DNA from: Pirellulales bacterium
GTDB lineage: Bacteria > Planctomycetota > Planctomycetia > Pirellulales > JAICIG01
DNA length: 64,000 nucleotides
Assembly (NCBI GenBank): GCA_025927475.1
Contig: JAICLL010000005.1
Coordinates: 21,219 to 85,218, forward strand
Direction of reading: 5' to 3'
The notes below the pieces were generated by a model that saw only the letters and a list, made by a program, of their open reading frames with translations, was not told where the DNA came from and ran no database searches. This document shows, one piece after another, positions 1 to 64,000 of the stretch; the first letter of the stretch is position 1, and every line of letters begins with the position of its first letter. Both the position numbers and the translations under genes were made by a program.

Positions 1-2
1 TA

Positions 3-890
3 TTGACGCTCTGGGCGGGCGGTTATGTGTCGCTTGAGCCGCAGCCGCCGCCCAAGGGCGAGGCAAACGGTCCAGCGCAGGCTGAGAAATCTGCGACCTC
101 GCCCGGCACCGGCGGAAAGGGCTTGTTGGGATTGCCAACCCACGCCGGTCCTGCGGCGGCGCCGCCGGTTGCGCCGCCGCGTTATTCGCCGACCCTGGCC
201 AAGCCAACCGAGACGTTGCCTCGCTTATTGCCGTTCCGCAGCGTCAATCCGCTTTACGGGGCGTTCCTGATCGAGCAGTTGGGAATCGCCGATGGCACCG
301 AGCGGCTGCAAGCGCTGGAAAGCGTCTTGGGCTTGCCCGGCCCGGTGTTGCGATATGTTCGCCCGCCGCGCGACCTGGCGCCCGGCCCGTTGGCGATGAC
401 CCGGCTCGACGGCGAACTGATTCGCCGCGGGCTGATGGCCGCGCCGCTGGAAGCCGATGACGACGAAGATCGCGACGATCGCGAGCCGCCCGAGCGTCCG
501 CCGAGCCTGGCCGAAAAGCTGCGACTGCTGTTTGATTCGCTTTATCCCGGCGTGGGCGAGTTCGAGACGCAGTCGGTCTGGGTGGCGGGCGAGTTATTCT
601 TCTTCGGCGGCCACTTCAACAACTACGTAAAGACTCGCGATCTGACGAAGCAAGAAGGGCTGATCTTTCGCCATCTGCTGCGGTTGATTTTGCTGTGCGA
701 GGAATTTGCGGCGCTGACCCCGCCCGACGTTTCGCCCGGCGATTGGCAGGCCGAGCTGCGCGAGCTGTCGCAGCGCTTGGCGGCAAGCTGCCGCGAGGTC
801 GATCCGGCCAGCACCGAGGAACTCATCGCCCAGGCCCACGCCGCCGATGTGGTCGAGGGAGAAGAGTCCGCGGCGACGCGCTCTCCTTAA
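3..890 (+). CDS. C-terminal part of a larger protein (5' end outside window); resembles the DUF3516-type C-terminal region of DEAD/DEAH helicases
   Basis: The ORF is open to the left window edge (295 codons). The segment QSVWVAGELFFFGGHFNNYVKTRDLTKQEGLIFRHLLRL recalls the DUF3516 helicase C-terminus from memory only. Confidence 0.5.
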   Translation: MTLWAGGYVSLEPQPPPKGEANGPAQAEKSATSPGTGGKGLLGLPTHAGPAAAPPVAPPRYSPTLAKPTETLPRLLPFRSVNPLYGAFLIEQLGIADGTERLQALESVLGLPGPVLRYVRPPRDLAPGPLAMTRLDGELIRRGLMAAPLEADDDEDRDDREPPERPPSLAEKLRLLFDSLYPGVGEFETQSVWVAGELFFFGGHFNNYVKTRDLTKQEGLIFRHLLRLILLCEEFAALTPPDVSPGDWQAELRELSQRLAASCREVDPASTEELIAQAHAADVVEGEESAATRSP

Positions 891-1460
891 CTAGATTTTT
901 TCGAGCAGGTAATCGTCGATCTCGACCGAGACGCCCTGTTGAATCAGGTTCACCGCGACCACCAGCCGGCATTTGCGGCGGCGCGAGACGACGGTGCCCT
1001 CGACTCCTTCCAGCGAGCCGCGGATCACCCGTACCCGGTCGCCTGGTTTGAGGCGGCTTTCGAGCGTCAGCGGCGCCTTGTATTCGATTAAGCGAGAAAT
1101 CTGCAACAGGTCTCGCGCCAATTCATCGGCGTTCTTCACCAGTAGCACCTGGGCGATCCGGTTGGTCGTCAGGCTGGTGTACCGCTCAGCTTCGTCACCA
1201 TACATGAAAAGGTAACTGGTGAAGAGCGGGATAAACGAGGTTCGCTTCCGGCCGCGCACGATGGCCGTCTTTTCGACCTGTGGCAAATAAAACGGGATGC
1301 GATAGCCCAGCAGGTCACGAGCCAAGCTCTTTTCCTGTCGAGCCCTGGTGTGCACCACCCACCAACGGCGGTCGAGCGAAGCGTCCGCGAGGTCCGGTTC
1401 TTGCCAGTTGACGAGCAACCTCTCGGGGAAACAGTCGGTTTCGGCAGTTAGACTCGGCAT
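891..1460 (-). CDS. NusG/RfaH-family transcription antiterminator paralog 1 (NGN + KOW)
   Basis: NGN-like RRWWVVHTRARQEKSLARDL..IPFYLPQV and KOW-like PGDRVRVIRGSLEGVEGTVV. The ATG at 1460 is preceded by AGGAAG. The ORF track extends to 1607, but that extension is not matched in paralog 2. Confidence 0.85.
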   Translation of the reverse strand: MPSLTAETDCFPERLLVNWQEPDLADASLDRRWWVVHTRARQEKSLARDLLGYRIPFYLPQVEKTAIVRGRKRTSFIPLFTSYLFMYGDEAERYTSLTTNRIAQVLLVKNADELARDLLQISRLIEYKAPLTLESRLKPGDRVRVIRGSLEGVEGTVVSRRRKCRLVVAVNLIQQGVSVEIDDYLLEKI

Positions 1461-1663
1461 GGGTCTTCCTTTTGATTCAGTGGGTGCAAGCGTTGCTGTC
1501 ATCCTCTCCTTTTGGAAACCACCCAAACATACTAAGCTGCGACGGCCGAATTGTGAAGCAAAATCCGGCTCATTTAGAAATAAAGATGGGCCGGGGCAGG
1601 CAGGCACGGGCGCCTCGTATTAGGCGACGGGCTGCAAAACTTGACGCACTCAAGCGGTAGTCA

Positions 1664-2050
1664 TTATGACTTTTCGCCGGATCCGCCAAGCTTCTCGGTG
1701 GAATCGGCCATAAAAAACCGCGCCGATGTCTCGAAAAGGTCGCCAAACGCCTGTGACTGCGAAGCGGCGACAACGATCTCGACGATCTCCCCGGCCGGAG
1801 AAGGAATGCGCAGGGCAATCCGTTCGCTTCGAATGGGCTGGCCGTGGATAAACTGCAATTGGTAGTCGGTGATACTATGAACGATGGCCCAGATCCGCGA
1901 TTCGAGCGGAGGGGAGTCGCCATCAAGCTCGACGGCGGTAGCCAACAGGGGCTTCGAGCGAAGCACCGCGTCGGGGTTTGAGGGCGTGAGGCGGTTCATG
2001 AGTTCCACGACGTTGGTGATCCGCTTGCTGACTGACTCGGCCTGTTCCAT
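1664..2050 (-). CDS. small conserved hypothetical protein S1 (128 aa), paralog of 4080..4547
   Basis: It shares IALRI..GEIVEIV..GDLFETSARF with IAVRI..GEMIQVL..GDLYETQARF of the second copy and lies directly upstream of NusG-like paralog 1 on the same strand. Confidence 0.65.
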   Translation of the reverse strand: MEQAESVSKRITNVVELMNRLTPSNPDAVLRSKPLLATAVELDGDSPPLESRIWAIVHSITDYQLQFIHGQPIRSERIALRIPSPAGEIVEIVVAASQSQAFGDLFETSARFFMADSTEKLGGSGEKS

Positions 2051-2272
2051 GGTCGCTTTCCGTACTTTATCGCAAAACGCTGGCGCCCTACCCGCAGTTG
2101 CGGCAGCTCTGTTCTCGCCCCGTCGAAAGACGTTTGGCTTGGTCCGATGCGTCGTCCAAACGGCACATCGCTTTCAGCGCGGCAACGGGACTCGCCCAGC
2201 GGCCGACCCTGGCCCGCCGGCGCGCTTGAATCGCGCGTGGCGCACTCCGATAACGCGCGGAGCTCTTCCGCA

Positions 2273-2692
2273 CTAGGCTTGCGGAGGGCGCAAGTGATCG
2301 AAGAACGGCGAGGGAGGCAAGCGCAACGCGCGCTCCTCCCACAGGCCGGCAATCAAACCCGGCGAAGGAAGACCGCAGGTCTGCGGCAATACGGCCGTCG
2401 AACCCGCCATGCTTGATGTCGTGTTCGAGGAAGATCCAGAACTCGGTGATGAGGCACCTCGCGAAAAGTCAAGCAGATCGTTTTCGGCCGCACCTGCACG
2501 CTCGACGCGCGAACTGCCGCCCTGGCGCTGGGTCGCCGACATGCCAGCGCCGCAGACCTGGACCGAAACAATTAGGCCCCCCTGTGCCGGTTCCGCTATC
2601 GCCAAGGCGGCCACGACGAGCGCGGGCAAAGCCATCCAGCGCCCAAATGAGGCGAGAATTGGCCCCAGCCGTAGGATTAGGGAGGTAAACAT
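2273..2692 (-). CDS. small secreted Ser/Gly-rich protein, family member A (tail FFDHLRPPQA)
   Basis: Signal-peptide-like WMALPALVVAALAIAEPAQGG, an SSPSSGSSSNTTSS core, a single late Cys and a C-terminal LPPSPFFDHLRPPQA. ATG at 2692; the ORF track starts at a GTG at 2731. Confidence 0.6.
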   Translation of the reverse strand: MFTSLILRLGPILASFGRWMALPALVVAALAIAEPAQGGLIVSVQVCGAGMSATQRQGGSSRVERAGAAENDLLDFSRGASSPSSGSSSNTTSSMAGSTAVLPQTCGLPSPGLIAGLWEERALRLPPSPFFDHLRPPQA

Positions 2693-2734
2693 CTGGTTAC
2701 CCTGAGGGCGCACCGGTTCTCTCAAACGCACTAT

Positions 2735-2770
2735 ACCGTAATCGGTAATAGCCGCTTGTCAAGCGAATTC
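2735..2770 (-). promoter_or_regulatory. candidate promoter with palindromic -35 context upstream of family member A
   Basis: On the minus strand, GAATTCGCTTGACAAGCGGC (2770-2751), with TTGACA at 2762-2757, then TACGGT at 16 nt or TATAGT at 21 nt. Confidence 0.4.
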
Positions 2771-2788
2771 TCATACAATTCCCTTGCT

Positions 2789-4126
2789 TTAAGCCTTACG
2801 AATTCGCCCGCGACCTTCCCGAACATGGCGGGTGGCATTCCGCGTATCGACCACCAGGCGCGAGTGCCGTACGATCTGCTCGTAATCATAGACTGAGTGG
2901 TCCGTGGCAATCAGCACACAGTCTTGGCTGTTGAGAAACTGAGGGGTCAGCTCTTGGCTGGCCATCTCGGGCACGTTGTGATGCCGCATCTGCGGCAGGT
3001 GGGGAATGTGAGGATCATTGTAGGTGACGATCGCTCCCCGCGCCCGCAGCAGGTCGAGCAGCTCGAACGAAGGGCTTTCGCGCGGGTCATCGACGTCTTT
3101 CTTATAGGCCATGCCCAAGAGACAAATCCGGCTGCCTCGCAAAGGCTTGCTCTGCTCGTTGAGAAACTCGGCAATCCGCCCGACCACATACTCGGGCATG
3201 CGCGTGTTTACTTCGCCAGCCAGTTCAATGAAGCGCGTGGTCAGACCGTGGCGGCGGGCCAGCCAAGTGAGATAAAACGGGTCAATCGGAATGCAATGCC
3301 CGCCCAGGCCGGGACCGGGGTAAAACGCCTGAAAGCCGAAGGGCTTGGTCTTGGCCGCTTCGATCACCTCCCAAACGTCGATGCCCATTCGGTCGTAGAG
3401 CGTCTTCAACTCGTTGACCAGCGCGATGTTGACCGCTCGGTAGGTGTTTTCCAAGATTTTGCAGGCCTCGGCAACTTCCATGCTCGAGACGGAAACGACC
3501 TTGACCACGGCGTGCCCATAGAGCGCCGCCGCCAATTGCAGGCTTTCTGGATCCGCACCGCCCACCACCTTGGGAATTCGCGCGGCCGAGTAATCGGCGT
3601 TGCCCGGATCTTCGCGTTCGGGGCTGTAGGCCAGCCAAAAGTCGCTGCCCAACCCGAAGCCGCTTTTTTGCAGAATCGGCAGCACCACGTCGCGCGTCGT
3701 CGTGGGATAGGTGGTGCTTTCTAGTACGACCAACTGCCCTGGTCGTAGGGCGGCGGCGATGGCCGAGGCCGTTCCCTCGACATAAGTGAGATCGGGGTCG
3801 CGGCTTTCGGTTAGGGGCGTCGGCACGCAGATCAGCAGGGCGTCTGCCTCGGCCAGTCGCCGCATGTCGGCGGTGGCCTCGAACCTGCCGCCCGCCAGCC
3901 ATTGCGCAACGGTGGCCGAGTCGATGTGCTTGATATAGCTGCGACCGGCCTGAAGCGACTCGACCTTCCGCGGATCGACGTCGAAACCGAGACACGAGAA
4001 GCCCGACTGCGTAAAGGCGTGAATCAGCGGCAGGCCGACATAGCCTAGCCCGATCACCCCCACACGGGCCGTCTTGTTCTTAATCGCCGCTTCCAACCGA
4101 CGCAACGTAGTGACGGTCGGACTCAC
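2789..4126 (-). CDS. nucleotide-sugar 6-dehydrogenase (UDP-glucose/GDP-mannose dehydrogenase family; WbpA/TviB-like)
   Basis: N-terminal Rossmann motif VGVIGLGYVGLP and catalytic-Cys motif GLGGHCIPIDP; 445 aa, typical length. Confidence 0.9.
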   Translation of the reverse strand: MSPTVTTLRRLEAAIKNKTARVGVIGLGYVGLPLIHAFTQSGFSCLGFDVDPRKVESLQAGRSYIKHIDSATVAQWLAGGRFEATADMRRLAEADALLICVPTPLTESRDPDLTYVEGTASAIAAALRPGQLVVLESTTYPTTTRDVVLPILQKSGFGLGSDFWLAYSPEREDPGNADYSAARIPKVVGGADPESLQLAAALYGHAVVKVVSVSSMEVAEACKILENTYRAVNIALVNELKTLYDRMGIDVWEVIEAAKTKPFGFQAFYPGPGLGGHCIPIDPFYLTWLARRHGLTTRFIELAGEVNTRMPEYVVGRIAEFLNEQSKPLRGSRICLLGMAYKKDVDDPRESPSFELLDLLRARGAIVTYNDPHIPHLPQMRHHNVPEMASQELTPQFLNSQDCVLIATDHSVYDYEQIVRHSRLVVDTRNATRHVREGRGRIRKA

Positions 4127-4547
4127 TGCCAGCTCCTGGTTTGAAAGCGGAAGAAGGTGCCTTGGTTTCGTCTGGAATGAACCTAGCCTGCGTTTCGTAG
4201 AGATCGCCGGTTTTGCGCGATCGCCCGACCGAAAGCAGCACTTGGATCATCTCGCCGGTAATCAACGAAATGCGGACGGCGATTTGCTTGCTCGACATCG
4301 GTTGGGTATGGGTCAGCCGCATTCCGCGGGTGGTGACGCTGTGCAGCACCACCGAGAAGGGCGGGCCGGGCAATGAGATTCCACCGGCCAGGTTACCCGC
4401 CAACTCGCCGTGCAGTGGAACAGCCGACGCGGCCAGCGAAAGCTCACTTTGCTTTCGGGCGGCCTGGCCGGGCGCAATTCTCCGCAGCAAATCGCCAAAC
4501 GTCGTGGGACGCTCTTGCATCGAGTCGGCCTCCGTGCCCGCCTTCAT
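4080..4547 (-). CDS. small conserved hypothetical protein S2, paralog of 1664..2050
   Basis: C-terminal two thirds align with S1 (GDLYETQARF motif). The upstream part of the 316-aa ORF overlaps the plus-strand NusG gene and crosses an AT-rich tract, so the ATG at 4547 (or 4520) is preferred. Its stop overlaps the dehydrogenase start. Confidence 0.55.
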   Translation of the reverse strand: MKAGTEADSMQERPTTFGDLLRRIAPGQAARKQSELSLAASAVPLHGELAGNLAGGISLPGPPFSVVLHSVTTRGMRLTHTQPMSSKQIAVRISLITGEMIQVLLSVGRSRKTGDLYETQARFIPDETKAPSSAFKPGAGSESDRHYVASVGSGD

Positions 4548-4795
4548 GGCAGCGCCCCATGACAAAGCGGCTCTGAATATATGGCCTACCGAGAGAGGCC
4601 GCAAGCCCTGGTCAAAAAAATCGGGTTGTAACGATTCTTGCCGCGGAAACATGTTCTTGTGCCTGAAGTTGCGTTGTGACTTCCCCGCGGGGCGATCGGT
4701 CGTTACCATGGAGACATAGGTCGCTTCCCCAGTTGGAAGCTTTTTTACAGGGGGGCAGGTGCGGATGAGCGCCCTCTGCCAGGACGTGTTAGCGC

Positions 4796-5404
4796 ATGCC
4801 GATTCGCGGCCCAGAACTCCAGTGCTTTCCCCACGACCTGCTGACGTGCGGCGGGATCGACGCAGTTGCGTCTGGCTTCGTCGACCTCGCCGCAGAGGGC
4901 GTTGCAGAAACTTGCCGGGCCGGCCGCCGCTGGTGGGTCGTGCATACCAAGGCCCGCCAGGAGAAAAGCGTCGCTCGCGAGCTGCTCGATCGAGAGATTC
5001 CCTATTTCTTGCCGCAAATTCCCAAAACATCGGTCATCCGGGGTCGCCGCCGCACTTCGTACATTCCGCTGTTCACCGGCTACGTGTTCGTTTATGGCAG
5101 CGAACGCGAACGCCACGAGAGTCTGACCACGAACCGCGTGGCCAATACCCTGCCGGTTAACAACGCCGATGAGCTCACGCGCGACCTCCTCCAAGTTTGG
5201 CGTCTGATCGAGCAGAACGCTCCGCTAACCGTCGAGGCTCGATTGCGCCCTGGCGACCGCGTACGCGTGCGTGGCGGGGCCCTGGCCGGGGTGGAAGGCA
5301 CGGTGCTCGACCGCCGCGGCAAGTGCCGCGTGCTCGTGGCCGTGCGCCTCCTCCAGCAAGGCGTGTCGATGGAGATCGACGACTTTCTGCTAGAGCCAAT
5401 CTGA
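4796..5404 (+). CDS. NusG/RfaH-family transcription antiterminator paralog 2 (NGN + KOW)
   Basis: RRWWVVHTKARQEKSVARELL..IPYFLPQI and PGDRVRVRGGALAGVEGTVL. It shares the N-terminal E-x-x-CFP-x-x-LL motif with paralog 1. Confidence 0.88.
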   Translation: MPIRGPELQCFPHDLLTCGGIDAVASGFVDLAAEGVAETCRAGRRWWVVHTKARQEKSVARELLDREIPYFLPQIPKTSVIRGRRRTSYIPLFTGYVFVYGSERERHESLTTNRVANTLPVNNADELTRDLLQVWRLIEQNAPLTVEARLRPGDRVRVRGGALAGVEGTVLDRRGKCRVLVAVRLLQQGVSMEIDDFLLEPI

Positions 5405-5446
5405 CCGGGCCCGATTTGAGCGGGCCCGGTCTGAGCGGACTTTTTT
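5403..5446 (+). terminator. candidate intrinsic terminator between convergent genes
   Basis: A perfect 10-bp GC stem, GACCGGGCCC (5403-5412) / GGGCCCGGTC (5422-5431), with a TTTTTT run at 5441-5446. The T-run is 9 nt from the stem, so this is not a textbook terminator. Confidence 0.45.
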
Positions 5447-5462
5447 CGCCAAGATCTCCGGG

Positions 5463-6356
5463 CTACGTCGCCGCTAGGGCGAGGTCGTTACGCGCGGCAA
5501 GCTTGCGCCGCCGTCGGGTGACCGCGGCCAGGCCGAGAGCGCCTGCGCCCCACATGAACATGGTAGCTGGCTCTGGCGCCTGTGTGGGAATGTTGCCGTT
5601 CGAGGCGCTCAAACCCGACGTGCCGGAAAGCGATCCTGGGGCGTAGCTGGGGGCCGTGTTCGAGGTCAAGAACAAGACTGGCGAATAGGAATTTGCGGCC
5701 AGCAAGTGATTGCCGAAAAAGTTGGTCCACGAGAACGTCGCCGCGCCGCCGCTGCTGGTGCCGCCGAGCGAAAGGACGCCGGTCGGGGCGGTGGTGGCGA
5801 CTCCCGAATTCGTAAAGGGCGCCGCTGCATTCAAGCTCTGCCCGCTCACCGAGGGATAGTAATACTGTTGGTTGTCAGGCGGCGTGCCCGTCGGCTGCGT
5901 GCCGATGTACGGGTGCGCGTTGGTGACCGCCGTATCATTGAACACGTAGTTGTTCAACCACCCACCCGACGAGTAAGGGTTCGAATAGCTGTTGACATTG
6001 AAGTTGGCGATTGATCCGTTACCGGCAGCCGGTGCCGTGTTGACCACTTCATAAAAGAAAACGAACGACGCAGCGCTGTCGGCCGTATTGCCGCCGCTGG
6101 CGTCAAGCACACCAGCCAGATCGCTACTGGTGAAACCGAGTTGGCTCAGCCAGTTGCCGCCGTCTGCGCCGGTGTTTTGGTAGACGGCGAAATCGACCAC
6201 GCCGCCAGCCGAGGAACCGGCGTCGGCGAACTCAGTCCAGCCGGTAAAACCCGGCTGAAACTGGGCATTCGCCTGACCACAGAGGGCTGCCCAAGCGGCG
6301 ACGACCAGCAACGCCAGGGCGCGTAGACTCAATAGATTCGATACCACAAAACGCAT
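5463..6356 (-). CDS. PEP-CTERM sorting-domain secreted protein 1 (exosortase substrate)
   Basis: C-terminus QAPEPATMFMWGAGALGLAAVTRRRRK (PEP motif + TM helix + Arg cluster) and an N-terminal signal peptide. The ATG at 6356 is preceded by AAGGAG at 8 nt. Confidence 0.9.
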   Translation of the reverse strand: MRFVVSNLLSLRALALLVVAAWAALCGQANAQFQPGFTGWTEFADAGSSAGGVVDFAVYQNTGADGGNWLSQLGFTSSDLAGVLDASGGNTADSAASFVFFYEVVNTAPAAGNGSIANFNVNSYSNPYSSGGWLNNYVFNDTAVTNAHPYIGTQPTGTPPDNQQYYYPSVSGQSLNAAAPFTNSGVATTAPTGVLSLGGTSSGGAATFSWTNFFGNHLLAANSYSPVLFLTSNTAPSYAPGSLSGTSGLSASNGNIPTQAPEPATMFMWGAGALGLAAVTRRRRKLAARNDLALAAT

Positions 6357-6444
6357 GGAGATACTCCTTCGATACATACCCGTTCAACTTGTCGAGAAAC
6401 TTGCCGAAAAACAGCGACGCCGAAAAACAGCGCCGCCGCCGCGT

Positions 6445-6900
6445 CTAGGCAAGGCGACAAGGTGGGCGCAAAAAATCGAAGGTCGGCGGCGTGGGCAAGG
6501 CGGCATTGGCCCGCTCCAGGCATGCGCCATTCGGCTCCAACGAGCCCGACGAAACTCCCGCCGACAAGACAACCGCCAAGGTTGGGCCGCCGGACGTAGC
6601 CGATGTGCCCGCACCCGACGCGCCCGAAATCGGGCTGGCCGGTTGATCGACCTGCGAAGGATCGGCCTTCCGCGGTTCGCCATCTTGATCGGGCGAAACA
6701 TCGTCGGCGGCATCCGAGCCGATTTTGCCAGCCAGGTTCGCCGCGCGGGCCGAGGGAGAGGCCAGTTCTTCGGGCAACACGAAGCCCGCCTGGGCCTCGC
6801 TGGCAGCCAAGCCGAACAGCGCGAGCGCCAAGGCAAAGCCCGCCAGACCGCGTAGCGGTAGGCCCGAATTTCGACAGAACGTGTTAAGGTGGACAATCAT
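6445..6900 (-). CDS. small secreted Ser/Gly-rich protein, family member B (tail FDFLRPPCRLA)
   Basis: Signal peptide LAGFALALALFGLAASEAQAG, an acidic stretch, an SGASGAGTSATSGG core, a single late Cys and a C-terminal LPTPPTFDFLRPP. It lies directly upstream of PEP-CTERM gene 1. Confidence 0.65.
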   Translation of the reverse strand: MIVHLNTFCRNSGLPLRGLAGFALALALFGLAASEAQAGFVLPEELASPSARAANLAGKIGSDAADDVSPDQDGEPRKADPSQVDQPASPISGASGAGTSATSGGPTLAVVLSAGVSSGSLEPNGACLERANAALPTPPTFDFLRPPCRLA

Positions 6901-6914
6901 GACGATTGCGAGTT

Positions 6915-6943
6915 ACTTTAAGCGGCTCCGGCAGCCGTGTCAA
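6915..6943 (-). promoter_or_regulatory. candidate sigma70-type promoter for family member B / PEP-CTERM 1
   Basis: On the minus strand, TTGACA (6943-6938), a 17-nt spacer and TAAAGT (6920-6915). The ATG at 6900 would leave a very short leader. Confidence 0.4.
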
Positions 6944-7179
6944 GCGCCCGGCGGGCATTCAACGCCGTTTGCCGGTCCCCACCGTTTGCCGGTCCCGTTT
7001 GCTTGCAAAAAACAGCCCCCCATCGGCTCGCCTGCGTCGCAAGCTTGGCCGGCTCAATGGTTTGCCGCAACACCCGAAGCATCAATCTTGGCTTATGCAA
7101 GCGCTGGCTGGCATTCGGGGGTCGGCATTCGGGGGTAATGCTTCCTCGGTTTTTACTTTTTGCACGTTGAATTCCAAGT

Positions 7180-7363
7180 CCTCTCTCCGCATTGTCCCAC
7201 CAATCTGGCTTGGTGGGTTTTCCGGCTGAAAAAGGCACGATGGCACGCGTACCCATTGGCAAAATCAGACATGCCTGACTGTGCAACGTCCGCCGGGCGC
7301 CAAGGCCCTCTCTCCCCGCATTCTCTCAAGCAACTGGCTTGGTGGGTTTTCCGGCGGAAAAAC
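7180..7363. repeat. two copies of a ~56-bp direct repeat in a 600-bp spacer
   Basis: 7180-7235 and 7308-7363 share CCTCTCTCC(C)CGCATT..CTGGCTTGGTGGGTTTTCCGGC.GAAAAA. Copy 1 contains the hairpin CCCACCAA-N6-TTGGTGGG followed by TTTT. Confidence 0.7.
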
Positions 7364-7500
7364 GAGCTTTGCCAACCGCGGCGAGATGCGTAATGGGACA
7401 TGTCCCCATGTGCATAGCCCGGATGATTCGTCAGCCCGCACGAACATCCGGCATGGTCCAGCAAGAGACGGAATGGTAATGTATTCCGCTGTCCGGCGCA

Positions 7501-8757
7501 TCAGTCGTAAACCACATTCGCCGCGGGCACAGCGTCGCCCGGCTCAATCGGTGAAGGGGTTCTGCCGCGGGTGTTCTTCTCGGCGAACAGGACCGGCGCC
7601 CGAGGCGGCGCAGCGGTTGGATAGGCCACCTTTCGCCATGACCTCATCGCCCCTCCACGCAGCCAGACCCACGGTGCGATCAATGCTGCGCCGTTCAAAA
7701 TCACAAACGATGCTGCCGCCGACGTAAGTCGAAACCGACCGGGCAACGCCAACCCCACCAGGGCCGCCGCATAAAACGCGACCTCTCCCGCGAACAGTGC
7801 TCGATACAGCGGCAACCGCCACAGGCAGCCGCTGCTGATGAACATCACCAACAGCGCCCAGGGTACGACCAGCCGCAACAGCTTGTGCGAGATCACCGCC
7901 ACCCACAGGGGATTGCGCCGCGGGTCGAGCAGCTCGGGCAGGACCGACAAAAGTTGCAGGTTGCCGCTGAGCGTTCGCACCTTGCGGTGGAATTCATCGC
8001 GCGACCGCGGAGGCAGCCGATCGTAGGCTTTCGCGCGGCTGTCGAACACCACGCGGTAGCCTTGCATCGCTACTTGCAAGGGCCAATAGACGTCGTCGAG
8101 CACCAGCCCGCGCGGCATCGGGCGGAACAGCTCTTTCCGCACGGCCGAGATGGCGCCGGTCACGCCCGGCATGGCATGAACCCGACTTTCGCTGCGCCGC
8201 AGCCACTTTTCGTATCGCCAGTAAAGCCCGATGCCCGCAGCCTCGCCTGACGATCGCTCCAGCAGCAATTCGCCGCTGACCGCGCCCACCTCGGCGTCGG
8301 CGAAGTTTTCGATCAGCCGGTTCAAGGCGTCTGGTGACCATCGCTGCCGTGCGTCGGCAAAGACGACGATGTCGTGCCGCGCCATCTCGACGCCCAGATT
8401 CAAGGCGGCGGCTTTGCCCATCTTTTCGCCCAGGTCGAGCACGCGCACCGAAGCTGCCGTGCTGGCAGTGGCCGCGACGGCGGTAGTACGATCGGTCGAG
8501 CCATCGGAAACCACGATGACCTCGCCGTCAGCCCCGCCACGGGCGATCATCTCCGCCAGTTCGACCACGCGCCGTTCGATTTGGTGCTCTTCATTGTGGG
8601 CCGCCACAATGATGGAAACCGGCGCGCGATGCCCCTCGGCCGCGCGCGCCGGCCGCGCCCGCCACCGCGACCTGGCCGCCATCATCAGCGGATACAGCAG
8701 GTAGGTGTAGACGGCGGATACCGCGCCAATGCCAAAAATAATCTCAAACCACATCAT
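7501..8757 (-). CDS. family 2 glycosyltransferase with flanking TM segments
   Basis: VSIIVAAHNEE..VIVVSDGSTDRT GT-A signature, with an N-terminal TM and C-terminal multi-TM region. Confidence 0.88.
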   Translation of the reverse strand: MMWFEIIFGIGAVSAVYTYLLYPLMMAARSRWRARPARAAEGHRAPVSIIVAAHNEEHQIERRVVELAEMIARGGADGEVIVVSDGSTDRTTAVAATASTAASVRVLDLGEKMGKAAALNLGVEMARHDIVVFADARQRWSPDALNRLIENFADAEVGAVSGELLLERSSGEAAGIGLYWRYEKWLRRSESRVHAMPGVTGAISAVRKELFRPMPRGLVLDDVYWPLQVAMQGYRVVFDSRAKAYDRLPPRSRDEFHRKVRTLSGNLQLLSVLPELLDPRRNPLWVAVISHKLLRLVVPWALLVMFISSGCLWRLPLYRALFAGEVAFYAAALVGLALPGRFRLTSAAASFVILNGAALIAPWVWLRGGAMRSWRKVAYPTAAPPRAPVLFAEKNTRGRTPSPIEPGDAVPAANVVYD

Positions 8758-8763
8758 GGATAA

Positions 8764-9846
8764 TCAATGTTCTTTCGCCGTCAAGATGTCGAGGACTCGT
8801 GCGGCAGCACTGCCGTCCCAAAATTGAGGCACGCGACCAACCGCTGGTTCCCCAGCAATCGCCGCCAAGCCAGCTTCGATGATCCGCTCTGGATTCATGC
8901 CCACTAAACAGTTTGTCCCCTCGCTGACCGTCGAGGGCCGCTCGGTGTTCGCCCGCAACGTCAGGCAGGGCACGCCCAGCACCGTGGTCTCCTCTTGAAT
9001 TCCGCCCGAATCGGTCAGCACTAGCCGCGCGTGAGCCAGCAGCTTCATAAAATCGAGATAGCCCAGCGGGTCGGTTAGCCGCAGATGGGGCATTTGGGCC
9101 AAATTCCACCCGGCCAGTGCCTGGCGCGTGCGCGGGTGTACTGGAAAGACAATCGGCAGCTCGCTTTGCAGCCGGCCGACCGCGCGGGCCAGGGCTTGAA
9201 ACACCGCCGAATCGTCGACATTCGACGGCCGGTGCAGCGTGAGTACGCCGTAAGGCTGGCCTTCCAGTTCAAGCTGCCGCAACACATCGGAATGTTCGCT
9301 CCGCTCGCGGCATGCCAACAAGGTGTCGATCATCAGGTTGCCCACAAAGAACATCCGCTCTTCGGCCACGCCTTCGCGGCGTAAATTCTCCAAGCCGCTT
9401 GGCTCCGAGACAAACAGCCAGCGGCTGATGGCGTCGGTGAGGATGCGGTTAATCTCCTCGGGCATGGCGCGATCGAAGCTGCGCAAGCCCGCTTCGATAT
9501 GTGCGACTGGCACGCCCAGTTTGACGGCGGTCAGCGCGCAGGCGATGGTCGAATTCACATCGCCCACCACCACCACGGCGTCGGGCCGCTCGTCCAGCAG
9601 CACCGGTTCAAAGCGCTTCATCACTTCGGCGGTCTGCACGGCGTGCGAGCCTGAGCCGACTTCCAAATTGGCGTCGGGCCGCGGAATGCGCAGCTCGTCA
9701 AAGAAGAGCTGCGACATTTGCTGGTCGTAGTGTTGGCCGGTATGGACCAAAAGCGCCTCGACGCCTGAGCGCCGCTCGATCTCCCACATCAGCGGGGCGA
9801 TCTTCATAAAGTTCGGTCGGGCGCCGACCACGGCGAGAAGTTTCAT
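8764..9846 (-). CDS. wecB: UDP-N-acetylglucosamine 2-epimerase (non-hydrolysing)
   Basis: MKLLAVVGARPNFMKIAPL..HTGQHYD..GDVNSTIACALTAVKLGVPVAHIEAGLRSFDRAMPEEINR is the classical WecB signature. Confidence 0.93.
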   Translation of the reverse strand: MKLLAVVGARPNFMKIAPLMWEIERRSGVEALLVHTGQHYDQQMSQLFFDELRIPRPDANLEVGSGSHAVQTAEVMKRFEPVLLDERPDAVVVVGDVNSTIACALTAVKLGVPVAHIEAGLRSFDRAMPEEINRILTDAISRWLFVSEPSGLENLRREGVAEERMFFVGNLMIDTLLACRERSEHSDVLRQLELEGQPYGVLTLHRPSNVDDSAVFQALARAVGRLQSELPIVFPVHPRTRQALAGWNLAQMPHLRLTDPLGYLDFMKLLAHARLVLTDSGGIQEETTVLGVPCLTLRANTERPSTVSEGTNCLVGMNPERIIEAGLAAIAGEPAVGRVPQFWDGSAAARVLDILTAKEH

Positions 9847-10010
9847 GGGCAGGATTCAGGATTCGGGATTCGGGGAAGAAGGCAATTGCCTTCATTTTCA
9901 GCATTCATCTTTTTGCCCCACATTTTTTTGTCTATCTCTTCGTGTTCTTGGTGTTCTTTGTGGTTCAACTCAATTCCCTGGCCCCCGGCCTCTGACCTCC
10001 GATCCCTCTC
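9847..10010. repeat. composite repeat block (GATTCGGG-type, CTTTTTGCCCC..CTTTGTGGTTCAA-type and GGTCAGAGG-type units)
   Basis: 9851-9883 AGGATTCAGGATTCGGGATTCGGGGAAGAAGG recurs at 27319-27347. 9890-9969 is about 80% identical to 11380-11462. 9975-10010 is related to 11521-11560 and encodes the C-terminal tail of the adjacent GT. Confidence 0.8.
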
Positions 10011-11184
10011 TTATCACTTCCAGCAAATGTCTCTCAACTTCCGCCAGCTTGGCATCCCAGCTTTCATGGCGGATGGCGTCGCTGCGCTCGTACGAGGGGC
10101 CTGGGTCGGCCAGCGCCTCGCAAATCTCCTGTTGGAAAGCATCGACCCCGGCGGCGATGCGGCATTGCCCCAGCACCTCGACCTCGGGTATCGGCGTCGA
10201 GATCACCGGCAAGCCCGCCGCCAAATACTCGCGCACCTTGAGCGGGTTGGCGTTCAGCGTCAGCTCGTTAATGCGAAACGGCATCAACGCCACATCAAAC
10301 CCCTTGCAGTAGGCCGGCAACTCTTCATACGGCTTGCGGCCGAGCAAATGCACGTTCGGCAAGGCCGCCAGCTCCGAGACATCGGTCGTCACCTTGCCCA
10401 GCACCACCAGCGACCCGTGCGGAAACCGCCGGGCCATCTCGGCCATCAATTCGACATCGACCCAGTCGGCCACCAGCCCGAAAAAACCGATTACCGGTTT
10501 CGGCAGTCGGGCCAGCTTTTCGGGCACGCGCGTCTCGGGCAATAGCGCCTTACGAAAATGATCGAAATCGACCCCGTGCCGCACCAGATGCGTCCGCGGG
10601 TTGAACGGACTTTTGCTCTGATAGAGCCGGTCAGCCGAGACCACCACCAGGTCCGCCCGATCGAGCAACTGCCGCTCCAACTCGGCCAGGGCCGTCGCCG
10701 TCACCCCGGTGAACTCGGTGTACTCATCGACGCAGTAATACACGACGGCCTCTTCGCCAAGCTGCCCGGCGATGACGGCCGCGGCGGGATTGAACACCCA
10801 ATTCAGCGGGCGGCGAAAACGCAGCCGCCGCATGGCTCGCCGCACCTGGTGCGTCAGAAACCGCCGGTTGAACGCGCGCACCGCCCGGCTGCCGTAGGCG
10901 GGCACGGCCAGCGGATTGAGCACAAAGATATTCGGCTCCGGCTCGCGAATGGGCGACATGGCCGCCGACAGCTTTTTCAGCGCGCGTCCCAGATCGGCCT
11001 TCGACACCGTCGGCGTGCGGTTGCCGATCGAGTTGACCCACAGCACGCGGTTGTGTCGCGCCAAGAGCCTCATCAGGTGCGTCTTCGACAGCGGATCTCC
11101 GCTCCAGTCGTGGCTGAAGCATAGGATGTCGCGCCCGTGCAGTCGCTTTGCGTCCGCGGCGGTGAGTGGTTCTTCAACGAGCAT
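9970..11184 (-). CDS. glycosyltransferase (GT1/GT4 clan, TuaH-like N-terminus)
   Basis: ILCFSHDWSGDPLSKTHLMRLLAR..VLWVNSIG, similar to 50125..51333. The C-terminal GT-B half carries an E-x7-E-like region. The last ~10 codons (SEVRGRGPGN) are encoded by a repeat unit. Confidence 0.8.
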   Translation of the reverse strand: MLVEEPLTAADAKRLHGRDILCFSHDWSGDPLSKTHLMRLLARHNRVLWVNSIGNRTPTVSKADLGRALKKLSAAMSPIREPEPNIFVLNPLAVPAYGSRAVRAFNRRFLTHQVRRAMRRLRFRRPLNWVFNPAAAVIAGQLGEEAVVYYCVDEYTEFTGVTATALAELERQLLDRADLVVVSADRLYQSKSPFNPRTHLVRHGVDFDHFRKALLPETRVPEKLARLPKPVIGFFGLVADWVDVELMAEMARRFPHGSLVVLGKVTTDVSELAALPNVHLLGRKPYEELPAYCKGFDVALMPFRINELTLNANPLKVREYLAAGLPVISTPIPEVEVLGQCRIAAGVDAFQQEICEALADPGPSYERSDAIRHESWDAKLAEVERHLLEVIREGSEVRGRGPGN

Positions 11185-11565
11185 GGAGGGACTGGGGACT
11201 GGGGAACAGGAAGGGGACGGGATTCAGGGGGCGGGCGTCAGGAACGAAGCAGGATTCGGGATTCTGTAGGGAACGCCCTCTGTGGCGTTCCGCGTTCTAC
11301 GGGTTTCGTCCGCGAACAGCTTGGTCGGGGGCGGGGGAACCACAAAGGTCACGAAGAGCACGAAGAAAACGTTACTTGTTCGCGCTCATTTTTTGCTCAC
11401 ATCTTTTTGCCCCTCAATCTTTTTGCCTATCTCTTTTTGTTCTTTGTGCTCTTTGTGGTTCAATTCCCGTTTCCGGCCACGAGGGCCGGCGCTATCGATC
11501 CGGCCACAAGGGCCGGGGCTACACATCCCCCCTGACCCCCGACCTCTGAACCCCGCCCCCCTGCT
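11185..11565. repeat. composite repeat block filling a whole intergenic spacer and running into the 3' end of the next gene
   Basis: It contains GGGGAACAGGAAGGGGACGGGATTCAGGG, AGGATTCGGGATTC, CTGTAGGGAACGCCCTCTGTGGCGTTCC (11264-11293), the inverted pair GAACCACAAAGG..(11337-11372) / ..CTTTGTGGTTC (11436-11462), two CCGGCCAC(A/G)AGGGCCGG hairpins (11473-11516), and CCCCTGACCCCCGACCTCTGAACCCC. Confidence 0.8.
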
Positions 11566-12818
11566 TCGCACGCCGCGGCCAGTACTTCGGCCAGTTGCTC
11601 CGCAGATTCTCGCCAAGTGCGAATGCAACGCTGTACCAACTCGGTGTGGACGCGCGGCGGTGCGGCCAGCACTTCCGCCAGCGCCGCGGCCAGTGCCGGC
11701 GCATTGCCCGGTTCGACCAGCCGGCTGTAGGAAGGATCCGCGATCTCGGGAATGCCGCCGACGCGCGTGGCGACAAACGGCCGAGCGCAGGCAAGCGCCT
11801 CGTAGAGCACATTGGGGATTCCCTCGGAAAAGCTGGGTAAGGTCACCACGTCGCAGGCCCGGTACCAATCGGGCAGTTCCGCATGCCCGCGCGGCCCGAC
11901 CAGCTTTACGCAATCGCCCAACCCATATTTGGCGATCAGCGACCGCACTTTGCCTTCGTCGCTCCCGCCGCCAACCACGTAGCACTCTGTAGGGAACGGA
12001 CTCCGTGCCGTTCCGCCCTCGTTCGTATTCCGGCCCGCGCTGGCCTCCGGCCCCGCGGAACGCCACGGAGTGCGTTCCCTACAGACGATGCCGCGGTCTC
12101 GCAGTATCCGGCAGGCTTCGACCAGCACGCCGGTCCCCTTGCTCAGCAATACGTTGCCGACGAATAAAATGATTCGCTGCTCCGGCGGCAGACCGAGCCG
12201 CCGCCGAGCGTCTTGCTGCTCGCCGGGGCTGAAGATGTCGCGATCGATCCCTCCTAAGACAACGTCGATCCGACGCCGGTCGACTCCCAGCCGTTCGACG
12301 TGCGCGGCCAGATCGCGGCTTACGGCCACGACGCGATCGGCGCAGCTCAGCGCCTCGCCAATGTACATGCGGCGGCGCATGTCCCGCGTCGCCACGAGCA
12401 CGTCAGAACCAACGACTTTGATCACCACCGGTAGACCGGCCTGACGGGCCAGCCTGAGTGCGGCCCAGCCGTCGGGATGAGCCCAACAGGCTAAGAGCAC
12501 GTCGGGCTGAAACTGGGCGAGAGCCTGCTGCACGCACTTGCGAATGCTGTGGTAAAAAAAGTGGCCCGCGCGCGGCCGCATCATGCGCGGCGGATAGTAA
12601 AACAGGGGATGCTCGACCTCCACGCCGTCGGAATTCGTATAACGGCCGGGAGCGGGGCGACGCTGCCATTGGTCCTTAAGCGCTTGATGCCAGGGCACTG
12701 GTGCGATGACGCGAACCGCGTGGGCCTGCGCTAGCGCTCCGAATTGCTGCCGATTGAACGGAGCAATCAAGTCGTGTCCCGGCCGCGGATACAGATTGGT
12801 GATGGAGAGAATGCGCAT
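11460..12818 (-). CDS. family 4 glycosyltransferase carrying an in-frame ~33-codon palindromic-element insertion
   Basis: GT-B/GT4 features (MRILSITNLYP.., EGIPNVLYEALACARPFVATRVGGIPEI). The segment CRERTPWRSAGPEASAGRNTNEGGTARSPFPTE is encoded by the inverted repeat at 11987-12084. The C-terminal tail is also repeat-encoded. Confidence 0.85.
   Translation of the reverse strand: MRILSITNLYPRPGHDLIAPFNRQQFGALAQAHAVRVIAPVPWHQALKDQWQRRPAPGRYTNSDGVEVEHPLFYYPPRMMRPRAGHFFYHSIRKCVQQALAQFQPDVLLACWAHPDGWAALRLARQAGLPVVIKVVGSDVLVATRDMRRRMYIGEALSCADRVVAVSRDLAAHVERLGVDRRRIDVVLGGIDRDIFSPGEQQDARRRLGLPPEQRIILFVGNVLLSKGTGVLVEACRILRDRGIVCRERTPWRSAGPEASAGRNTNEGGTARSPFPTECYVVGGGSDEGKVRSLIAKYGLGDCVKLVGPRGHAELPDWYRACDVVTLPSFSEGIPNVLYEALACARPFVATRVGGIPEIADPSYSRLVEPGNAPALAAALAEVLAAPPRVHTELVQRCIRTWRESAEQLAEVLAAACEAGGRGSEVGGQGGCVAPALVAGSIAPALVAGNGN
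11987..12084. repeat. 98-bp palindromic element (two inverted CTGTAGGGAACG..CGTTCC units) inside a coding gene
   Basis: CTGTAGGGAACGGACTCCGTGCCGTTCC at 11987-12014 and its inverted partner GGAACGCCACGGAGTGCGTTCCCTACAG at 12057-12084. The same unit occurs at 14132-14160 and 11264-11293. Confidence 0.85.
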
Positions 12819-12837
12819 CCGTTTTGTCCGCTCTTCT

Positions 12838-14181
12838 CTAGGCGCGCACCAGTGCCGGCTGTCGACAGGCGGAACGTAAACTACAGTAGACCCGTTCGTA
12901 CTCCGCGGCCATCCGCGTCAAACTAAGGTCGCGCTGCACGCGGGACAGTCCGGCCTCCGCCAACCGAATGCGCAACGGCGGGTCGGCGCACAACGTCTCC
13001 AAGATCTCCGCCAACTGGGCATCGTCTCCGCTGGCAAACAGCTTTCCGGTGACACCATCTTCGATTAACTCAGGCACGCCGCCCACGGCCGAACCAACGA
13101 CGGGCAGGCCTGCCGCCCAGGCCTCCAAGATGGAAAGCGGCATTCCTTCGGAGCGGCTGGTGAGCGCGAAAACATCCATTCGCTGCAGGTACACTTCAGG
13201 CGCCGCTTGGTAACCGGCAAAGTGGGTCCGCTCGCGGATTCCTAACGCGTCGGCCAATCGCTCCAATTCGCCGCGCATCGGCCCATCACCGACCAGCAGC
13301 AGCCGCGCCTCCGGCCTGTTCGCCGCCAATCGGGCGAACGCTCGTAGCAGCACGTCTTGGCGTTTAATTTCGTTCAATCGACCAATCGTGCCAATGGTGA
13401 GACTAGGGGCTGGCGGCTGGAAGGCGAAAGAGTGGGGACGCGACAAGGCGACATCGCCTCCCTGAAGCCCGAATCCCGAATCCAGGATCCTTTCCGCTGC
13501 CTGTTCCCCGTCCCCTGTCCGCTGTCGCCTAAACCTTTCCACATCGATCCCATTGGGCACCACCACCAGCTTGGCGGCCGGAACGACCTTCATCGCACGT
13601 ACGGCCTCGCAAATGTCGTTTGACACGCAGCAGAATCGCTGGGCATAACGGCCCGCCAACCGCCCCATCCACCGCGTGCGCCGCCGCGCGTAATGCTTGC
13701 CGTGCTCGGTGTGAATGACCGCTCGGATGCCGGCCCGCCGCGCAGCCGGACCCGCGTAGAGCAGCGCGCCGATTTGATGGGTATGCACCACGTCTGTTTT
13801 CAATTCGCCAAAGATCCGCACCAACGGGGCGATGATGCCGGGGCGCAGGCCAGGCAGCTTACTGACGCACCGGACCTCGGCCCCGGCCGCACGGGCGTCG
13901 TCGGCCAACGCGCCCGGCCGCTCCAGGCAAACCACCGCGGTCCGTTGCCCGAGCCGGGCCCCCTGGCGCGCCAGGTCGATCACCAGCCGTTCCAGCCCTC
14001 CCACGTCAAGCGAAAGCACGACGTGCGCCACGCCAAGAGGCCTGGTTTCAATGGGCGCGGTCAAAGCAACCTCGGATTGGTGTTGATAATTGGTTTTGGC
14101 AATCAATATCGGTGGGTCATACACTCGACGTCTGTAGGGAACGGACTCCGTGCCGTTCCGTGACCTGTCAATTGGCCTCAT
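12838..14181 (-). CDS. family 4 glycosyltransferase with in-frame repeat-derived insertion
   Basis: VAHVVLSLDVGGLERLV.. N-terminus and SEGMPLSILEAWAAGLPVVGSAVGGVPELI E-x7-E region. The first ~40 codons of the ORF are repeat-derived, so the real start may be TTG 14064 or GTG 14031. Confidence 0.85.
   Translation of the reverse strand: MRPIDRSRNGTESVPYRRRVYDPPILIAKTNYQHQSEVALTAPIETRPLGVAHVVLSLDVGGLERLVIDLARQGARLGQRTAVVCLERPGALADDARAAGAEVRCVSKLPGLRPGIIAPLVRIFGELKTDVVHTHQIGALLYAGPAARRAGIRAVIHTEHGKHYARRRTRWMGRLAGRYAQRFCCVSNDICEAVRAMKVVPAAKLVVVPNGIDVERFRRQRTGDGEQAAERILDSGFGLQGGDVALSRPHSFAFQPPAPSLTIGTIGRLNEIKRQDVLLRAFARLAANRPEARLLLVGDGPMRGELERLADALGIRERTHFAGYQAAPEVYLQRMDVFALTSRSEGMPLSILEAWAAGLPVVGSAVGGVPELIEDGVTGKLFASGDDAQLAEILETLCADPPLRIRLAEAGLSRVQRDLSLTRMAAEYERVYCSLRSACRQPALVRA
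13400..13530. repeat. repeat-derived segment inside GT4 gene (GATTCGGG-type and GGGGACGGGGAACAG-type units, reversed)
   Basis: 13467-13490 GCCCGAATCCCGAATCCAGGATCC and 13501-13520 CTGTTCCCCGTCCCCTGTCC are reverse complements of units seen at 11190-11265. They are translated as ILDSGFGLQG.. between conserved GT4 blocks. Confidence 0.65.
14132..14160. repeat. single CTGTAGGGAACGGACTCCGTGCCGTTCCG unit
   Basis: Its first 28 nt (14132-14159) are identical to the 11987-12014 arm; the next base differs (G at 14160, C at 12015). Confidence 0.85.
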
Positions 14182-14498
14182 CCTGCCGTGGCGGCCCGCC
14201 CCCCTCGCCGACTTGCCCGGCAGGAGCGCAAGTTTGACAGGCTAAAAACGATCTCAGCGAACTGCTGTCCACTTGCCGTCTATCGCGTGCCGGCAGAGGA
14301 AAGACGGCGGACAGAACGGTGGGCAGGGCGCCACTTAGCCATCCAAACTCGTTCACCTGCCAGACCAAGCTGGCAGGGGGCGTGGCCGTTCCCGGCATTT
14401 GTGTAGAGCAACGAGCGGGCAAGCCCCCGTCGTGGCGGAACGAAAGCAGAATGTACGATCCGTTTGGGCGGCGCACCCATTTCAATACCCGCAACCGC

Positions 14499-15617
14499 TC
14501 AAATCCCATTGGCCGCCGTCGGTTCCAGCACCGCCAGCACGGGCCGATGGTCGGAGCCGACGTGCGGCCCCACCCAAGCGCGCTCGACGCGAAAACCTGC
14601 TCCTGCCAAAATATGGTCGATCCGAATGCCGTACCAGTTGCCCGATGTCGTGTAGCCATACGTATATCCATAGCCCCAGCCGGCCGCGGCAAAGGCGTCG
14701 GAAAATGCTGACCAGTCGCGGCGAAAAATCGAGCTCTCGTGGGGCAAGTTCATATCGCCCGCCACAATCACCGAGCCTTCCAGCACGTCGACCCAGCGGC
14801 GCAGCTCGGCCGATTCTCGATCACGTCGCGCGCGGTTGGCCCGCATGCCCTCGATGCCCGCCAAACGGCGGTCCTTGATGGCCTCGAGCCCCTTGCGCGG
14901 CGTATAAAGGTGGACGGCAACAAAGTCGATCGGCCCGGAGGGCGTCTCCATCCGGTAGTCGATGGCCACCGTCCTCCACGAAGCCGCTTTGCTGCCAGTA
15001 AACAGCTTGCGACGGACGATCGGAAATTGGGTGGCCACCAAAATGCCTGGCGTCACTTCGATCTGCCAATTCGGCCCCAATAGTTGCCGCATGCCCTCTT
15101 CGTCGAATTTCTCTTGGAGCGTAATGATGTCGGGCCGCTCGTCGGCGATCAAAGTCGCCAGCGCGCCCGGCGCGAGCGGCGCCAGCCCGACGTTGCAGGT
15201 GAGCACGCGCACCGGAGGATAGCCGCCTGCGTCGTCGCTTGCGACCGCGCTGGCTATCCGCTGCCAGGGGACGCAGAAGCCCATCAGCGGCCAAGCCACC
15301 CACAGCGCCGACAGGGCCACCAGCCAAGTCAACCTTCGCCGCCAAAGGAGAACCACGGGCAAGATCACCGCCAGCGGCAGCGGCCAAACCCAGCGAGGCG
15401 CGAACAGCAACACCGTGGTCCACCACCAGCGGTCGCCGCCGACGCGCAAGGCCAGCCAGGCGGTAATGACTCCCGCCGCATACGCCCAAGCGAGCCACCC
15501 CGCCAGGCGCCAGACCACGCCACGCCGCGTCGCGGCCCCGGCGGGCGCTGCCGCACGATTCATACGCTCGCCTTTGGCGGAATCAGGCCGCGCGGTCACT
15601 CTCCTTTTTTGGTCCAT
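14499..15617 (-). CDS. endonuclease/exonuclease/phosphatase (EEP) family protein with N-terminal TM segments
   Basis: RVLTCNVG..DIITLQE..GDMNL..GSDHRPVLAVLE are the EEP catalytic motifs; the N-terminus has about 3 hydrophobic helices. Confidence 0.8.
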   Translation of the reverse strand: MDQKRRVTARPDSAKGERMNRAAAPAGAATRRGVVWRLAGWLAWAYAAGVITAWLALRVGGDRWWWTTVLLFAPRWVWPLPLAVILPVVLLWRRRLTWLVALSALWVAWPLMGFCVPWQRIASAVASDDAGGYPPVRVLTCNVGLAPLAPGALATLIADERPDIITLQEKFDEEGMRQLLGPNWQIEVTPGILVATQFPIVRRKLFTGSKAASWRTVAIDYRMETPSGPIDFVAVHLYTPRKGLEAIKDRRLAGIEGMRANRARRDRESAELRRWVDVLEGSVIVAGDMNLPHESSIFRRDWSAFSDAFAAAGWGYGYTYGYTTSGNWYGIRIDHILAGAGFRVERAWVGPHVGSDHRPVLAVLEPTAANGI

Positions 15618-15717
15618 TCCGTTTACGATTTCAAAGCTCCGATAATGAGTCCATCATGGCGGTGAATCGCTAGGTGCGTTCGAAACGACCAAGCGCGAGC
15701 GTAGCTGCGCGTAGTTC

Positions 15718-16977
15718 TCAGTACCTTGCCAGTTGCACTGCCTCTGGTGCGGCGGGCAGCGATTCTTTTCGCTTGACCCGGCGCGGCTTCACAAATGCAT
15801 CGCGAAGCACAAGAAACGGATGTTCGATCAGGCAGTAAGTCACGACTGCCGCCGCGGCCGACAACGCCGCGACGATACACTCCGAAGCCAAGAGGTGCAG
15901 CGACGGCGCCGTGTCTCTACCGGGCAGATAGGCTAGGGTGAAACGAACTGCCGGCGCGTGGAGATACGAATGGTTCAGATACATGCCATACGAAAGCCGA
16001 GACAACCAATAAAACACCCGCCCCGATATCGCGCGGTTGATGAAGCCTTCGGGCGGTAAGAAGCGGTCAGTCTGCAGAGCGAGCCAAACCAAGCTACCAA
16101 GAAGAAATGTCATCCCCGTGAGGTTGAATACCTCGCGCTGCACGCCGCGGAATAGAGGCATGGCGATGCACGAGGCCAGCAACAGCACCCAGGCGGTCAG
16201 GGCGGCGCCGCCGCGCACTGAATCTCGGCCGCGCTCAACGACCAGGTTTGCGAGAATCAGGCCCATCAGCAGTCCGTCACAGTTGGAATGAATAGGTTGG
16301 TAAATGTGTCGGTTCCATAGCCCCGGGTCATGGCGCCAAAAATCGCCCGTCAGGCGACACCAGGTCAACGCACGGATGGCCGGCAGCGCCAACAAGGCAA
16401 TCCAGAGATAACGCCGGTAGCGCGCCACCGGCGTGACGAACTGCGCGGAAACAATCAGCGCCAGCGGAGCGAGCAGATAAAATTGCTCCTCCGTGCAGAG
16501 CGACCAGCTACCCATGACGACGCCGTGGTTGAGATAGTTCGTGAGAAACACGGCGTCCGACCAGCCTTGACCGCCGAGAAAATCTCCCCGGCCCAACACG
16601 CAGAGCACAAAGACCAGGAAAAAGAAGTAGAGCGGCCAGATCCGGAAGCCGCGCCGCAAAAAGAACCGCCAAAAATCGATGGTGCCTTGGGTGGCCAGCT
16701 CGCGCCAGAGCTGCAAACCGATCAAGTAGCCGCTGAGCACGAAAAAGAGGTTGACGCCGATCCAGCCCGCGCCCAAGATTCGAACCCGTCCAAGTGCGCT
16801 GTGTATTCCTCCAGCGTTCTCGTAACTTTCAAGCGTGTGGCCCCAGACCACAATGAGCACCGCGCAGGTGCGCAGCACGTCGAGCGCCGGCAGTTGGCCA
16901 CGCGGCCGATGCCGAAGATCGTTGAGAGAACCGGCAAAGAGTCGGCTCAGTTGATTCGCGGCGGCTTCGATAGTCAC
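15718..16977 (-). CDS. acyltransferase family 3 (integral membrane O-acyltransferase, OafA/YrhL-like)
   Basis: About 10 TM helices and an N-terminal LDVLRTCAVLIVVWGHT motif typical of acyltransferase_3. Confidence 0.82.
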   Translation of the reverse strand: MTIEAAANQLSRLFAGSLNDLRHRPRGQLPALDVLRTCAVLIVVWGHTLESYENAGGIHSALGRVRILGAGWIGVNLFFVLSGYLIGLQLWRELATQGTIDFWRFFLRRGFRIWPLYFFFLVFVLCVLGRGDFLGGQGWSDAVFLTNYLNHGVVMGSWSLCTEEQFYLLAPLALIVSAQFVTPVARYRRYLWIALLALPAIRALTWCRLTGDFWRHDPGLWNRHIYQPIHSNCDGLLMGLILANLVVERGRDSVRGGAALTAWVLLLASCIAMPLFRGVQREVFNLTGMTFLLGSLVWLALQTDRFLPPEGFINRAISGRVFYWLSRLSYGMYLNHSYLHAPAVRFTLAYLPGRDTAPSLHLLASECIVAALSAAAAVVTYCLIEHPFLVLRDAFVKPRRVKRKESLPAAPEAVQLARY

Positions 16978-17045
16978 GGCGCGATGATGCTTCCGATTTG
17001 AACGACCTCTGTTTCGCCTATTGCCTGCTCCGCCATCAACAGCTC

Positions 17046-17855
17046 CTAAAACGTCCAGTGAACACGATGCGGCATGAACAGAAACTTCCGCTTAAACCGC
17101 CGCATCGCCTCGCGCGCCCCAAAATAGGTGCCATACACGAAGTATTGCACGTCGGGATATTGTTCCCGGAGGTGTTTCGCCAGCGAGACGATGAGCAACG
17201 GCACGACTCCCTCGGCATGATAGGTGGCATCGCCCAAAATATGCTCGAGCATGCATGCTTTTCCTGCTACCAGGCAGCCGGCGTAGGCATAAAGATCCCC
17301 GCCGCGCAGCGTTCCCGCATAGAAGTAGTCGTGCCACGGCAGCAACGACGTGGGGTTGGAAATCGGTGTCACGTCGCCGGAGAGCAGGCCGGCGGACACT
17401 TTGCCTTGGCGATAGTCGGTCGATCGACGAATGCGCCGAATCGCTTCTAAATGATCGTTATAGTTCACTGTCGAGAACTGAAATCCGTTTCGCTGAGCTT
17501 TCTTGTAATTCCGTCGTGCGGCCGCCTCGATCGACATAAAGTAGCTGTCGAAGGTCTCGGGCAGCTTGCACACAGCCGCATACGCAAATCGGCGGACAAG
17601 CGGAAGCTTCGGATGCCGCGATACCGCGTGGGAGTAAAAGCTCCGCACGATGTCCGCATAGAAGGGGTCGTTGTTTACAGTTCGTTCGCCCATCAAATCA
17701 ATGCTTACCCGCGGCAGGCGCCACATCTCCTGGACGTCTCGCAGCAGACGCCGCGGCCGGTCGAATGCTTGCCGCCAACCTTCGCGCGAGCAGCGAGCGG
17801 CCTCGCTCGGCTGATTTGTCTCGTGAACTTTGACCACCGCCTCAGATGCTGCCAT
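17046..17855 (-). CDS. hypothetical protein, possible GNAT-fold/FemAB-like acyltransferase
   Basis: 269-aa ORF in operon context. The C-terminal half (AYAGCLVAGKACMLEHILGD..GVVPLLIVSLAKHL) looks GNAT-like, but the assignment is weak. Confidence 0.5.
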   Translation of the reverse strand: MAASEAVVKVHETNQPSEAARCSREGWRQAFDRPRRLLRDVQEMWRLPRVSIDLMGERTVNNDPFYADIVRSFYSHAVSRHPKLPLVRRFAYAAVCKLPETFDSYFMSIEAAARRNYKKAQRNGFQFSTVNYNDHLEAIRRIRRSTDYRQGKVSAGLLSGDVTPISNPTSLLPWHDYFYAGTLRGGDLYAYAGCLVAGKACMLEHILGDATYHAEGVVPLLIVSLAKHLREQYPDVQYFVYGTYFGAREAMRRFKRKFLFMPHRVHWTF

Positions 17856-17866
17856 CGTTCAATCGC

Positions 17867-18484
17867 TCAGAGTGTGTCGGGGCGCAGAAAAACCCCGACC
17901 GGTCCGTAAAAGCCGCACTTGCTGATGACCCGCAGACAGGGCTTGTTCGCCGGGCTTGTATCAATGTAGAAAATCGTAGTTCCCCGGGCGATGTGCGCGT
18001 TGACTGCGTCCTGCAGAACCGCCGCCGCCACGTTGCGGCCACGGACTTCGGCGGCGGTCCAAATCGGCCCGATCACCGCCGCCTCGTTCTCAATCCAGTA
18101 GTATCTTGATCGCCCGAGAGTGGTCCAAGTGTAGTGAGCCAACGCCCCGTCCAGGGTCGCGCAAAAGAGGGCCCGCCTGGTGGTGAGCAACTTCAACCAG
18201 CCTTTCACTGCCGACTTGAAACCGCTCGTTGCTACGAAATCCCAGAAGTACTTGCGGTACTCCCACGCCCCAACCTGCGAGATAGCGACGCCTTCGGTGG
18301 TCGGAGGTGAACCGAAGGCGCGGTCGCGTATCTGGCGGAAAACAAGTTGGGCCTTGGCAGCGCTCGGAATATAAACGAGAACTTCATTCGCTGCGCCGTA
18401 ATCGGCTGAACAAACACATTCTGCCATAGGCGGCTTACTACCTTTGATTGAGGCAAGTTCGTATCCGGCGACCTTGGGATGCAT
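17867..18484 (-). CDS. GNAT family N-acetyltransferase
   Basis: IGPIWTAAEVRGRNVAAAVLQDAVNAHIARG is an acetyl-CoA binding (motif A) like segment; 205 aa. Confidence 0.7.
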   Translation of the reverse strand: MHPKVAGYELASIKGSKPPMAECVCSADYGAANEVLVYIPSAAKAQLVFRQIRDRAFGSPPTTEGVAISQVGAWEYRKYFWDFVATSGFKSAVKGWLKLLTTRRALFCATLDGALAHYTWTTLGRSRYYWIENEAAVIGPIWTAAEVRGRNVAAAVLQDAVNAHIARGTTIFYIDTSPANKPCLRVISKCGFYGPVGVFLRPDTL

Positions 18485-19417
18485 TCAATTCGCGCGATCG
18501 CTCCGGCGATAAAGGCCGGCCAGTCGCAATACGGAGACCATCAAAAGTTTCGCGCGCGCCCCAGGGATAACCACCGACCAGCGCGGATAGGGAAGCGGCC
18601 AATACAGCAGCGAACGGGCGAGCTGCGCCAGCGCCCGCCGCGGGCAATCGTCGCAACCCGCCCAGCGATAATAGGTATGAGACCGCCAGAACAAGCTGCC
18701 CCGCAGGCCAAGCCGCTGGCGGTTGCGGTCCACCACGCGGCGCATGTTATTGATGTCGCGGGCGAGGTTCGAGCGCGAGAGCGAGCCGGCTTCGAGCACG
18801 GCTGTGGCGAGGGGTTCGGAGCAAAGATACATCGGCGTTTTGGCGATCAGCCGCACCCACAAATCGCGGTCTTCGGCCGGCTCCAAGCCCGACACGAATC
18901 GCTCATCGCCCAATGCCTCACGCCGGACCAGCACCGTGCCCGTCCAGACTTCGGCGGCTGCCCGAAAGGCCGCCGCGCCGCGCGCCCGTTGCACGCGCTC
19001 GAAACGCTCTGGCCCGCTTCTCAGGCCAGCTCGCCGCTTTACTCCGTCAGGCTGCTGCACGGAATACTGTCCGGCCACCAGCCCCAATTCTGGGTGCCGC
19101 TCGAACACCGCGAGTTGCCATTCGAGTTTTTCGGGTTCCCAGTAATCGTCCGCGTCGAGAAAAGCGATGAAATCGCCGCGGGCGCGTTCGATTCCCAAGT
19201 TGCGGGCGCTGGCGGCGCCGCCGTTGGGCTGGCGGACCAGTGTCACGCGCTTGCCGTAAGGAGCGAGGGCCGCAGCCAGGTCATCGGGACTGCCGTCATC
19301 AACCACCAGAATCTCCGCAGCCCGCACCGTCTGCGCTAGCACGCTTTCAACCGCGCGAGCGATCGTCGCGGCCGCACGATAAGCGGGAATAATGACGGAT
19401 ATGCGAGGCGACTGCAT
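18485..19417 (-). CDS. family 2 glycosyltransferase
   Basis: RISVIIPAYRAAATIARAVESVLAQT..ILVVDDGSPDD..FLDADD. The ATG at 19417 overlaps the upstream stop as TAATG. The ORF track extends to 19540. Confidence 0.88.
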   Translation of the reverse strand: MQSPRISVIIPAYRAAATIARAVESVLAQTVRAAEILVVDDGSPDDLAAALAPYGKRVTLVRQPNGGAASARNLGIERARGDFIAFLDADDYWEPEKLEWQLAVFERHPELGLVAGQYSVQQPDGVKRRAGLRSGPERFERVQRARGAAAFRAAAEVWTGTVLVRREALGDERFVSGLEPAEDRDLWVRLIAKTPMYLCSEPLATAVLEAGSLSRSNLARDINNMRRVVDRNRQRLGLRGSLFWRSHTYYRWAGCDDCPRRALAQLARSLLYWPLPYPRWSVVIPGARAKLLMVSVLRLAGLYRRSDRAN

Positions 19418-20433
19418 TACAAGTTTTCGAGCGAGGGCGCCAACGGTTCGCGGCATCCCCGCCTGTCTGCGAGGAGCCGGCCGGCGATCCCAATCGCCTT
19501 GCCGACGCTGGCAGCAATCCGCTTCGCTGCCGCAAAGCACTCAGGCGACCGGGCGCCATGCCGGAGTAGCGACGCCACGGTGGCGCACGCTGCTCTTCCG
19601 GCGTACCAATTCATGCGGGCTAAGCCGTACCAGCCGGCCTCTTCGTCTGGCATGTACCGCGCCTCGGAACGAAAGCCCCAGTAAAGGCGCGAGAAAAACC
19701 AGCGCCGCCGAAGGCGCTCCGGCGCCACTCGGTGGCCGACGACCGCCGCGGGCTCGTAGAGCAATGATCCGCCGGCCCGCTCCAAACGTTCCAGCAACTC
19801 GGTGTCGCCGCCGCTGAGCAGCAATGTTCCGACCCGATCCAGATCGGTGCGGAAGCCGCCTACGCGACGCAGCCACTCTTTGCGGAAACTGAGGTTTAAG
19901 CCGAAGAGTTCATCGGCTTTGGCCGGTCGGCGATCTGCGCCGTGATCGACCTTCGACAGCAGCCCCTCGTCACGATCGGTAATCCAGGCGGGACGCATCT
20001 GCGGATAAATCAGATACGCCTTGCCGCCAACCGCCGCATAATCACCGCACGAAAACGCGCTCGCCAGGGCCTGCAGCCAGGCGGGGTCGACCTCCACGTC
20101 GTCATCGAGAAATGCCACGATTTCGCCGCGCGCTTCTACAATGGCCCGATTTCGCGCATGGCACAATCCCTGCTTCAATTCGACCACCCGTCGCAGCCGG
20201 TCCGAGAACCGCCCCGCCGCCGACTCGACCACATCCGCGGTCGAGTCGGAGCAATGGTTGTCGATGATCAGGATTTCGTGCTCGATCTCGGCCGCCTTCA
20301 GACGCGTGAGGCTTTCTAGAGTCAATCGCAGTTCCTCGGCGCGATTATAGGTCGGGATAGCAATGCTGATCATCGGCGGCAGACCTTGCGCCGGCTGACT
20401 GTCGATGTAGCCAGCGGTTTCCATTCCGATCAT
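19417..20433 (-). CDS. family 2 glycosyltransferase
   Basis: ISIAIPTYNRAEELRLTLESL..ILIIDNHCSDST..FLDDDV. Confidence 0.88.
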   Translation of the reverse strand: MIGMETAGYIDSQPAQGLPPMISIAIPTYNRAEELRLTLESLTRLKAAEIEHEILIIDNHCSDSTADVVESAAGRFSDRLRRVVELKQGLCHARNRAIVEARGEIVAFLDDDVEVDPAWLQALASAFSCGDYAAVGGKAYLIYPQMRPAWITDRDEGLLSKVDHGADRRPAKADELFGLNLSFRKEWLRRVGGFRTDLDRVGTLLLSGGDTELLERLERAGGSLLYEPAAVVGHRVAPERLRRRWFFSRLYWGFRSEARYMPDEEAGWYGLARMNWYAGRAACATVASLLRHGARSPECFAAAKRIAASVGKAIGIAGRLLADRRGCREPLAPSLENL

Positions 20434-20434
20434 G

Positions 20435-21313
20435 CTAGAACACTATTTTAAGGCGGGAAAGTACAATCCCCGCGAGGCAGCGGAAATGTTTCCACGATAA
20501 AGGATCGTATCGGAGCGCGGCGAAGATGTGGCGAAACGCTGGACCGTGCGCCTTCGCCTCTCGAAACATAAATGCGGCGACAAAGTTTCCCTCCGCGCGG
20601 AGACGCTTCGCCATCTGAGGATTGCCGCAATGCATTGCTTGTGCCTCAAGTATGGCACATTCTTGCTTGGCTTGAAACTGTCTTGACCCCATCTTCGCAT
20701 GATGGCGGAAGAAAAATGGTGCATCGCCGGCAAGCTTGCTGATCGGGAAGCGCGTAGCGAGCCGGAGCCAGTACTCATAATCCTCCGCTGTATCGAAGCG
20801 CGAATCAAATCCGCCGATCGTCTCATACACTTCGCGGCGCCACATCACGCAGAGTCCGACTTGGTTGTAAGACTTGAGAGCGTCTTCTGGTGCCCCCGTC
20901 TCCAGACGGCCGGTGATCTGGCCATCTTCGTTGATCGTCTGCATGTCGCAATACACGAGCCCCGGCTCCCTGTGTGCCTCCAGGTGACGCACCATCAACT
21001 CTAAGGCGTCTTCACGAAATCGATCATCCTGAGCAAGCCGAGTGAGGTATGCGCCGCGAGCGGCGGAGAATCCCGTGTTGAACGCCCGCGATACACCGCC
21101 ATTTCTCGCGCGGCACACCGCACGAACACGCCCGTCCCACTTTGAATATCGTTCTGCGATCTTGGCACAAGAATCCGGACTGGCATCGTCGACGACAATC
21201 ACCTCAATACTTCGGTAGGTTTGGCTTAGACAGCTTTCGATCGCCTCAGACAAAAAGCGCTCGCCCATATAACAAGGGATCACAACGCTCACTAGTTTTT
21301 CCGCCTCGCTCAC
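20435..21313 (-). CDS. family 2 glycosyltransferase
   Basis: VSVVIPCYMGERFLSEAIESCLSQTY..VIVVDDASPDS. Confidence 0.88.
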   Translation of the reverse strand: MSEAEKLVSVVIPCYMGERFLSEAIESCLSQTYRSIEVIVVDDASPDSCAKIAERYSKWDGRVRAVCRARNGGVSRAFNTGFSAARGAYLTRLAQDDRFREDALELMVRHLEAHREPGLVYCDMQTINEDGQITGRLETGAPEDALKSYNQVGLCVMWRREVYETIGGFDSRFDTAEDYEYWLRLATRFPISKLAGDAPFFFRHHAKMGSRQFQAKQECAILEAQAMHCGNPQMAKRLRAEGNFVAAFMFREAKAHGPAFRHIFAALRYDPLSWKHFRCLAGIVLSRLKIVF

Positions 21314-21325
21314 GGTCGTGTCATC

Positions 21326-22255
21326 TCACTCCGCGTGTCTCGTCGGATTCTGCCGTGCTTGGCCGGCAACGGCAATGACATACTTCGATGATTCGCGACC
21401 TGGCGCAATGAGTCGGCGCACCAAGTACGAATTGAAGCAATTCCGCTCGCCCGGTAGTCGGCTACAAATTGCGCTTACGGGGTCGCGCCGCGTGGATTCC
21501 GTCGCGACGTCCCAGCGACTTCCGCCCAAGAGATGGCGTAGTCGCCAATATCCGCGAAGCTTGCGCCACGGACTAGAACGCGCCGCCAGCGACCGTGGCA
21601 GCCACCACGGCGCGCGTGCGACTACCTGAGAATAAAATCGCACCTGGCCAAAGTAATTCTTCAGTAAAGACCCAAATGCGTCACGCGTCATTTCCGAGCA
21701 GTGAAACGGATTCGGACCGTCCTCGTCGCTATAAAGAAGCGTATCAGGGGTTGAGATAACTAGCCGGCCGTCTGTCTTGAGAACACGAGCGCATTCAGCG
21801 ACGAACCGCTCAGGTTGGGCTAAATGTTCAATTGTCTCAAACGACACAATCCGGTCGATGGAGCGCGTGGCGAGCGGCATCGCTGCCGCATCGGCCACAC
21901 GCGCCTCAATGCCGTATTTGCGCGCGGCATGCTCGCAGGCCTCAGCCGAGACGTCGATGCCAATCACGCGCTCGGCGCCTGCGCGCAGCAGTGCGGCGCT
22001 GCCATAACCTTCACCGCAGGCGATGTCGACGACCGTCTGGTTTTGCACAAAACGGGTCGCGAAGCGATATCGAAAAATATGCTCCCAAAACGTATCGGGG
22101 ACGCTTTGCTCGGGCACCATTCGCTCACCGGTGGCTTCGAGCGGAGCGATTGTTCCAGGAAAACATGACATCAGCATCTTCGAGGGTCCAATAGGTTGTG
22201 TGTGTACCACGCCGAGGCAGTTGTGTTCAGGACACCTCGGAGCGGCATTGTTCAA
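21326..22255 (-). CDS. class I SAM-dependent methyltransferase
   Basis: VVDIACGEGYGSAALLRAGAERVIGIDVS is SAM-binding motif I. Confidence 0.85.
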   Translation of the reverse strand: MNNAAPRCPEHNCLGVVHTQPIGPSKMLMSCFPGTIAPLEATGERMVPEQSVPDTFWEHIFRYRFATRFVQNQTVVDIACGEGYGSAALLRAGAERVIGIDVSAEACEHAARKYGIEARVADAAAMPLATRSIDRIVSFETIEHLAQPERFVAECARVLKTDGRLVISTPDTLLYSDEDGPNPFHCSEMTRDAFGSLLKNYFGQVRFYSQVVARAPWWLPRSLAARSSPWRKLRGYWRLRHLLGGSRWDVATESTRRDPVSAICSRLPGERNCFNSYLVRRLIAPGRESSKYVIAVAGQARQNPTRHAE

Positions 22256-22324
22256 GGTGGAATATGGTGCGCTCCGCCGGTACTATTCTCTCGCCGGGCG
22301 AACTGACCGGTGCCTCAGCTTAGT

Positions 22325-23392
22325 TCATAACGGCCGTGCGTCGTGCTTGCGCAGGTAAAAGGTTGCAGCGCCGGCACGTGCGGTCACACTGGCGTCAGCG
22401 GCGCACCGCGCAAATTCACTCACTTCGTCCTGGGTGAAACACATATCTGGTTGTCGAAAACAGCCGCGCTGGTCGTCATATAACGTAATGCCACGGCGGT
22501 AAAGCTCGCTCCCCCAGTACGCGATTTCGGAGGTGTCCCACACAATGTGGTATACGTGTAGGCCGGCACGGAGGGCGACTTGCCGTAAGCTCTGTTCAGT
22601 GTGAAGGAATAAATGGCGCGGGGCGTCTAGGCCTACCCAATCCGTTCCGTATCTGGACCATGGATCTGAGCCGGCTACCGGTATTGCGATCGTGCAAATT
22701 CCATTGGTATGCAGGAGGGTAGCGGCGGACCGCAGCGCGGATGCTTGGTCAGGCATATGTTCGAGCGAATGATTAAACATGACGAGGTCGAACTCCCCGC
22801 GCACCGCATCAAGCTGCGTGGCAAGAATACGAACGGACCGACCGATGCTGATACTCTCGCGCAGAAATGGGTCCACGCCAAGTAAGTTTGTGAATCCGGC
22901 GTCTGCGAGCTCGCAGAGCAGATCCCCCGCGCCGCTGCCCACGTCAAGAATCCTCGCGTCTGCTCGCAGCCGGCCGACTGGTCCGAGAAGTCCTTTCAGT
23001 CGGGCGACGTCCCGGCGCGGTCGTAGCATCGCAATCAGGCGCCAAAGCGGGTTCGCCCGGTAGAGCTGTGCAAAGTTACGGTGCCGCCCTGCCCACCGTC
23101 GGACGGCGGACAGCAGCGAACCATTGGCAATCGTATACCGTGAACCGTTACGTGGATGCGTGTACGAGTAATAGTAGTCAGGGTAATAGCGACTCAGGTC
23201 AGACGGCGGAGCCAGGATTTGCAAACATCCGCAAGTGCTGCATTCAAAATAAACGAACTCGCCGCCAAAACCGAACATCTTCTCGCTGGCGTGGTGGACG
23301 AGGCCGCGAGTTCCCGCGCAGACGGTGCACGCAGGAGCGGGCGACGGAGTCGGATGGCTTAAATAGCTCTCCGATGTTTGTTCGGCCAGCAT
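22325..23392 (-). CDS. class I SAM-dependent methyltransferase with N-terminal Cys4 ribbon
   Basis: CTVCAG..CSTCGC pairs, then ILDVGSGAGDLLCELADAGF..GVDP motif I. Confidence 0.85.
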   Translation of the reverse strand: MLAEQTSESYLSHPTPSPAPACTVCAGTRGLVHHASEKMFGFGGEFVYFECSTCGCLQILAPPSDLSRYYPDYYYSYTHPRNGSRYTIANGSLLSAVRRWAGRHRNFAQLYRANPLWRLIAMLRPRRDVARLKGLLGPVGRLRADARILDVGSGAGDLLCELADAGFTNLLGVDPFLRESISIGRSVRILATQLDAVRGEFDLVMFNHSLEHMPDQASALRSAATLLHTNGICTIAIPVAGSDPWSRYGTDWVGLDAPRHLFLHTEQSLRQVALRAGLHVYHIVWDTSEIAYWGSELYRRGITLYDDQRGCFRQPDMCFTQDEVSEFARCAADASVTARAGAATFYLRKHDARPL

Positions 23393-23413
23393 GTCTGAAG
23401 AGCTCTCCTTGAA

Positions 23414-24763
23414 CTAGCGGCAGGTGTCGACAACGGCGCGCCAGGCATGTGCGCTTCGGTCGATCGAGTGCGTTGCGGTTTCGCCGGTTGGTTTCAATGC
23501 GCTCTCTGGTGAGCCGCTCAGCGCCCAAGCGTGGCGGCAAAGAAGCTGCCCGAATGAGGAAGGAGGAACTCGGCCGCTTCGAAAAAATGGACCCGGTGCC
23601 ACATTAAACTCGGCGGCGCCGGCGACAACATCAACGTCATGATTGTTCTCCTGAAGGCAGATATTCACAAGGTAGCGTCCGGTTGCGAGCGGCAGTTCCG
23701 GAATCTCGCAATGGAAAGAACCGCTCGACGGCGCCTTCGTAAAAGCGTCACCCGAGTATGTTGTGCTAAAATACGTTATCGGTGCACCAACGTCGTTGTA
23801 AAACGCCATATGAATGGAAGGATTGACTAGCGGCTCACCCCCCGTGTAGTCAATGGCCACGGTCATCGAGTCGCCACAACAAATTTCGTTGATTACACCA
23901 CCGGCGCTATTCAAGAACGACACCTGCCTGATCAGCGCGCGGCGGTTGCCTGACCTGTCTTCACGTTCAAGCAACGGCGTCGAGGACGCGCGCGATAGGG
24001 AACTCATGTATGAGCTGATCACGGTCGCGCAGTCGCCGGCTTCACGAAGAGTTCCGGCGGACAACCACACCGCACGTTCGCACAGAGAGGCCATGACTCC
24101 CATGTGATGGCTCACGAACAGCACCGTGCGGCCGCTTTTGCTGACCTCGCGCATTTTCCCAAGGCACCTCTTCTGAAACTCCGCATCGCCTACGGCGAGC
24201 ACCTCGTCGACCAGCAAGATCTCCAGATTGAGATGGGCCGCCACCGCGAATGCGAGGCGCACATGCATGCCGCTAGAATATCGCTTCACCGGCGTGTCGA
24301 GAAACGGCCCTACGCCCGCGAAATCAACGATGGTATCGAAGTTGCGTTGAATCTCACGGCGACTCATGCCGAGAATACTGCCGTTCATGTAGACGTTTTC
24401 GCGCCCACTGAGCTCTGGATGGAATCCGGTGCCGACCTCGAGCAAGCTGCCGACGCGGCCGTTGATTTGCACCTCGCCGACGGTCGGTGCCGTAATTCGC
24501 GAGAGAATCTTGAGCAATGTGCTTTTGCCTGCCCCGTTGCTGCCGATGACGCCGATCACTTCCCCGGGCTGGACCTCAAAGGTCAGGCCGTTCAACGCCC
24601 AAAACTGTTCAGTATCATTTTTCGCCTCGCCGCGCAGGCGGCGTAGCGGCGCGGTCGCGGCCCGGACCAGGCTGTCGCGCAGCGTGCGGTAGGGCGCTCG
24701 CGCAGCGGCGTGGTTCACGCTGTAGCGCTTGCCGAGGTTACGAACGGAAATGGCGGGAGACAC
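23414..24763 (-). CDS. wzt: polysaccharide ABC exporter ATP-binding protein with extended C-terminal (glycan-binding type) domain
   Basis: Walker A GSNGAGKST, signature YSSGM, Walker B ILLVDE, plus a ~200-aa C-terminal extension. The ORF track start at 24847 overlaps wzm by 68 nt, so the GTG at 24763 is proposed. Confidence 0.9.
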   Translation of the reverse strand: MSPAISVRNLGKRYSVNHAAARAPYRTLRDSLVRAATAPLRRLRGEAKNDTEQFWALNGLTFEVQPGEVIGVIGSNGAGKSTLLKILSRITAPTVGEVQINGRVGSLLEVGTGFHPELSGRENVYMNGSILGMSRREIQRNFDTIVDFAGVGPFLDTPVKRYSSGMHVRLAFAVAAHLNLEILLVDEVLAVGDAEFQKRCLGKMREVSKSGRTVLFVSHHMGVMASLCERAVWLSAGTLREAGDCATVISSYMSSLSRASSTPLLEREDRSGNRRALIRQVSFLNSAGGVINEICCGDSMTVAIDYTGGEPLVNPSIHMAFYNDVGAPITYFSTTYSGDAFTKAPSSGSFHCEIPELPLATGRYLVNICLQENNHDVDVVAGAAEFNVAPGPFFRSGRVPPSSFGQLLCRHAWALSGSPESALKPTGETATHSIDRSAHAWRAVVDTCR

Positions 24764-24779
24764 GGAACGGAATCTTGGT

Positions 24780-25919
24780 TTAGATGATATCGGCGAACGA
24801 ATCTTCGACGCGGCGAAAGTACAAACAGCCCAAGACCAGCAGGGCAACCACGCCCAAGCTCGACCAGCGGAGCATCGGCCAGGGGATCGGGCCGCCGACC
24901 ACCGCCGCGCGGAACGAAGCCACCAGACCGGTGAGGGGGTTGAGCGCGAGCAGGGAAGAAGAGAAACCGGAGGTCAGTGGCCGGGGGTCAGGGGGCGGAG
25001 AGGGGTCGGAGGTCAGTGGCCGGGGGTCAGGGGGCGGAGAGGGGTCGGAGGTCAGAGGTCGGAGGTCAGGGGACGAAGACAACGCAGATTCGGCCCTGGC
25101 CTCGGGCCGCTGGCCTCCGACGTCCGCCGGAGTGTTCATGTAAATCGAGGGCGTGGCAAACATCCAAAGCTGCACCAGAAACGGAATCACGTATCGAAAG
25201 TCGCGGTAAGCCACGTTCAAGGCCGCCAACAGCGTGCCGACGCCTAAGGCCGCCAACGCGAACAGCGCCACCAGCACGGGCACGAGCAGCAGCCCCCAGG
25301 AGGGCGGCACGCGATACCAAATCATCAAGACCAGCAGCATGCTAAAGGCGACCGCAAAATCGACCAGCGCCGCCCCCACCGACGCGAAGGGAATCGCGAG
25401 TCGAGGAAAATAAATCTTGGTGATCAGCCGTTCGGAGCCGACCACGCTGTTGCCGGCGCTGGCGATGGCGGTGGCGAAAAACGTCCAGGGCAGCAGGCCG
25501 GCGAAGACGAACAACGGATAAGGCATTCCGCCGGAATCGACGTGGGCCATGCGGCCAAAGAAAATGCTGAAGACCACCATCATCATGGCCGGCTGCAAGA
25601 CCGCCCAGGCGGCGCCCAGCACCGTTTGCTTATAGCGGACCTTCACATCGCGCCACGCCAAAAAGTAGAGCAGCTCGCGATATTGCCACAGTTCTCGCGC
25701 GTTCACAAGCTGCCAGCCGCGGGGCGGGCGGATGATGGTGCGCGGCAGCGCATCCGGCCCCACGGCTTCCGGCTGGGCATGTGGCCCAGCCGCCCCCGGC
25801 TGGGTTTCACCGCCGAGGGCGGCGGTGCCACAAGGCGCTGAGGAGGCACCATCGAGCGCGGCGCCGCCCGTAGGCGCACCGCTTACCGTTTCCATCGTCT
25901 CTTCAAGATCAGTCGACAT
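24780..25919 (-). CDS. wzm: ABC-2 type polysaccharide exporter permease with in-frame proline-rich tandem-repeat insertion
   Basis: RELLYFLAWRDVKVRYKQTVLGAAWAVLQP is the ABC-2 signature, with 6 predicted TM helices. An insertion of ..DLRPLTSDPSPPPDPRPLTSDPSPPPDPRPLTSG.. sits before the LALNPLTG motif. Confidence 0.9.
   Translation of the reverse strand: MSTDLEETMETVSGAPTGGAALDGASSAPCGTAALGGETQPGAAGPHAQPEAVGPDALPRTIIRPPRGWQLVNARELWQYRELLYFLAWRDVKVRYKQTVLGAAWAVLQPAMMMVVFSIFFGRMAHVDSGGMPYPLFVFAGLLPWTFFATAIASAGNSVVGSERLITKIYFPRLAIPFASVGAALVDFAVAFSMLLVLMIWYRVPPSWGLLLVPVLVALFALAALGVGTLLAALNVAYRDFRYVIPFLVQLWMFATPSIYMNTPADVGGQRPEARAESALSSSPDLRPLTSDPSPPPDPRPLTSDPSPPPDPRPLTSGFSSSLLALNPLTGLVASFRAAVVGGPIPWPMLRWSSLGVVALLVLGCLYFRRVEDSFADII
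24969..25072. repeat. 39-bp tandem repeat (2 identical copies + partial third) inside wzm
   Basis: GGAGGTCAGTGGCCGGGGGTCAGGGGGCGGAGAGGGGTC at 24969-25007 and 25008-25046, with a degenerate third copy to 25072. 39 bp equals 13 codons, so the repeat is in frame. Confidence 0.9.
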
Positions 25920-25947
25920 TCACTACGCCCGGTGCCGGCAAAAAAGC

Positions 25948-25985
25948 GAGAATCCAAAATCCAAAATCGAAAACCCAAAATCGCC
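25948..25985. repeat. AT-shifted variant of the GATTCGGG-type repeat in the ligase-wzm spacer
   Basis: GAGAATCCAAAATCCAAAATCGAAAACCCAAAATCG; on the mRNA strand this reads as periodic GATTTTGG units followed by a T-run. Confidence 0.6.
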
Positions 25986-27299
25986 TCACCCGCCCCAGCG
26001 GGCGAAGACGCGGACAAACAAATAGATGGCGGCCAACATCGCCAGGCTCGCGCCTGCTACATGTTTGACCAATTGCTTGCCCAGGGGTTCTTCGGCCACT
26101 CCGATCGTCGGCTGCAATTGTCCCAAAAAACTGGCGGCCAGGCCGAGCGTGAGATAGGTCGGCAACACGTAGGGCCGCGAAATGGTGAGCATGCTCGCCG
26201 CGCAGCCGCTGACGACTGCCAAGAGATACGGCCGCAGCCGTGCCGACTCGGGATCGAGCTCGGTCAGACCGTCGGCCGGCAACTGGTAGAGCGCTCGGAT
26301 GGTATAAAAAAACAGGCCCAAAAAGATTGCTCCACCGAACAGCCCCAACTCCGCGAAGCAGTGGACATACGAGTTGTGGGCCACCAGCCCGGCTTCTTCG
26401 GCGTAGCGGTTTTGACCGATGCCAAACAGCGGCGAACTGCGTAACATGCCCAATCCCTGCGACCAAAGCTTGATGCGTTCTTGCCCGGTGCCCTGCTCCA
26501 TGGCGCCGCCGATATTCGCCTGCCTGCCTTTTGCCACGAGCAGCAGGGCCGGCAAGGTGATCGCTCCCACCAAAATCGCCTTGCGCCAGCCATAGCGGGC
26601 CTGAAACAGCAGTCCCAGCGCGGCCATTAGGGCCAGCAGCCCGCCGCGTGAACGCGTCAGCAGCAGCGCGTAGCCGCAGGCCGCCAGTACCGCCACCGCC
26701 ACGAGCCGCGCCGAGCCCCCTTGCTGGTCGGTCGCCAAATACGCGGCAATGACAATGCCGGCCACGGCGATCATCGACAGGTCGTTGGGATCGTTGAAGA
26801 TGCCCGTGCTCCGCAGCCGCGAAACAACGTAGACGATGCCGGTCTCCGGATCGACGTCGTGGTCCTGCAGCGTGGTCAGCGCCGGCAGGTCGATCCAGGC
26901 GTGATATTGCAACAGCGCCAGCCCGACCGTGACGGCGATGCAGGCCAACAGCCAGAACAGAAACGTGCGCAGCCGCCCGGGCGAATCGACGTTGGCCAAC
27001 AGCAGAAAGAAGTAGATCACCGTTTTCAAGAACTGCAGCGCGTCGAAGCGGGCGCTCCAGAGATCGAAGTGCGAGGCGTGCGAAAGGAAGATGGCCGCCA
27101 GCATGCCCAGCACACCCAGCGCAATAGGCCGCTCGATCAGCCGCCGCCACGAGAGCAACTCGGTCAACGACCGCAACGAAGTCAGCAAGCAGGCCAAGAT
27201 CAGGCATTCGTAGATCGGCACGGTCGCCAGGTCGGGCACAATCTCGCCCGGGCGGACAAACAACGTCGCATTGACCAAGAGGAACAGAACGAACGACAT
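25986..27299 (-). CDS. O-antigen ligase/polymerase-like (Wzy_C family) membrane protein
   Basis: About 10-12 TM helices and an STGIFNDPNDLSMI loop motif typical of O-antigen-ligase-like proteins. The position matches exosortase-associated O-glycosylation ligase genes. Confidence 0.82.
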   Translation of the reverse strand: MSFVLFLLVNATLFVRPGEIVPDLATVPIYECLILACLLTSLRSLTELLSWRRLIERPIALGVLGMLAAIFLSHASHFDLWSARFDALQFLKTVIYFFLLLANVDSPGRLRTFLFWLLACIAVTVGLALLQYHAWIDLPALTTLQDHDVDPETGIVYVVSRLRSTGIFNDPNDLSMIAVAGIVIAAYLATDQQGGSARLVAVAVLAACGYALLLTRSRGGLLALMAALGLLFQARYGWRKAILVGAITLPALLLVAKGRQANIGGAMEQGTGQERIKLWSQGLGMLRSSPLFGIGQNRYAEEAGLVAHNSYVHCFAELGLFGGAIFLGLFFYTIRALYQLPADGLTELDPESARLRPYLLAVVSGCAASMLTISRPYVLPTYLTLGLAASFLGQLQPTIGVAEEPLGKQLVKHVAGASLAMLAAIYLFVRVFARWGG

Positions 27300-27410
27300 G
27301 TGGTAGGGCGGGCACGCTGGGATTCAGGATTCGGGATTCAGGGAAGAAAGGCCGGCCACAAGGGCCGGAGCTACCTCGTCCGCCACTCGCCACTCGTCAC
27401 CCGCCACCGT
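27300..27410. repeat. composite repeat block in the spacer between sugar transferase and ligase-like gene
   Basis: GGGATTCAGGATTCGGGATTCAGGGAAGAAAGG (27319-27351) matches 9851-9883. GCCGGCCACAAGGGCCGGAGCTAC matches 11500-11523. This is followed by GCCACTCGCCACTCGTCACCCGCCACCG. Confidence 0.8.
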
Positions 27411-28238
27411 CTATGTGGTTAGCTCCAGGGCGCACGGCGTGGACGAGTCGTCGGGAATCAGTTCAAACGGCGCGGCGCGGCGAAGATCGATCCGGGACGT
27501 GCGGCGCAGACCCAGCAGCCGCAGCAAGACCACCGTGCGGATGTGGAACAAACGCAAGAACGTCGCCAGCAGAATTCGCAGGTCGAGCAGCAGGCTGCCG
27601 CGGGCCACGTATTCCAAGTCGAGCAGCAGCTTGCGCCGCACGCTTTCGAGATCGGTATCGGGCGGCAAGTTGATTTGGGCCAAGCCCGTGATGCCAGGCC
27701 GAACCAACAGGCGGTCGGTGTAATTGGGCAACTCGCGGGCCAGCAGAGCCACAAACTCGGGGCGTTCGGGGCGAGGTCCCATCAGGGCCATTTCGCCTTT
27801 GACGACGTTGAACAACTGGGGGAACTCATCGAGGTGCAGCCGCCGCAGCACACGGCCCAGCGGCGTGACTCGCGGGTCGCGGTCTTGAGCCCAGACGGGG
27901 CCCGTGCGGGCCTCGGCGTCGAGCGACATGGTACGCAACTTGTACATCACAAACACTCGTCCGTGGCGGCCCACGCGCGTCTGCCGAAAAATGCCCGGCC
28001 CGCGTGAGGTCAGCCGCACCAGCACCACCAATAGGCCGATCAGAGGCAGCGCGGGCGCCAGCAGCACCACCCCGGCCAATCGGCAGCGCACGCCCTGCCA
28101 GGCGAAATAGGGTGCGCGCCGCGTCGTTGCGTCCTCAGACAATTGGGAAGTCGCCGCATCAAGTTGATGTTGTTGCATCGTTGACATCTTTCGCGCCGGA
28201 TTTGTTTTACCGCCCCACTTGACGTGAAACGGACTCAT
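27411..28238 (-). CDS. polyprenyl-phosphate glycosyl-1-phosphate transferase (bacterial sugar transferase, WbaP/EpsB-like priming enzyme)
   Basis: FRQTRVGRHGRVFVMYKLRTM..DEFPQLFNVVKGEMALMGPRPERPEF is the bacterial sugar transferase signature. Confidence 0.92.
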   Translation of the reverse strand: MSPFHVKWGGKTNPARKMSTMQQHQLDAATSQLSEDATTRRAPYFAWQGVRCRLAGVVLLAPALPLIGLLVVLVRLTSRGPGIFRQTRVGRHGRVFVMYKLRTMSLDAEARTGPVWAQDRDPRVTPLGRVLRRLHLDEFPQLFNVVKGEMALMGPRPERPEFVALLARELPNYTDRLLVRPGITGLAQINLPPDTDLESVRRKLLLDLEYVARGSLLLDLRILLATFLRLFHIRTVVLLRLLGLRRTSRIDLRRAAPFELIPDDSSTPCALELTT

Positions 28239-28269
28239 GCGATTTGGAAAGGAAAAACCTCGGCAGCTT

Positions 28270-28914
28270 TCACTGCCCCGCCCGTTTCAGGGCGGGCAAA
28301 AATGCCTCTAAAAAACTGCGGCATGGGTCGCCCGACTCGGGGCTAGCCAACGACGCCAGTTGCATCTTCATCAGGAACGGTCGGGTGGCGTAGGCCAGCC
28401 GCGGATAGTCGGGGGCCGACCAGCCGCCGCCGTCGCTCAGCGAATGCCAGGCGGTCAGACGCCGCGGGCCAGCGGGATCGGGCTGGTCGGGTTCGAACGA
28501 CGTTTCCCAGAACTCGGCCGACGCCTTGCCCGGCAGCTCGATCTTTTTCCGCAGCGGCGAGGATTCCACGTGATAGCCCTGGCTCGAAAAACAGATTTCC
28601 GGCGTATGCACGGCGGTGGGGCCGGGCGGGCCGACCAGCAGCGTGAGCGTCACGGTGTCGCCGGTCTCGCGGTTGCGGTAGCTGCGGTAGACCGAGCCGG
28701 CGCACTGCAACATTTCGACTAAGTGGGGTTCGAGCGACAGCTCGGCTTGCACTTGCCAGGGGCCGAACTCGGACGGCGTATGCGCCAATTGGTCGACCGC
28801 CGCCCCCATCGAGTCGCCCCCCCGCAGCCAGGCCACCGCATCGGGCAAGTAGCCCGAGCCAAGCGTCAGGGCCAGGGCGAGAATCAGCAATACGTAACGG
28901 CGCGCGGGGGACAT
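28270..28914 (-). CDS. EpsI-family exosortase-associated protein
   Basis: N-terminal TM/signal, an HTPEICF motif, ~210 aa, and placement within an exosortase operon. Confidence 0.75.
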   Translation of the reverse strand: MSPARRYVLLILALALTLGSGYLPDAVAWLRGGDSMGAAVDQLAHTPSEFGPWQVQAELSLEPHLVEMLQCAGSVYRSYRNRETGDTVTLTLLVGPPGPTAVHTPEICFSSQGYHVESSPLRKKIELPGKASAEFWETSFEPDQPDPAGPRRLTAWHSLSDGGGWSAPDYPRLAYATRPFLMKMQLASLASPESGDPCRSFLEAFLPALKRAGQ

Positions 28915-28915
28915 A

Positions 28916-31900
28916 CTAGCGTACGTTGGCTTCGAGCTTCAGCAGTTCTTGGCGTTCGGCGGGCGGCAGCAGTTCGGCTGCCAGATTGCTTTGTCGGGCT
29001 TCTTCAAACACCTGCCGCGCGTCGTCGGTCTTACCCAGGTATTGCAGGCTCAACGCCAGGTGAAATCGGTGACGCGCGCTGGTGGGCGACAGCGCCAAAG
29101 CGTCTTTGAACAATGAAGCCGCTTCGTCGGCCTCGTGCTGTTGCAAAAGCACCCAGCCCTTGGTGTCGAGCAGCTCGGCCTGCAGGCCGCCGATCTGCAG
29201 CGCCCGCTCGATGTATTCCAGCGCCTCGCGCCGGCTGTCGGCCCGCTGGCTCAACAATAGCGCCATGTTGTTCAGCGACGCCACGTTCTTCGGATCGAGC
29301 GCCAACATCTGCCGCAGCAGGCGGATGGCTTCGTCGGTGTTGCCTTGCATGGCGTACATCGCCGAAGTGCCAAACAGCAACAGCCGGTCGTCGGGATGGT
29401 TGGCCAAGGCGGCGGTGATCAGCGGCTCGGCTCGGCGGCGGTCGTCTTCATCCACGGTGCCCACCGTGATGACCGCGGCCAAGGCCACCGCCAAGCGAGC
29501 CTCGGTGTCGTCCGCGGCCAGGCACAGCTCGATGCCTTCGTGTGCCCGGCCATGTCGCGCCAGCCAAATGGCCAACGGCACATAGGCTTTCGGCTGCAGG
29601 TTGAGGGCCTGGCGATAGGCGGTTTCGGCGGGTTGGGCCAGGTCGATCGAGGCATAGAGGCGGGCCACGCGGCCCAGCAATTCGGCGTGCTGCTGCGGCG
29701 ATTGCTGCGGCTGGCCCGCCAAAAACGCGGCGACCAGCGCCGGCGCTTGCTCGGTCTCGCCCTGTTCGGCCAGCAGACGCACCCGCAAGTTCAGCGTGCG
29801 GAAATGCGTGTTCTCTGGTTCCAACGCGGCGAGCCGATCGATCAGCTCGGCGGCTTTCTTGAGCGTGGCGGGCTGCTTCCGGGCCGATCGCAACAGGTGA
29901 TCGGCGAAGGCCGCCAGGTGAGCCGGCTCGGGCTGGTCGCGCTGCACCAGCAGCTCGAGCTGTTCGCGGGCCTTGCTCCATTGGCCCTGCGCTTCGTAGA
30001 GCCGGGCCAGCAACAACCGGTCGATGGTGGCGGCGCCGTTCGCGCTGCTGACGAGCGACTCGAGTACTTGCCGGGCGCGATCGCGAAAGCTCACTCCCCC
30101 GCGCCGCAGCAACAGAATTGCCTTCAGCCGCTGATCGGCGATCTCGGGCGCGCCGCCGCCCGAGCGATCGAGCAGCGTCCAAACCTCGTCCAGTTCGCTC
30201 TCGGCGTGTGCGCGCAGCGCCAGCAGGGTGGCCAGCATGCGCTCGGCGGCGCCTCCGCCCGGCTCGAGCTCGACCACGTGCCGGAGATATTGCTCGCTCC
30301 GTTGAGGATCGGTGCGGAAGAAAAAGTGGGCGGCCTGCAAGAGCACCGCCGCGCGATGGGGATTTCGCTCCACCGCCTCGAGAAACAAGGTGCGTGCGCG
30401 GTCGGCGTCGCCGAGCAAAGCATAACCTTGGGCCAGGAAGAAGGGCCGATCCTGATCGCTCAAAAGCGCACGATCGTCGATTTGCTTCAGCAACCCGCGG
30501 CCGGCTTCGAGCTGCTCCGTTTGATGATAGAAGGCCAGCAGCGCCGACCAGGTGCGCGGGTCGGACGTGGCCAGCTCCCACGCGCGGCGCAGTTCGGCTT
30601 CCGCTTCGACCAGGCGCGGCTCGCGATCGGGCCCCTCCGCGGGCAAGTCGACCGACAGCAACTGACCCAGCCGCATGTGGGGCAGAGCGTCGTCGGGCGC
30701 GCGAGCAGTCTCGCGGCGGGCGATTTCGATGGCCCGCACCAGGTTGCCTTGCCGCAGATCGGTGGCCATGGCTAGCGCCGCCAACTCGGGCGGCACGTCG
30801 GCGGCCTGCCGCAAGCGGTCGAGATAAGCGTCGGCCTCAGCGAGGCGGTTTTGCCGCAGCAGCAAACCGATCATTTCTTGATACACCGCCACGCGCCGCT
30901 CGCCCAACCGCAGGGCCTGGCCGTAGGCCTGAATGGCGGTCTCGTCATCGGGCTTGGCTTGCATCTGCGCCACACGCGCCTTCAGCAAGTGCGACGGGGG
31001 CCAATAGGGCCGCCGCGCTTCGAGCTCGCGTTGTAGTGTCCGCGCCTCGTCGATGCGCATGCGGCGCGCCGCGGCGTCGGTCAGGCCAGCCGCCTCGCCC
31101 AGCAAACACTGCGCACGATAAAACCGCCAGCCGGCCTGGGCATCGACCCGCGACGATGCCTCGAGCTGGTCTACCCGGCGACGAGCGTCGGCCACCTTGC
31201 CCGCATCCAGATCGAGTTCGACCAGCATTTGCAGCGGCAGTACATCTTCGGGATCTTCCTCGACGAGCTTTTCCAACTCGGCGCGAGCGGGCGCTTGCTT
31301 GCCGGCGGCCAAATCCAACAACGCCAGTCGATAGCGCACCGCTCGACGCTCAGGCACAGACAAACCGGCCAGGCCGCGAGACAATGCGGCGGCGGCTTCG
31401 TCTTCGCGATCGCGCCGATAGAGCAGGTCGGCTTCGAGCAGTAAGACGGCCAGTGACTGTCCTTGCTCGGCTCGCAGGCGGTCGAGCAGTCGGTCGGCCT
31501 TGGCGGCAGATCCGGACCGTTCATAGTCGAATGCCAGCCGGCCGGCCAGTCGGGGGGCCTCGAGCACTGCCGGCTCCAGGGCCTCAAACCGTTGTGCGGC
31601 CAACTCGGTCTGACCTCGGACTAATTCATATTCGGCGGCCAGCAGTTTGAGCAATGTGCTGTCGGGCAGCCGCTGCGACGCGCCGGCCAGCGATTGCTGA
31701 AACACGTGCCAGTCGCGTTTGGCCGGAGGCAGCATCACCTGCTGCCGCAGCCGGGCATCGACCAACGATTCCCAGCCGGCGGTCGATTGCGGATCGAGCG
31801 CTAGAGCCTCTTCATAATGCCGCAGCGCTTCGTCGAGCCAGCCCGCTTGCTCCCAGGCTTGGGCGGCAGCTAAGTGGGCCGCGACCTCGCGCGGCTGCAA

Positions 31901-33379
31901 CTCGGCGGCGTTTTGATAGGCCGCCGCAGCGTGGTCCCACATCCGCAGTTGCGCGTAGCACTGACCGAGCTGCATCCAAACTCGATGGTTACCCGCCGCC
32001 CGGTTGGCGGTGATCGCTCCGCCCTGTCGCAATTCCAACACCCGCTTCAGCAGTGGCACGGCTTCGCCATACTGCGCGCGGCCGGTGGCGCTGTCTGCCC
32101 GCAGTGAGTACAGCGCGGCCAGCCACTGCGTTTGCTCCGCACCGAACAAATGCAGGATCTGCCGTTCCATCGGGTCGATCAGCGCTTGAGCCTCATCAAA
32201 CTGTCGCTCCCGCAGATAGGCCGATGCCAGTTGGGCTTGCAACCGCATGTCGTCGCCGCCGGTCGCCTTCAACCCCGACCGCCAGGCGTCCATGGCCTGA
32301 GGCAGGTCGTCCTCGGCCTCGTAGGTTTGCCCGAGCAGCGAATAGCCCTGCGGCTCGGCCGGCCTGAGGCGAATCAATCGCTGGAAGCAGTCGCGAGCGG
32401 TTTGCCATTGCTGCTGGTCTTGGGCGTGCAGACCCGCCGCCATCGCCAGCGAGGCGTTGGTGTGGTTTCGATCGGCGACCTCAGCCGAGCGCAAGTCGTC
32501 GTTGGCGCCGGGTAGATCGAACTCGTTTCGATACAGATAACGAGCCAGCAGCGCCTGCACGTTTGCCCGCCCGGCAGCCACCAGCCGGTCCATCACTTCG
32601 TCGGCCTGGAGAGCCCGCTTCTCGGGCGATGGCTGCCGCAACTCGGTGCGATAAAACCGAGCCAGGTGTGTGGCCACCTCCACGTCGGCCGGATCGGCCT
32701 CGTGGGCCGCGACCAATGCCCTGTGTACTTTTTCGTCGGAACTTTCGTTTTTGACATGATAGCGTGCGTGCAATGCCAATGCTTTTACGCGCAGGGCGTC
32801 CGTGTCCTGCGGCTGCTGGCCGAGCAGCTCATCGGCCCTTTGTAAGGCGGCTTCGTGGTCGCCCAGTTCGAGCAACAGCTTCAGGTGGCGGCGGCGCCAC
32901 TGCAGGTCGTTGGGCGCCAGCGAGATGGCGACCGCGTAAAGCTGCACCGCCCGCTGCTTATCGGCGCGCGTCGTGGCGGCTTTGCCAAAATCTTCGGCCA
33001 ACCGCAGCCGGGCTTCGGTATCATCGGGGCGTAGGCGAAGGAACTGGCGTAGCTCGTGGGCGGCTTGCTGCCAATCTTCGGCGCTCTCACGTTCGGCCGC
33101 TCGCTCGAGCAGGGCGTTGGCGTTGCGCTGCACCTGGTAGGCGTGCCAGAAATAGCCGGCCGGCGCCAAGATGACCACCAGCACGCCCGTGCGCACCAAC
33201 CGGCGCGTATTGACTTGCCAGCGCCGCCGCCGTTCGGCCACACGCCGTTTCGACTCGGTGTCACGCGCGCCGCCGACCGATGCGGTCGTGGAAGGCGAAG
33301 CGGGGTTATCGGTGGAAACCGGCATTTGTAGCAGTAATAGAACTCGTGAGAAGTCTGGCGGTAAGCGTGAGAACGGCAA
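28916..33379 (-). CDS. giant TPR-repeat protein (1487 aa) with N-terminal TM anchor
   Basis: Dozens of 34-aa A/L/Y-rich repeats (..AL..Y..A..L.P..) and one TM near residue 70 (VLVVILAPAGYFW). Functionally analogous to PrsT-type TPR proteins of PEP-CTERM loci, but much longer. Confidence 0.85.
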   Translation of the reverse strand: MPFSRLPPDFSRVLLLLQMPVSTDNPASPSTTASVGGARDTESKRRVAERRRRWQVNTRRLVRTGVLVVILAPAGYFWHAYQVQRNANALLERAAERESAEDWQQAAHELRQFLRLRPDDTEARLRLAEDFGKAATTRADKQRAVQLYAVAISLAPNDLQWRRRHLKLLLELGDHEAALQRADELLGQQPQDTDALRVKALALHARYHVKNESSDEKVHRALVAAHEADPADVEVATHLARFYRTELRQPSPEKRALQADEVMDRLVAAGRANVQALLARYLYRNEFDLPGANDDLRSAEVADRNHTNASLAMAAGLHAQDQQQWQTARDCFQRLIRLRPAEPQGYSLLGQTYEAEDDLPQAMDAWRSGLKATGGDDMRLQAQLASAYLRERQFDEAQALIDPMERQILHLFGAEQTQWLAALYSLRADSATGRAQYGEAVPLLKRVLELRQGGAITANRAAGNHRVWMQLGQCYAQLRMWDHAAAAYQNAAELQPREVAAHLAAAQAWEQAGWLDEALRHYEEALALDPQSTAGWESLVDARLRQQVMLPPAKRDWHVFQQSLAGASQRLPDSTLLKLLAAEYELVRGQTELAAQRFEALEPAVLEAPRLAGRLAFDYERSGSAAKADRLLDRLRAEQGQSLAVLLLEADLLYRRDREDEAAAALSRGLAGLSVPERRAVRYRLALLDLAAGKQAPARAELEKLVEEDPEDVLPLQMLVELDLDAGKVADARRRVDQLEASSRVDAQAGWRFYRAQCLLGEAAGLTDAAARRMRIDEARTLQRELEARRPYWPPSHLLKARVAQMQAKPDDETAIQAYGQALRLGERRVAVYQEMIGLLLRQNRLAEADAYLDRLRQAADVPPELAALAMATDLRQGNLVRAIEIARRETARAPDDALPHMRLGQLLSVDLPAEGPDREPRLVEAEAELRRAWELATSDPRTWSALLAFYHQTEQLEAGRGLLKQIDDRALLSDQDRPFFLAQGYALLGDADRARTLFLEAVERNPHRAAVLLQAAHFFFRTDPQRSEQYLRHVVELEPGGGAAERMLATLLALRAHAESELDEVWTLLDRSGGGAPEIADQRLKAILLLRRGGVSFRDRARQVLESLVSSANGAATIDRLLLARLYEAQGQWSKAREQLELLVQRDQPEPAHLAAFADHLLRSARKQPATLKKAAELIDRLAALEPENTHFRTLNLRVRLLAEQGETEQAPALVAAFLAGQPQQSPQQHAELLGRVARLYASIDLAQPAETAYRQALNLQPKAYVPLAIWLARHGRAHEGIELCLAADDTEARLAVALAAVITVGTVDEDDRRRAEPLITAALANHPDDRLLLFGTSAMYAMQGNTDEAIRLLRQMLALDPKNVASLNNMALLLSQRADSRREALEYIERALQIGGLQAELLDTKGWVLLQQHEADEAASLFKDALALSPTSARHRFHLALSLQYLGKTDDARQVFEEARQSNLAAELLPPAERQELLKLEANVR

Positions 33380-33382
33380 CGT

Positions 33383-35650
33383 CTAGAGGTCAATCACCGT
33401 GCCGTCCGGTGGCGGCAGCAAGGTCGGTGCGCTGGCGCCTGCATCGCCCGCCCCGGCTTGGGCATAGCGTTCCCATCCATAGCCGTAGCCGCCGTACTTG
33501 TAAGCCCAGGATCGCGCCGGCAGGCCGTTGATGACCGTGCCCAGCACCCGCGCGCCCGACGACATCAGCCGCTCGCAAGCCAAGCGGAATTGCGGGCCGC
33601 GGCTGACGTCGCGCATCGCGCACACCAGCGTGCCCTCGGCGGCCCCGGCCAGCACCAGCGCCTCGCTGGCCGCAAGCACAGGCGGCAAGTCGATGACGAT
33701 GTAGCGATAGTGCTGCCGCAGCTCGGCCAAGGCCGCTTGCATCGTGCCGTCCTGCAGCAGAGCATGCGGAGTGAACTTCAATTGCCCGCTCGGCAGAAAA
33801 TGCAACCAGGGACTGTCGGTGGCCACCACCGGATCGGCCACGGCGCAATGGCCTGCCAGCACATCGGTCAGGCCGGGCGAGATGTCGCGATCGAAAATCT
33901 CGTGCAGGCTGGGGCAGCGCATGTCGCCGTCGATGATCAAGGTCGGCTTGCGCGTGGCCTTTGCGAGGCTCGCCCCCAACGACGAGGCCAGGCTGCTCTT
34001 GCCCTCGCGGCTGATCGCACTGGTGATCGCCAAGGTTTGCAGATCGCGTGTTTCCGGCGACACGGTCAGCCCCACCCGCAAGGCCTCGATGCTCTCTTGA
34101 AACGTCAGTTGGTCGCGCATAAACCGCTCTTCGGAACGCTGGCCGGCCATCGCCGCCCGTGTCGGCAACGCCGTGATTTCGCCCAAGACAGGCAAATTAA
34201 CCTCTTGCACCATCTGCCGCACGTCATGAATCCGGCGTTGCCGTTGCTCCCAAAATACCGCCAGCGCGAACGGAAAAAATAAGCCCGCCACGGCCGCCGC
34301 TCCCAGCCGCTTCCAGGGAATCAACTCGCGCGGTTTGGTCGGCACCGTCGCGCGTTGCATGGGGCTGGCCCGCAGCGGCGCGCCCATTTCCGTCTGCAAC
34401 ATCACGATCCGGTCGGCGATTTTTTCGAAGACTTCCTGGGCGCGGGCCAGCTCGTCGCGGGCGAACTCAAGATCGACCGTTTTGTCGCCGAGCTTCTCGA
34501 TCCGCTCGCGCTGCGTCGCAACCCGGTCTTGCCACAGCTTCTGCATCAGCCGCTGGTTTTCGATATTGGCCTTCAGTTCCGCAATCGCCTCTTGCTGCCT
34601 GCCGCGCCGCGCCGACTGCAATTGCTCGACCAGTTGAGGCCGCAATTCGCCCGCCGTTTGCTTGATCGTCTCTTCCAAATCGTCGAGTTGCTGTTGCATG
34701 CGGACGGCCATCGAGTCGTTCTCGAGATTCGATCGCCGCCGATGATCGCGCAGCATGGCGGCCCGCATCCGCTGCTGGGCTTTCAGTCGCTGCATTTCCG
34801 GGTGAGACTCCAGGGCCGCCGTCAGCTCGCTTGGCGAAATTTCGAAGTCTTCGCTGTCCGCCGCTTCTTCGGCGACCTTCAGCCGCGCCTCGAGCACCGC
34901 GATCTCGACCTCGGCCGCGGTGCGGCGTTCTTCTAACCCCGACAGCGGATTGGCCGGCATGATGACCTGCTGGTCGTGGTGCATCAGGCTCGGGTCGTCT
35001 TCGGTGGCGTGCTTGGTGATGAGCCGCACCTTCTCCTGAAAGTGCCGAACTTCCTCGCCGCGATGCGATTTCTCCTCTTTGAGCAACTCGATGATCCGCT
35101 CCGCCTCTTTGCCGCGCATCGCCGTGTGCAGAGACAGGTAGGCGTCCATCACCGCGTTGGCCACGCTGGCCGCCGCTTGCGGATCTTGCGCCTTGAAGTT
35201 GATCTCGCAAAGCTCCGAACGACCGACATACGTGACTTTCAACCCCTGCTTGAGCCAATCCAGCGGCGCGTCGGAATGCTTGATTTCGGGCAGGCTGGCG
35301 ATTACCGGGTCGGCCACCACTTTCGAAAGGCAGATCGGGCTGCGAATGGTCTGGATTTGCGTCTCAGCGAAAACACTCGATTGATTTGCCGACTGAAACG
35401 CGACGACCGGCGCCTGATCCTTGATCTCGAGCCAGGCCGACGCTTCATAGCTCGGAACGAACAGCGCCAGCGAGGCCGCCGCGGCGATCGAACCCAGCAC
35501 TAAACCGCCCAGCGTGCATTGCCACCACCAGCGCCGATAGACGGCCCACAGATCGGCCAGGCCCATGCCCGACGCCGGCCGGTGCGGCTGCGAAGAGCCG
35601 CGCGATCCGGCGGCTGCCCCGTGCGACCCCAACGGTTCCTTGTTAGGCAT
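33383..35650 (-). CDS. polysaccharide co-polymerase / BY-tyrosine kinase fusion (Wzz domain + CpsD-like ATPase)
   Basis: Two TMs flank a long coiled-coil periplasmic region. Walker A-like ITSAISREGKSS, A' LIIDGDMR, Walker B YIVIDLPP, and a C-terminal Tyr cluster YKYGGYGYGWERY. Confidence 0.9.
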   Translation of the reverse strand: MPNKEPLGSHGAAAGSRGSSQPHRPASGMGLADLWAVYRRWWWQCTLGGLVLGSIAAAASLALFVPSYEASAWLEIKDQAPVVAFQSANQSSVFAETQIQTIRSPICLSKVVADPVIASLPEIKHSDAPLDWLKQGLKVTYVGRSELCEINFKAQDPQAAASVANAVMDAYLSLHTAMRGKEAERIIELLKEEKSHRGEEVRHFQEKVRLITKHATEDDPSLMHHDQQVIMPANPLSGLEERRTAAEVEIAVLEARLKVAEEAADSEDFEISPSELTAALESHPEMQRLKAQQRMRAAMLRDHRRRSNLENDSMAVRMQQQLDDLEETIKQTAGELRPQLVEQLQSARRGRQQEAIAELKANIENQRLMQKLWQDRVATQRERIEKLGDKTVDLEFARDELARAQEVFEKIADRIVMLQTEMGAPLRASPMQRATVPTKPRELIPWKRLGAAAVAGLFFPFALAVFWEQRQRRIHDVRQMVQEVNLPVLGEITALPTRAAMAGQRSEERFMRDQLTFQESIEALRVGLTVSPETRDLQTLAITSAISREGKSSLASSLGASLAKATRKPTLIIDGDMRCPSLHEIFDRDISPGLTDVLAGHCAVADPVVATDSPWLHFLPSGQLKFTPHALLQDGTMQAALAELRQHYRYIVIDLPPVLAASEALVLAGAAEGTLVCAMRDVSRGPQFRLACERLMSSGARVLGTVINGLPARSWAYKYGGYGYGWERYAQAGAGDAGASAPTLLPPPDGTVIDL

Positions 35651-36758
35651 TTCGTACTCCTTGATGAGAGGGGACGGGCGGCGCGATCACTTGGTGGGGC
35701 AAAAGGGCCTCGGAGGCCAGCAGCAGCCCGTCGGCGTACCAAAACACCAAATACATCAGCATCAAGGCCAACGGCAGCATGGCCCAGCCGGAAAAGTCGT
35801 GGGCAAACCGCTCGGCCAAGGTGTCGGGGCCGTGCAGCTTGAGCAGCCCGGTGACCGCGATGCGCAGCGCGTTGGCGACGACGGCCACCGGCAGTGCGCC
35901 GAGCAGTACGGCGCATCGACTCCACCATCGCCTCCAGTGCGCGCCGGCGGCGTCGTTCTCAGCGTCGGCTGACGATGCCGACGTCAACACACAAAACGCG
36001 TACGCGATGGCAAAGACCGAAATAAAGATGCGCAAGCCGCTACAGGCCTCGGCCACCAGCAGCCGCGTGTCGTGGATCATCACGACGTTGCCATCGGCGA
36101 TCGCCGGTTCACCCAGGCATTGGAGCAGCCAGCAGGTGAGTTGAGTGGCCACGCGCTGCAGCGGCAAGCTCAAGGCTCCCTCAATGCGGTAGGGCAGCGG
36201 GATCATGAAGGCCAGAAAGCCGATCGAGGGAAGTAACCATCGTAGCAAAGGCATTCCGCCCACCAGACAGGCCGTTCCGGCCGCCCAAAATGGCAGCGAC
36301 CAGCCGTCGAGCGCCCCGATAAACAGCAGGCTGTTCGCCGCGCGCAGCGCGGCAGAAAGTAGCAACAAGAGGAACCCCAGCGCGTTCCAGCGAAAAGCCA
36401 GCGGCGGACATACCGCGCGCCGGGCCCAGGCGAAATAGGCCGCGGCAGGGATGACCAAATAGCCGTGCGAGTAGTCAGGCTGAGAGCCCCAAATTCGCCA
36501 CAGTTTGACCAGCACCGGCCCATACGACCAAGCAAAGGCCGCCATGAGGGCTGCTCCGCCAACCAACAATTCGGGGCGTCGCCAGCCGGCCGGCCGTTGC
36601 CAGCCGGCACTCGGCCTTCGCGTAAAAGTGGCGGAGTTGGGCCCCAGGCCGCCGGGCATCGACGGTTTGGCCGGCTGCTTGGGCCCCTCGGAAATCAACG
36701 ACACCGACTGCGCCGCTGGGTGTCGCCGCTGTGAGGTTTTATTTCGCCCCCGTTTCAC
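35643..36758 (-). CDS. exosortase (EpsH/Xrt family transpeptidase)
   Basis: Motifs QPDYSHGYLV, VAEACSGLRIF (catalytic Cys) and VANALRIAVTG, with a multi-TM topology. Confidence 0.9.
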   Translation of the reverse strand: MKRGRNKTSQRRHPAAQSVSLISEGPKQPAKPSMPGGLGPNSATFTRRPSAGWQRPAGWRRPELLVGGAALMAAFAWSYGPVLVKLWRIWGSQPDYSHGYLVIPAAAYFAWARRAVCPPLAFRWNALGFLLLLLSAALRAANSLLFIGALDGWSLPFWAAGTACLVGGMPLLRWLLPSIGFLAFMIPLPYRIEGALSLPLQRVATQLTCWLLQCLGEPAIADGNVVMIHDTRLLVAEACSGLRIFISVFAIAYAFCVLTSASSADAENDAAGAHWRRWWSRCAVLLGALPVAVVANALRIAVTGLLKLHGPDTLAERFAHDFSGWAMLPLALMLMYLVFWYADGLLLASEALLPHQVIAPPVPSHQGVRNA

Positions 36759-37093
36759 GCGCAGTCCTTCGGCCTACTGGGCTGCGCGGTGGAACGATTG
36801 AAGACAACCGGCGCGCACTTCGTGCCCGTGGGTGGCATAACACAGCCTTCCCGAATCAATTCTCTGTTCCGTAGTTCCGGCGAGCGGCGTCGTTCCGGCA
36901 AATGGCTCTGTCGGCCGATCGCAAGGGCGTATCGCACGCCCGAGGTAGCTTCTTCGCGGCATGAGCCTGAGCGGATGCCGAAGCCGTCTTGGCACCGCCC
37001 TTACCGTATCGTGCGGCAACGGCGACGTCTGAATCCTGCCCAGGCGAGCGCCGGTCGTAGCGCTGCCTTTGCCGAGTTTGCGGCAATTAAAAC

Positions 37094-37121
37094 AGAGTAA
37101 CCAGGAATACGTGCATGTCAA
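37094..37121 (-). promoter_or_regulatory. candidate promoter for the exosortase operon
   Basis: On the minus strand, TTGACA (37121-37116), a 16-nt spacer and TACTCT (37099-37094). It would give a ~330-nt leader. Confidence 0.3.
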
Positions 37122-37180
37122 GTGAATTGTGCGCGACGGGCGCGGCGATCGGTTCCTCGTTGCGCGTCCCCATTTTTTCG

Positions 37181-37208
37181 TTGACAGCCCCGACGTCGCG
37201 CCTACTAT
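37181..37208 (+). promoter_or_regulatory. candidate near-consensus sigma70 promoter for the giant secreted protein gene
   Basis: TTGACA (37181-37186), a 16-nt spacer and TACTAT (37203-37208), preceded by a T-run. The ATG lies ~105 nt downstream. Confidence 0.5.
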
Positions 37209-37316
37209 GGGAGATTGATAAGTTTGCGGACGCTCCGCGCGAGCGAAGGACGCTCGTTGATTCACCGGCTATGATTCGCCCCGCGATTCTCTCACCCTTG
37301 AGGCAAGGCGCCTGAC

Positions 37317-40300
37317 ATGCACCCAAGACTTACTTCCCTGCCCGCTTCTTTTTTTTCTAGCCGTCGCCGAACGGCCTCGCGCCGCTCGATCAAGCGTTCC
37401 GGCTCGCTGAAAGCGCGGCGCAGCGCCCTGGCTGCCCGGTCCGTCGAGCTGCTCGAAAGCCGACGCGTGTTGGCCACGCTCTACGTCGCACCGTCGTTCA
37501 GCATCACCAGCGATGTTGCACCCGCGGGCCTCAGCAGCGGTGATACGGTTACCTGGGACGCGGGGAATCCCGACCAACAAGCCGGCCTGACCTATGGCAC
37601 GAACGCCTTCAACGACATCCAGACCGCCGTCAGCGCGGCCTCGTCGGGCGACACCATTCGCGTGGCAGCGGGGCTGTATCAACTCTCCGCCGCCGTGAAT
37701 GTCACCACGCCGTTGACAATTCTCGGCCCGCAGGCCGATGTCGATCCACGGCCCAGCGCTGGTTCGACGCGCGTCGAGGGCGGGCCGGACGAAGCGGTGC
37801 TCGATGGCGGCGGCACCGTGGCCGACACGTTTATGATCGCGGCCAACAACGTCACGATCAACGACTTCGACCTGCGCAACACGCTCGATGAGGTCATCGA
37901 CACCAATCCCGCGGCGGTCTACTCGAACGCGCAGGTTCTCGACAACTTTGTACATCACGCCCTTAATCCCTCCGGCGGCAAGGGCATTCGCTTTCAAGGA
38001 ATCACCGGCGGTGTCGTGAAAAACAACGACATTTACGACGTGCGCGACACCGGCGTCGAGATTGGCAGCGGCGCCGCTGGCAGCTCGCCCGGCGCTGTGG
38101 TCCGTGACAACGAAGTTCACGATCTGGGGTCCAACGGCACCTCGAATTCGGCGCTCTACGCGTACGCCGTTCCCTTCGCCACCGATCTCAACGTCACCTT
38201 TCAAGGCAACCTGATTTACAACTTTGGCGGCAACGACGCCATTAAGGTCGGTGCGAAGAATGGGGCGGATCGCGCTCTGACCGGCGGCTCGGTGCTCGAC
38301 AATGTGGTTCACGATGTCGTCGAAGACGGCATCACCATCGATGCCAGCAACACGCTGGTAAAGGGCAACGAAGTCTATAATTCGTCGAGCGATAACGCTG
38401 CCATTTACGTAGAGCATTCCAACGGCGGCGACACGATCGCGAACAATTACGTGCACAACAACACCGCCACGCTGGCGGCTATTCTGATCGGCGACCTCAC
38501 GACCGCGCCCACGGGCGTGGTGGTCACCGGCAACAGTATCACGAGCAACACGCACAACATGCTCGTGTTCCGCGACCTCAATTCGGGGAACACCGTCGAC
38601 GCCTCGGCCAACTGGTGGGGCTCGGCCGATTCCGCAGTGGTCGCCGCCTCGGTCATCTCGACCACGCCCGGCCAGATTGATTTCACGCCCTGGCTCAACA
38701 GTGGCGCCGACTCTTCGCCCACCACGCCGGGCTTTCAGCCCGATTTCTCGGCGCTGACGGTTGCCCCCGCTGCCATCAGCCCGCAGTTTGGCGCCACCGG
38801 GCGGATCAACGAAGGCATTCAAGACGTCGCCGCAGGCGGCACCGTGACCGTGCTCAACGGCGTCTACAACGAGGGCATCGATCTGAATACGAACGTGGTG
38901 GTCGCGGTAAGCGGCACTGTGAGCGGGCCGATCAGCGGAGTCCAAGGCACCCTTGCGGCCACGGGGCCGCTGACCCTCGGCGACGGAACGGCTGGCGCGA
39001 TCAACACCGCGAGCGCGCTAAACGTCGGGGCACAAACCGTCACCTTATCGACCTCCGACGCGGCGGTGCTGGGTGGAGTTGCCTTGGCGGGTGGCACGCT
39101 TACCGCACCCAATGGCATCAACCTGGTGCCTACGCCGGTCGTCATGCCCATTTTGAGCTCCACTCTGGCCGTGGCAAACACCGGTACTCTTTCCGGCGCG
39201 GGAGTTGTCAACGCCGCCGTGAATGCGACGGGCACAGGTGCTGGCATCGCGCCCAGCGACAGCGCGGGAACCTTGACGGTTACCTCGGCAACGTTGGACG
39301 GCAGCGGCACCTTCAACGTCGGTATCAGCGGCACAACGCCGGGAACCGGTTACAGCCAACTCGTCGCCAGCAACGGTGTGAACCTCAACGGGGCGGCGTT
39401 GACGGGCACCGATGCTTTCACACCCACCGCGGGGCAGACCTTCGAGATCATTAACAACACCAGCGCGAACCCGATTTCCGGCACGTTCGCGGGCCTGCCC
39501 GAAGGCGCTCACGTCGCCTTGGGCAACGCCCAGTTCACCATCAGCTACGCGGGCGGCGACGGCAACGACGTAGTGCTGACCGCGGTGAACGCCACGCCGG
39601 CCTTGACCAGCGTCAGCCCCTCGCGATTGGTCGAAGGAAGCCCAGATACCACGATCACGGTCAACGGCACGGGCTTTGTCAACGGCTCGACCGTGCAGTT
39701 CAACGGCCAGCCGCTGACCACCACGTTTGTAAGCGGCATCCAGCTCACCGCCGTCGTGCCCGCCGCCGCCATCAGTGAAGAGGGCACTGGCTCGATCACC
39801 GTGGTCACACCCGGCCCGGGCGGCGGAACCTCGCAGGCCTCCAGTCTGCCGATCGACGACGCGCCGCTCACCGCGACCGGCACCACGTTAAGCGTCCCAG
39901 AGGCAACCGTTCTAACACCCGCCGTGGTGGCGACGTTCACCGATGCCGATCCCAACGGCACCGTGAGCGACTATACCGCGACGATCGACTGGGGCGATGG
40001 TTCAAGCACCACAGGAGCTGTCACCGCGGGACCGCCGCCGGCAGCGTCACCCATCTCAGGGGCGCCCGCCGGCGCGTTCTATGTTTCCGGCTCGCACGCT
40101 TACGCTGAGGACGGCGCCTACACCATCACGGCCAAGATTGCCGACGCTGGCGGAGCGACCGCCACGGCCACCAGCAGCGTCACCGTCACTGAGCCGGCGC
40201 TGACGGGCGCCGCCGTCTCAATCACCGGCCAGGAGCGCGTGGCGCTCGGCACAGTAACGGGATCGGCAAACCCAGCCGCGCCCCAGGCGATCGTGGCCAC

Positions 40301-41201
40301 ATTCACGCACGGCTCGAACCTGGAAGCCACCACGGGCTTCAGCGCCCAGATTGCCTGGGGCGATGGCACGTTCTCGCCCGGCACCGTGGTCGCCGCCTCA
40401 CCGGCGGGCACGGGATACCAAGTGCTCGGCGCCCATACCTATCTCGACGAAGGTACCTTCACGGTAACCGTCACCATCACCGACGAGTCGGCTGTGCCCG
40501 CCAGCGGAGCGGCCACCGTCCACTCGACCGCCAAGATTGCGGAAGAGCCGCTGCCCGGTGGCATTCAGGGCACGGCCACGCAGCGATGGATCAGCGAAGT
40601 CTACCGCGACTTGCTGGGCCGGGGGGTGGATCCCGGCGCGTTGGCCTATTGGACCCAGCAGGCCGCGGCGGGAGAAAAGCCATCGCAAATCGTCCTGCAG
40701 ATCGAGCAAGCCGGGCCCGACCACGAGTATTATCACACCCAGGTCGAAGCGCTCTATGCCAAATACCTGCACCGCGCGGCCGATCCGCAGGGGCTCGATA
40801 ATTTCGTCTCGGCGCTAGCCGGCGGCGCAACGCTCGATCAGGTGGCGGCCACGATCGTCGCCTCGCCGGAATACTACGCCAGCCAGGGGGGTGGCACGAA
40901 CAGTGGCTTTGTCACCGCGATGTTCCGCGACGTGCTGGGACGGCCGATTGCTTCGCAGGATCTGAATTACTTCCAGCAGCAGCTCGCGCACGAGGGCCGC
41001 GTGGCGGTCGCCGACCAGGTGTTCGGCAGTGCCGAGTATCGCCACGTGCTGGTGACCGAAGATTTTGAGCTTTTATTGGACCGCCCCGCCGAAGCCCCGG
41101 CCCAGTCGTTCTACGCCGCGCAATTGGCTCACGGCACGAGCAACGACGCCGTGTTCGCCGCCATTGCGGCCACCGACGAGTACTTTGCGAAGACAGCGTA
41201 G
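37317..41201 (+). CDS. giant secreted multidomain protein: right-handed beta-helix region, autotransporter-type beta-strand repeats, IPT/TIG-like domain, WGDG-type beta-sandwich repeats, C-terminal DUF4214-like repeats
   Basis: N-terminus ..RSVELLESRRVLATLYV (a planctomycete-style secretion leader). Repeated GN.I.N / DN.VHD turns. ..FTISYAGGDGNDVVLT. PALTSVSPSRL..ITVNGTGF. IDWGDG / IAWGDG modules. Three Y..LLGR..D..G..YW repeats. Confidence 0.85.
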   Translation: MHPRLTSLPASFFSSRRRTASRRSIKRSGSLKARRSALAARSVELLESRRVLATLYVAPSFSITSDVAPAGLSSGDTVTWDAGNPDQQAGLTYGTNAFNDIQTAVSAASSGDTIRVAAGLYQLSAAVNVTTPLTILGPQADVDPRPSAGSTRVEGGPDEAVLDGGGTVADTFMIAANNVTINDFDLRNTLDEVIDTNPAAVYSNAQVLDNFVHHALNPSGGKGIRFQGITGGVVKNNDIYDVRDTGVEIGSGAAGSSPGAVVRDNEVHDLGSNGTSNSALYAYAVPFATDLNVTFQGNLIYNFGGNDAIKVGAKNGADRALTGGSVLDNVVHDVVEDGITIDASNTLVKGNEVYNSSSDNAAIYVEHSNGGDTIANNYVHNNTATLAAILIGDLTTAPTGVVVTGNSITSNTHNMLVFRDLNSGNTVDASANWWGSADSAVVAASVISTTPGQIDFTPWLNSGADSSPTTPGFQPDFSALTVAPAAISPQFGATGRINEGIQDVAAGGTVTVLNGVYNEGIDLNTNVVVAVSGTVSGPISGVQGTLAATGPLTLGDGTAGAINTASALNVGAQTVTLSTSDAAVLGGVALAGGTLTAPNGINLVPTPVVMPILSSTLAVANTGTLSGAGVVNAAVNATGTGAGIAPSDSAGTLTVTSATLDGSGTFNVGISGTTPGTGYSQLVASNGVNLNGAALTGTDAFTPTAGQTFEIINNTSANPISGTFAGLPEGAHVALGNAQFTISYAGGDGNDVVLTAVNATPALTSVSPSRLVEGSPDTTITVNGTGFVNGSTVQFNGQPLTTTFVSGIQLTAVVPAAAISEEGTGSITVVTPGPGGGTSQASSLPIDDAPLTATGTTLSVPEATVLTPAVVATFTDADPNGTVSDYTATIDWGDGSSTTGAVTAGPPPAASPISGAPAGAFYVSGSHAYAEDGAYTITAKIADAGGATATATSSVTVTEPALTGAAVSITGQERVALGTVTGSANPAAPQAIVATFTHGSNLEATTGFSAQIAWGDGTFSPGTVVAASPAGTGYQVLGAHTYLDEGTFTVTVTITDESAVPASGAATVHSTAKIAEEPLPGGIQGTATQRWISEVYRDLLGRGVDPGALAYWTQQAAAGEKPSQIVLQIEQAGPDHEYYHTQVEALYAKYLHRAADPQGLDNFVSALAGGATLDQVAATIVASPEYYASQGGGTNSGFVTAMFRDVLGRPIASQDLNYFQQQLAHEGRVAVADQVFGSAEYRHVLVTEDFELLLDRPAEAPAQSFYAAQLAHGTSNDAVFAAIAATDEYFAKTA

Positions 41202-41342
41202 GCGATTTGCCAAGCTTGAAGTTGGCAGGCCGCGTACGGTGGGCAGCGCCACCCCTATGGCCCGGCTACTGGGGCAGAGCCTTTGCCTTTGGCGGTGCCC
41301 GGGCGAAGTTGACAATTATCGGATCTTTGGTAGGACGGAACA

Positions 41343-41816
41343 GTGACTCCTGAACCAAGGAAAGCCGAAACGGGCGAGACGCCGGACATCAAAAACATGA
41401 CCGATGCCGGCAGCCGCGGGCAGCAGGGCGGAGCGGCGTGGCAGACGCCCGAAACCTCCGCCGGCCCGGCGCCGCGCCCTTCGCGCGAGCAACTCAACGA
41501 GCGCATCATGCAACACTGCGTCGACGCCTGCGGCGAGACCATCGCCCACTGCCTGGCGAATCTTGAGCAAGGCGACGAATCGTACGCCGCACTATTGCAC
41601 GCGGCGGTCGAGTGTCAGGACTCGTTTTGCGCCCACTGGTCTGAACTGACCGGTCCCGGCGGCGCGTGGCACGCCAAGGCGGTAGAAGCCTGCGCCTCCG
41701 CCTGCGAGTCGCTGGCCACAGCGTGCCAGCCGTTCCTGCCGCAAGACGCTCAAGCGCAGCAATGTGCCGAAGCCTGCCATGCGACGAGCGAGCGGTTGCG
41801 CCATGCGGGACTGTAA
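41343..41816 (+). CDS. Cys-rich four-helix-bundle protein (DUF326-like, possible metal binding)
   Basis: Repeated C-x2-AC-x6-C patterns (CVDACGETIAHC, EACASACESLATAC, CAEACHATS). The start could be GTG 41343 or ATG 41397. Confidence 0.5.
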   Translation: MTPEPRKAETGETPDIKNMTDAGSRGQQGGAAWQTPETSAGPAPRPSREQLNERIMQHCVDACGETIAHCLANLEQGDESYAALLHAAVECQDSFCAHWSELTGPGGAWHAKAVEACASACESLATACQPFLPQDAQAQQCAEACHATSERLRHAGL

Positions 41817-41883
41817 TTGCCATCGCGTCGACCGCGGGTCTCCCGCCATGCCACGCGGGGGCGGGTCCGACGTTGCGGAGATC

Positions 41884-42741
41884 TCAGATCAGCGAATCTG
41901 AAACGGTCACAAATCGTTCCACAACCGCTGGCTCGACGTACGACGCTGCTCGCTTTTTGCGGCGGGCGTAGGTGACTCCCGCCAGGCCCATCAGGCTCCA
42001 GAGGGTCAGCGAGGTTGGCTCAGGCACGGGGCTGGGGCCAGGCATTGGAGTGCCAGTGATCAATGATGTATCGCTGCCACCGGTTCCAAAAACAAACGTC
42101 ACCTTGTTGCCAAGGTCGCTCAACGAGAACGACTTGGCAATGAGCGAAAACGTAATGCTGTTCTGAGCAAGGATCGTGAAACCATTGGCTAAATCGGAAC
42201 CGTAGCTATCGGCAGCAATGCCGAAGTTCGGACCATCGAGAGGAGTTTTAGGCACCGTGGCAAAGTAGCCCGAGCGCGGGTTACCGTCGTCATCGACCCC
42301 CGTCGACGAAATGACAGTGTTCTGCGGCGCGCCAGAACTTGTTCCCTCGATCGCCCAGTTGGCACCGATGGAGGTAATTCCAGACGGATACGAGCCGAGA
42401 ATCGCCGATGCCGTTGCTGCGGATCCGCTGGCGTCGATGTCCGGGGTAAGGCTGCTCCCAAGGTTCGTATCAAACATCAGCTCGGTCACTATCTGTCCAC
42501 CGCCAGTGGTCGATGCACCGCCTGTTGGGGTAGACGTGTTCGTCACCTTGATGGTTAGAAGATCGCCGGCCAGGGTAAAAACTGCGCTGGCAGACTTGTC
42601 ACCGGAAGGTGTGGCGAAGGTTACAAAGTCCGCGCGTGCCGCGGGGCAGAACACCGCGAACAATGCCACCGCAACTGTCGCCACAATCGCCGCGGGGGCG
42701 TGGATTTTCTGGAATTGCCGTCTCAACGCGATTGATGACAT
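41884..42741 (-). CDS. PEP-CTERM sorting-domain secreted protein 2 (exosortase substrate)
   Basis: C-terminus VPEPTSLTLWSLMGLAGVTYARRKKR and an N-terminal signal peptide. The ATG at 42741 is preceded by AGGAGG. Confidence 0.9.
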   Translation of the reverse strand: MSSIALRRQFQKIHAPAAIVATVAVALFAVFCPAARADFVTFATPSGDKSASAVFTLAGDLLTIKVTNTSTPTGGASTTGGGQIVTELMFDTNLGSSLTPDIDASGSAATASAILGSYPSGITSIGANWAIEGTSSGAPQNTVISSTGVDDDGNPRSGYFATVPKTPLDGPNFGIAADSYGSDLANGFTILAQNSITFSLIAKSFSLSDLGNKVTFVFGTGGSDTSLITGTPMPGPSPVPEPTSLTLWSLMGLAGVTYARRKKRAASYVEPAVVERFVTVSDSLI

Positions 42742-42826
42742 CGAGTCATCCTCCTAGTCTAAAATAAAAAGGGAAAGCTGAACTCACAGGCCGCACGTCG
42801 AAGCGACATGCGCGCAGGAACACAGT

Positions 42827-43270
42827 TCAACTTTCGCCGCGAGGAGGATGAAAGACCGAATCCAGCGCGTCGCGCAGAACGCGCGGCTCGTCAAGCTCGG
42901 TCAGGCAGCGCCATTGGCCGCCCACCCGAGCAGCATCGTCGATCGGCGGAAGCGCGGCCGAAGATCCCTGAGGCGAGAGCGACGTCGAGGTGCCCGATTG
43001 GGGACCGCTCGACTGCTCCGCACCGGAACCATAGAGGAGGTGCTCTGCCAAGAGAGACAAGCGGCCCTCGGACGACGGAGCGCCGCCATTGGACTGCTCG
43101 GCTGCGGACAGCTCAACGGACGTCACCAGATCGGCGGCGTCGATTCTGACGATCACGCCCGCTTGCGCGGCTGACCCGAAGCCAGCCAGTAGCGCCAAAG
43201 CGATTGCCGCGGCCGCGCAGAATGGGCCGCAGGGGCGTAACTTCGCCAAGATGGTCTTTGGCGCGGGCAT
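42827..43270 (-). CDS. small secreted Ser/Gly-rich protein, family member C (tail SVFHPPRGES)
   Basis: Signal peptide AAAAIALALLAGFGSAAQAG, an SSGPQSGTSTSLSPQGSS core, a single late Cys and a C-terminal LDSVFHPPR. It lies directly upstream of PEP-CTERM gene 2. ATG 43270 is preferred over TTG 43333. Confidence 0.6.
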   Translation of the reverse strand: MPAPKTILAKLRPCGPFCAAAAIALALLAGFGSAAQAGVIVRIDAADLVTSVELSAAEQSNGGAPSSEGRLSLLAEHLLYGSGAEQSSGPQSGTSTSLSPQGSSAALPPIDDAARVGGQWRCLTELDEPRVLRDALDSVFHPPRGES

Positions 43271-43339
43271 GGATGAGGTAGCGGCAGTGCGGTTTTCATT
43301 GGCGCCCCCAACGACGTTTCCACCCCTATTCAACGAGTG

Positions 43340-43376
43340 ATCTTACCTGGGTTTCCCGGCTTGTCAAGCAAATTCT
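43340..43376 (-). promoter_or_regulatory. candidate promoter with palindromic -35 context upstream of family member C
   Basis: On the minus strand, GAATTTGCTTGACAAGCC, with TTGACA at 43367-43362, a 16-nt spacer and TAAGAT at 43345-43340. A near-identical GAATTCGCTTGACAAGCG occurs at 2770-2753. Confidence 0.45.
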
Positions 43377-43434
43377 AGACGGATTCCGTGAACTGGGCGG
43401 AATGGGCCGGCTATCCCCTATTTTTACAATCGCT

Positions 43435-44811
43435 TCACCCGGGACGGTCTTGGAAGGCCATCCTCCGATGGTTGCCAGCCAGCGAAACGCCGGACAGGGC
43501 GCCGATCGCATAAAGCAGCACGTCGGAAAAGCTCGGCGTGGAATCGGCGAGCCAGATTTGGCCGAACTCAATCGTCAGGGCGAAAGCGGCCATCACGACC
43601 AACAGCGCAGCCAGCAGCCTGCGATACCCGGCTTTCGACGCTGTCCATGAACTCGCAATTTGCGGCAGCATGGCGCCCAGCAGCCCGAACATCGCTCCCT
43701 TGCGCATCACTTGGGTGGCGGCATTCAACTCAGTGCCGCAAAACAAGTTGCTGAATGGAACTTCAAAAAAGTTCTGCCGCCGCGCTTCGATCAACCCGGC
43801 ACCCGAAATCCAATGAAACGGCGACCAGAAAAACCACAGCAGAAACGCGCCATACACCATCGCGGCCGCCGGCCAGATCCAACGTGCGGCGGCGGACTGG
43901 GGCCGGTCGGCGAGTTTTTGTACCGGGCACCGATTCAGCCAGTGCCGGGCCGCCAAGACCCCCGCGGCAACGCCCGCCGCCGCAAGTATCAACTGCGTGA
44001 CGTCGGTGTATCGACTCATGACCAAGAGCTGGCCTGCTTCGATACCACAGGCGTTCAGCATTCCCCAGGCGATGCTGCGCCACACGCCCCGCAACGGCTG
44101 GCGGCGGCTTGTACCCAACGTCGCAGCCGCCGCCCCAATAGGTATATAGAGAAGAACATCGCTGGCCAGGTCGTACCAGCCCATCGCGTCGAGGCGCACG
44201 TGTGCGAAGGGTACAAGACAGATTTTGCCTTCGCGATATTTCTGCCAGACCTCCGCCGGGCGAATCGTCAGATCGAACGGCAGCAGCGAATAAATGACGA
44301 AGCCGAGCAGATATACATGCAAGAACCGATCAAAGCGGCCGCTGGATCGGTCGGATGATTTGAACGAACGGACCCAGGTGGTGAGGGCTTGGCCGCGCGC
44401 CAGCCAAAGAATGGTTCCCAGCGCCGCGCCCAGACATTGGGCGGCGATGTCGTTGGGCGAAGGCACGCGCGGCGGAAACCAGGTCTGGGCGAATTCAATC
44501 GCGACGCTAAACCAACCGCAAGCGAGCATGACCAGCGGTGCGCCGGCCGCGGCGCGCCGCCAGCCCGGTCGGTCGCACGCGGCAGCGCCTAGCCAGCAAA
44601 ACCCGATCGGCACGAACAACAGCACGTTCGTGGCCCAATCCGTGCGCGATTCAAAGCTAAGCCGCCACAGCAGTTCTTGGAATCGCTCGACGGCGCCGGC
44701 CAGCGGCAGCGGATGCCAGGCCAGCGGCACCAACGAGCCGTAAACCGCGAGCGCCGTGAAGCCGGCGGCCAGCAACAGGTAGGGCTTTTTATACAAGGCG
44801 AAGTGCTCCAC
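43435..44811 (-). CDS. VanZ-like family membrane protein (tandem VanZ-like modules)
   Basis: Multi-TM. VYGSLVPL..TDWATNVLLFVPIGF and later ..DVLLYIPIGAAA / ..SDVLLYAIGALSG are VanZ-like motifs. GTG 44811 is proposed because longer starts overlap the upstream gene. Confidence 0.65.
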   Translation of the reverse strand: MEHFALYKKPYLLLAAGFTALAVYGSLVPLAWHPLPLAGAVERFQELLWRLSFESRTDWATNVLLFVPIGFCWLGAAACDRPGWRRAAAGAPLVMLACGWFSVAIEFAQTWFPPRVPSPNDIAAQCLGAALGTILWLARGQALTTWVRSFKSSDRSSGRFDRFLHVYLLGFVIYSLLPFDLTIRPAEVWQKYREGKICLVPFAHVRLDAMGWYDLASDVLLYIPIGAAAATLGTSRRQPLRGVWRSIAWGMLNACGIEAGQLLVMSRYTDVTQLILAAAGVAAGVLAARHWLNRCPVQKLADRPQSAAARWIWPAAAMVYGAFLLWFFWSPFHWISGAGLIEARRQNFFEVPFSNLFCGTELNAATQVMRKGAMFGLLGAMLPQIASSWTASKAGYRRLLAALLVVMAAFALTIEFGQIWLADSTPSFSDVLLYAIGALSGVSLAGNHRRMAFQDRPG

Positions 44812-44896
44812 CGCGGATTCGGTGGCTGTCGGCCGCGATAGACGCCGGCGCTTGGCGCCACGGCATCCGTCGCGCCGAAAACCTGCCCTACGAGCA

Positions 44897-46033
44897 TTAC
44901 GGAATGCCGCGGACGATTGGCGGGCCGATGAGGCGGGTGAGCCAGACGGGCAGGCGCTGCCAAACGCGCACGCGGCGGGCATAACGCGCGTTGTCGGGAC
45001 GCATGTCGCCGCCGCCGCCGCCGCGCCGCACATAGTATTGCCAGACCGCCGGGCTCGGCTCGGCCCCCCATTGCCGCTTGAAGCGAAACGTGCCGCTGTC
45101 GATCGTGCTGCGGCCGAAGTCGAAAACCTGCTGCCCGCGTTCGATTGTCCCGACCAGCAGTTGCCAGTACATCAGCATGTTGGCATTGGCCGAGTTGTAT
45201 TCGCGCAGCGAGCTGGCGCTGGGCACCTCGGTGCTGCGGTCGCCATGCACCAGCAGCGCGGCGGCGATGGGCCGCGGTCCATCGGAAACCACACACAGTT
45301 CGGCCCGCTCGGACAATTGCTGAAGGATTGCTTGGAACAAGCGGCGGCCATAGACGGGCGTGCCCAGATCACGCATGTTGCGGCTGAAGACGGCGTAAAA
45401 ATCATCGAGCCGGTCGACGCCGCCCCAGGCGACGCGGAACCCCGGCTCTTGGCCCTTGCGCACCTGGTTACGCACCTTGGCCTTGAGCTGATGCCACAGT
45501 GCGTCGGCCGAGTCGGGCAGCGGCAGGCGCATGTGGACCTTCGAGGTCAGTTCGCTGGTCAAGGCCGGATGCTCGATGCGCACTTCGTGCCGCAGTTCGA
45601 GATAGCGAACGTCGAGCTCATCGGCCAGTTGCACGGCACGGTCGACCAGCGATGTTGCCACCGTGGCGTCATCGGCCAACACCCCGGCAGAATTGAGATA
45701 CGGCAGGCTGACCAGAAACCTGCCAAAAAGCCGGCTGCTTACGAGTGCCAGCGGCAGGCACCCCGCAAGCTGGCCGCCTTGATGGGCCATGAGCCAATAC
45801 GGCCAGTGGCCGAGGCCGTCGCGCAAGATGGCTGGCCAGGCGGGAAGATGGTGAGGGCAAACCGCCGCCCCCGTCGGCGCCAGCAGCGGCCGGATTTGCT
45901 CGATCGTGGGCGCGCCATCACTGACCGTGATTTGCGGCGGGGTCGGGTTGGCACTAAGCGCGTTCGTACCCACACCCGGCGTGGCGGTAGGGCGGGACGA
46001 GCTGGCGAGTCCCAACATCGGCATCAACCGCAC
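44897..46033 (-). CDS. FemAB-like (GNAT-fold) protein of the PEP-CTERM/exosortase-associated type
   Basis: HLPAWPAILRDGLGH..LPLALVSSRLFGRFLVSLPYLNSAG..KVRNQVRKG..FRFKRQWGAEP resembles the FemAB-related family described as PEP-CTERM-system associated (recalled, not searched). Confidence 0.7.
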   Translation of the reverse strand: MRLMPMLGLASSSRPTATPGVGTNALSANPTPPQITVSDGAPTIEQIRPLLAPTGAAVCPHHLPAWPAILRDGLGHWPYWLMAHQGGQLAGCLPLALVSSRLFGRFLVSLPYLNSAGVLADDATVATSLVDRAVQLADELDVRYLELRHEVRIEHPALTSELTSKVHMRLPLPDSADALWHQLKAKVRNQVRKGQEPGFRVAWGGVDRLDDFYAVFSRNMRDLGTPVYGRRLFQAILQQLSERAELCVVSDGPRPIAAALLVHGDRSTEVPSASSLREYNSANANMLMYWQLLVGTIERGQQVFDFGRSTIDSGTFRFKRQWGAEPSPAVWQYYVRRGGGGGDMRPDNARYARRVRVWQRLPVWLTRLIGPPIVRGIP

Positions 46034-46093
46034 TTGTTGCAGTCATGGTTTTAAAGGCGAGAATTCCGGTCATGTTCTCCGCCAAGTGTTGCG

Positions 46094-47968
46094 TTACGCC
46101 TTCATCGCCACCGCTTGGCGTTCGGTGCGGATTTCGGCCAGACGGGGATGCGGCACGAGATATGAGCCGATGGCCAGGTAATCCAGCCGCCCCTGCAAAA
46201 ACGCCCGAACCGCATCAGCCGGCGTACAGACGATCGGTTCTTCGTGCATGTTGAAGCTGGTATTGATCAGCGCGGCAGTGCCCGTCATCTCGTGGTAACC
46301 GCGCAGAATGCGATGGAAGCTGGGGTTCGTGTGTTCGCTGACCAACTGGGGCCGAGCGGTGCCATCGACATGGACCGCGGCCGGGCAGGTTCGCTTCATT
46401 TCGTTCGTGCAATCGAAGGTGACCGTCATGAACTCCGACGTTTTTTCACAACCCGAAAGATTATGAAACAGCCGGTGCGCCTCGCTGGCCAACGCGGCCG
46501 GGGCAAACGGCATGAACTCAGTGCGACCCAACTGATGGTTCAGCCATTGATTGACTTCGGGATCGTGCGCTGGATAGAGAATCGAGCGGTTGCCTAGTGC
46601 GCGCGGTCCGTATTCCATTCGCCCATTAAAGCGGCCAACGATGCGGTCTTGGGCCAGCAACCGGACGATGGCGTCTTCGATGTCGTGCGAGCGCTCAAAC
46701 GCCAGCCCCGCGGCGTCGAGGGCGGCCTCGATCTCCGCGTCGGAGTAGCCGGGGCCATGGTAGACATTTTCAATCGGACCACCGCTGGGCATCGCCGGGC
46801 CAAAAGCCAGCATCGCCGCGCCTGTGCCGCAGCCGCCATCGCCCATGTTCGGGTAAATAAAAACTTCCTCGAGGCCGGGAATTTCACGAATCCGCTGGTT
46901 AAATTTGACGTTGGCGTGTACGCCACCCGACATCGCCACTTTGCTCAGCCCGGTCTGCTTCAGCCAATAGGCCACGGTTTGAGCGCCAACCTGTTCGAGC
47001 ACGCGTTGATAGGCCGCGGCGACGTCCCGTTTGGCGAAGTGCTGGGCGAGCTCCCGCGTGAAGAAATAATTCTGGCTGGCCCGCATCACGATGTCGCCGT
47101 CACGACAATCAAACCGCTCACGCAAGGCCGGGCCAAGTACCTCGGGATTGCCATAGGCCGCCAGCCCCACGATCTTTCCCTCGTGGCGTCCGGCCCTGAA
47201 CCCCAGCCCGCTGGTGACGAATTCGTAAAACATGCCCAGCGAGTTGGGAAAACGAAAGCGGTGCAGCAAGCGAATGCCCTTGTCGCTTCCGACGTAGACG
47301 CCGCCGCAGTTGCCCGAACCGTAACCGTCGAACGTGACCAGCAGCGCCTCGTCGAAGCCCGAAGCGTAGAAGGCGTTGGCGGCGTGCGTATCGTGATGGT
47401 TGAAACGCCGCAGTTTGCCGCTCAGCCCGTACTGGGCCAGCCCTTCGGCGAGTTGCCGGGTGCGCAGGCGATGATCGGCAACGGCCTCGCGCTGCCAGTT
47501 GGCCAGAAAGCGGCGATGCGTCAGGTAATCGAGCCGCGGATAAGTCGACACCATATGGTAGACCATACGCTTAGCGAGCGGCTTGGGCGGCACGAATTCG
47601 TCGGACTCGCGGTCCAGCCCGTGTACGCGCACGCTGCGATTGACGCGGTATCCCCGCCGAGCCTGCCGCATCTTGGCGAGCGAAGCGGCAGTGGATGTCG
47701 ACCGGTGCCGTTGCGTATCGCAGGAGATCGCCTCTGCGATCAGCCGGGCTTCTTCGTCGCCGTCGAAAAAGGCATAGGCTGCCACGTCGATCGAGGCGGG
47801 ATCCCAGCCGGTGCGGGCCAGTCCAAGCTGCACGGCCCGGTGTGGAAAGCCGTCTTGCAGCTTCACGCGCGACAGCCGCTCTTCCGCGCAGGCGAAGACG
47901 ACTTGGCCGTCTTCCATGAACGACGCTGTGGCGTCTTTGTCGAGTGGACTAATTCCGAGCACACGCAT
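46094..47968 (-). CDS. carbamoyltransferase (NodU/CmcH family)
   Basis: MRVLGISPLDKDATASFMEDGQVVFACAEERLSRVK..HHDTHAANAFYASGF..; ~620 aa, typical length. Confidence 0.9.
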   Translation of the reverse strand: MRVLGISPLDKDATASFMEDGQVVFACAEERLSRVKLQDGFPHRAVQLGLARTGWDPASIDVAAYAFFDGDEEARLIAEAISCDTQRHRSTSTAASLAKMRQARRGYRVNRSVRVHGLDRESDEFVPPKPLAKRMVYHMVSTYPRLDYLTHRRFLANWQREAVADHRLRTRQLAEGLAQYGLSGKLRRFNHHDTHAANAFYASGFDEALLVTFDGYGSGNCGGVYVGSDKGIRLLHRFRFPNSLGMFYEFVTSGLGFRAGRHEGKIVGLAAYGNPEVLGPALRERFDCRDGDIVMRASQNYFFTRELAQHFAKRDVAAAYQRVLEQVGAQTVAYWLKQTGLSKVAMSGGVHANVKFNQRIREIPGLEEVFIYPNMGDGGCGTGAAMLAFGPAMPSGGPIENVYHGPGYSDAEIEAALDAAGLAFERSHDIEDAIVRLLAQDRIVGRFNGRMEYGPRALGNRSILYPAHDPEVNQWLNHQLGRTEFMPFAPAALASEAHRLFHNLSGCEKTSEFMTVTFDCTNEMKRTCPAAVHVDGTARPQLVSEHTNPSFHRILRGYHEMTGTAALINTSFNMHEEPIVCTPADAVRAFLQGRLDYLAIGSYLVPHPRLAEIRTERQAVAMKA

Positions 47969-48935
47969 GATATTCGCCCTCCAATTGTTGTGCGAGTTCG
48001 GTTGTGGTAACGGGAACAAATTCGGCCGATGCCGCCAGTTTTGCGAACACGCGCTCGATGAGGCCGAAGATCCGTTGTTCGTCGCCAGCGGTGCGCGTGT
48101 ACGGTCCCTTACCGGCCATCAGAGAAGAGCTATGAACGGTAAAACAAATGTGCCGCAACGCTAAGCGCCGAGCGACTGGCAAAAAGTCGAGCATGTGCTC
48201 GCCCAGCGGCGACTCGAAGTTCATCCAAATCCGGCGGATGAGCCGCAACCGCTCGGCGATGCCGATCAGGTGCAGCTTGCCGAGCCAACTGTTTTCGACC
48301 AACTCGTAGCATCGTCGCCAAAAGCCGAGCGGCCAGCGGTTGAATGCTAGGGTCAGCGGGATTTCCCAGAGTGGCGGTCCGCCTTGTTCGTGGGAGGGCA
48401 GTCGCTTGGGCAGTAAGCCCCGCTGGCGATAATCGGGTGCGCCGTCGTCGGGCCAGGTCGTCAGCGGCAACACAGAAGCATCGGCCCAGAACGCGTGCCG
48501 CTGAAGAAAGCGGGTGACCTGCCCGCCGCTCGAGTAACGTCCGCCGCGGAAGCTGGTGGGCCGCATGCCGATCTCGCTGAAGCGTTGGTAGACGTTGGTC
48601 AGTTTTGCCGCGATGAGGTCGTCTCGAAGATTATGTAAAAAAGTGTCGCGGGCGTTTGTTGATCGAGCGTCCATGATCGGCGGGGTATTCCACGGATGGA
48701 TGTGCATGCCCAGTTCAACGCCCGGCCCGCTCGCCACTTCGAGGATCGTCTGCCTGGCCCGGCAATCGTCGAGCACTGCCAGATCGACGAAGTAGGTTGG
48801 CCGGACGCCGTATTTCGCGCAGAGATCCTGAAACCGCGGCAGCGCGTCGATATTGGTGACGCTGGGCCGCCCGGTGGGCCAACCGGAGGCCCAGTCCCAT
48901 TCTTCTTCGGTATCGACGGTTACGGTGAAGCGCAC
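47949..48935 (-). CDS. polysaccharide deacetylase-like protein (WalW-like)
   Basis: MRFTVTVDTEEEWDW.. N-terminus and GVRPTYFVD..HIHPW motifs, as in the WalW/deacetylase family. Confidence 0.7.
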   Translation of the reverse strand: MRFTVTVDTEEEWDWASGWPTGRPSVTNIDALPRFQDLCAKYGVRPTYFVDLAVLDDCRARQTILEVASGPGVELGMHIHPWNTPPIMDARSTNARDTFLHNLRDDLIAAKLTNVYQRFSEIGMRPTSFRGGRYSSGGQVTRFLQRHAFWADASVLPLTTWPDDGAPDYRQRGLLPKRLPSHEQGGPPLWEIPLTLAFNRWPLGFWRRCYELVENSWLGKLHLIGIAERLRLIRRIWMNFESPLGEHMLDFLPVARRLALRHICFTVHSSSLMAGKGPYTRTAGDEQRIFGLIERVFAKLAASAEFVPVTTTELAQQLEGEYHACARN

Positions 48936-50128
48936 GTTTCGCTCAGCAATTCGTCATACACCGCGCGGATTTTTTCCATGCGGCGGCGGAAGCTATACCG
49001 AGTATCCACCGTTTCGCGCCCGGCGGAAGCAAGCCGCTCGCGCAGCGCTGGATCGCGCAGCAATTCCGCCAGCGCTTGTGACAACGCGTTGACATCATCG
49101 GGCCGCACCAAAAGTCCGTTCTTCCGATCGTTAATGAGCCGCGGCACCCCCGCGATGTCGGTGGCGACAATGGGCACCTCCATCGCCATGGCCTCCAATA
49201 AAACATTCGGCAGTCCTTCGCGCAGGCTGCTCAACGCATAGACATCCATGGCCCCATACCAATCGAGCGTGTCGGATTGGAAGCCCGCCAGACGAACGCG
49301 ATCGCCCCGGGCAAGTTGTGCGATCTGGTGTTCGAGCCTAGTGCGCTCGCTGCCTTCGCCCACAATGCACAGTTCGGCGTCGAGGCCCGACGACAAGAGC
49401 TTATCGAAGGCCGCAATCAATCGGTCGAATGCTTTTTCGTCAGACAGTCGGCCCACCGCCCCAATCAGCAGCCGCTCGGGCGTGAAACCGAGCCGCCGCT
49501 TCAGTTCGTGACGGGGAACGCGCCGAGCAAACTGCTCTGCGTCGATCGCATTTTCAATCACGCTGCATCGCGCGGCCGGCACTCCGCTTGCAACGCAGGT
49601 TTGCCGCAAATCGTCCGACACGCAAATAATTCGGTCATAGAATCGCAAACTGAGCCGGTCGATGGCGTAATAAAGCGGGGTGCGGTGTGTAAACTGCACC
49701 CAGCCGTGGGCCGTGGTGACCAGGCGCATCGGCCAGAACCGCTTCAACAAGACGCCCAAGAGGTTACTCTTGTAATCATGCCCATGCCAAACAGCCACCT
49801 TCTCCCGGCGGCAGAGCCGTAGAAGTTGTCGCGCGACGCCGACGTCAAGTGGACCACGATCGAGAACACCGATGACCTGCGCCCGGCAGGCATCGGCCCG
49901 CTTTTGCAGTTGTGCGAAGCCGGGATCCTCGGGCGGATACATATAGGCGCAGAGGACTCGATATCCGTGCGGCTCGAGGAATCGAGAAGAGTTCAAGATC
50001 GTCTTGTCCGGTCCTCCCCCGGTGCCGCAGACCACCCGGGTATGCAGGATGACGGGCTCGGAAGCTTCGGCGCTGCGGCGAGCCTCTTGGACGGCTTGTG
50101 GCGGATATGGAAGGATAGAGCTACTCAT
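48920..50128 (-). CDS. family 4 glycosyltransferase
   Basis: GT-B fold with REGLPNVLLEAMAMEVPIVATDIAGVPRLI E-x7-E motif. Confidence 0.88.
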   Translation of the reverse strand: MSSSILPYPPQAVQEARRSAEASEPVILHTRVVCGTGGGPDKTILNSSRFLEPHGYRVLCAYMYPPEDPGFAQLQKRADACRAQVIGVLDRGPLDVGVARQLLRLCRREKVAVWHGHDYKSNLLGVLLKRFWPMRLVTTAHGWVQFTHRTPLYYAIDRLSLRFYDRIICVSDDLRQTCVASGVPAARCSVIENAIDAEQFARRVPRHELKRRLGFTPERLLIGAVGRLSDEKAFDRLIAAFDKLLSSGLDAELCIVGEGSERTRLEHQIAQLARGDRVRLAGFQSDTLDWYGAMDVYALSSLREGLPNVLLEAMAMEVPIVATDIAGVPRLINDRKNGLLVRPDDVNALSQALAELLRDPALRERLASAGRETVDTRYSFRRRMEKIRAVYDELLSETCASP

Positions 50129-51333
50129 GCCTCGGCGACAGCATGCACGTATTCGGGTGCGACGGACGCCCCACGAAGTGGCGTGCCGGCAATCAGTTCT
50201 TCGAACCGCCGCGCCTTGTCCGACCAGCTTTCATCCCTCAGCCTGACGCGAGCTCGTCGCTGTCTCTCGTCCAAACCGCCGCTTATTCGCTGAACGACCG
50301 CTGCGGCAAAGGCATCGGGTGAGGATGCCAGATCGAGTGCATCGGCCCACTCCCGCGCCGCCGGCAAATCGCGGACGACGGTCGGCTTTCCGGTGGCCAG
50401 GTACTCCTTGAGTTTTAGAGGCTGCATCGCGCGAGTCACCGGCAGCTCGGCATACGGCATCACCAACACCGCGGCTTCGTGGGCCAGTCGCGGTAGCTCG
50501 TAGAAGCCGAGGGACGGACGACGGACCAGCCGCGGAATGCCGGCCAGCTCGGGATCGGCGTTTTGCTCCGGCCCCACGAGCAGCAAGGTTCCGCGATCCA
50601 TTTCGGCAGCCGTTCGCCGCAGGATCTTTACATCGAGCCGCCGGTCGATCAAACCCCAAAAAACAACGAGCGGCCGTTCGAGGCCCGCGAGGATTGGCAA
50701 CGGGGCTGCCTCAATCGGACACAGCCAATGATCCAGATCCACGCCGTGGGACAACAATTCGGCGGCGCGGCCCATCGACGCCATTCGCTCCGCCAATACT
50801 TCGCTCACGGCGATCACGACGTCGGCCCGCTCGACGACCCGTCGCTCTTGGGCTTCCATCGTGCGTGAATCGAGGCCCGGCCACTGGCTGAAGTCGTCCA
50901 CGCAATAATAGATCCACCGCGCGACGGGCAGATCATCCATCAAATCGGCGACAATGGGCAGCGTCGTTACGCCAATAAGCGGCGCCGGCTGATTGCGGAC
51001 CAGCGGCAATAATTGCTTGCACAACAGCGATCGGTTGAGCCGGCGATCGAACGACCGGGTCAGCCACGGCCACATGAGCGGGTTGGCGACCCGCAGATTT
51101 TCGGGCAGTGCGCCCCGGGAAGCGGGCCTGCGGAGCCAACTGCCGATTTTTTGGCCACCACGGCTGAGCGTCGTCCAATCGAGCCGCGGTGGCCGCATGG
51201 CGATGGTATTTACCCAAGTCACCTGGCGACGTGGCAACAACTGGGCGATCAAGTGCTGGCAACTCGACGGGTGCCGACCCCAATCGTCGGCGAAAACCAA
51301 AAGCGGCAGACCGGAAATGGGCGGACTAATCAC
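50125..51333 (-). CDS. glycosyltransferase (GT1/GT4 clan, TuaH-like), paralog of 9970..11184
   Basis: LLVFADDWGRHPSSCQHLIAQLLPRRQVTWVNTI parallels ILCFSHDWSGDPLSKTHLMRLLARHNRVLWVNSI. A GTG at 51333 gives an 8-nt overlap with the upstream stop, whereas the ORF track start at 51486 would overlap by 161 nt. Confidence 0.8.
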   Translation of the reverse strand: MISPPISGLPLLVFADDWGRHPSSCQHLIAQLLPRRQVTWVNTIAMRPPRLDWTTLSRGGQKIGSWLRRPASRGALPENLRVANPLMWPWLTRSFDRRLNRSLLCKQLLPLVRNQPAPLIGVTTLPIVADLMDDLPVARWIYYCVDDFSQWPGLDSRTMEAQERRVVERADVVIAVSEVLAERMASMGRAAELLSHGVDLDHWLCPIEAAPLPILAGLERPLVVFWGLIDRRLDVKILRRTAAEMDRGTLLLVGPEQNADPELAGIPRLVRRPSLGFYELPRLAHEAAVLVMPYAELPVTRAMQPLKLKEYLATGKPTVVRDLPAAREWADALDLASSPDAFAAAVVQRISGGLDERQRRARVRLRDESWSDKARRFEELIAGTPLRGASVAPEYVHAVAEA

Positions 51334-52468
51334 CGAGCAGTTCCTGGTAAAGTCGATCGTACGCGCACAGCATGTGCTCGTCAGAGAATTTTTCGTTGGC
51401 GCGACGGCAGCCGGCTTCCGCCATCCGCGCACGCGCCTTCGAATCGCGCGTGATGTGCAACACGGCTGCGGCGAGGCCGGCATCATCGCCAGCCGGAACC
51501 AAAATCCCCGTCTCGTCGGCTTGCACCACTTCGGCCACGCCGCCCACGTTGGTCGAAACGACCGGCAGGCCCGCGGCCATGGCCTCGATCAAAGTCAACG
51601 GAATTCCTTCGCTGACGCTCGTCAACCAGAACAAATCGGCAGCCGCCAGAATGGTTGGGACGTCGTTTCGCAAACCTAAAAGGCGAATGTTGGCGCGACA
51701 CCGCTTGGCCGCGATTTCCGATTCAATCCTGGCGCGGTCCGGACCTTCGCCGACAAGAACTAGGAATGAATTCGGCAGGACCGCATGAACCCGCTCGAAC
51801 GCGCGAATCGCTGTCGCATGGTCCTTGAGCGGATCGAGCCGCGCGACCTGCGTGATCACCAGGCTGTCCGGCTGGCAACCCCACTCACGCCGTAGCGCCT
51901 CGCGGTGCGCTGCCGCGCCATTGCGATACGCGAGCAGATCGATACCATTATAAATCACGTCCACGCGGCGCTCGGCTAACCCTTCGTTCGCCACAAGCGC
52001 TTGACGCACCGCTTTTCCCACGCCGATTACGCGGTCGTGTCGTCCCAGCAGAAATCGATTTGCCCAGACCCGCTTCGGCCGGCGGTAGTCGGGAAACAGC
52101 CGCCCATGTTCCGTGAATACTAGTGGTACGCGACGTGAGAACCAGCGCGCCGTAGCGCCGTAAAAAAAGGGAGCGTATTGATGTGCGTGCAGCAGGTCCA
52201 CACGCTCGCGTCGCAGCACGCGCGCCAGTTGGACCGCGCAGCCCCAATCGACTCCGGGCCTGCGCCCAACCACGTGAACGGGCATGCCTTCGGCTTGCAA
52301 CGCCTCGCCCAGCGTGCCCAGTTGATCGAGGCAGACGAAGACGAACCGATACCGCGCCCCCAGCCGCCGCGCGATGTGCGCCGCCAGCACTTCGCCGCCC
52401 CCCACCACCAGGCTATGCAACAGTTGACAGATTGTAGGCGCTGCCGCCAATCGTCGTCTCGAATTCAC
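51326..52468 (-). CDS. family 4 glycosyltransferase
   Basis: ICQLLHSLVVGGGEVL.. N-terminus and SEGIPLTLIEAMAAGLPVVSTNVGGVAEVV motif. Confidence 0.88.
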   Translation of the reverse strand: MNSRRRLAAAPTICQLLHSLVVGGGEVLAAHIARRLGARYRFVFVCLDQLGTLGEALQAEGMPVHVVGRRPGVDWGCAVQLARVLRRERVDLLHAHQYAPFFYGATARWFSRRVPLVFTEHGRLFPDYRRPKRVWANRFLLGRHDRVIGVGKAVRQALVANEGLAERRVDVIYNGIDLLAYRNGAAAHREALRREWGCQPDSLVITQVARLDPLKDHATAIRAFERVHAVLPNSFLVLVGEGPDRARIESEIAAKRCRANIRLLGLRNDVPTILAAADLFWLTSVSEGIPLTLIEAMAAGLPVVSTNVGGVAEVVQADETGILVPAGDDAGLAAAVLHITRDSKARARMAEAGCRRANEKFSDEHMLCAYDRLYQELLGD

Positions 52469-55212
52469 CGTGCGCGGAACGATCGTGTGCTCAACGCAAT
52501 GGCCCTCCGCACTACTCGCGGCCGGAGCAAACAGGCGGCCGCCCGTGCGATGCCGCGGACGCTCTTGAGTTGTTCGAGCACCCTCGTGCGTTGTGGTACG
52601 AATTGTTGAGGCTTTCCGAAATCGTGTTCGTGCCGCGCCTCAGGCATGCGAGGAGCGTCTTGAACACGAAGCATGCAATCGCGCAGGCCAGCCGTCAGCA
52701 TGATGGCGATGGCCCGTGTAACCGTTCGCGACGGAAACGATTGCAAATCGCGCCAGGCAGCGTCGGCGAGTTCATGTCCGCGCGCCAGCAATTGCGACCG
52801 CCACGGCTGCTCTGCATGACTCGCCGCCAGCCGCAGGACGTTCGCCTTGTGAAACTCCTGAGCGGCCCAGGTTTCGGTCGGATATTGCAATTGCTCTGGA
52901 CGGTCGAAATACCGGCGCTCATTTTGGAACATCCACCGAGCATAATGCACCAGGCTGGCCTGGGCGTAGCAGTACATTGGGTCCAGCTCGCCGGCTTCCG
53001 CTTTCAGGTCCAGATAGCGGGCCAGAGCTACGAAAAACAGCGTATAGCTCCAGCGTCGTTCGACATTCAACAAGTCGCCCGAGGCGATTTCGTCGGCCGG
53101 ATGGACCACACGGCGGATCAGCGTTTCCGCAACATTTAGGTAGCGGCGCTCGCCGGTTGCCAGCCAGCCGTCGAGCAAGACATTGACCGAGTTACCAGCG
53201 CCTCGGCCGGGGCCATGATACCCAGGCTCGCAGGTCCATGTCGCCGCGCCCGAAGGTCCCTTGTCAACCAACCCGAAAACGTTATTGCGTCCGTCGTCCA
53301 TTCGCACCACCCAGTCCGCCAGCCCGACAACCGCCTCGCGGGCCTGTCGATCGCCCGTCAGATAAAAATAGTGCAAGAGGCCCGTAGCATAGTTTTGTTC
53401 GCAGCACGGGCCTCCGCCGTACAGGCGCTCGGACGTGGCGTTGGCGCGCGAGAAGGTTCGGTGAGTGGCGGTCGCGGCGTCGAAATAGTGGTCGGTATGC
53501 CAGAACAATCCGCCGCTGTAAACCGCGCGATCTTGCGTGGTATGGTAAATATCGACGTCAATCACGTGCTGTGCCAGAGGCTTTGCCAACTCAATCCAGG
53601 CCCGGTTCTCAGACCGCAGCCAGTGCAACAACGCGCCATAAACAAAATCGTACTGATTGTTATAGTGCGAAATGACCGGTTTGGGCCCTGAATAATAGGC
53701 GTTCTCATGATCGGCATACACGTCGCCGTAGTTTCGCCAACCGTACTCGTCGATGATTTCGCGTTTTGCCAGCAGATTTTGCTCGCCGTCGATCGCGTCC
53801 CACAGCAGAGCCGGCAACCGTTCGTCGGGATCGTCGGTGGCGGGTAAAAAAGGCGTCAGAGCTTTGGTCTCCGCGGTCCAGCGTGGATCGGGCAGGCCCA
53901 CCGCCGGCGTATGCACCCACGCCAATGCGCCGGCCGTTGCGCGTAGGTCAGGCTTTCCAGTCTGACAAAAGCCGTCGCCAAACTCCGCCGCGGCGCCGAA
54001 TCGAAACCAGACCGTGTGCGTCTTCTGTTCGCCTCCTTGCAACTCGTGCAAGTCGTCCCACTCTCGCGGCCACAGCCCGACGCGAATTTGACCTGGTTCA
54101 GCGGACATCAATTTGGGAAACTGTTGCCAGAACTCTGGGACTGCCACCGCCGCCTGGAGCTTGTCGGCCGCCAAGACCATCGTCGGACTGGAGCGCAGCC
54201 CATGACGTTCGCCGCCGGAAGTCTGTTCGCGATAGCCGCGAAAACGGCACGGCACGCGCCTCTCGCGATTTACGTGATTGTGGCTGCGCCAGTTTTCGCC
54301 GCCACTCGAATCCTGATAAACCTCGACCTGCGAGTCCGCCACTTCGCGGACGTCCTCGTCCGGCTCACTCCGCCAGACCACTCGGCTGCCGCCACCCGGC
54401 AGGTCGAGCAACAATGAGAAATCGCGAAACAGAATCGAACCCGCGTCGCCAAGATCCCACAGTCCGCCGCGATGGCGGGCGCGGTTCGGGTTGTGCAGGG
54501 TCGGTCGCACGCGGACGAGTCCGCTGTCGGCGAAAAAGCAGAGCCGGCACTTCAGCCGGAGACCCCGGCACTTGGGAAACAAGGCCTCTAGATAAACCGT
54601 CGTTCGCACGGAGCCGATGGTTTCCAACATCGACCGCTCGACGACGGCCTCATGGGCGCGGCCCCGCGCATCCGTGAGCCGGGCGCGCAGCGAACCTAAC
54701 TCACGCCCCGCCGTTGTGGGACCTTCGATTGAAAGCAGGGGCGCCGTCCGACTGCGATTGATATGGTAGTCTAGCCCGCCTGCCGCGACGACGAACTCTG
54801 CGGCCGCCTCGCTTATGATTGTCACCGGTATTTTTGGCGCCGCAGGCGGTTCGAACTCGCTGACGCCGCCCCGGTTATCGCGTAGTCGAAACACCGACTT
54901 GGAGCCGACGTCGTATGGCAACAGAAAGTCGACCAGCAGCCATTGAACGCTTCCGTCGGACCATTTGGCCAATACCTCACATTGGGATGGTACATCCCGT
55001 CCCGCCGGGTCGACCAGCGCAACGGCGGTCTGATCGCGAAGCATCCCCTTGGGATAGGGAACGCCGACGACGACGGGCTGTCGCGTGGCCGTTGCAGTCC
55101 GCGAGGGCTTCACGATGATCGGCGCACCCCACGCGCCGCTTTCAGCAGAAGGTGTCGCGGCGATCTCTGCCGCGGAGTCCAATGCGGTATTCGATTCGTT
55201 CATGAGCCGCAT
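52465..55212 (-). CDS. large (~915 aa) hypothetical protein, possibly PcRGLX-like polysaccharide lyase/hydrolase
   Basis: N-terminal VVVGVPYPKGML..VALVDPAGRDVPSQCEVLAKWSDGSVQWLLVDF recalls the N-terminal barrel of exo-rhamnogalacturonan-lyase-like proteins. The central region looks helical-barrel-like. The assignment is weak. Start at ATG 55212, or 55203 (ATGA overlap with the asnB stop). Confidence 0.45.
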   Translation of the reverse strand: MRLMNESNTALDSAAEIAATPSAESGAWGAPIIVKPSRTATATRQPVVVGVPYPKGMLRDQTAVALVDPAGRDVPSQCEVLAKWSDGSVQWLLVDFLLPYDVGSKSVFRLRDNRGGVSEFEPPAAPKIPVTIISEAAAEFVVAAGGLDYHINRSRTAPLLSIEGPTTAGRELGSLRARLTDARGRAHEAVVERSMLETIGSVRTTVYLEALFPKCRGLRLKCRLCFFADSGLVRVRPTLHNPNRARHRGGLWDLGDAGSILFRDFSLLLDLPGGGSRVVWRSEPDEDVREVADSQVEVYQDSSGGENWRSHNHVNRERRVPCRFRGYREQTSGGERHGLRSSPTMVLAADKLQAAVAVPEFWQQFPKLMSAEPGQIRVGLWPREWDDLHELQGGEQKTHTVWFRFGAAAEFGDGFCQTGKPDLRATAGALAWVHTPAVGLPDPRWTAETKALTPFLPATDDPDERLPALLWDAIDGEQNLLAKREIIDEYGWRNYGDVYADHENAYYSGPKPVISHYNNQYDFVYGALLHWLRSENRAWIELAKPLAQHVIDVDIYHTTQDRAVYSGGLFWHTDHYFDAATATHRTFSRANATSERLYGGGPCCEQNYATGLLHYFYLTGDRQAREAVVGLADWVVRMDDGRNNVFGLVDKGPSGAATWTCEPGYHGPGRGAGNSVNVLLDGWLATGERRYLNVAETLIRRVVHPADEIASGDLLNVERRWSYTLFFVALARYLDLKAEAGELDPMYCYAQASLVHYARWMFQNERRYFDRPEQLQYPTETWAAQEFHKANVLRLAASHAEQPWRSQLLARGHELADAAWRDLQSFPSRTVTRAIAIMLTAGLRDCMLRVQDAPRMPEARHEHDFGKPQQFVPQRTRVLEQLKSVRGIARAAACLLRPRVVRRAIALSTRSFRAR

Positions 55213-57128
55213 GGCTGACACACCGGCGCCGGGCAATTCCCGGCTAAATAAACATCGGACCATCGCGCCAGCATCAAGGCGGCCCACAGCACGCCGCCAT
55301 GCCGACCGGTTTTGCTCAGATGCGCCCGATACAACCGCTCGACGGCAGGCTGGTCGATCAGGTCGGCCACACGCGCGGTCCGGCTGAGAACGCTGTCTTC
55401 AAACATCTCCCTCAACGGTCCGCGCAGCCACGCATCGACGGGAATCTCAAACCCGTGCTTGGCTCGCCACACCGCGTCGCGCGGCAGTGTTTTCGCGTAG
55501 GCGCGCTTCAAAAGCCACTTGGTTTCTCCGCGATGGACCTTGAACCGCGAAGGGATGCGGGCGGCGAGTTCCAGCACCTCGTGATCGATCAGCGGCGGAC
55601 GCACCTCCAGGCTACAGGCCATGCTGGCCCGATCGACCTTGGTCAAAAAAGCATCGGGCAGCAGCGTGGCGGTGTCGGCGGCCAGCATGCCCGACAGCAC
55701 GTCGCCGCGCGGAGCGCTGCCAAACGCGCCGGCAATCAACTCCTCGGCGCAGTGGCCGTTGAGCCGGGCTGCCATTGGCCGCGGCAGCAAATCGCGCCGC
55801 AGCGGCAGGCGGCACAACGCCAGACTGTTGGCGTAGGCGCGATCGGCGTCGAGCGAAAGATTGGTCAAGCGCGTTTTCGCGCGAAGCAATTGCGGCAACC
55901 AATCGGCCTTGGGCCACGCCGCGGCCAACGGCCCCAGGGCCCGCCGGCGAAACCAGCCGGGCAACCAGGCACGCATGGCCGCCTCGCTCAGATCGTGGGC
56001 ATACCGGGCATAGCCGCCAAACGCCTCGTCGCCCCCGTCGCCCGACAGCACCACCTTGACGCTACGGGCAGCCAGTCGCGACACCAGGTAGGTCGGCAAC
56101 GCCGATGAGTCGGCGAACGGCTCGTCGTAGTAGTACGCAAGTTCTTCGACGATCGCCGCGGCGTCGGGCGTGACGGTTTCTTCGCGGTGGCGCGTGCCCA
56201 ACGCCTCGGCCACTTGCCGCGCGTAAGGCAGCTCGCTGAACGCCGCTTCGCGAAATCCCATCGAAAACGTTTGCAACGGCCCGTGCGCCTCCTCCGCGGC
56301 ACAGGCGACCACCAAGCTCGAATCGAGTCCGCCGCTGAGGAACGCACCGACCGGCACGTCGGCCAGCAAGTGTTGCCGCACCGTCTCTGCCAGCTTGGCC
56401 CGGATGGCCTCCTGCCACTCGTCGGCGGTCGGCCGCAAATCCGGCTCGAAGCGAAGTTGCCAATAACGCCGCGGCCGTGCATCCCAATGTTCTTTGTCGA
56501 TGACCAGCGTGTGCGCTGGCCGCAGTTTTTCGAGCCGCCGAAAGATCGAGCGGTGGCCCGGCACGACGCCCAGGGCAAGGTAATCTTCGAGCGCCTCGGA
56601 ATCGATGTCGCGGTCGATGCCTGGATAAGCCAGGATGGCCTTAAGCTCGGAGCCAAACAGCAACTTCTCGCCGTCACGATAGACATAGAGCGGTTTGATC
56701 CCGACACGGTCACGGGCCAGTAGCAGTCGCCGCCGGCAAGCGTCCCAAAGGGCGAAAGCGAACATCCCGCGCAACCGCCCGACCAGTCGTTCGCTATGCT
56801 CCTCATACAGGTGAACCAACACCTCGGTGTCGCTCGAGGTGCGGAAGCGATGGCCCCGCGCGGCAAGCTCATCTCGCAGCTCGGGGTAATTGTAAATCTC
56901 GCCGTTGAAGACCACTTGAATCGAGTCGTCTTCGTTGCCTAGTGGTTGCTGGCCGCCCGACGGGTCGATGATCGACAAGCGGCGGTGCGCCAGCCCCACA
57001 CCGGGCGCGCTCCAGAAGCCCTCGGCGTCGGGACCGCGATGTGCGATGGTATCAGCCATCTGCTTGAGCACGGCGCGCTCGATGGGCCGCTCCCCGTCGC
57101 GATACAAGATGCCGGCTATACCACACAT
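55200..57128 (-). CDS. asnB: asparagine synthase (glutamine-hydrolysing) family amidotransferase
   Basis: N-terminal nucleophile MCGIAG and PP-loop FLSGGLDSS; 642 aa. Confidence 0.92.
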   Translation of the reverse strand: MCGIAGILYRDGERPIERAVLKQMADTIAHRGPDAEGFWSAPGVGLAHRRLSIIDPSGGQQPLGNEDDSIQVVFNGEIYNYPELRDELAARGHRFRTSSDTEVLVHLYEEHSERLVGRLRGMFAFALWDACRRRLLLARDRVGIKPLYVYRDGEKLLFGSELKAILAYPGIDRDIDSEALEDYLALGVVPGHRSIFRRLEKLRPAHTLVIDKEHWDARPRRYWQLRFEPDLRPTADEWQEAIRAKLAETVRQHLLADVPVGAFLSGGLDSSLVVACAAEEAHGPLQTFSMGFREAAFSELPYARQVAEALGTRHREETVTPDAAAIVEELAYYYDEPFADSSALPTYLVSRLAARSVKVVLSGDGGDEAFGGYARYAHDLSEAAMRAWLPGWFRRRALGPLAAAWPKADWLPQLLRAKTRLTNLSLDADRAYANSLALCRLPLRRDLLPRPMAARLNGHCAEELIAGAFGSAPRGDVLSGMLAADTATLLPDAFLTKVDRASMACSLEVRPPLIDHEVLELAARIPSRFKVHRGETKWLLKRAYAKTLPRDAVWRAKHGFEIPVDAWLRGPLREMFEDSVLSRTARVADLIDQPAVERLYRAHLSKTGRHGGVLWAALMLARWSDVYLAGNCPAPVCQPCGS

Positions 57129-57198
57129 AGGAATACTGCAGGCATCGGTTGCATTTTAGTTCGTGTTCGGAACCGCCGTGCCCCACCCCGCCGGCTTG

Positions 57199-58269
57199 TC
57201 AGAACTCCCAAAGCGCCTTCACATCCGACGGCTTTACATTGAGACAGTCGTAGAGCACGGGCACGCGTATGAACATCAGGACCACCAGCACGGTCACACA
57301 CACCGCCAGGTAGGCCATGAGCGCCTTCTCGCGATAAAGCTTTTCGGGATTCTGCACGGGGCTGTCCGGCTTTAGCGCTACGCGCAGATACCAGCCAAAG
57401 AAGCCAGCGATCAACGGCACCGACAAGACCAGCTCTAAGTGATAATGGATGATAAAAACGCCCAGAAACAAGCCGGCCGCCGCCGTGTAAAAAAACATGC
57501 TTACCAGCAATTTGTCGTCGTCGTAATGCTTGAACGACTTGCGGTATGCCCCGGCGTCGGTGGCCCGCGCAATCGACCTGTATTCGGCAAAACGCTTGCT
57601 GGCCATGAAGAATGCGCCGATCATCCAATAGAACAATACCAGCGATAGCGGCGGCACTTCCGCCCGAGTGACGGCAAACCAGCCCAGCAGCAACCGGATC
57701 GGGTTATTGACGGATTCGGTCAACACGTCGACGTACGGCAGGTCTTTCGACCGTACGGGCGGCACGTTATACACCAGACCCATGCCGAGCAACCAGGCCG
57801 CCGAACACAAAAACGGCACGTTCACCGCCGCCGCCATGGCCAGCCCAGCCACTCCCAGCGCGATCCATTCGAGATACGCCAGCGGCAGCCACACCTGTCC
57901 CGATGGAATGGGCCGCAGCCGCTTCAAGGGATGGCTCAGATCGGTCGGCGCGTCGAGGATCTCGTTGATCACGTAATTGCTCGACGCGATCACGCATGTC
58001 GCGGCGACGGCCCAGGCCAGGTGGCCGAGCATGCCGATCGAGACTAACTCGGGGTGATAAAAAACCGCCAGCACGAAGCCCAGCAGCATGAAGACGTTTT
58101 TGAACCAATGATCGGGGCGCGCGATCGCCGCATACAGTGATGCTTGCTGCCATACCCGGACCGCCACGCTGCACCGCGGGCTGGCGGAGGACGCTGCGTC
58201 TTGGGCGCCGATCGCGAGCGCTTCGGAACGCGTCTCCGGCAGAATGACGTTGTCAATCATGCCTTTCAT
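57199..58269 (-). CDS. UbiA-family prenyltransferase resembling decaprenyl-phosphate phosphoribosyltransferase
   Basis: NYVINEILDAPTDLSHPLKRLRPIPSG matches the N(D/E)xxDxxxDxxHPxKRxRPIxxG motif of DPPR synthases; ~9 TM helices. Confidence 0.75.
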   Translation of the reverse strand: MKGMIDNVILPETRSEALAIGAQDAASSASPRCSVAVRVWQQASLYAAIARPDHWFKNVFMLLGFVLAVFYHPELVSIGMLGHLAWAVAATCVIASSNYVINEILDAPTDLSHPLKRLRPIPSGQVWLPLAYLEWIALGVAGLAMAAAVNVPFLCSAAWLLGMGLVYNVPPVRSKDLPYVDVLTESVNNPIRLLLGWFAVTRAEVPPLSLVLFYWMIGAFFMASKRFAEYRSIARATDAGAYRKSFKHYDDDKLLVSMFFYTAAAGLFLGVFIIHYHLELVLSVPLIAGFFGWYLRVALKPDSPVQNPEKLYREKALMAYLAVCVTVLVVLMFIRVPVLYDCLNVKPSDVKALWEF

Positions 58270-58272
58270 GGT

Positions 58273-58827
58273 TCAATACCTTTCTCTAGCGTGTTCGTGT
58301 GACGTGTTCATGTTGTGCCTACGATTCGGATGCGGGACGCAGTTCGCCCGTCGCAAGACCCATCGTTCGAGCGGTCGCTTCAGTCTCGTGAACCAGGGTT
58401 CGGCGGGGCTGGTCGGAACGACGAGAATGGTGAACAAGCCGGCCCAGCGCCCCGCCATGATGTCGGCGAACACCTGGTCGCCGACGACCGCGGTGCGCCG
58501 CGGGTCGAGGCCCAGGTGGGCCACCGCTCGCCGGCAGCCAAAGGGAAGCGGTTTGAATGCTTTGGCGACGAAGGGCGCGCCCATGCTCGCCGCCAAGGGA
58601 GCAATGCGGCCTGCGCGGCCGTTCGAGAGAATACACAGGGTGATCCCCTCGGCTTGCAGTCGGCGCGCCCACTCGATCACTTCGTCGCCGACGGCCGCCG
58701 CATGGTAGTCTTTGAGCGTGCAATCCATATCGAGCAGCAGATGCTCGATCTCCAACTCGCGCAACCGCTGCGAAGTGAGGTCGACAATACGCGCTAGGCG
58801 GAGGTGCGGCATAATGAATTTCAGCAT
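58273..58827 (-). CDS. HAD-IIIA phosphatase (YqeG-like)
   Basis: LLLDMDCTL (DxDxT nucleophile motif), ..LSNG.., GDQVFADIMAG motif IV. Confidence 0.8.
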   Translation of the reverse strand: MLKFIMPHLRLARIVDLTSQRLRELEIEHLLLDMDCTLKDYHAAAVGDEVIEWARRLQAEGITLCILSNGRAGRIAPLAASMGAPFVAKAFKPLPFGCRRAVAHLGLDPRRTAVVGDQVFADIMAGRWAGLFTILVVPTSPAEPWFTRLKRPLERWVLRRANCVPHPNRRHNMNTSHEHARERY

Positions 58828-59429
58828 CGCGCCGATTCCTGTAAGCGACTTCCACGAAAGCCGATGTTCCGCGCCGGTACTCCGGCGACAATCTCATAAT
58901 CACGCACCGGCTTGGTGACGACGGCGCCGGCCGCGACCACCGCGTGCCGTCCCACGTCGGCCATGATCACCGCCCGGTCGCCGATCCAGGTGTCGCGGCC
59001 GACCGTCACCCGCGGCCAATGGCCCGGCTGCTCACGCACCGGAATGTCAAGCCGCTCAATGCCGTGCTGCCGGCTACCGTTCATTACCGACACGTGTGAA
59101 CCGACGAGCACGTCGGCTTCCAGTGTCACTGCGCCTAAGACGCAATAGGCTCCTATATAAACGTCACGTCCGATGCGGGCTGTCGGGTGCGAGATCACCG
59201 TGCCGAACGTAATGCAGGCGCCTTCACCGTACTCCCCGAGCGCAAGCTTATAGAATGCTTTCCGAAGATAAACTCCCATCAAGCCCGGCACCAGCGCGAA
59301 CGCTTGCGACCAACCGGCAAACGCTTGCTGCTTTCCGAGAATCGCCGCGCCGAACTGGTACACGAGCCAAGCGGGCAACATGAAGACGCCGGCTACAAAA
59401 TCTGCCGTTGTTTTCAGGACTGCTTTCAT
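58821..59429 (-). CDS. left-handed beta-helix (hexapeptide repeat) acyltransferase
   Basis: IGRDVYIGAYCVLG..VLVGSHVSV..IGDRAVIMADVG are hexapeptide repeats. The ATG at 59429 forms an ATGA overlap with the upstream stop. The ORF track extends to 59630. Confidence 0.82.
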   Translation of the reverse strand: MKAVLKTTADFVAGVFMLPAWLVYQFGAAILGKQQAFAGWSQAFALVPGLMGVYLRKAFYKLALGEYGEGACITFGTVISHPTARIGRDVYIGAYCVLGAVTLEADVLVGSHVSVMNGSRQHGIERLDIPVREQPGHWPRVTVGRDTWIGDRAVIMADVGRHAVVAAGAVVTKPVRDYEIVAGVPARNIGFRGSRLQESARC

Positions 59430-60631
59430 GTGGGTGCAGAAACGGCTGTGTGCTTGGTGACAGCGGTGCTGGTCACCCCCGCGAAGACTTGGGCCGCCTC
59501 GCGGGCCAACTCGGTCCAGCCAAAGTGCTCGATCGCCCATCGGCGTCCCGCGCGACCCATCGACTCGCACCGAGCAGGGTCGAGCAACAGATCTCCCACG
59601 GCGGACGCCAACGTCTCGGCCCGCGTGCAATCGACAATCAACCCCGTCTCGCCCACGCGCATCGTCTCCCGCGTTCCGCCCGAATCACCCGCAATCACCG
59701 GCTTTCCACAGGCTTGCGCCTCGACCAGCACCATGCCGAAACCTTCAATGTCGCCGCCCACTTCGCGATTGGGAAGTGCGAACAGGTCGCATTGTTGGTA
59801 ACACCGTACCAACGCATCATCATTCGGCTCTCCGCGAAACTGCACCGCGTCCGCGACGTCGTGTTCTTGCACCAACCGACGCAAGTACTCACTCTCATCG
59901 CCCGCGCCGATAATTGCGTAAAACACGTTGGGCACGCGGCGGCGAATGAGGGGCAGCGCGGAGATCAATTGGTCGTGTCCCTTGCGCCGTTGCAAACGGC
60001 CCACCGTAAGGACCACGCATCGCCCGCTCCATCCGAGCGCCGCCCTGACTCGCTCGTCGCGGCCGGCGGGCACAAAACGTTGCACGTCGGCCCCTGGATG
60101 AAGGACGCATACCTTCACGTCGGGCACGCGCCACTGCCGGGCGAGAAGCTGGCGAGAGTTCTCGCTGTTGCAGATCACAACCTCTGCCCCCCGCAGTACG
60201 CGCCGCACCATCCAGCTTAGCTCGCGGCTTTGCCCGTAGCAGTTGATGTCTTCACCGTGGACGTAGACGAGGTAGCGCAAGCCGTGCCGCCGTTTGATGC
60301 GCCATGCCAGCCATCCCTCGGGCAGCACCCTACCGGCATGAACGGCGTCAATTCGCTCATGCTTCAGTACGCCGCGCAACGACTGCAGCGCTCTACGATA
60401 CCCGCGCAAGCCCGACCAGCTCCTGAGCCCGTACTGCGACTGCTCAAGTGGCAATCGACACACGCGCATCTCGTGCGTCCGGTCGAAGGCTTCTTGTCCC
60501 TCATGTTCTCCGGCCGCCACGGCGACGGTCTGCGATGGCAGGCGGCGGTACAGCTCCCAGAACCAACGGCCGCTGCCGCCGTGCCTGGGAGGAAATATCT
60601 CACTCAAAAGCAGCGCCGCACCGTCGCTCAC
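59426..60631 (-). CDS. family 4 glycosyltransferase
   Basis: LLSEIFPPRHGGSGRW.. N-terminus and GFGMVLVEAQACGKPVIAGDSGGTRETM motif. Confidence 0.88.
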   Translation of the reverse strand: MSDGAALLLSEIFPPRHGGSGRWFWELYRRLPSQTVAVAAGEHEGQEAFDRTHEMRVCRLPLEQSQYGLRSWSGLRGYRRALQSLRGVLKHERIDAVHAGRVLPEGWLAWRIKRRHGLRYLVYVHGEDINCYGQSRELSWMVRRVLRGAEVVICNSENSRQLLARQWRVPDVKVCVLHPGADVQRFVPAGRDERVRAALGWSGRCVVLTVGRLQRRKGHDQLISALPLIRRRVPNVFYAIIGAGDESEYLRRLVQEHDVADAVQFRGEPNDDALVRCYQQCDLFALPNREVGGDIEGFGMVLVEAQACGKPVIAGDSGGTRETMRVGETGLIVDCTRAETLASAVGDLLLDPARCESMGRAGRRWAIEHFGWTELAREAAQVFAGVTSTAVTKHTAVSAPT

Positions 60632-61659
60632 GCCAACGCCTCGTAAATCTGGGTGTACGCGGTGATAAAATCATTCACGCCAAAACGGCGCTCGGCCAAC
60701 TGCCGCGCACAGCGTGAAGCGGTATTCCAGTCAGCGCGCAGCCGATCGATCGCCTCGATAATCTCTTCGACGCCGCCCTCGCAACAGATACCAGCCCCGG
60801 CCTCAGCGACTATCGTCGCCAATCCAACGTGCTGCGTCATGATGCCGGGGCGCCCGCAGGCCAGCCCTTCGATCAAGGAATTTGGCGCCGGTTTGCAGCG
60901 CCGGGGGTCGTTAAAGGGCAAGAATGTCGCATGCGCTGCGTGATAGTGCGCGGCCATATTCGCGAATCGGCCGACAAGTAGATCGATATTCTGCAATCCG
61001 CGTTCGTCGATTGAGCGTCGTACAGCCGGAAGGCTGTCGCCCCAGGGCCGCCACACCAAGCGAAATCGCACGTCCGCGCGTCGCTCGGCTACGTCCAATA
61101 ACAGCGGCATCCCGCGGGCATCCAGCCAATCGGCTCGGTCGGGGCTCGACGCAAACAGCACCGTGAATTTGCTGTCGGGAGCGACCGCCGGCTGAAACCG
61201 CTCGAGGTCCACCGCCGGTGGGATAAAGCGAATTCGATCACGTGGCACACCGAGGTTCAGTAGCGCGGCTTCTGCTTGCGGCCATTCGACGACAAACTGG
61301 TCGATCTTCGCCAACAGATCCGGCCGGGCTGTCTCGCCTTCGACAGCCACTGTCAAGACGGCAGGCCATCGGCGGATCGCCCGCAGGTGGAACCAATCTC
61401 CCACGCCGCCGAATAAATGGTTCAGATCGAAAAGCCGTTGCAGGCAACCTGTCACGGCACGAAAGGCAAGCTGCGTGCGAGGTGGAAAGCCAAAACCGCG
61501 TCGCCAGGAAAACCGCGGTGGCCGCCGCGCGTTCACGCCCCACACCACGCTGCCCGGAAACATTCGCCGCAGGCACGCCACTTCGCCGGCGACCGCTTCG
61601 ACGTCGGGCTCAAACGAGCTGGTCCAGTAAGCTATTCGCGGCGGCACGTAACGATCCAC
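60628..61659 (-). CDS. glycosyltransferase (GT-B, GT1/GT4-like)
   Basis: C-terminal ..PNSLIEGLACGRPGIMTQHVGLATIV.. is GT-B donor-binding-like. Lies in operon context with a 4-nt overlap. Confidence 0.7.
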   Translation of the reverse strand: MDRYVPPRIAYWTSSFEPDVEAVAGEVACLRRMFPGSVVWGVNARRPPRFSWRRGFGFPPRTQLAFRAVTGCLQRLFDLNHLFGGVGDWFHLRAIRRWPAVLTVAVEGETARPDLLAKIDQFVVEWPQAEAALLNLGVPRDRIRFIPPAVDLERFQPAVAPDSKFTVLFASSPDRADWLDARGMPLLLDVAERRADVRFRLVWRPWGDSLPAVRRSIDERGLQNIDLLVGRFANMAAHYHAAHATFLPFNDPRRCKPAPNSLIEGLACGRPGIMTQHVGLATIVAEAGAGICCEGGVEEIIEAIDRLRADWNTASRCARQLAERRFGVNDFITAYTQIYEALA

Positions 61660-62387
61660 TCCAAGGGCTCTTTATGGCTTAGACGCTCCAGCGCCTGAAT
61701 GGCCCAACGGCAGAACGTCCGGCTGCGCGGGCCCAACACCACTTGCACTCGAAATTGCGCGGAAAACCAGCGCTGCACGGGCAACACCTCAAACACCTTA
61801 AAACCCGACGCTGTTAACTCATGGCGTAGTTCTTCCTGGTCGCGGTACAGCTTGTCGTAAATCGGATATTGTTCCGGATTGGCATCGCGTAGCGGGCCTG
61901 ACACGCGCCCGTTTACAGCATCGACGACCATCCACCCGCCCGGCCGCAGCACGCCGCGTATTTGCTCGTATAGCCGCTGCCGATCGTCTCGCTTGAAATG
62001 CCGGATGAAGCGCAAACTGTAAACGAAATCAAACTCCTGCGTGAGGGGCAACTGAAACGCATTGCCGCGTAACCACCGAGCGGAAGAAGTACACCACCGG
62101 CGTCCTTCCTGGATCATCGACTCGTTGAACTCCAGGCACACCAGTTCGCCCGCTAGCTTCACATCGCGTGTAACGCGCGCCGGGCCTGGGGCAATCTCGA
62201 GCGTACGAACTGGCCGGCATCGACGCATCACGCGGTTTACCGCGCCAACCTGTGCTTCGTGCAGAAGCCGATTCAATTCGGATTCGAAGCGCTCTGCGAC
62301 ATATGAGCCGGCCACCCGGTCGCATTGGTACGCCTCTTGAAGTTCGGTTTCGCTGGCGAGCACTGTTCCCATATGCAAGTCAATCAA
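61632..62387 (-). CDS. class I SAM-dependent methyltransferase
   Basis: TLEIAPGPARVT motif I-like, LRPGGWMVVD motif-like; 251 aa. Confidence 0.7.
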   Translation of the reverse strand: MIDLHMGTVLASETELQEAYQCDRVAGSYVAERFESELNRLLHEAQVGAVNRVMRRCRPVRTLEIAPGPARVTRDVKLAGELVCLEFNESMIQEGRRWCTSSARWLRGNAFQLPLTQEFDFVYSLRFIRHFKRDDRQRLYEQIRGVLRPGGWMVVDAVNGRVSGPLRDANPEQYPIYDKLYRDQEELRHELTASGFKVFEVLPVQRWFSAQFRVQVVLGPRSRTFCRWAIQALERLSHKEPLEWIVTCRRE

Positions 62388-62462
62388 TCAAATGAGCGTG
62401 GCACTAGCCCGCTTCAGGACGCCCCATGCGATCAATCGGCGTCATTAGTTGCTCGACGCGGT

Positions 62463-63350
62463 TCACGTCGGCCTGTCAGCCAAATCGCCATGCGGTTCAT
62501 CCGACGTGTGCGGCTGAGCCGGAGGTACCCCCAAGAAACGCCGCAGGCGTCGCCCGGCGCCCCGCGCCAACCGAATCGCTCCAACCCCATAACCGCGCAG
62601 CGTCCAGGCCAGATAATGGGCCCTCAGTCCCAGCCCCAGCTTGCCGACATAATCTTTAGCCCAGTGGCTGTTGTCGCTTTGATACGCGCCTTGGAAGCCA
62701 ATGTTCTGAACCCAACTTGGCGCCAGGCACACCACGCGCAGTCCCAAGGCGGACATTCGCAAGACATAGTCATGGTCGTACGCCAAGCCGATGTCACGAA
62801 ACGGACCGACGGCGTCATAGGTCTCGCGTGGCACGAGCCAGTTGAGCGCTGCTTGCCGCTCTTTAACCAGCACTTCGCTGGTCGGCAATCGGACTCGCCG
62901 CAGCACCGGCCGAATGTCGAAATTCAAGGCCGTGAATACACCGTGAATGCCAACAGCCTCGGCCTCACGGCGTACACCGAGCAGGCGCTGTAGCCAACCG
63001 GGATGGTAGATGACATCATCGTCGCACAAAACGAAACATTCTGCAGTGGGAAAGCGCTCCAGCAGCTTGCCGACATTGTAGACGTGTCCGCGGTTGGGTC
63101 CCTGCCGCTCGGGATTCGTCCACAACTCAACGCGTGAATCCGCCTCCGCCAAGCCGCGCAGAAATGGCTCAAGCCGCAGATCGGTGCTGCAATCGTTGAC
63201 AATCACGATGCGCGTATTGCCAGGCAAGTCGCTGGCCAAGAGGCTCGGCAGACTACGGCGGATATAGCGGAAGTCATGCCGCCCCTTGCCGGCCCAGGTC
63301 TTGACGAGAATTGGTAAGGTTACCGTGGTCGATTCGCTGATAGTCCTCAT
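62463..63350 (-). CDS. family 2 glycosyltransferase
   Basis: RIVIVNDCSTD.. and FVLCDDDVIY (DxD) motifs. Confidence 0.8.
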   Translation of the reverse strand: MRTISESTTVTLPILVKTWAGKGRHDFRYIRRSLPSLLASDLPGNTRIVIVNDCSTDLRLEPFLRGLAEADSRVELWTNPERQGPNRGHVYNVGKLLERFPTAECFVLCDDDVIYHPGWLQRLLGVRREAEAVGIHGVFTALNFDIRPVLRRVRLPTSEVLVKERQAALNWLVPRETYDAVGPFRDIGLAYDHDYVLRMSALGLRVVCLAPSWVQNIGFQGAYQSDNSHWAKDYVGKLGLGLRAHYLAWTLRGYGVGAIRLARGAGRRLRRFLGVPPAQPHTSDEPHGDLADRPT

Positions 63351-64000
63351 CGTTCCTTGGTTCCAATTAACATCAACTGATTGCCCTGCCCTAACGATTC
63401 AAGCCAACCGCGGAACTTCTCTAAGTGGTCCACTCCCTTACACCGCCTCATGGCGTCCATCGCGCTCTTATGGTCTACCCATTGTTCAAATTGGTTCTCA
63501 TTCAGCGACTTTTCAATGTTGCACAAGAAAAATTTTTGAGTTGCTTTCGTGCATAGTCGATCGACGCGAAAGCCAGCGGCGATTGCGACCTGCTCGAGTG
63601 ACGATCTCGTAAAGTGGTAGAGGTGCCGGGGCAAATCCAACGACCAGTTGCGCTCGCGGAACACCGCCGTCCAAACAGAGCCGAAGTTCGGTACGAAGAC
63701 GACGACGATTCCACCGGGAGAGAGGACCGCATGCGCCTTCCGAAGGGCGTGAAGAGGCGAAGACGTGTGTTCGAGGACATGCGACATCCAGACGACGTCG
63801 AATGAGCCGCGCGCCAGCGGCGCGTCAACGAAGTCTCCTGCCCAAGCGCCGTGTCCCTTACTCCGCGCCACTTCCATCGCGGCGGCTGAAATGTCGACTC
63901 CAAACGTCGTCCAGCCTCGCTCCTTAAACCCGTCGAGGCATGTCCCCGCACCGCAGCCAACTTCCAAAATTGAACCCACGGGCACCCAGCCAAGAAGCTG
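63347..64000 (-). CDS. class I SAM-dependent methyltransferase (5' end probably beyond window edge)
   Basis: ILEVGCGAGTCLDGFKERGWTTFGVDIS is motif I. The reading frame stays open from 63985 to the right window edge. Confidence 0.8.
   Translation of the reverse strand, partial: QLLGWVPVGSILEVGCGAGTCLDGFKERGWTTFGVDISAAAMEVARSKGHGAWAGDFVDAPLARGSFDVVWMSHVLEHTSSPLHALRKAHAVLSPGGIVVVFVPNFGSVWTAVFRERNWSLDLPRHLYHFTRSSLEQVAIAAGFRVDRLCTKATQKFFLCNIEKSLNENQFEQWVDHKSAMDAMRRCKGVDHLEKFRGWLESLGQGNQLMLIGTKER

Follow-up and report, generated by a model that had tools for sequence, protein, structure and literature searches.

The window analysed here, a stretch of 64,000 nucleotides from a Pirellulales bacterium, holds an exosortase gene and three copies (A, B and C) of a gene for a small protein, two of which lie directly upstream of a gene for a PEP-CTERM protein. 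The layout is as follows:

42827..43270, minus strand: small ORF C, 147 aa, a putative exported leader/monitor peptide of the LRPP-tail family (FHPPR variant)
42742..42826: spacer of 85 nt between C and PEP2
41884..42741, minus strand: PEP2 (PEP-CTERM protein 2), 285 aa, an XDD4-family exosortase-dependent surface protein
41956..42030, minus strand: PEP-CTERM sorting signal of PEP2, PVPEPTSLTLWSLMGLAGVTYARRK, with VPEP, a transmembrane segment and an RRKKR tail
41343..41816: Csp1-like gene, between PEP2 and the giant adhesin-like gene
37317..41201: giant adhesin-like gene, divergent from the exosortase gene
35643..36758: exosortase gene
6445..6900, minus strand: small ORF B, 151 aa, same family as C, C-terminal end LPTPPTFDFLRPPCRLA
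5463..6377, minus strand: PEP1 (PEP-CTERM protein 1), which forms the first pair with small ORF B
2273..2731, minus strand: small ORF A, 152 aa, same family as B and C, C-terminal end LRLPPSPFFDHLRPPQA

The ORFs of the C-PEP2 pair, their position on the minus strand, the 85-nt gap and the tail VPEPTSLTLWSLMGLAGVTYARRKKR all proved to be as given in a preliminary description of this DNA. That description had also placed the pair beside an adhesin-like gene divergent from the exosortase gene; the divergence is real, but the Csp1-like gene intervenes. The exosortase scored 185 bits against PF09721 and 137.7 against TIGR02602 (cut-off 105.6), and stayed below the XrtA-specific cut-off (138.7 vs 208). 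A FemAB-family XrtA-associated gene was identified at the locus (TIGR03019, 366.6 vs cut-off 260), together with PrsT-like TPR, tyrosine-kinase and EpsB_2-like matches that each fell under their own equivalog cut-off. With an exosortase and associated markers, the window qualifies as an exosortase/PEP-CTERM EPS locus; it resembles the XrtA-type EPS loci (PMC1569441) in its PEP-CTERM tails, exosortase, PrsT-like TPR and FemAB-family proteins, as well as in the presence of a tyrosine kinase/chain-length determinant and a priming glycosyltransferase. Two genes of ~130-170 aa (1664..2050 and 4080..4583) had been regarded as "PilZ-like", a label that was dropped for want of support from Pfam and NCBIfam. 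Scanning the window with Rfam returned no matches, and no repeats of at least 20 nt were found within 6880..7520.

PEP2 matched the NCBIfam profile NF045504 (XDD4) with 69.3 bits (cut-off 40, E = 4e-19), the alignment spanning residues 30-223 of the protein and positions 3-201 of the 202 in the profile. Its signal peptide ends in AARA, before DF, and its sorting signal scored 18.8 bits against PF07589, slightly below the gathering score of 20.7. PEP2 orthologues occur at four loci of other genomes (L001, L003, L004 and L019; such loci bear L numbers hereafter). An AF2 model of PEP2 from single-sequence input was uninformative (pLDDT 34). PEP1 and its orthologue gave no NF045504 match, and the PEP1 ectodomain is unrelated to XDD4, since hhalign between the two groups aligned the signal peptide only. 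Consistent with the earlier view that the two PEP-CTERM proteins are dissimilar, BLASTP recovered nothing beyond the sorting tail. Judging from the sequence, the true start of PEP1 is probably Met8 at 6356, as its orthologues begin with MRFV... and the Shine-Dalgarno (SD) sequence GAAGGAG precedes this position.

Small ORF C is a real gene, with 6 homologues of equal length (48-58% identity), conserved synteny in L001, L003 and L004, and substitutions biased by codon position (29:18:52 in its C-terminal block). Its two recognizable parts are:

43160..43270, minus strand: putative Sec-type signal peptide or signal anchor of C, aa 1-37, ending in SAAQA before GVIV (read from sequence)
42839..42937, minus strand: conserved C-terminal block of C, aa 112-144, DAARxGGQWRCxTELDEPRVLRDALDSVFHPPR, ending 3 codons before the stop

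The N-terminus comprises a basic n-region and a hydrophobic stretch of ~20 aa, modelled by AF2 as a helix (residues 16-36). This helix alone was confident in a model with a mean pLDDT of 56, residues 58-124 being mostly <50, and the model offered no fold suitable for structure search. The block at aa 112-144 is largely conserved in the 7-sequence alignment and is a putative pause/arrest motif.

The small proteins had been described as alike. Profiles do place them in one family, but B and C are not significantly similar in plain BLASTP (E = 1.6). Profile-profile probabilities were 93% for C-A, 92% for B-A and 12% for C-B, and the kinship of B and C rests on comparisons through A and on the family profile search. 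The latter retrieved 84 clusters of small proteins, each matched to its C-terminus; those with a taxon label belong to Pirellulales or Planctomycetota, and all 84 are annotated as hypothetical or unnamed. None of the 86 family members matched Pfam or NCBIfam, including DUF2946, and a metagenome search with the A8 subgroup for related loci found nothing. On this basis, A, B and C are members of one undescribed planctomycete family of disordered, putatively exported mini-proteins. The comparison of small and PEP-CTERM proteins proposed in the preliminary description thus gave unrelated ectodomains on one side and, on the other, small proteins linked by profiles via A.

Members begin with a Sec-type N-terminus, continue through a disordered middle rich in Ser and acidic residues, and share a C-terminal block of ~22 aa with the consensus LxLPxPPxxDLLRPPR (SVFHPPR in C), which ends 2-4 codons before the stop. 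The tail consensus is L-[R/H]-P-P-[R/Q], without A or G between R/H and PP; in 77 of the 86 members, only 2-4 residues follow PP[R/Q], where conservation falls off. About 95-110 aa separate the localisation signal from the C-terminal block. In the family logo, 82 of 86 members show A-x-A, then G/A/S and a run of three hydrophobic residues, the +1 residue being G (55%), A (24%) or S (21%). No conserved CxxxC occurs in the family alignments. B-type orthologues are conserved over ~60 aa, more than the exit tunnel can hold, and G-type members share a conserved motif in their mature N-terminus, two features hinting at an extra function for the protein itself.

The small gene was found just upstream of a same-strand PEP-CTERM gene in all determinable loci, namely window B and C, L001, L003, L004, L005 (twice), L006, L009-L012, L015-L019 and L022, with two exceptions, and the gaps between the two genes are mostly 57-91 nt. 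In L025, the next gene encodes a 66-aa protein with a PEP-CTERM-like tail. The other exception is A in the window, an orphan whose cargo gene was deleted and whose small ORF is still intact; its orthologue in L005 is followed by a PEP-CTERM gene, located on a 1.07-kb segment missing at window 2140..2239. There is one small gene per cargo gene. Not every PEP-CTERM gene is so equipped: that at 2177..3427 of L011, at least, stands without a small gene in front. Among close relatives, each subtype goes with its own cargo: C is followed by XDD4 proteins, B by the PEP1 type and A by a thioester-domain-like type, so that the modules are inherited as units. Unrelatedness of the cargos is clearest in L017 vs L018, where small proteins of 57% identity precede cargos without any similarity. 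Because the pairing recurs and the cargo ectodomains are mutually unrelated, the small gene can be regarded as the constant part of the pair and the coupling as functional. The earlier proposals that the small protein, not the cargo, is the conserved element and that the pair is no simple segmental duplication are therefore borne out, since the small protein recurs before unrelated cargo ectodomains and the pairing holds among members sharing only 20-40% identity. The functional coupling is likewise supported, and can be refined to inheritance of the unit by subtype and to a coupling that is probably in cis.

Several elements at the DNA and RNA levels accompany the two complete pairs:

43340..43367, minus strand: sigma-70-like promoter of C, TTGACA, 16 nt, TAAGAT, ~70 nt upstream of the ATG (consensus scan)
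42842..42851, minus strand: anti-SD of C, UCAUCCUCCU, in the F-H-P-P codons, the first Pro codon being the rare CCT
42746..42755, minus strand: SD region of PEP2, AGGAGGAUGA, the predicted partner of the C anti-SD
42773..42835, minus strand: stem-loop GAAAGUUGAAC...GUUCAGCUUUC, beginning two codons before the small-ORF stop and followed in the window by CCCUUUUUAUUUU
6915..6943: promoter-like element of B, TTGACA, 17 nt, TAAAGT, conserved in L005, L006 and L022
6475..6482, minus strand: anti-SD of B, CCUUCGAU, in the T-F-D codons, with the predicted partner AUCGAAGG (6366..6373) just upstream of PEP1 Met8

Conserved sigma-70-like promoters were found upstream of all three members of the window, and upstream of the small ORF only. 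A search for RNA-seq runs containing the locus returned none. The -35 box of C and its -10 box (TAAGAT or TAATAT) are kept in the orthologous L001-L004. In the C type, anti-SD and SD are perfect 10-nt complements, ranking first of ~430 windows in 5 of 6 loci, and no other 12-mer of the ORF complements the SD better than the one with UCAUCCUCCU in the window, L001, L003, L004 and L019. The helix appears in both the RNAalifold consensus and the MFE fold (-50.8 kcal/mol, z = -5.4). CCT, which accounts for 10.7% of the Pro codons in the genes of the window, is conserved at the C anti-SD. The arms of the stem-loop are kept in L001, L003 and L004, with a U-tract in the window only, and a mere ~20-25 nt, including the SD, lie between this stop-codon hairpin and the cargo start. 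In the B type, the 8-bp helix retains all of its pairs across 4 sequences, L022 showing 2 compensatory double changes. Across the data set, 13 of 19 small-cargo pairs had their best SD complement within the final 66 nt of the upstream small ORF, as did 3 of 18 control pairs taken from other genes of the window, counts to be read with the caveat that Pro/Leu codons are intrinsically anti-SD-like and inflate such matches. The pairing is weak or absent in several G-type and A-type pairs. A generic measure relating hairpin start to PP codons did not discriminate in GC-rich RNA and was set aside.

Since the proline-rich end of the small protein is encoded by RNA that can pair with the cargo SD, a translational switch of the SecM/CutF kind is the most likely interpretation. 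On balance, the small ORF is probably a cis-acting exported leader whose translation, probably with a pause, would unmask the SD of the cargo. The two-gene unit would consist of a promoter, the small ORF as first cistron, a structured spacer and the PEP-CTERM gene. As long as the small ORF is untranslated, the cargo SD would remain masked; a ribosome arriving at the PP codons, on or beside the anti-SD, and probably pausing there, would free the SD and allow the PEP-CTERM protein to be made. During the pause, the N-terminal export signal might engage Sec/SRP, and export of the nascent chain, or a binder of its exported part, would set the length of the pause and thereby cargo output, following the logic of SecM-secA and CutF-cutO. 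The evidence, all drawn from sequence, thus points to a coupling in cis at the RNA/translation level, and not necessarily to a partnership between proteins. More tentatively, and short of what we would call probable, the family may represent a novel class of regulatory nascent peptides that are exported and occur in multiple copies, each PEP-CTERM gene having an arrest peptide of its own that would sense secretion or the envelope, pause at [R/H]PP and unmask the SD. Against arrest speaks the position of x-R-P-P-R outside the RAPP-like motifs shown to arrest ribosomes, and a plain XPP pause can be relieved by EF-P; the orphan A, intact without its cargo gene, and the leaderless PEP-CTERM gene of L011 also sit uneasily with the model.

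The small protein might instead act in trans, a proposal that we consider unlikely although it deserves to be weighed. Secreted or membrane-anchored and disordered, it would escort or adapt the cargo, its invariant C-terminal LPxPP...LRPPR motif docking on a component common to the exosortase/EPS machinery (the exosortase, the PrsT-like TPR protein and an export channel being candidates) and its variable part handling the neighbouring cargo. Such a role would agree with conservation of the motif at the protein level in all subtypes, with the association between subtype-specific regions and specific cargo families, with a conservation of B orthologues that exceeds the tunnel length, and with the giant PrsT-like TPR protein, exosortase and FemAB-family protein at the locus as possible docking partners. 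However, a generic factor would require just a single gene in the genome, whereas here each cargo gene has its own, and the closely similar small proteins of L017 and L018 have unrelated cargos. The AF2 model contains no folded domain, and the sequence following PPR differs between members in both length and composition, which argues against a carboxy-terminal docking peptide. Moreover, anti-SD:SD complementarity and its covariation would be left unexplained. Another proposal, very improbable in our opinion, makes the small protein a covalent partner: once cleaved, its N-terminal Gly, Ala or Ser would serve as acceptor nucleophile for the exosortase-cut PEP-CTERM tail, in the way that sortases use Gly-bridge acceptors. 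The G/A/S at +1, the strict gene pairing and the FemAB-family XrtA-associated gene are compatible with this idea, but the same three residues commonly occupy +1 where signal peptidase cuts, the C-terminal motif and the RNA pairing find no explanation, and no other feature favours it.

Control could also be exerted on transcription, the stop-codon hairpin, with a U-tract in some loci, being an intrinsic terminator. Read-through would then depend on the neighbouring NusG paralogue (UpxY/RfaH-like) or on a PP-stalled ribosome blocking the hairpin. Six of the 17 spacers (those of window C and B and of L003, L021, L022 and L023) do contain a stable hairpin with a T-rich tail that beats every shuffle, and NusG/UpxY-like genes adjoin pairs in window modules A and B as well as in L005, L006, L009 and L010. 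Yet about half of the spacers are devoid of a terminator-like element, the U-tract of the C type is absent from L001, L003 and L004, no NusG-like gene was found beside the C pair, and a consensus scan called no terminator in the spacer. With terminator features in just 6 of 17 spacers, attenuation is kept as a secondary rival, improbable as it stands, that may coexist with SD masking. Hardly credible, finally, is the view that the two genes are functionally unconnected and reflect a plain segmental duplication, or an ORF that arose by chance in DNA of high GC content. A tblastn search without composition correction did align PEP1 and PEP2 over their full length (26% identity, E = 8e-5), but this similarity was compositional: it vanished once composition was corrected for, and again in the profile comparison by hhalign. 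The small ORF shows conservation of its protein sequence, and it is paired with unrelated cargos in many genomes.

The SD-unmasking leader that we favour has its closest counterpart in CutF of Rhodobacter capsulatus, a small Sec-exported protein encoded upstream of cutO that functions strictly in cis: translation and export of the upstream ORF open a stem-loop masking the SD (PMC9973294). CutF is thus a direct precedent for a target outside the Sec machinery (PMC9973294). In both cases, a protein of <170 aa with a Sec signal and no Pfam domain is encoded directly upstream of an exported cargo and ends in a Pro-rich, stalling-like motif between basic residues. Nevertheless, the present family does not belong to the CutF/DUF2946-like proteins, as it lacks the CxxxC copper-binding motif, DUF2946 and any other Pfam match (0/86); here the target is a PEP-CTERM surface protein rather than metal homeostasis, the hosts are Planctomycetota, and the motif is LxLPxPPxxDLLRPPR.

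A broader comparison can be made with the Sec/YidC monitors, including SecM, VemP, MifM, ApcA/ApdA/ApdP, the RQH family and uA_LPPP of Planctomycetota (PMC10987492, PMC7897499, PMC10951233). As far as sequence can tell, the family fits the criteria that have been published to screen for exported arrest peptides, except for the identity of the downstream gene (PMC10987492). A secretion signal or transmembrane segment at the N-terminus is indicated by the sequence, the AF2 helix and the A-x-A logo, and is followed by a spacer of >30 aa and a conserved C-terminus with a di-proline motif near the stop, R, H and Q alternating before the prolines. The upstream ORF is unannotated, with a promoter and no curated family, on the same strand as its target at gaps of 57-91 nt. 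An mRNA structure masking the downstream SD is predicted at the putative stall site in C- and B-type loci and is not evident in several pairs of the G and A types. In contrast to these monitors, the downstream gene is a PEP-CTERM cargo and not secA, secDF or yidC; the RAPP-like motif (R/Q/H-A/G-P-P, RAGP or RAPG) is absent, with [R/H] directly before PP instead of R-A/G-P-P; and several copies occur per genome, one per cargo, with stalling still putative. If the reading as a new class of arrest peptides is true, an exosortase sorting system would for the first time be tied to control by arrest peptides, and this would be the first case of such monitors gating cargo genes rather than translocon components or metal-homeostasis genes. 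Should stalling also hold, the set formed by SecM, VemP, MifM, ApdP and CutF would gain a new motif, phylum and class of target genes.

A likeness to TnaC-tnaAB and kindred leader-peptide attenuators is more remote. In both systems, an upstream ORF whose nascent chain carries proline near its C-terminus would control the downstream genes, and TnaC stalls near its stop. TnaC is a cytoplasmic tryptophan sensor of 24 aa acting on Rho termination, whereas the leader here has ~150 aa and is putatively exported, the visible RNA element being an SD mask.

To our knowledge, little is known of how PEP-CTERM proteins are expressed and handed over to the exosortase, and nothing in Planctomycetota. Literature searches retrieved no prior account of small partner or leader genes for PEP-CTERM proteins, and no paper tying PEP-CTERM to NusG paralogues. 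The present finding defines an unannotated family of 84 clusters marking PEP-CTERM cargo genes, whose profile and C-terminal logo can be used for better annotation of Pirellulales genomes, and offers a concrete regulatory mechanism in which the SD would be masked by the codons of the leader's own pause site. If stalling is true, it would also provide a handle on the envelope signal behind surface-adhesin production in these organisms. Most PEP-CTERM genes of Proteobacteria have been described as forming operons of their own, with a sigma-54-type motif and a long upstream region that is non-coding (PMC1569441), whereas in the loci described here a coding leader ORF and a sigma-70-like promoter take the place of this upstream region.

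Small ORF C and the gene for PEP-CTERM protein 2 (PEP2) form a pair whose coordinates, spacer and sorting tail were given exactly in the preliminary description. PEP2 belongs to the exosortase-dependent surface proteins of the XDD4 family (NCBIfam NF045504, 69.3 bits against a cut-off of 40). A first pair, small B and PEP1, and a third small member, A, occur in the same window (GC ca. 62%), where a window-wide check found the family tail in no ORF beyond A, B and C. The window also contains an exosortase/EPS locus, which further encodes a priming glycosyl-phosphotransferase, a Wzm/Wzt-like ABC exporter, a carbamoyltransferase, a VanZ-like protein and many glycosyltransferases.

Small genes, PEP-CTERM genes, promoters and exosortase-associated genes
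2273..2731, third small member, A
5463..6377, PEP1
6445..6900, small B, first pair with PEP1
6943..6915, sigma-70-like promoter of small B (TTGACA, 17 nt, TAAAGT)
28916..33379, PrsT-like giant TPR protein
33383..35650, tyrosine kinase/chain-length determinant
35643..36758, exosortase
41884..42741, minus strand, PEP2, 285 aa, tail VPEPTSLTLWSLMGLAGVTYARRKKR
42827..43270, minus strand, small ORF C, 147 aa, 85-nt spacer to PEP2
43367..43340, sigma-70-like promoter of small C (TTGACA, 16 nt, TAAGAT)
44897..46033, FemAB-family XrtA-associated protein

Small ORF C is a real gene of an undescribed family. Its homologues (n=6, 48-58% identity, 140-148 aa) are most strongly conserved at the N-terminus (AQAGVIV) and over the final ca. 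36 residues, and substitutions in the C-terminal block fall 29:18:52 on codon positions 1:2:3, a bias pointing to purifying selection on the protein. Seven homologues were found for small B and two for small A. The small proteins had been thought to resemble one another, which stood at the profile level (C-A, 93% probability, E = 2.5e-7; B-A, 92%, E = 5e-7) but not in pairwise BLASTP, where B and C shared no significant similarity. A family profile built on all 18 sequences and searched against 1.84 billion representatives matched 84 clusters, all of small proteins (114-283 aa, the longest probably reflecting over-called starts), and reached the C-terminus in every one of them. The common design comprises an N-terminal part (basic n-region, hydrophobic helix, A-x-A, then G/A/S ahead of three hydrophobic residues), a low-complexity central stretch that is acidic and rich in Ser, with as many as 10 Ser in a row, and a C-terminal block with the consensus [LV]-G-R-L-x-E-E-R-x-L-x-L-P-x-P-P-x-F-D-L-L-R-P-P-R, represented in the C type by the variant ...SVFHPPR. 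The logo was anchored on PP, which is present in 86/86 members; the preceding residue is R, H, K or Q (81, 8, 5 and 3%, respectively), and only 2-4 variable residues follow the block in 77 of the 86. None of these 86 members matched NCBIfam or Pfam, and those with a name are called "hypothetical protein". Homologues bearing a name all derive from Pirellulales or Planctomycetota MAGs, and the reads holding the locus came from soil metagenomes. With an AlphaFold2 model of low confidence (18-sequence alignment, mean pLDDT 56, N-terminal helix alone confident, most of residues 58-124 below 50), the small protein is predicted to be intrinsically disordered.

Related loci from other contigs and MAGs (L001 to L026) revealed how consistently the small genes precede PEP-CTERM genes, hereafter their cargos. 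The order VanZ, small gene, XDD4-type PEP-CTERM gene, Csp1-like gene and giant adhesin gene is kept in the loci orthologous to C (L001, L003, L004), as is that of GT2, small gene, PEP1-type gene and NusG-like gene in those orthologous to B (L005, L006). The A orthologue of L005 lies just before a PEP-CTERM gene of yet another type, whose product gives weak Pfam thioester-domain and weak PepA-like matches; this 1.07-kb cargo segment (L005 6488..7561) is absent from the window, where ca. 100 nt (2140..2239) correspond, so that small A is an orphan here, its ORF still intact. Among distant members, found by pattern scans and exact look-ups, the next gene on the same strand ends in a PEP-CTERM signal in L009, L010, L011, L012, L015, L016, L017, L018, L019 and L022; L013, L014, L021 and L023 are cut off by the contig end. 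In L025, the small gene is followed by a 66-aa protein with a PEP-CTERM-like tail, then by a thioester-domain-like adhesin. This 66-aa protein (10663..10863, also in L026) consists of a signal peptide and a tail with PEI replacing PEP (VPEIGF...VVLRKTKGR), and its gene, lying between the A-like small gene and the adhesin, has an Rce1/CPBP-family intramembrane protease gene and a VanZ gene upstream. Not all PEP-CTERM genes are paired: that at L011 2177..3427 has no small partner gene.

Once signal peptides and sorting tails were trimmed off, cargos clustered within subtype only: those of the C type grouped with XDD4, those of the B type with PEP1-type proteins (37-39% identity in L022), and those of the A type matched one another weakly. 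Two thioester-domain-like motifs, F/Y-C-x-x-L-x-Q-D and Q-x-A-I/M-W-x-L-E-Y-D, recur in A-type cargos (L005 6604..7560, L013, L025). The eight G-type cargos, whose small proteins carry the motif PPGTDLLRPP, bear no relation to one another, and the small proteins of L017 and L018 are 57% identical over 134 aa, their cargos sharing nothing. PEP1 and PEP2, already described as not obviously alike, have ectodomains unrelated at the profile level, and such pairing in many loci with unrelated cargos confirms the small gene as the constant element of the pair and the cargo as the variable one. The functional coupling proposed on these grounds, in place of a segmental duplication, therefore holds.

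All three small genes of the window have a conserved sigma-70-like promoter in front. Upstream of small C, the -35 box and a TAAGAT/TAATAT -10 box are kept in L001-L004; the small B promoter is kept even in the distant L022, and a conserved CTTGACA precedes small A. Spacers before cargo genes mostly measure 57-91 nt. In the C type, ca. 20-25 nt carrying a strong SD extend beyond a hairpin, which leaves little room for a separate cargo promoter, and small gene and cargo are probably co-transcribed. The annotated-style ATG of PEP1 at 6377 probably precedes the real start by 7 codons, since orthologues begin MRFV..., matching 6356, where a GAAGGAG SD lies upstream of the ATG; translation probably begins at Met8, with a spacer of 88 nt. 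Strong SDs (AGGAGG, GAAGGAG) precede the PEP-CTERM genes, while most window genes show no recognisable one.

In six C-type sequences, RNAalifold predicted that the H-P-P codons pair with the distant cargo SD in a helix. Within the window, UCAUCCUCCU (42851..42842, F-H-P-P codons) is complementary to AGGAGGAUGA (42755..42746) at all 10 nt, and the minimum-energy fold of 42732..42862 (-50.8 kcal/mol, z = -5.4, as good in 0/200 shuffles) closes on this anti-SD helix, with a stop-codon hairpin inside. In the window, L001, L003, L004 and L019, no 12-mer of the small ORF pairs better with the SD region than the one spanning these codons (rank 1 of ca. 430 each). The first Pro codon is CCT in 6/6 C-type loci, and retention of this rare codon (10.7% of window Pro codons) indicates selection at the RNA level. 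In the B type, CCUUCGAU (T-F-D codons, 6482..6475) pairs with AUCGAAGG (6373..6366), directly 5' of PEP1 Met8; the helix is included in the 154-nt fold (z = -2.8), each member of a four-sequence alignment retains the full set of 8 pairs, and L022 differs by two compensatory double substitutions and a single G-C to G-U replacement. For 13 of 19 small-to-cargo pairs, the 12-mer most complementary to the SD fell within the final 66 nt of the small ORF (chance ca. 15%), against 3 of 18 other adjacent same-strand gene pairs of the window; the small-to-cargo pairs are phylogenetically non-independent, Pro/Leu codons are CU-rich by nature, and several G- and A-type pairs gave nothing convincing in this test. 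Spacers frequently have a hairpin that begins at the stop codon or overlaps it, and in 6 of 17 spacers the hairpin carries a T-rich tail and is better than every shuffle. Specialised NusG paralogues (best NCBIfam match UpxY family, below its cut-off) adjoin many pairs, also in L009 and L010, and together these elements may add a layer of transcriptional attenuation, which is not universal.

Taken together, we lean slightly towards small C being a cis-acting exported leader. The PEP2 SD would be masked as long as small C is untranslated; once arrived at H-P-P-R, where it would probably pause, a ribosome would cover the anti-SD and free the SD, its dwell time being set by export of the nascent chain or by a ligand on the exported acidic, Ser-rich part. 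Gene order, promoters, motifs, predicted disorder and the conserved, covarying complementarity are shown by the sequences, and co-transcription, export, pausing and the sensed signal are inferred from them. One copy per cargo gene, strict cis adjacency and cargo exchange are more readily reconciled with this model than with a factor acting in trans. The chief alternative, which we regard as unlikely, is an adaptor that is secreted and disordered and would dock on the exosortase or TPR machinery through its constant C-terminal peptide; it is supported by protein-level conservation longer than the tunnel length and by the joint inheritance of subtype and cargo, but leaves the RNA pairing unexplained. 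The leader and adaptor models are not mutually exclusive.

By analogy, the features of the leader model correspond to the published signature of exported regulatory nascent peptides: a first cistron with an N-terminal export signal and a long, predicted disordered spacer, a strongly conserved, Pro-rich C-terminal block of about tunnel length whose conservation ends just past PP-R, a few codons before the stop, and a downstream SD paired with codons where a ribosome would sit. The screen of Fujiwara et al., based on uORFs of unknown function with a signal/TM segment, a conserved C-terminus and a spacer >30 aa, yielded many arrest peptides, including the LPPP class upstream of secA in Planctomycetota (PMC10987492). 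In Rhodobacter, CutF, a small protein exported by Sec and Pro-rich at its C-terminus, is undetectable in vivo and functions in cis only; its co-translational export controls unfolding of a stem-loop shielding the downstream cutO SD (PMC9973294). The small family may work like SecM, VemP, ApdP and CutF, yet belongs to none of them: it lacks a RAPP-like motif, CxxxC and any DUF2946 match, and the regulated gene is a sorting-signal cargo. Neither the family nor its arrangement was found described in Pfam, NCBIfam or the searchable literature. In Proteobacteria, PEP-CTERM genes were described as standing mostly alone in their operons, behind long leaders that are non-coding and a motif of sigma-54 type (Haft et al., PMC1569441); a coding leader ORF would represent a different solution.

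Several minor observations concern the same region. A module of LRPP-tail gene (with or without PEP-CTERM gene), ~130-170-aa protein and NusG paralogue occurs twice (891..2731 and 4080..6900); its conserved hypothetical proteins, without family match, are 30% identical between copies, and its NusG paralogues 58% (top match UpxY antiterminator family, below cut-off). Of the interval separating the GT2 gene from small B, ca. 550 nt (6951..7500) have no counterpart in L005 (gap of 17 nt) and hold two imperfect ~60-nt copies (~7370..7300 and ~7235..7170, '...CCGGAAAACCCACCAAGCCAG...GCGGAGAGAG...'), not reported by the repeat search at its thresholds. The VanZ-like ORF (43435..45033, 532 aa) overlaps the FemAB-family gene by 137 nt; its orthologues are shorter (420-444 aa), and its true start is thus probably internal. 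PEP2 carries ~20 additional residues (ASYVEPAVVERFVTVSDSLI, 41884..41946) past the basic cluster of the sorting signal, right at which its orthologues of L001, L003 and L019 stop, that of L004 having a short extension. Convergent to PEP2, a Cys-rich protein (41343..41816, plus strand) resembles the Csp1 four-helix-bundle copper-storage family (TIGR04401, below cut-off), with a gene in the same position in L001 and probably L004 (unannotated, 163 aa, convergent).
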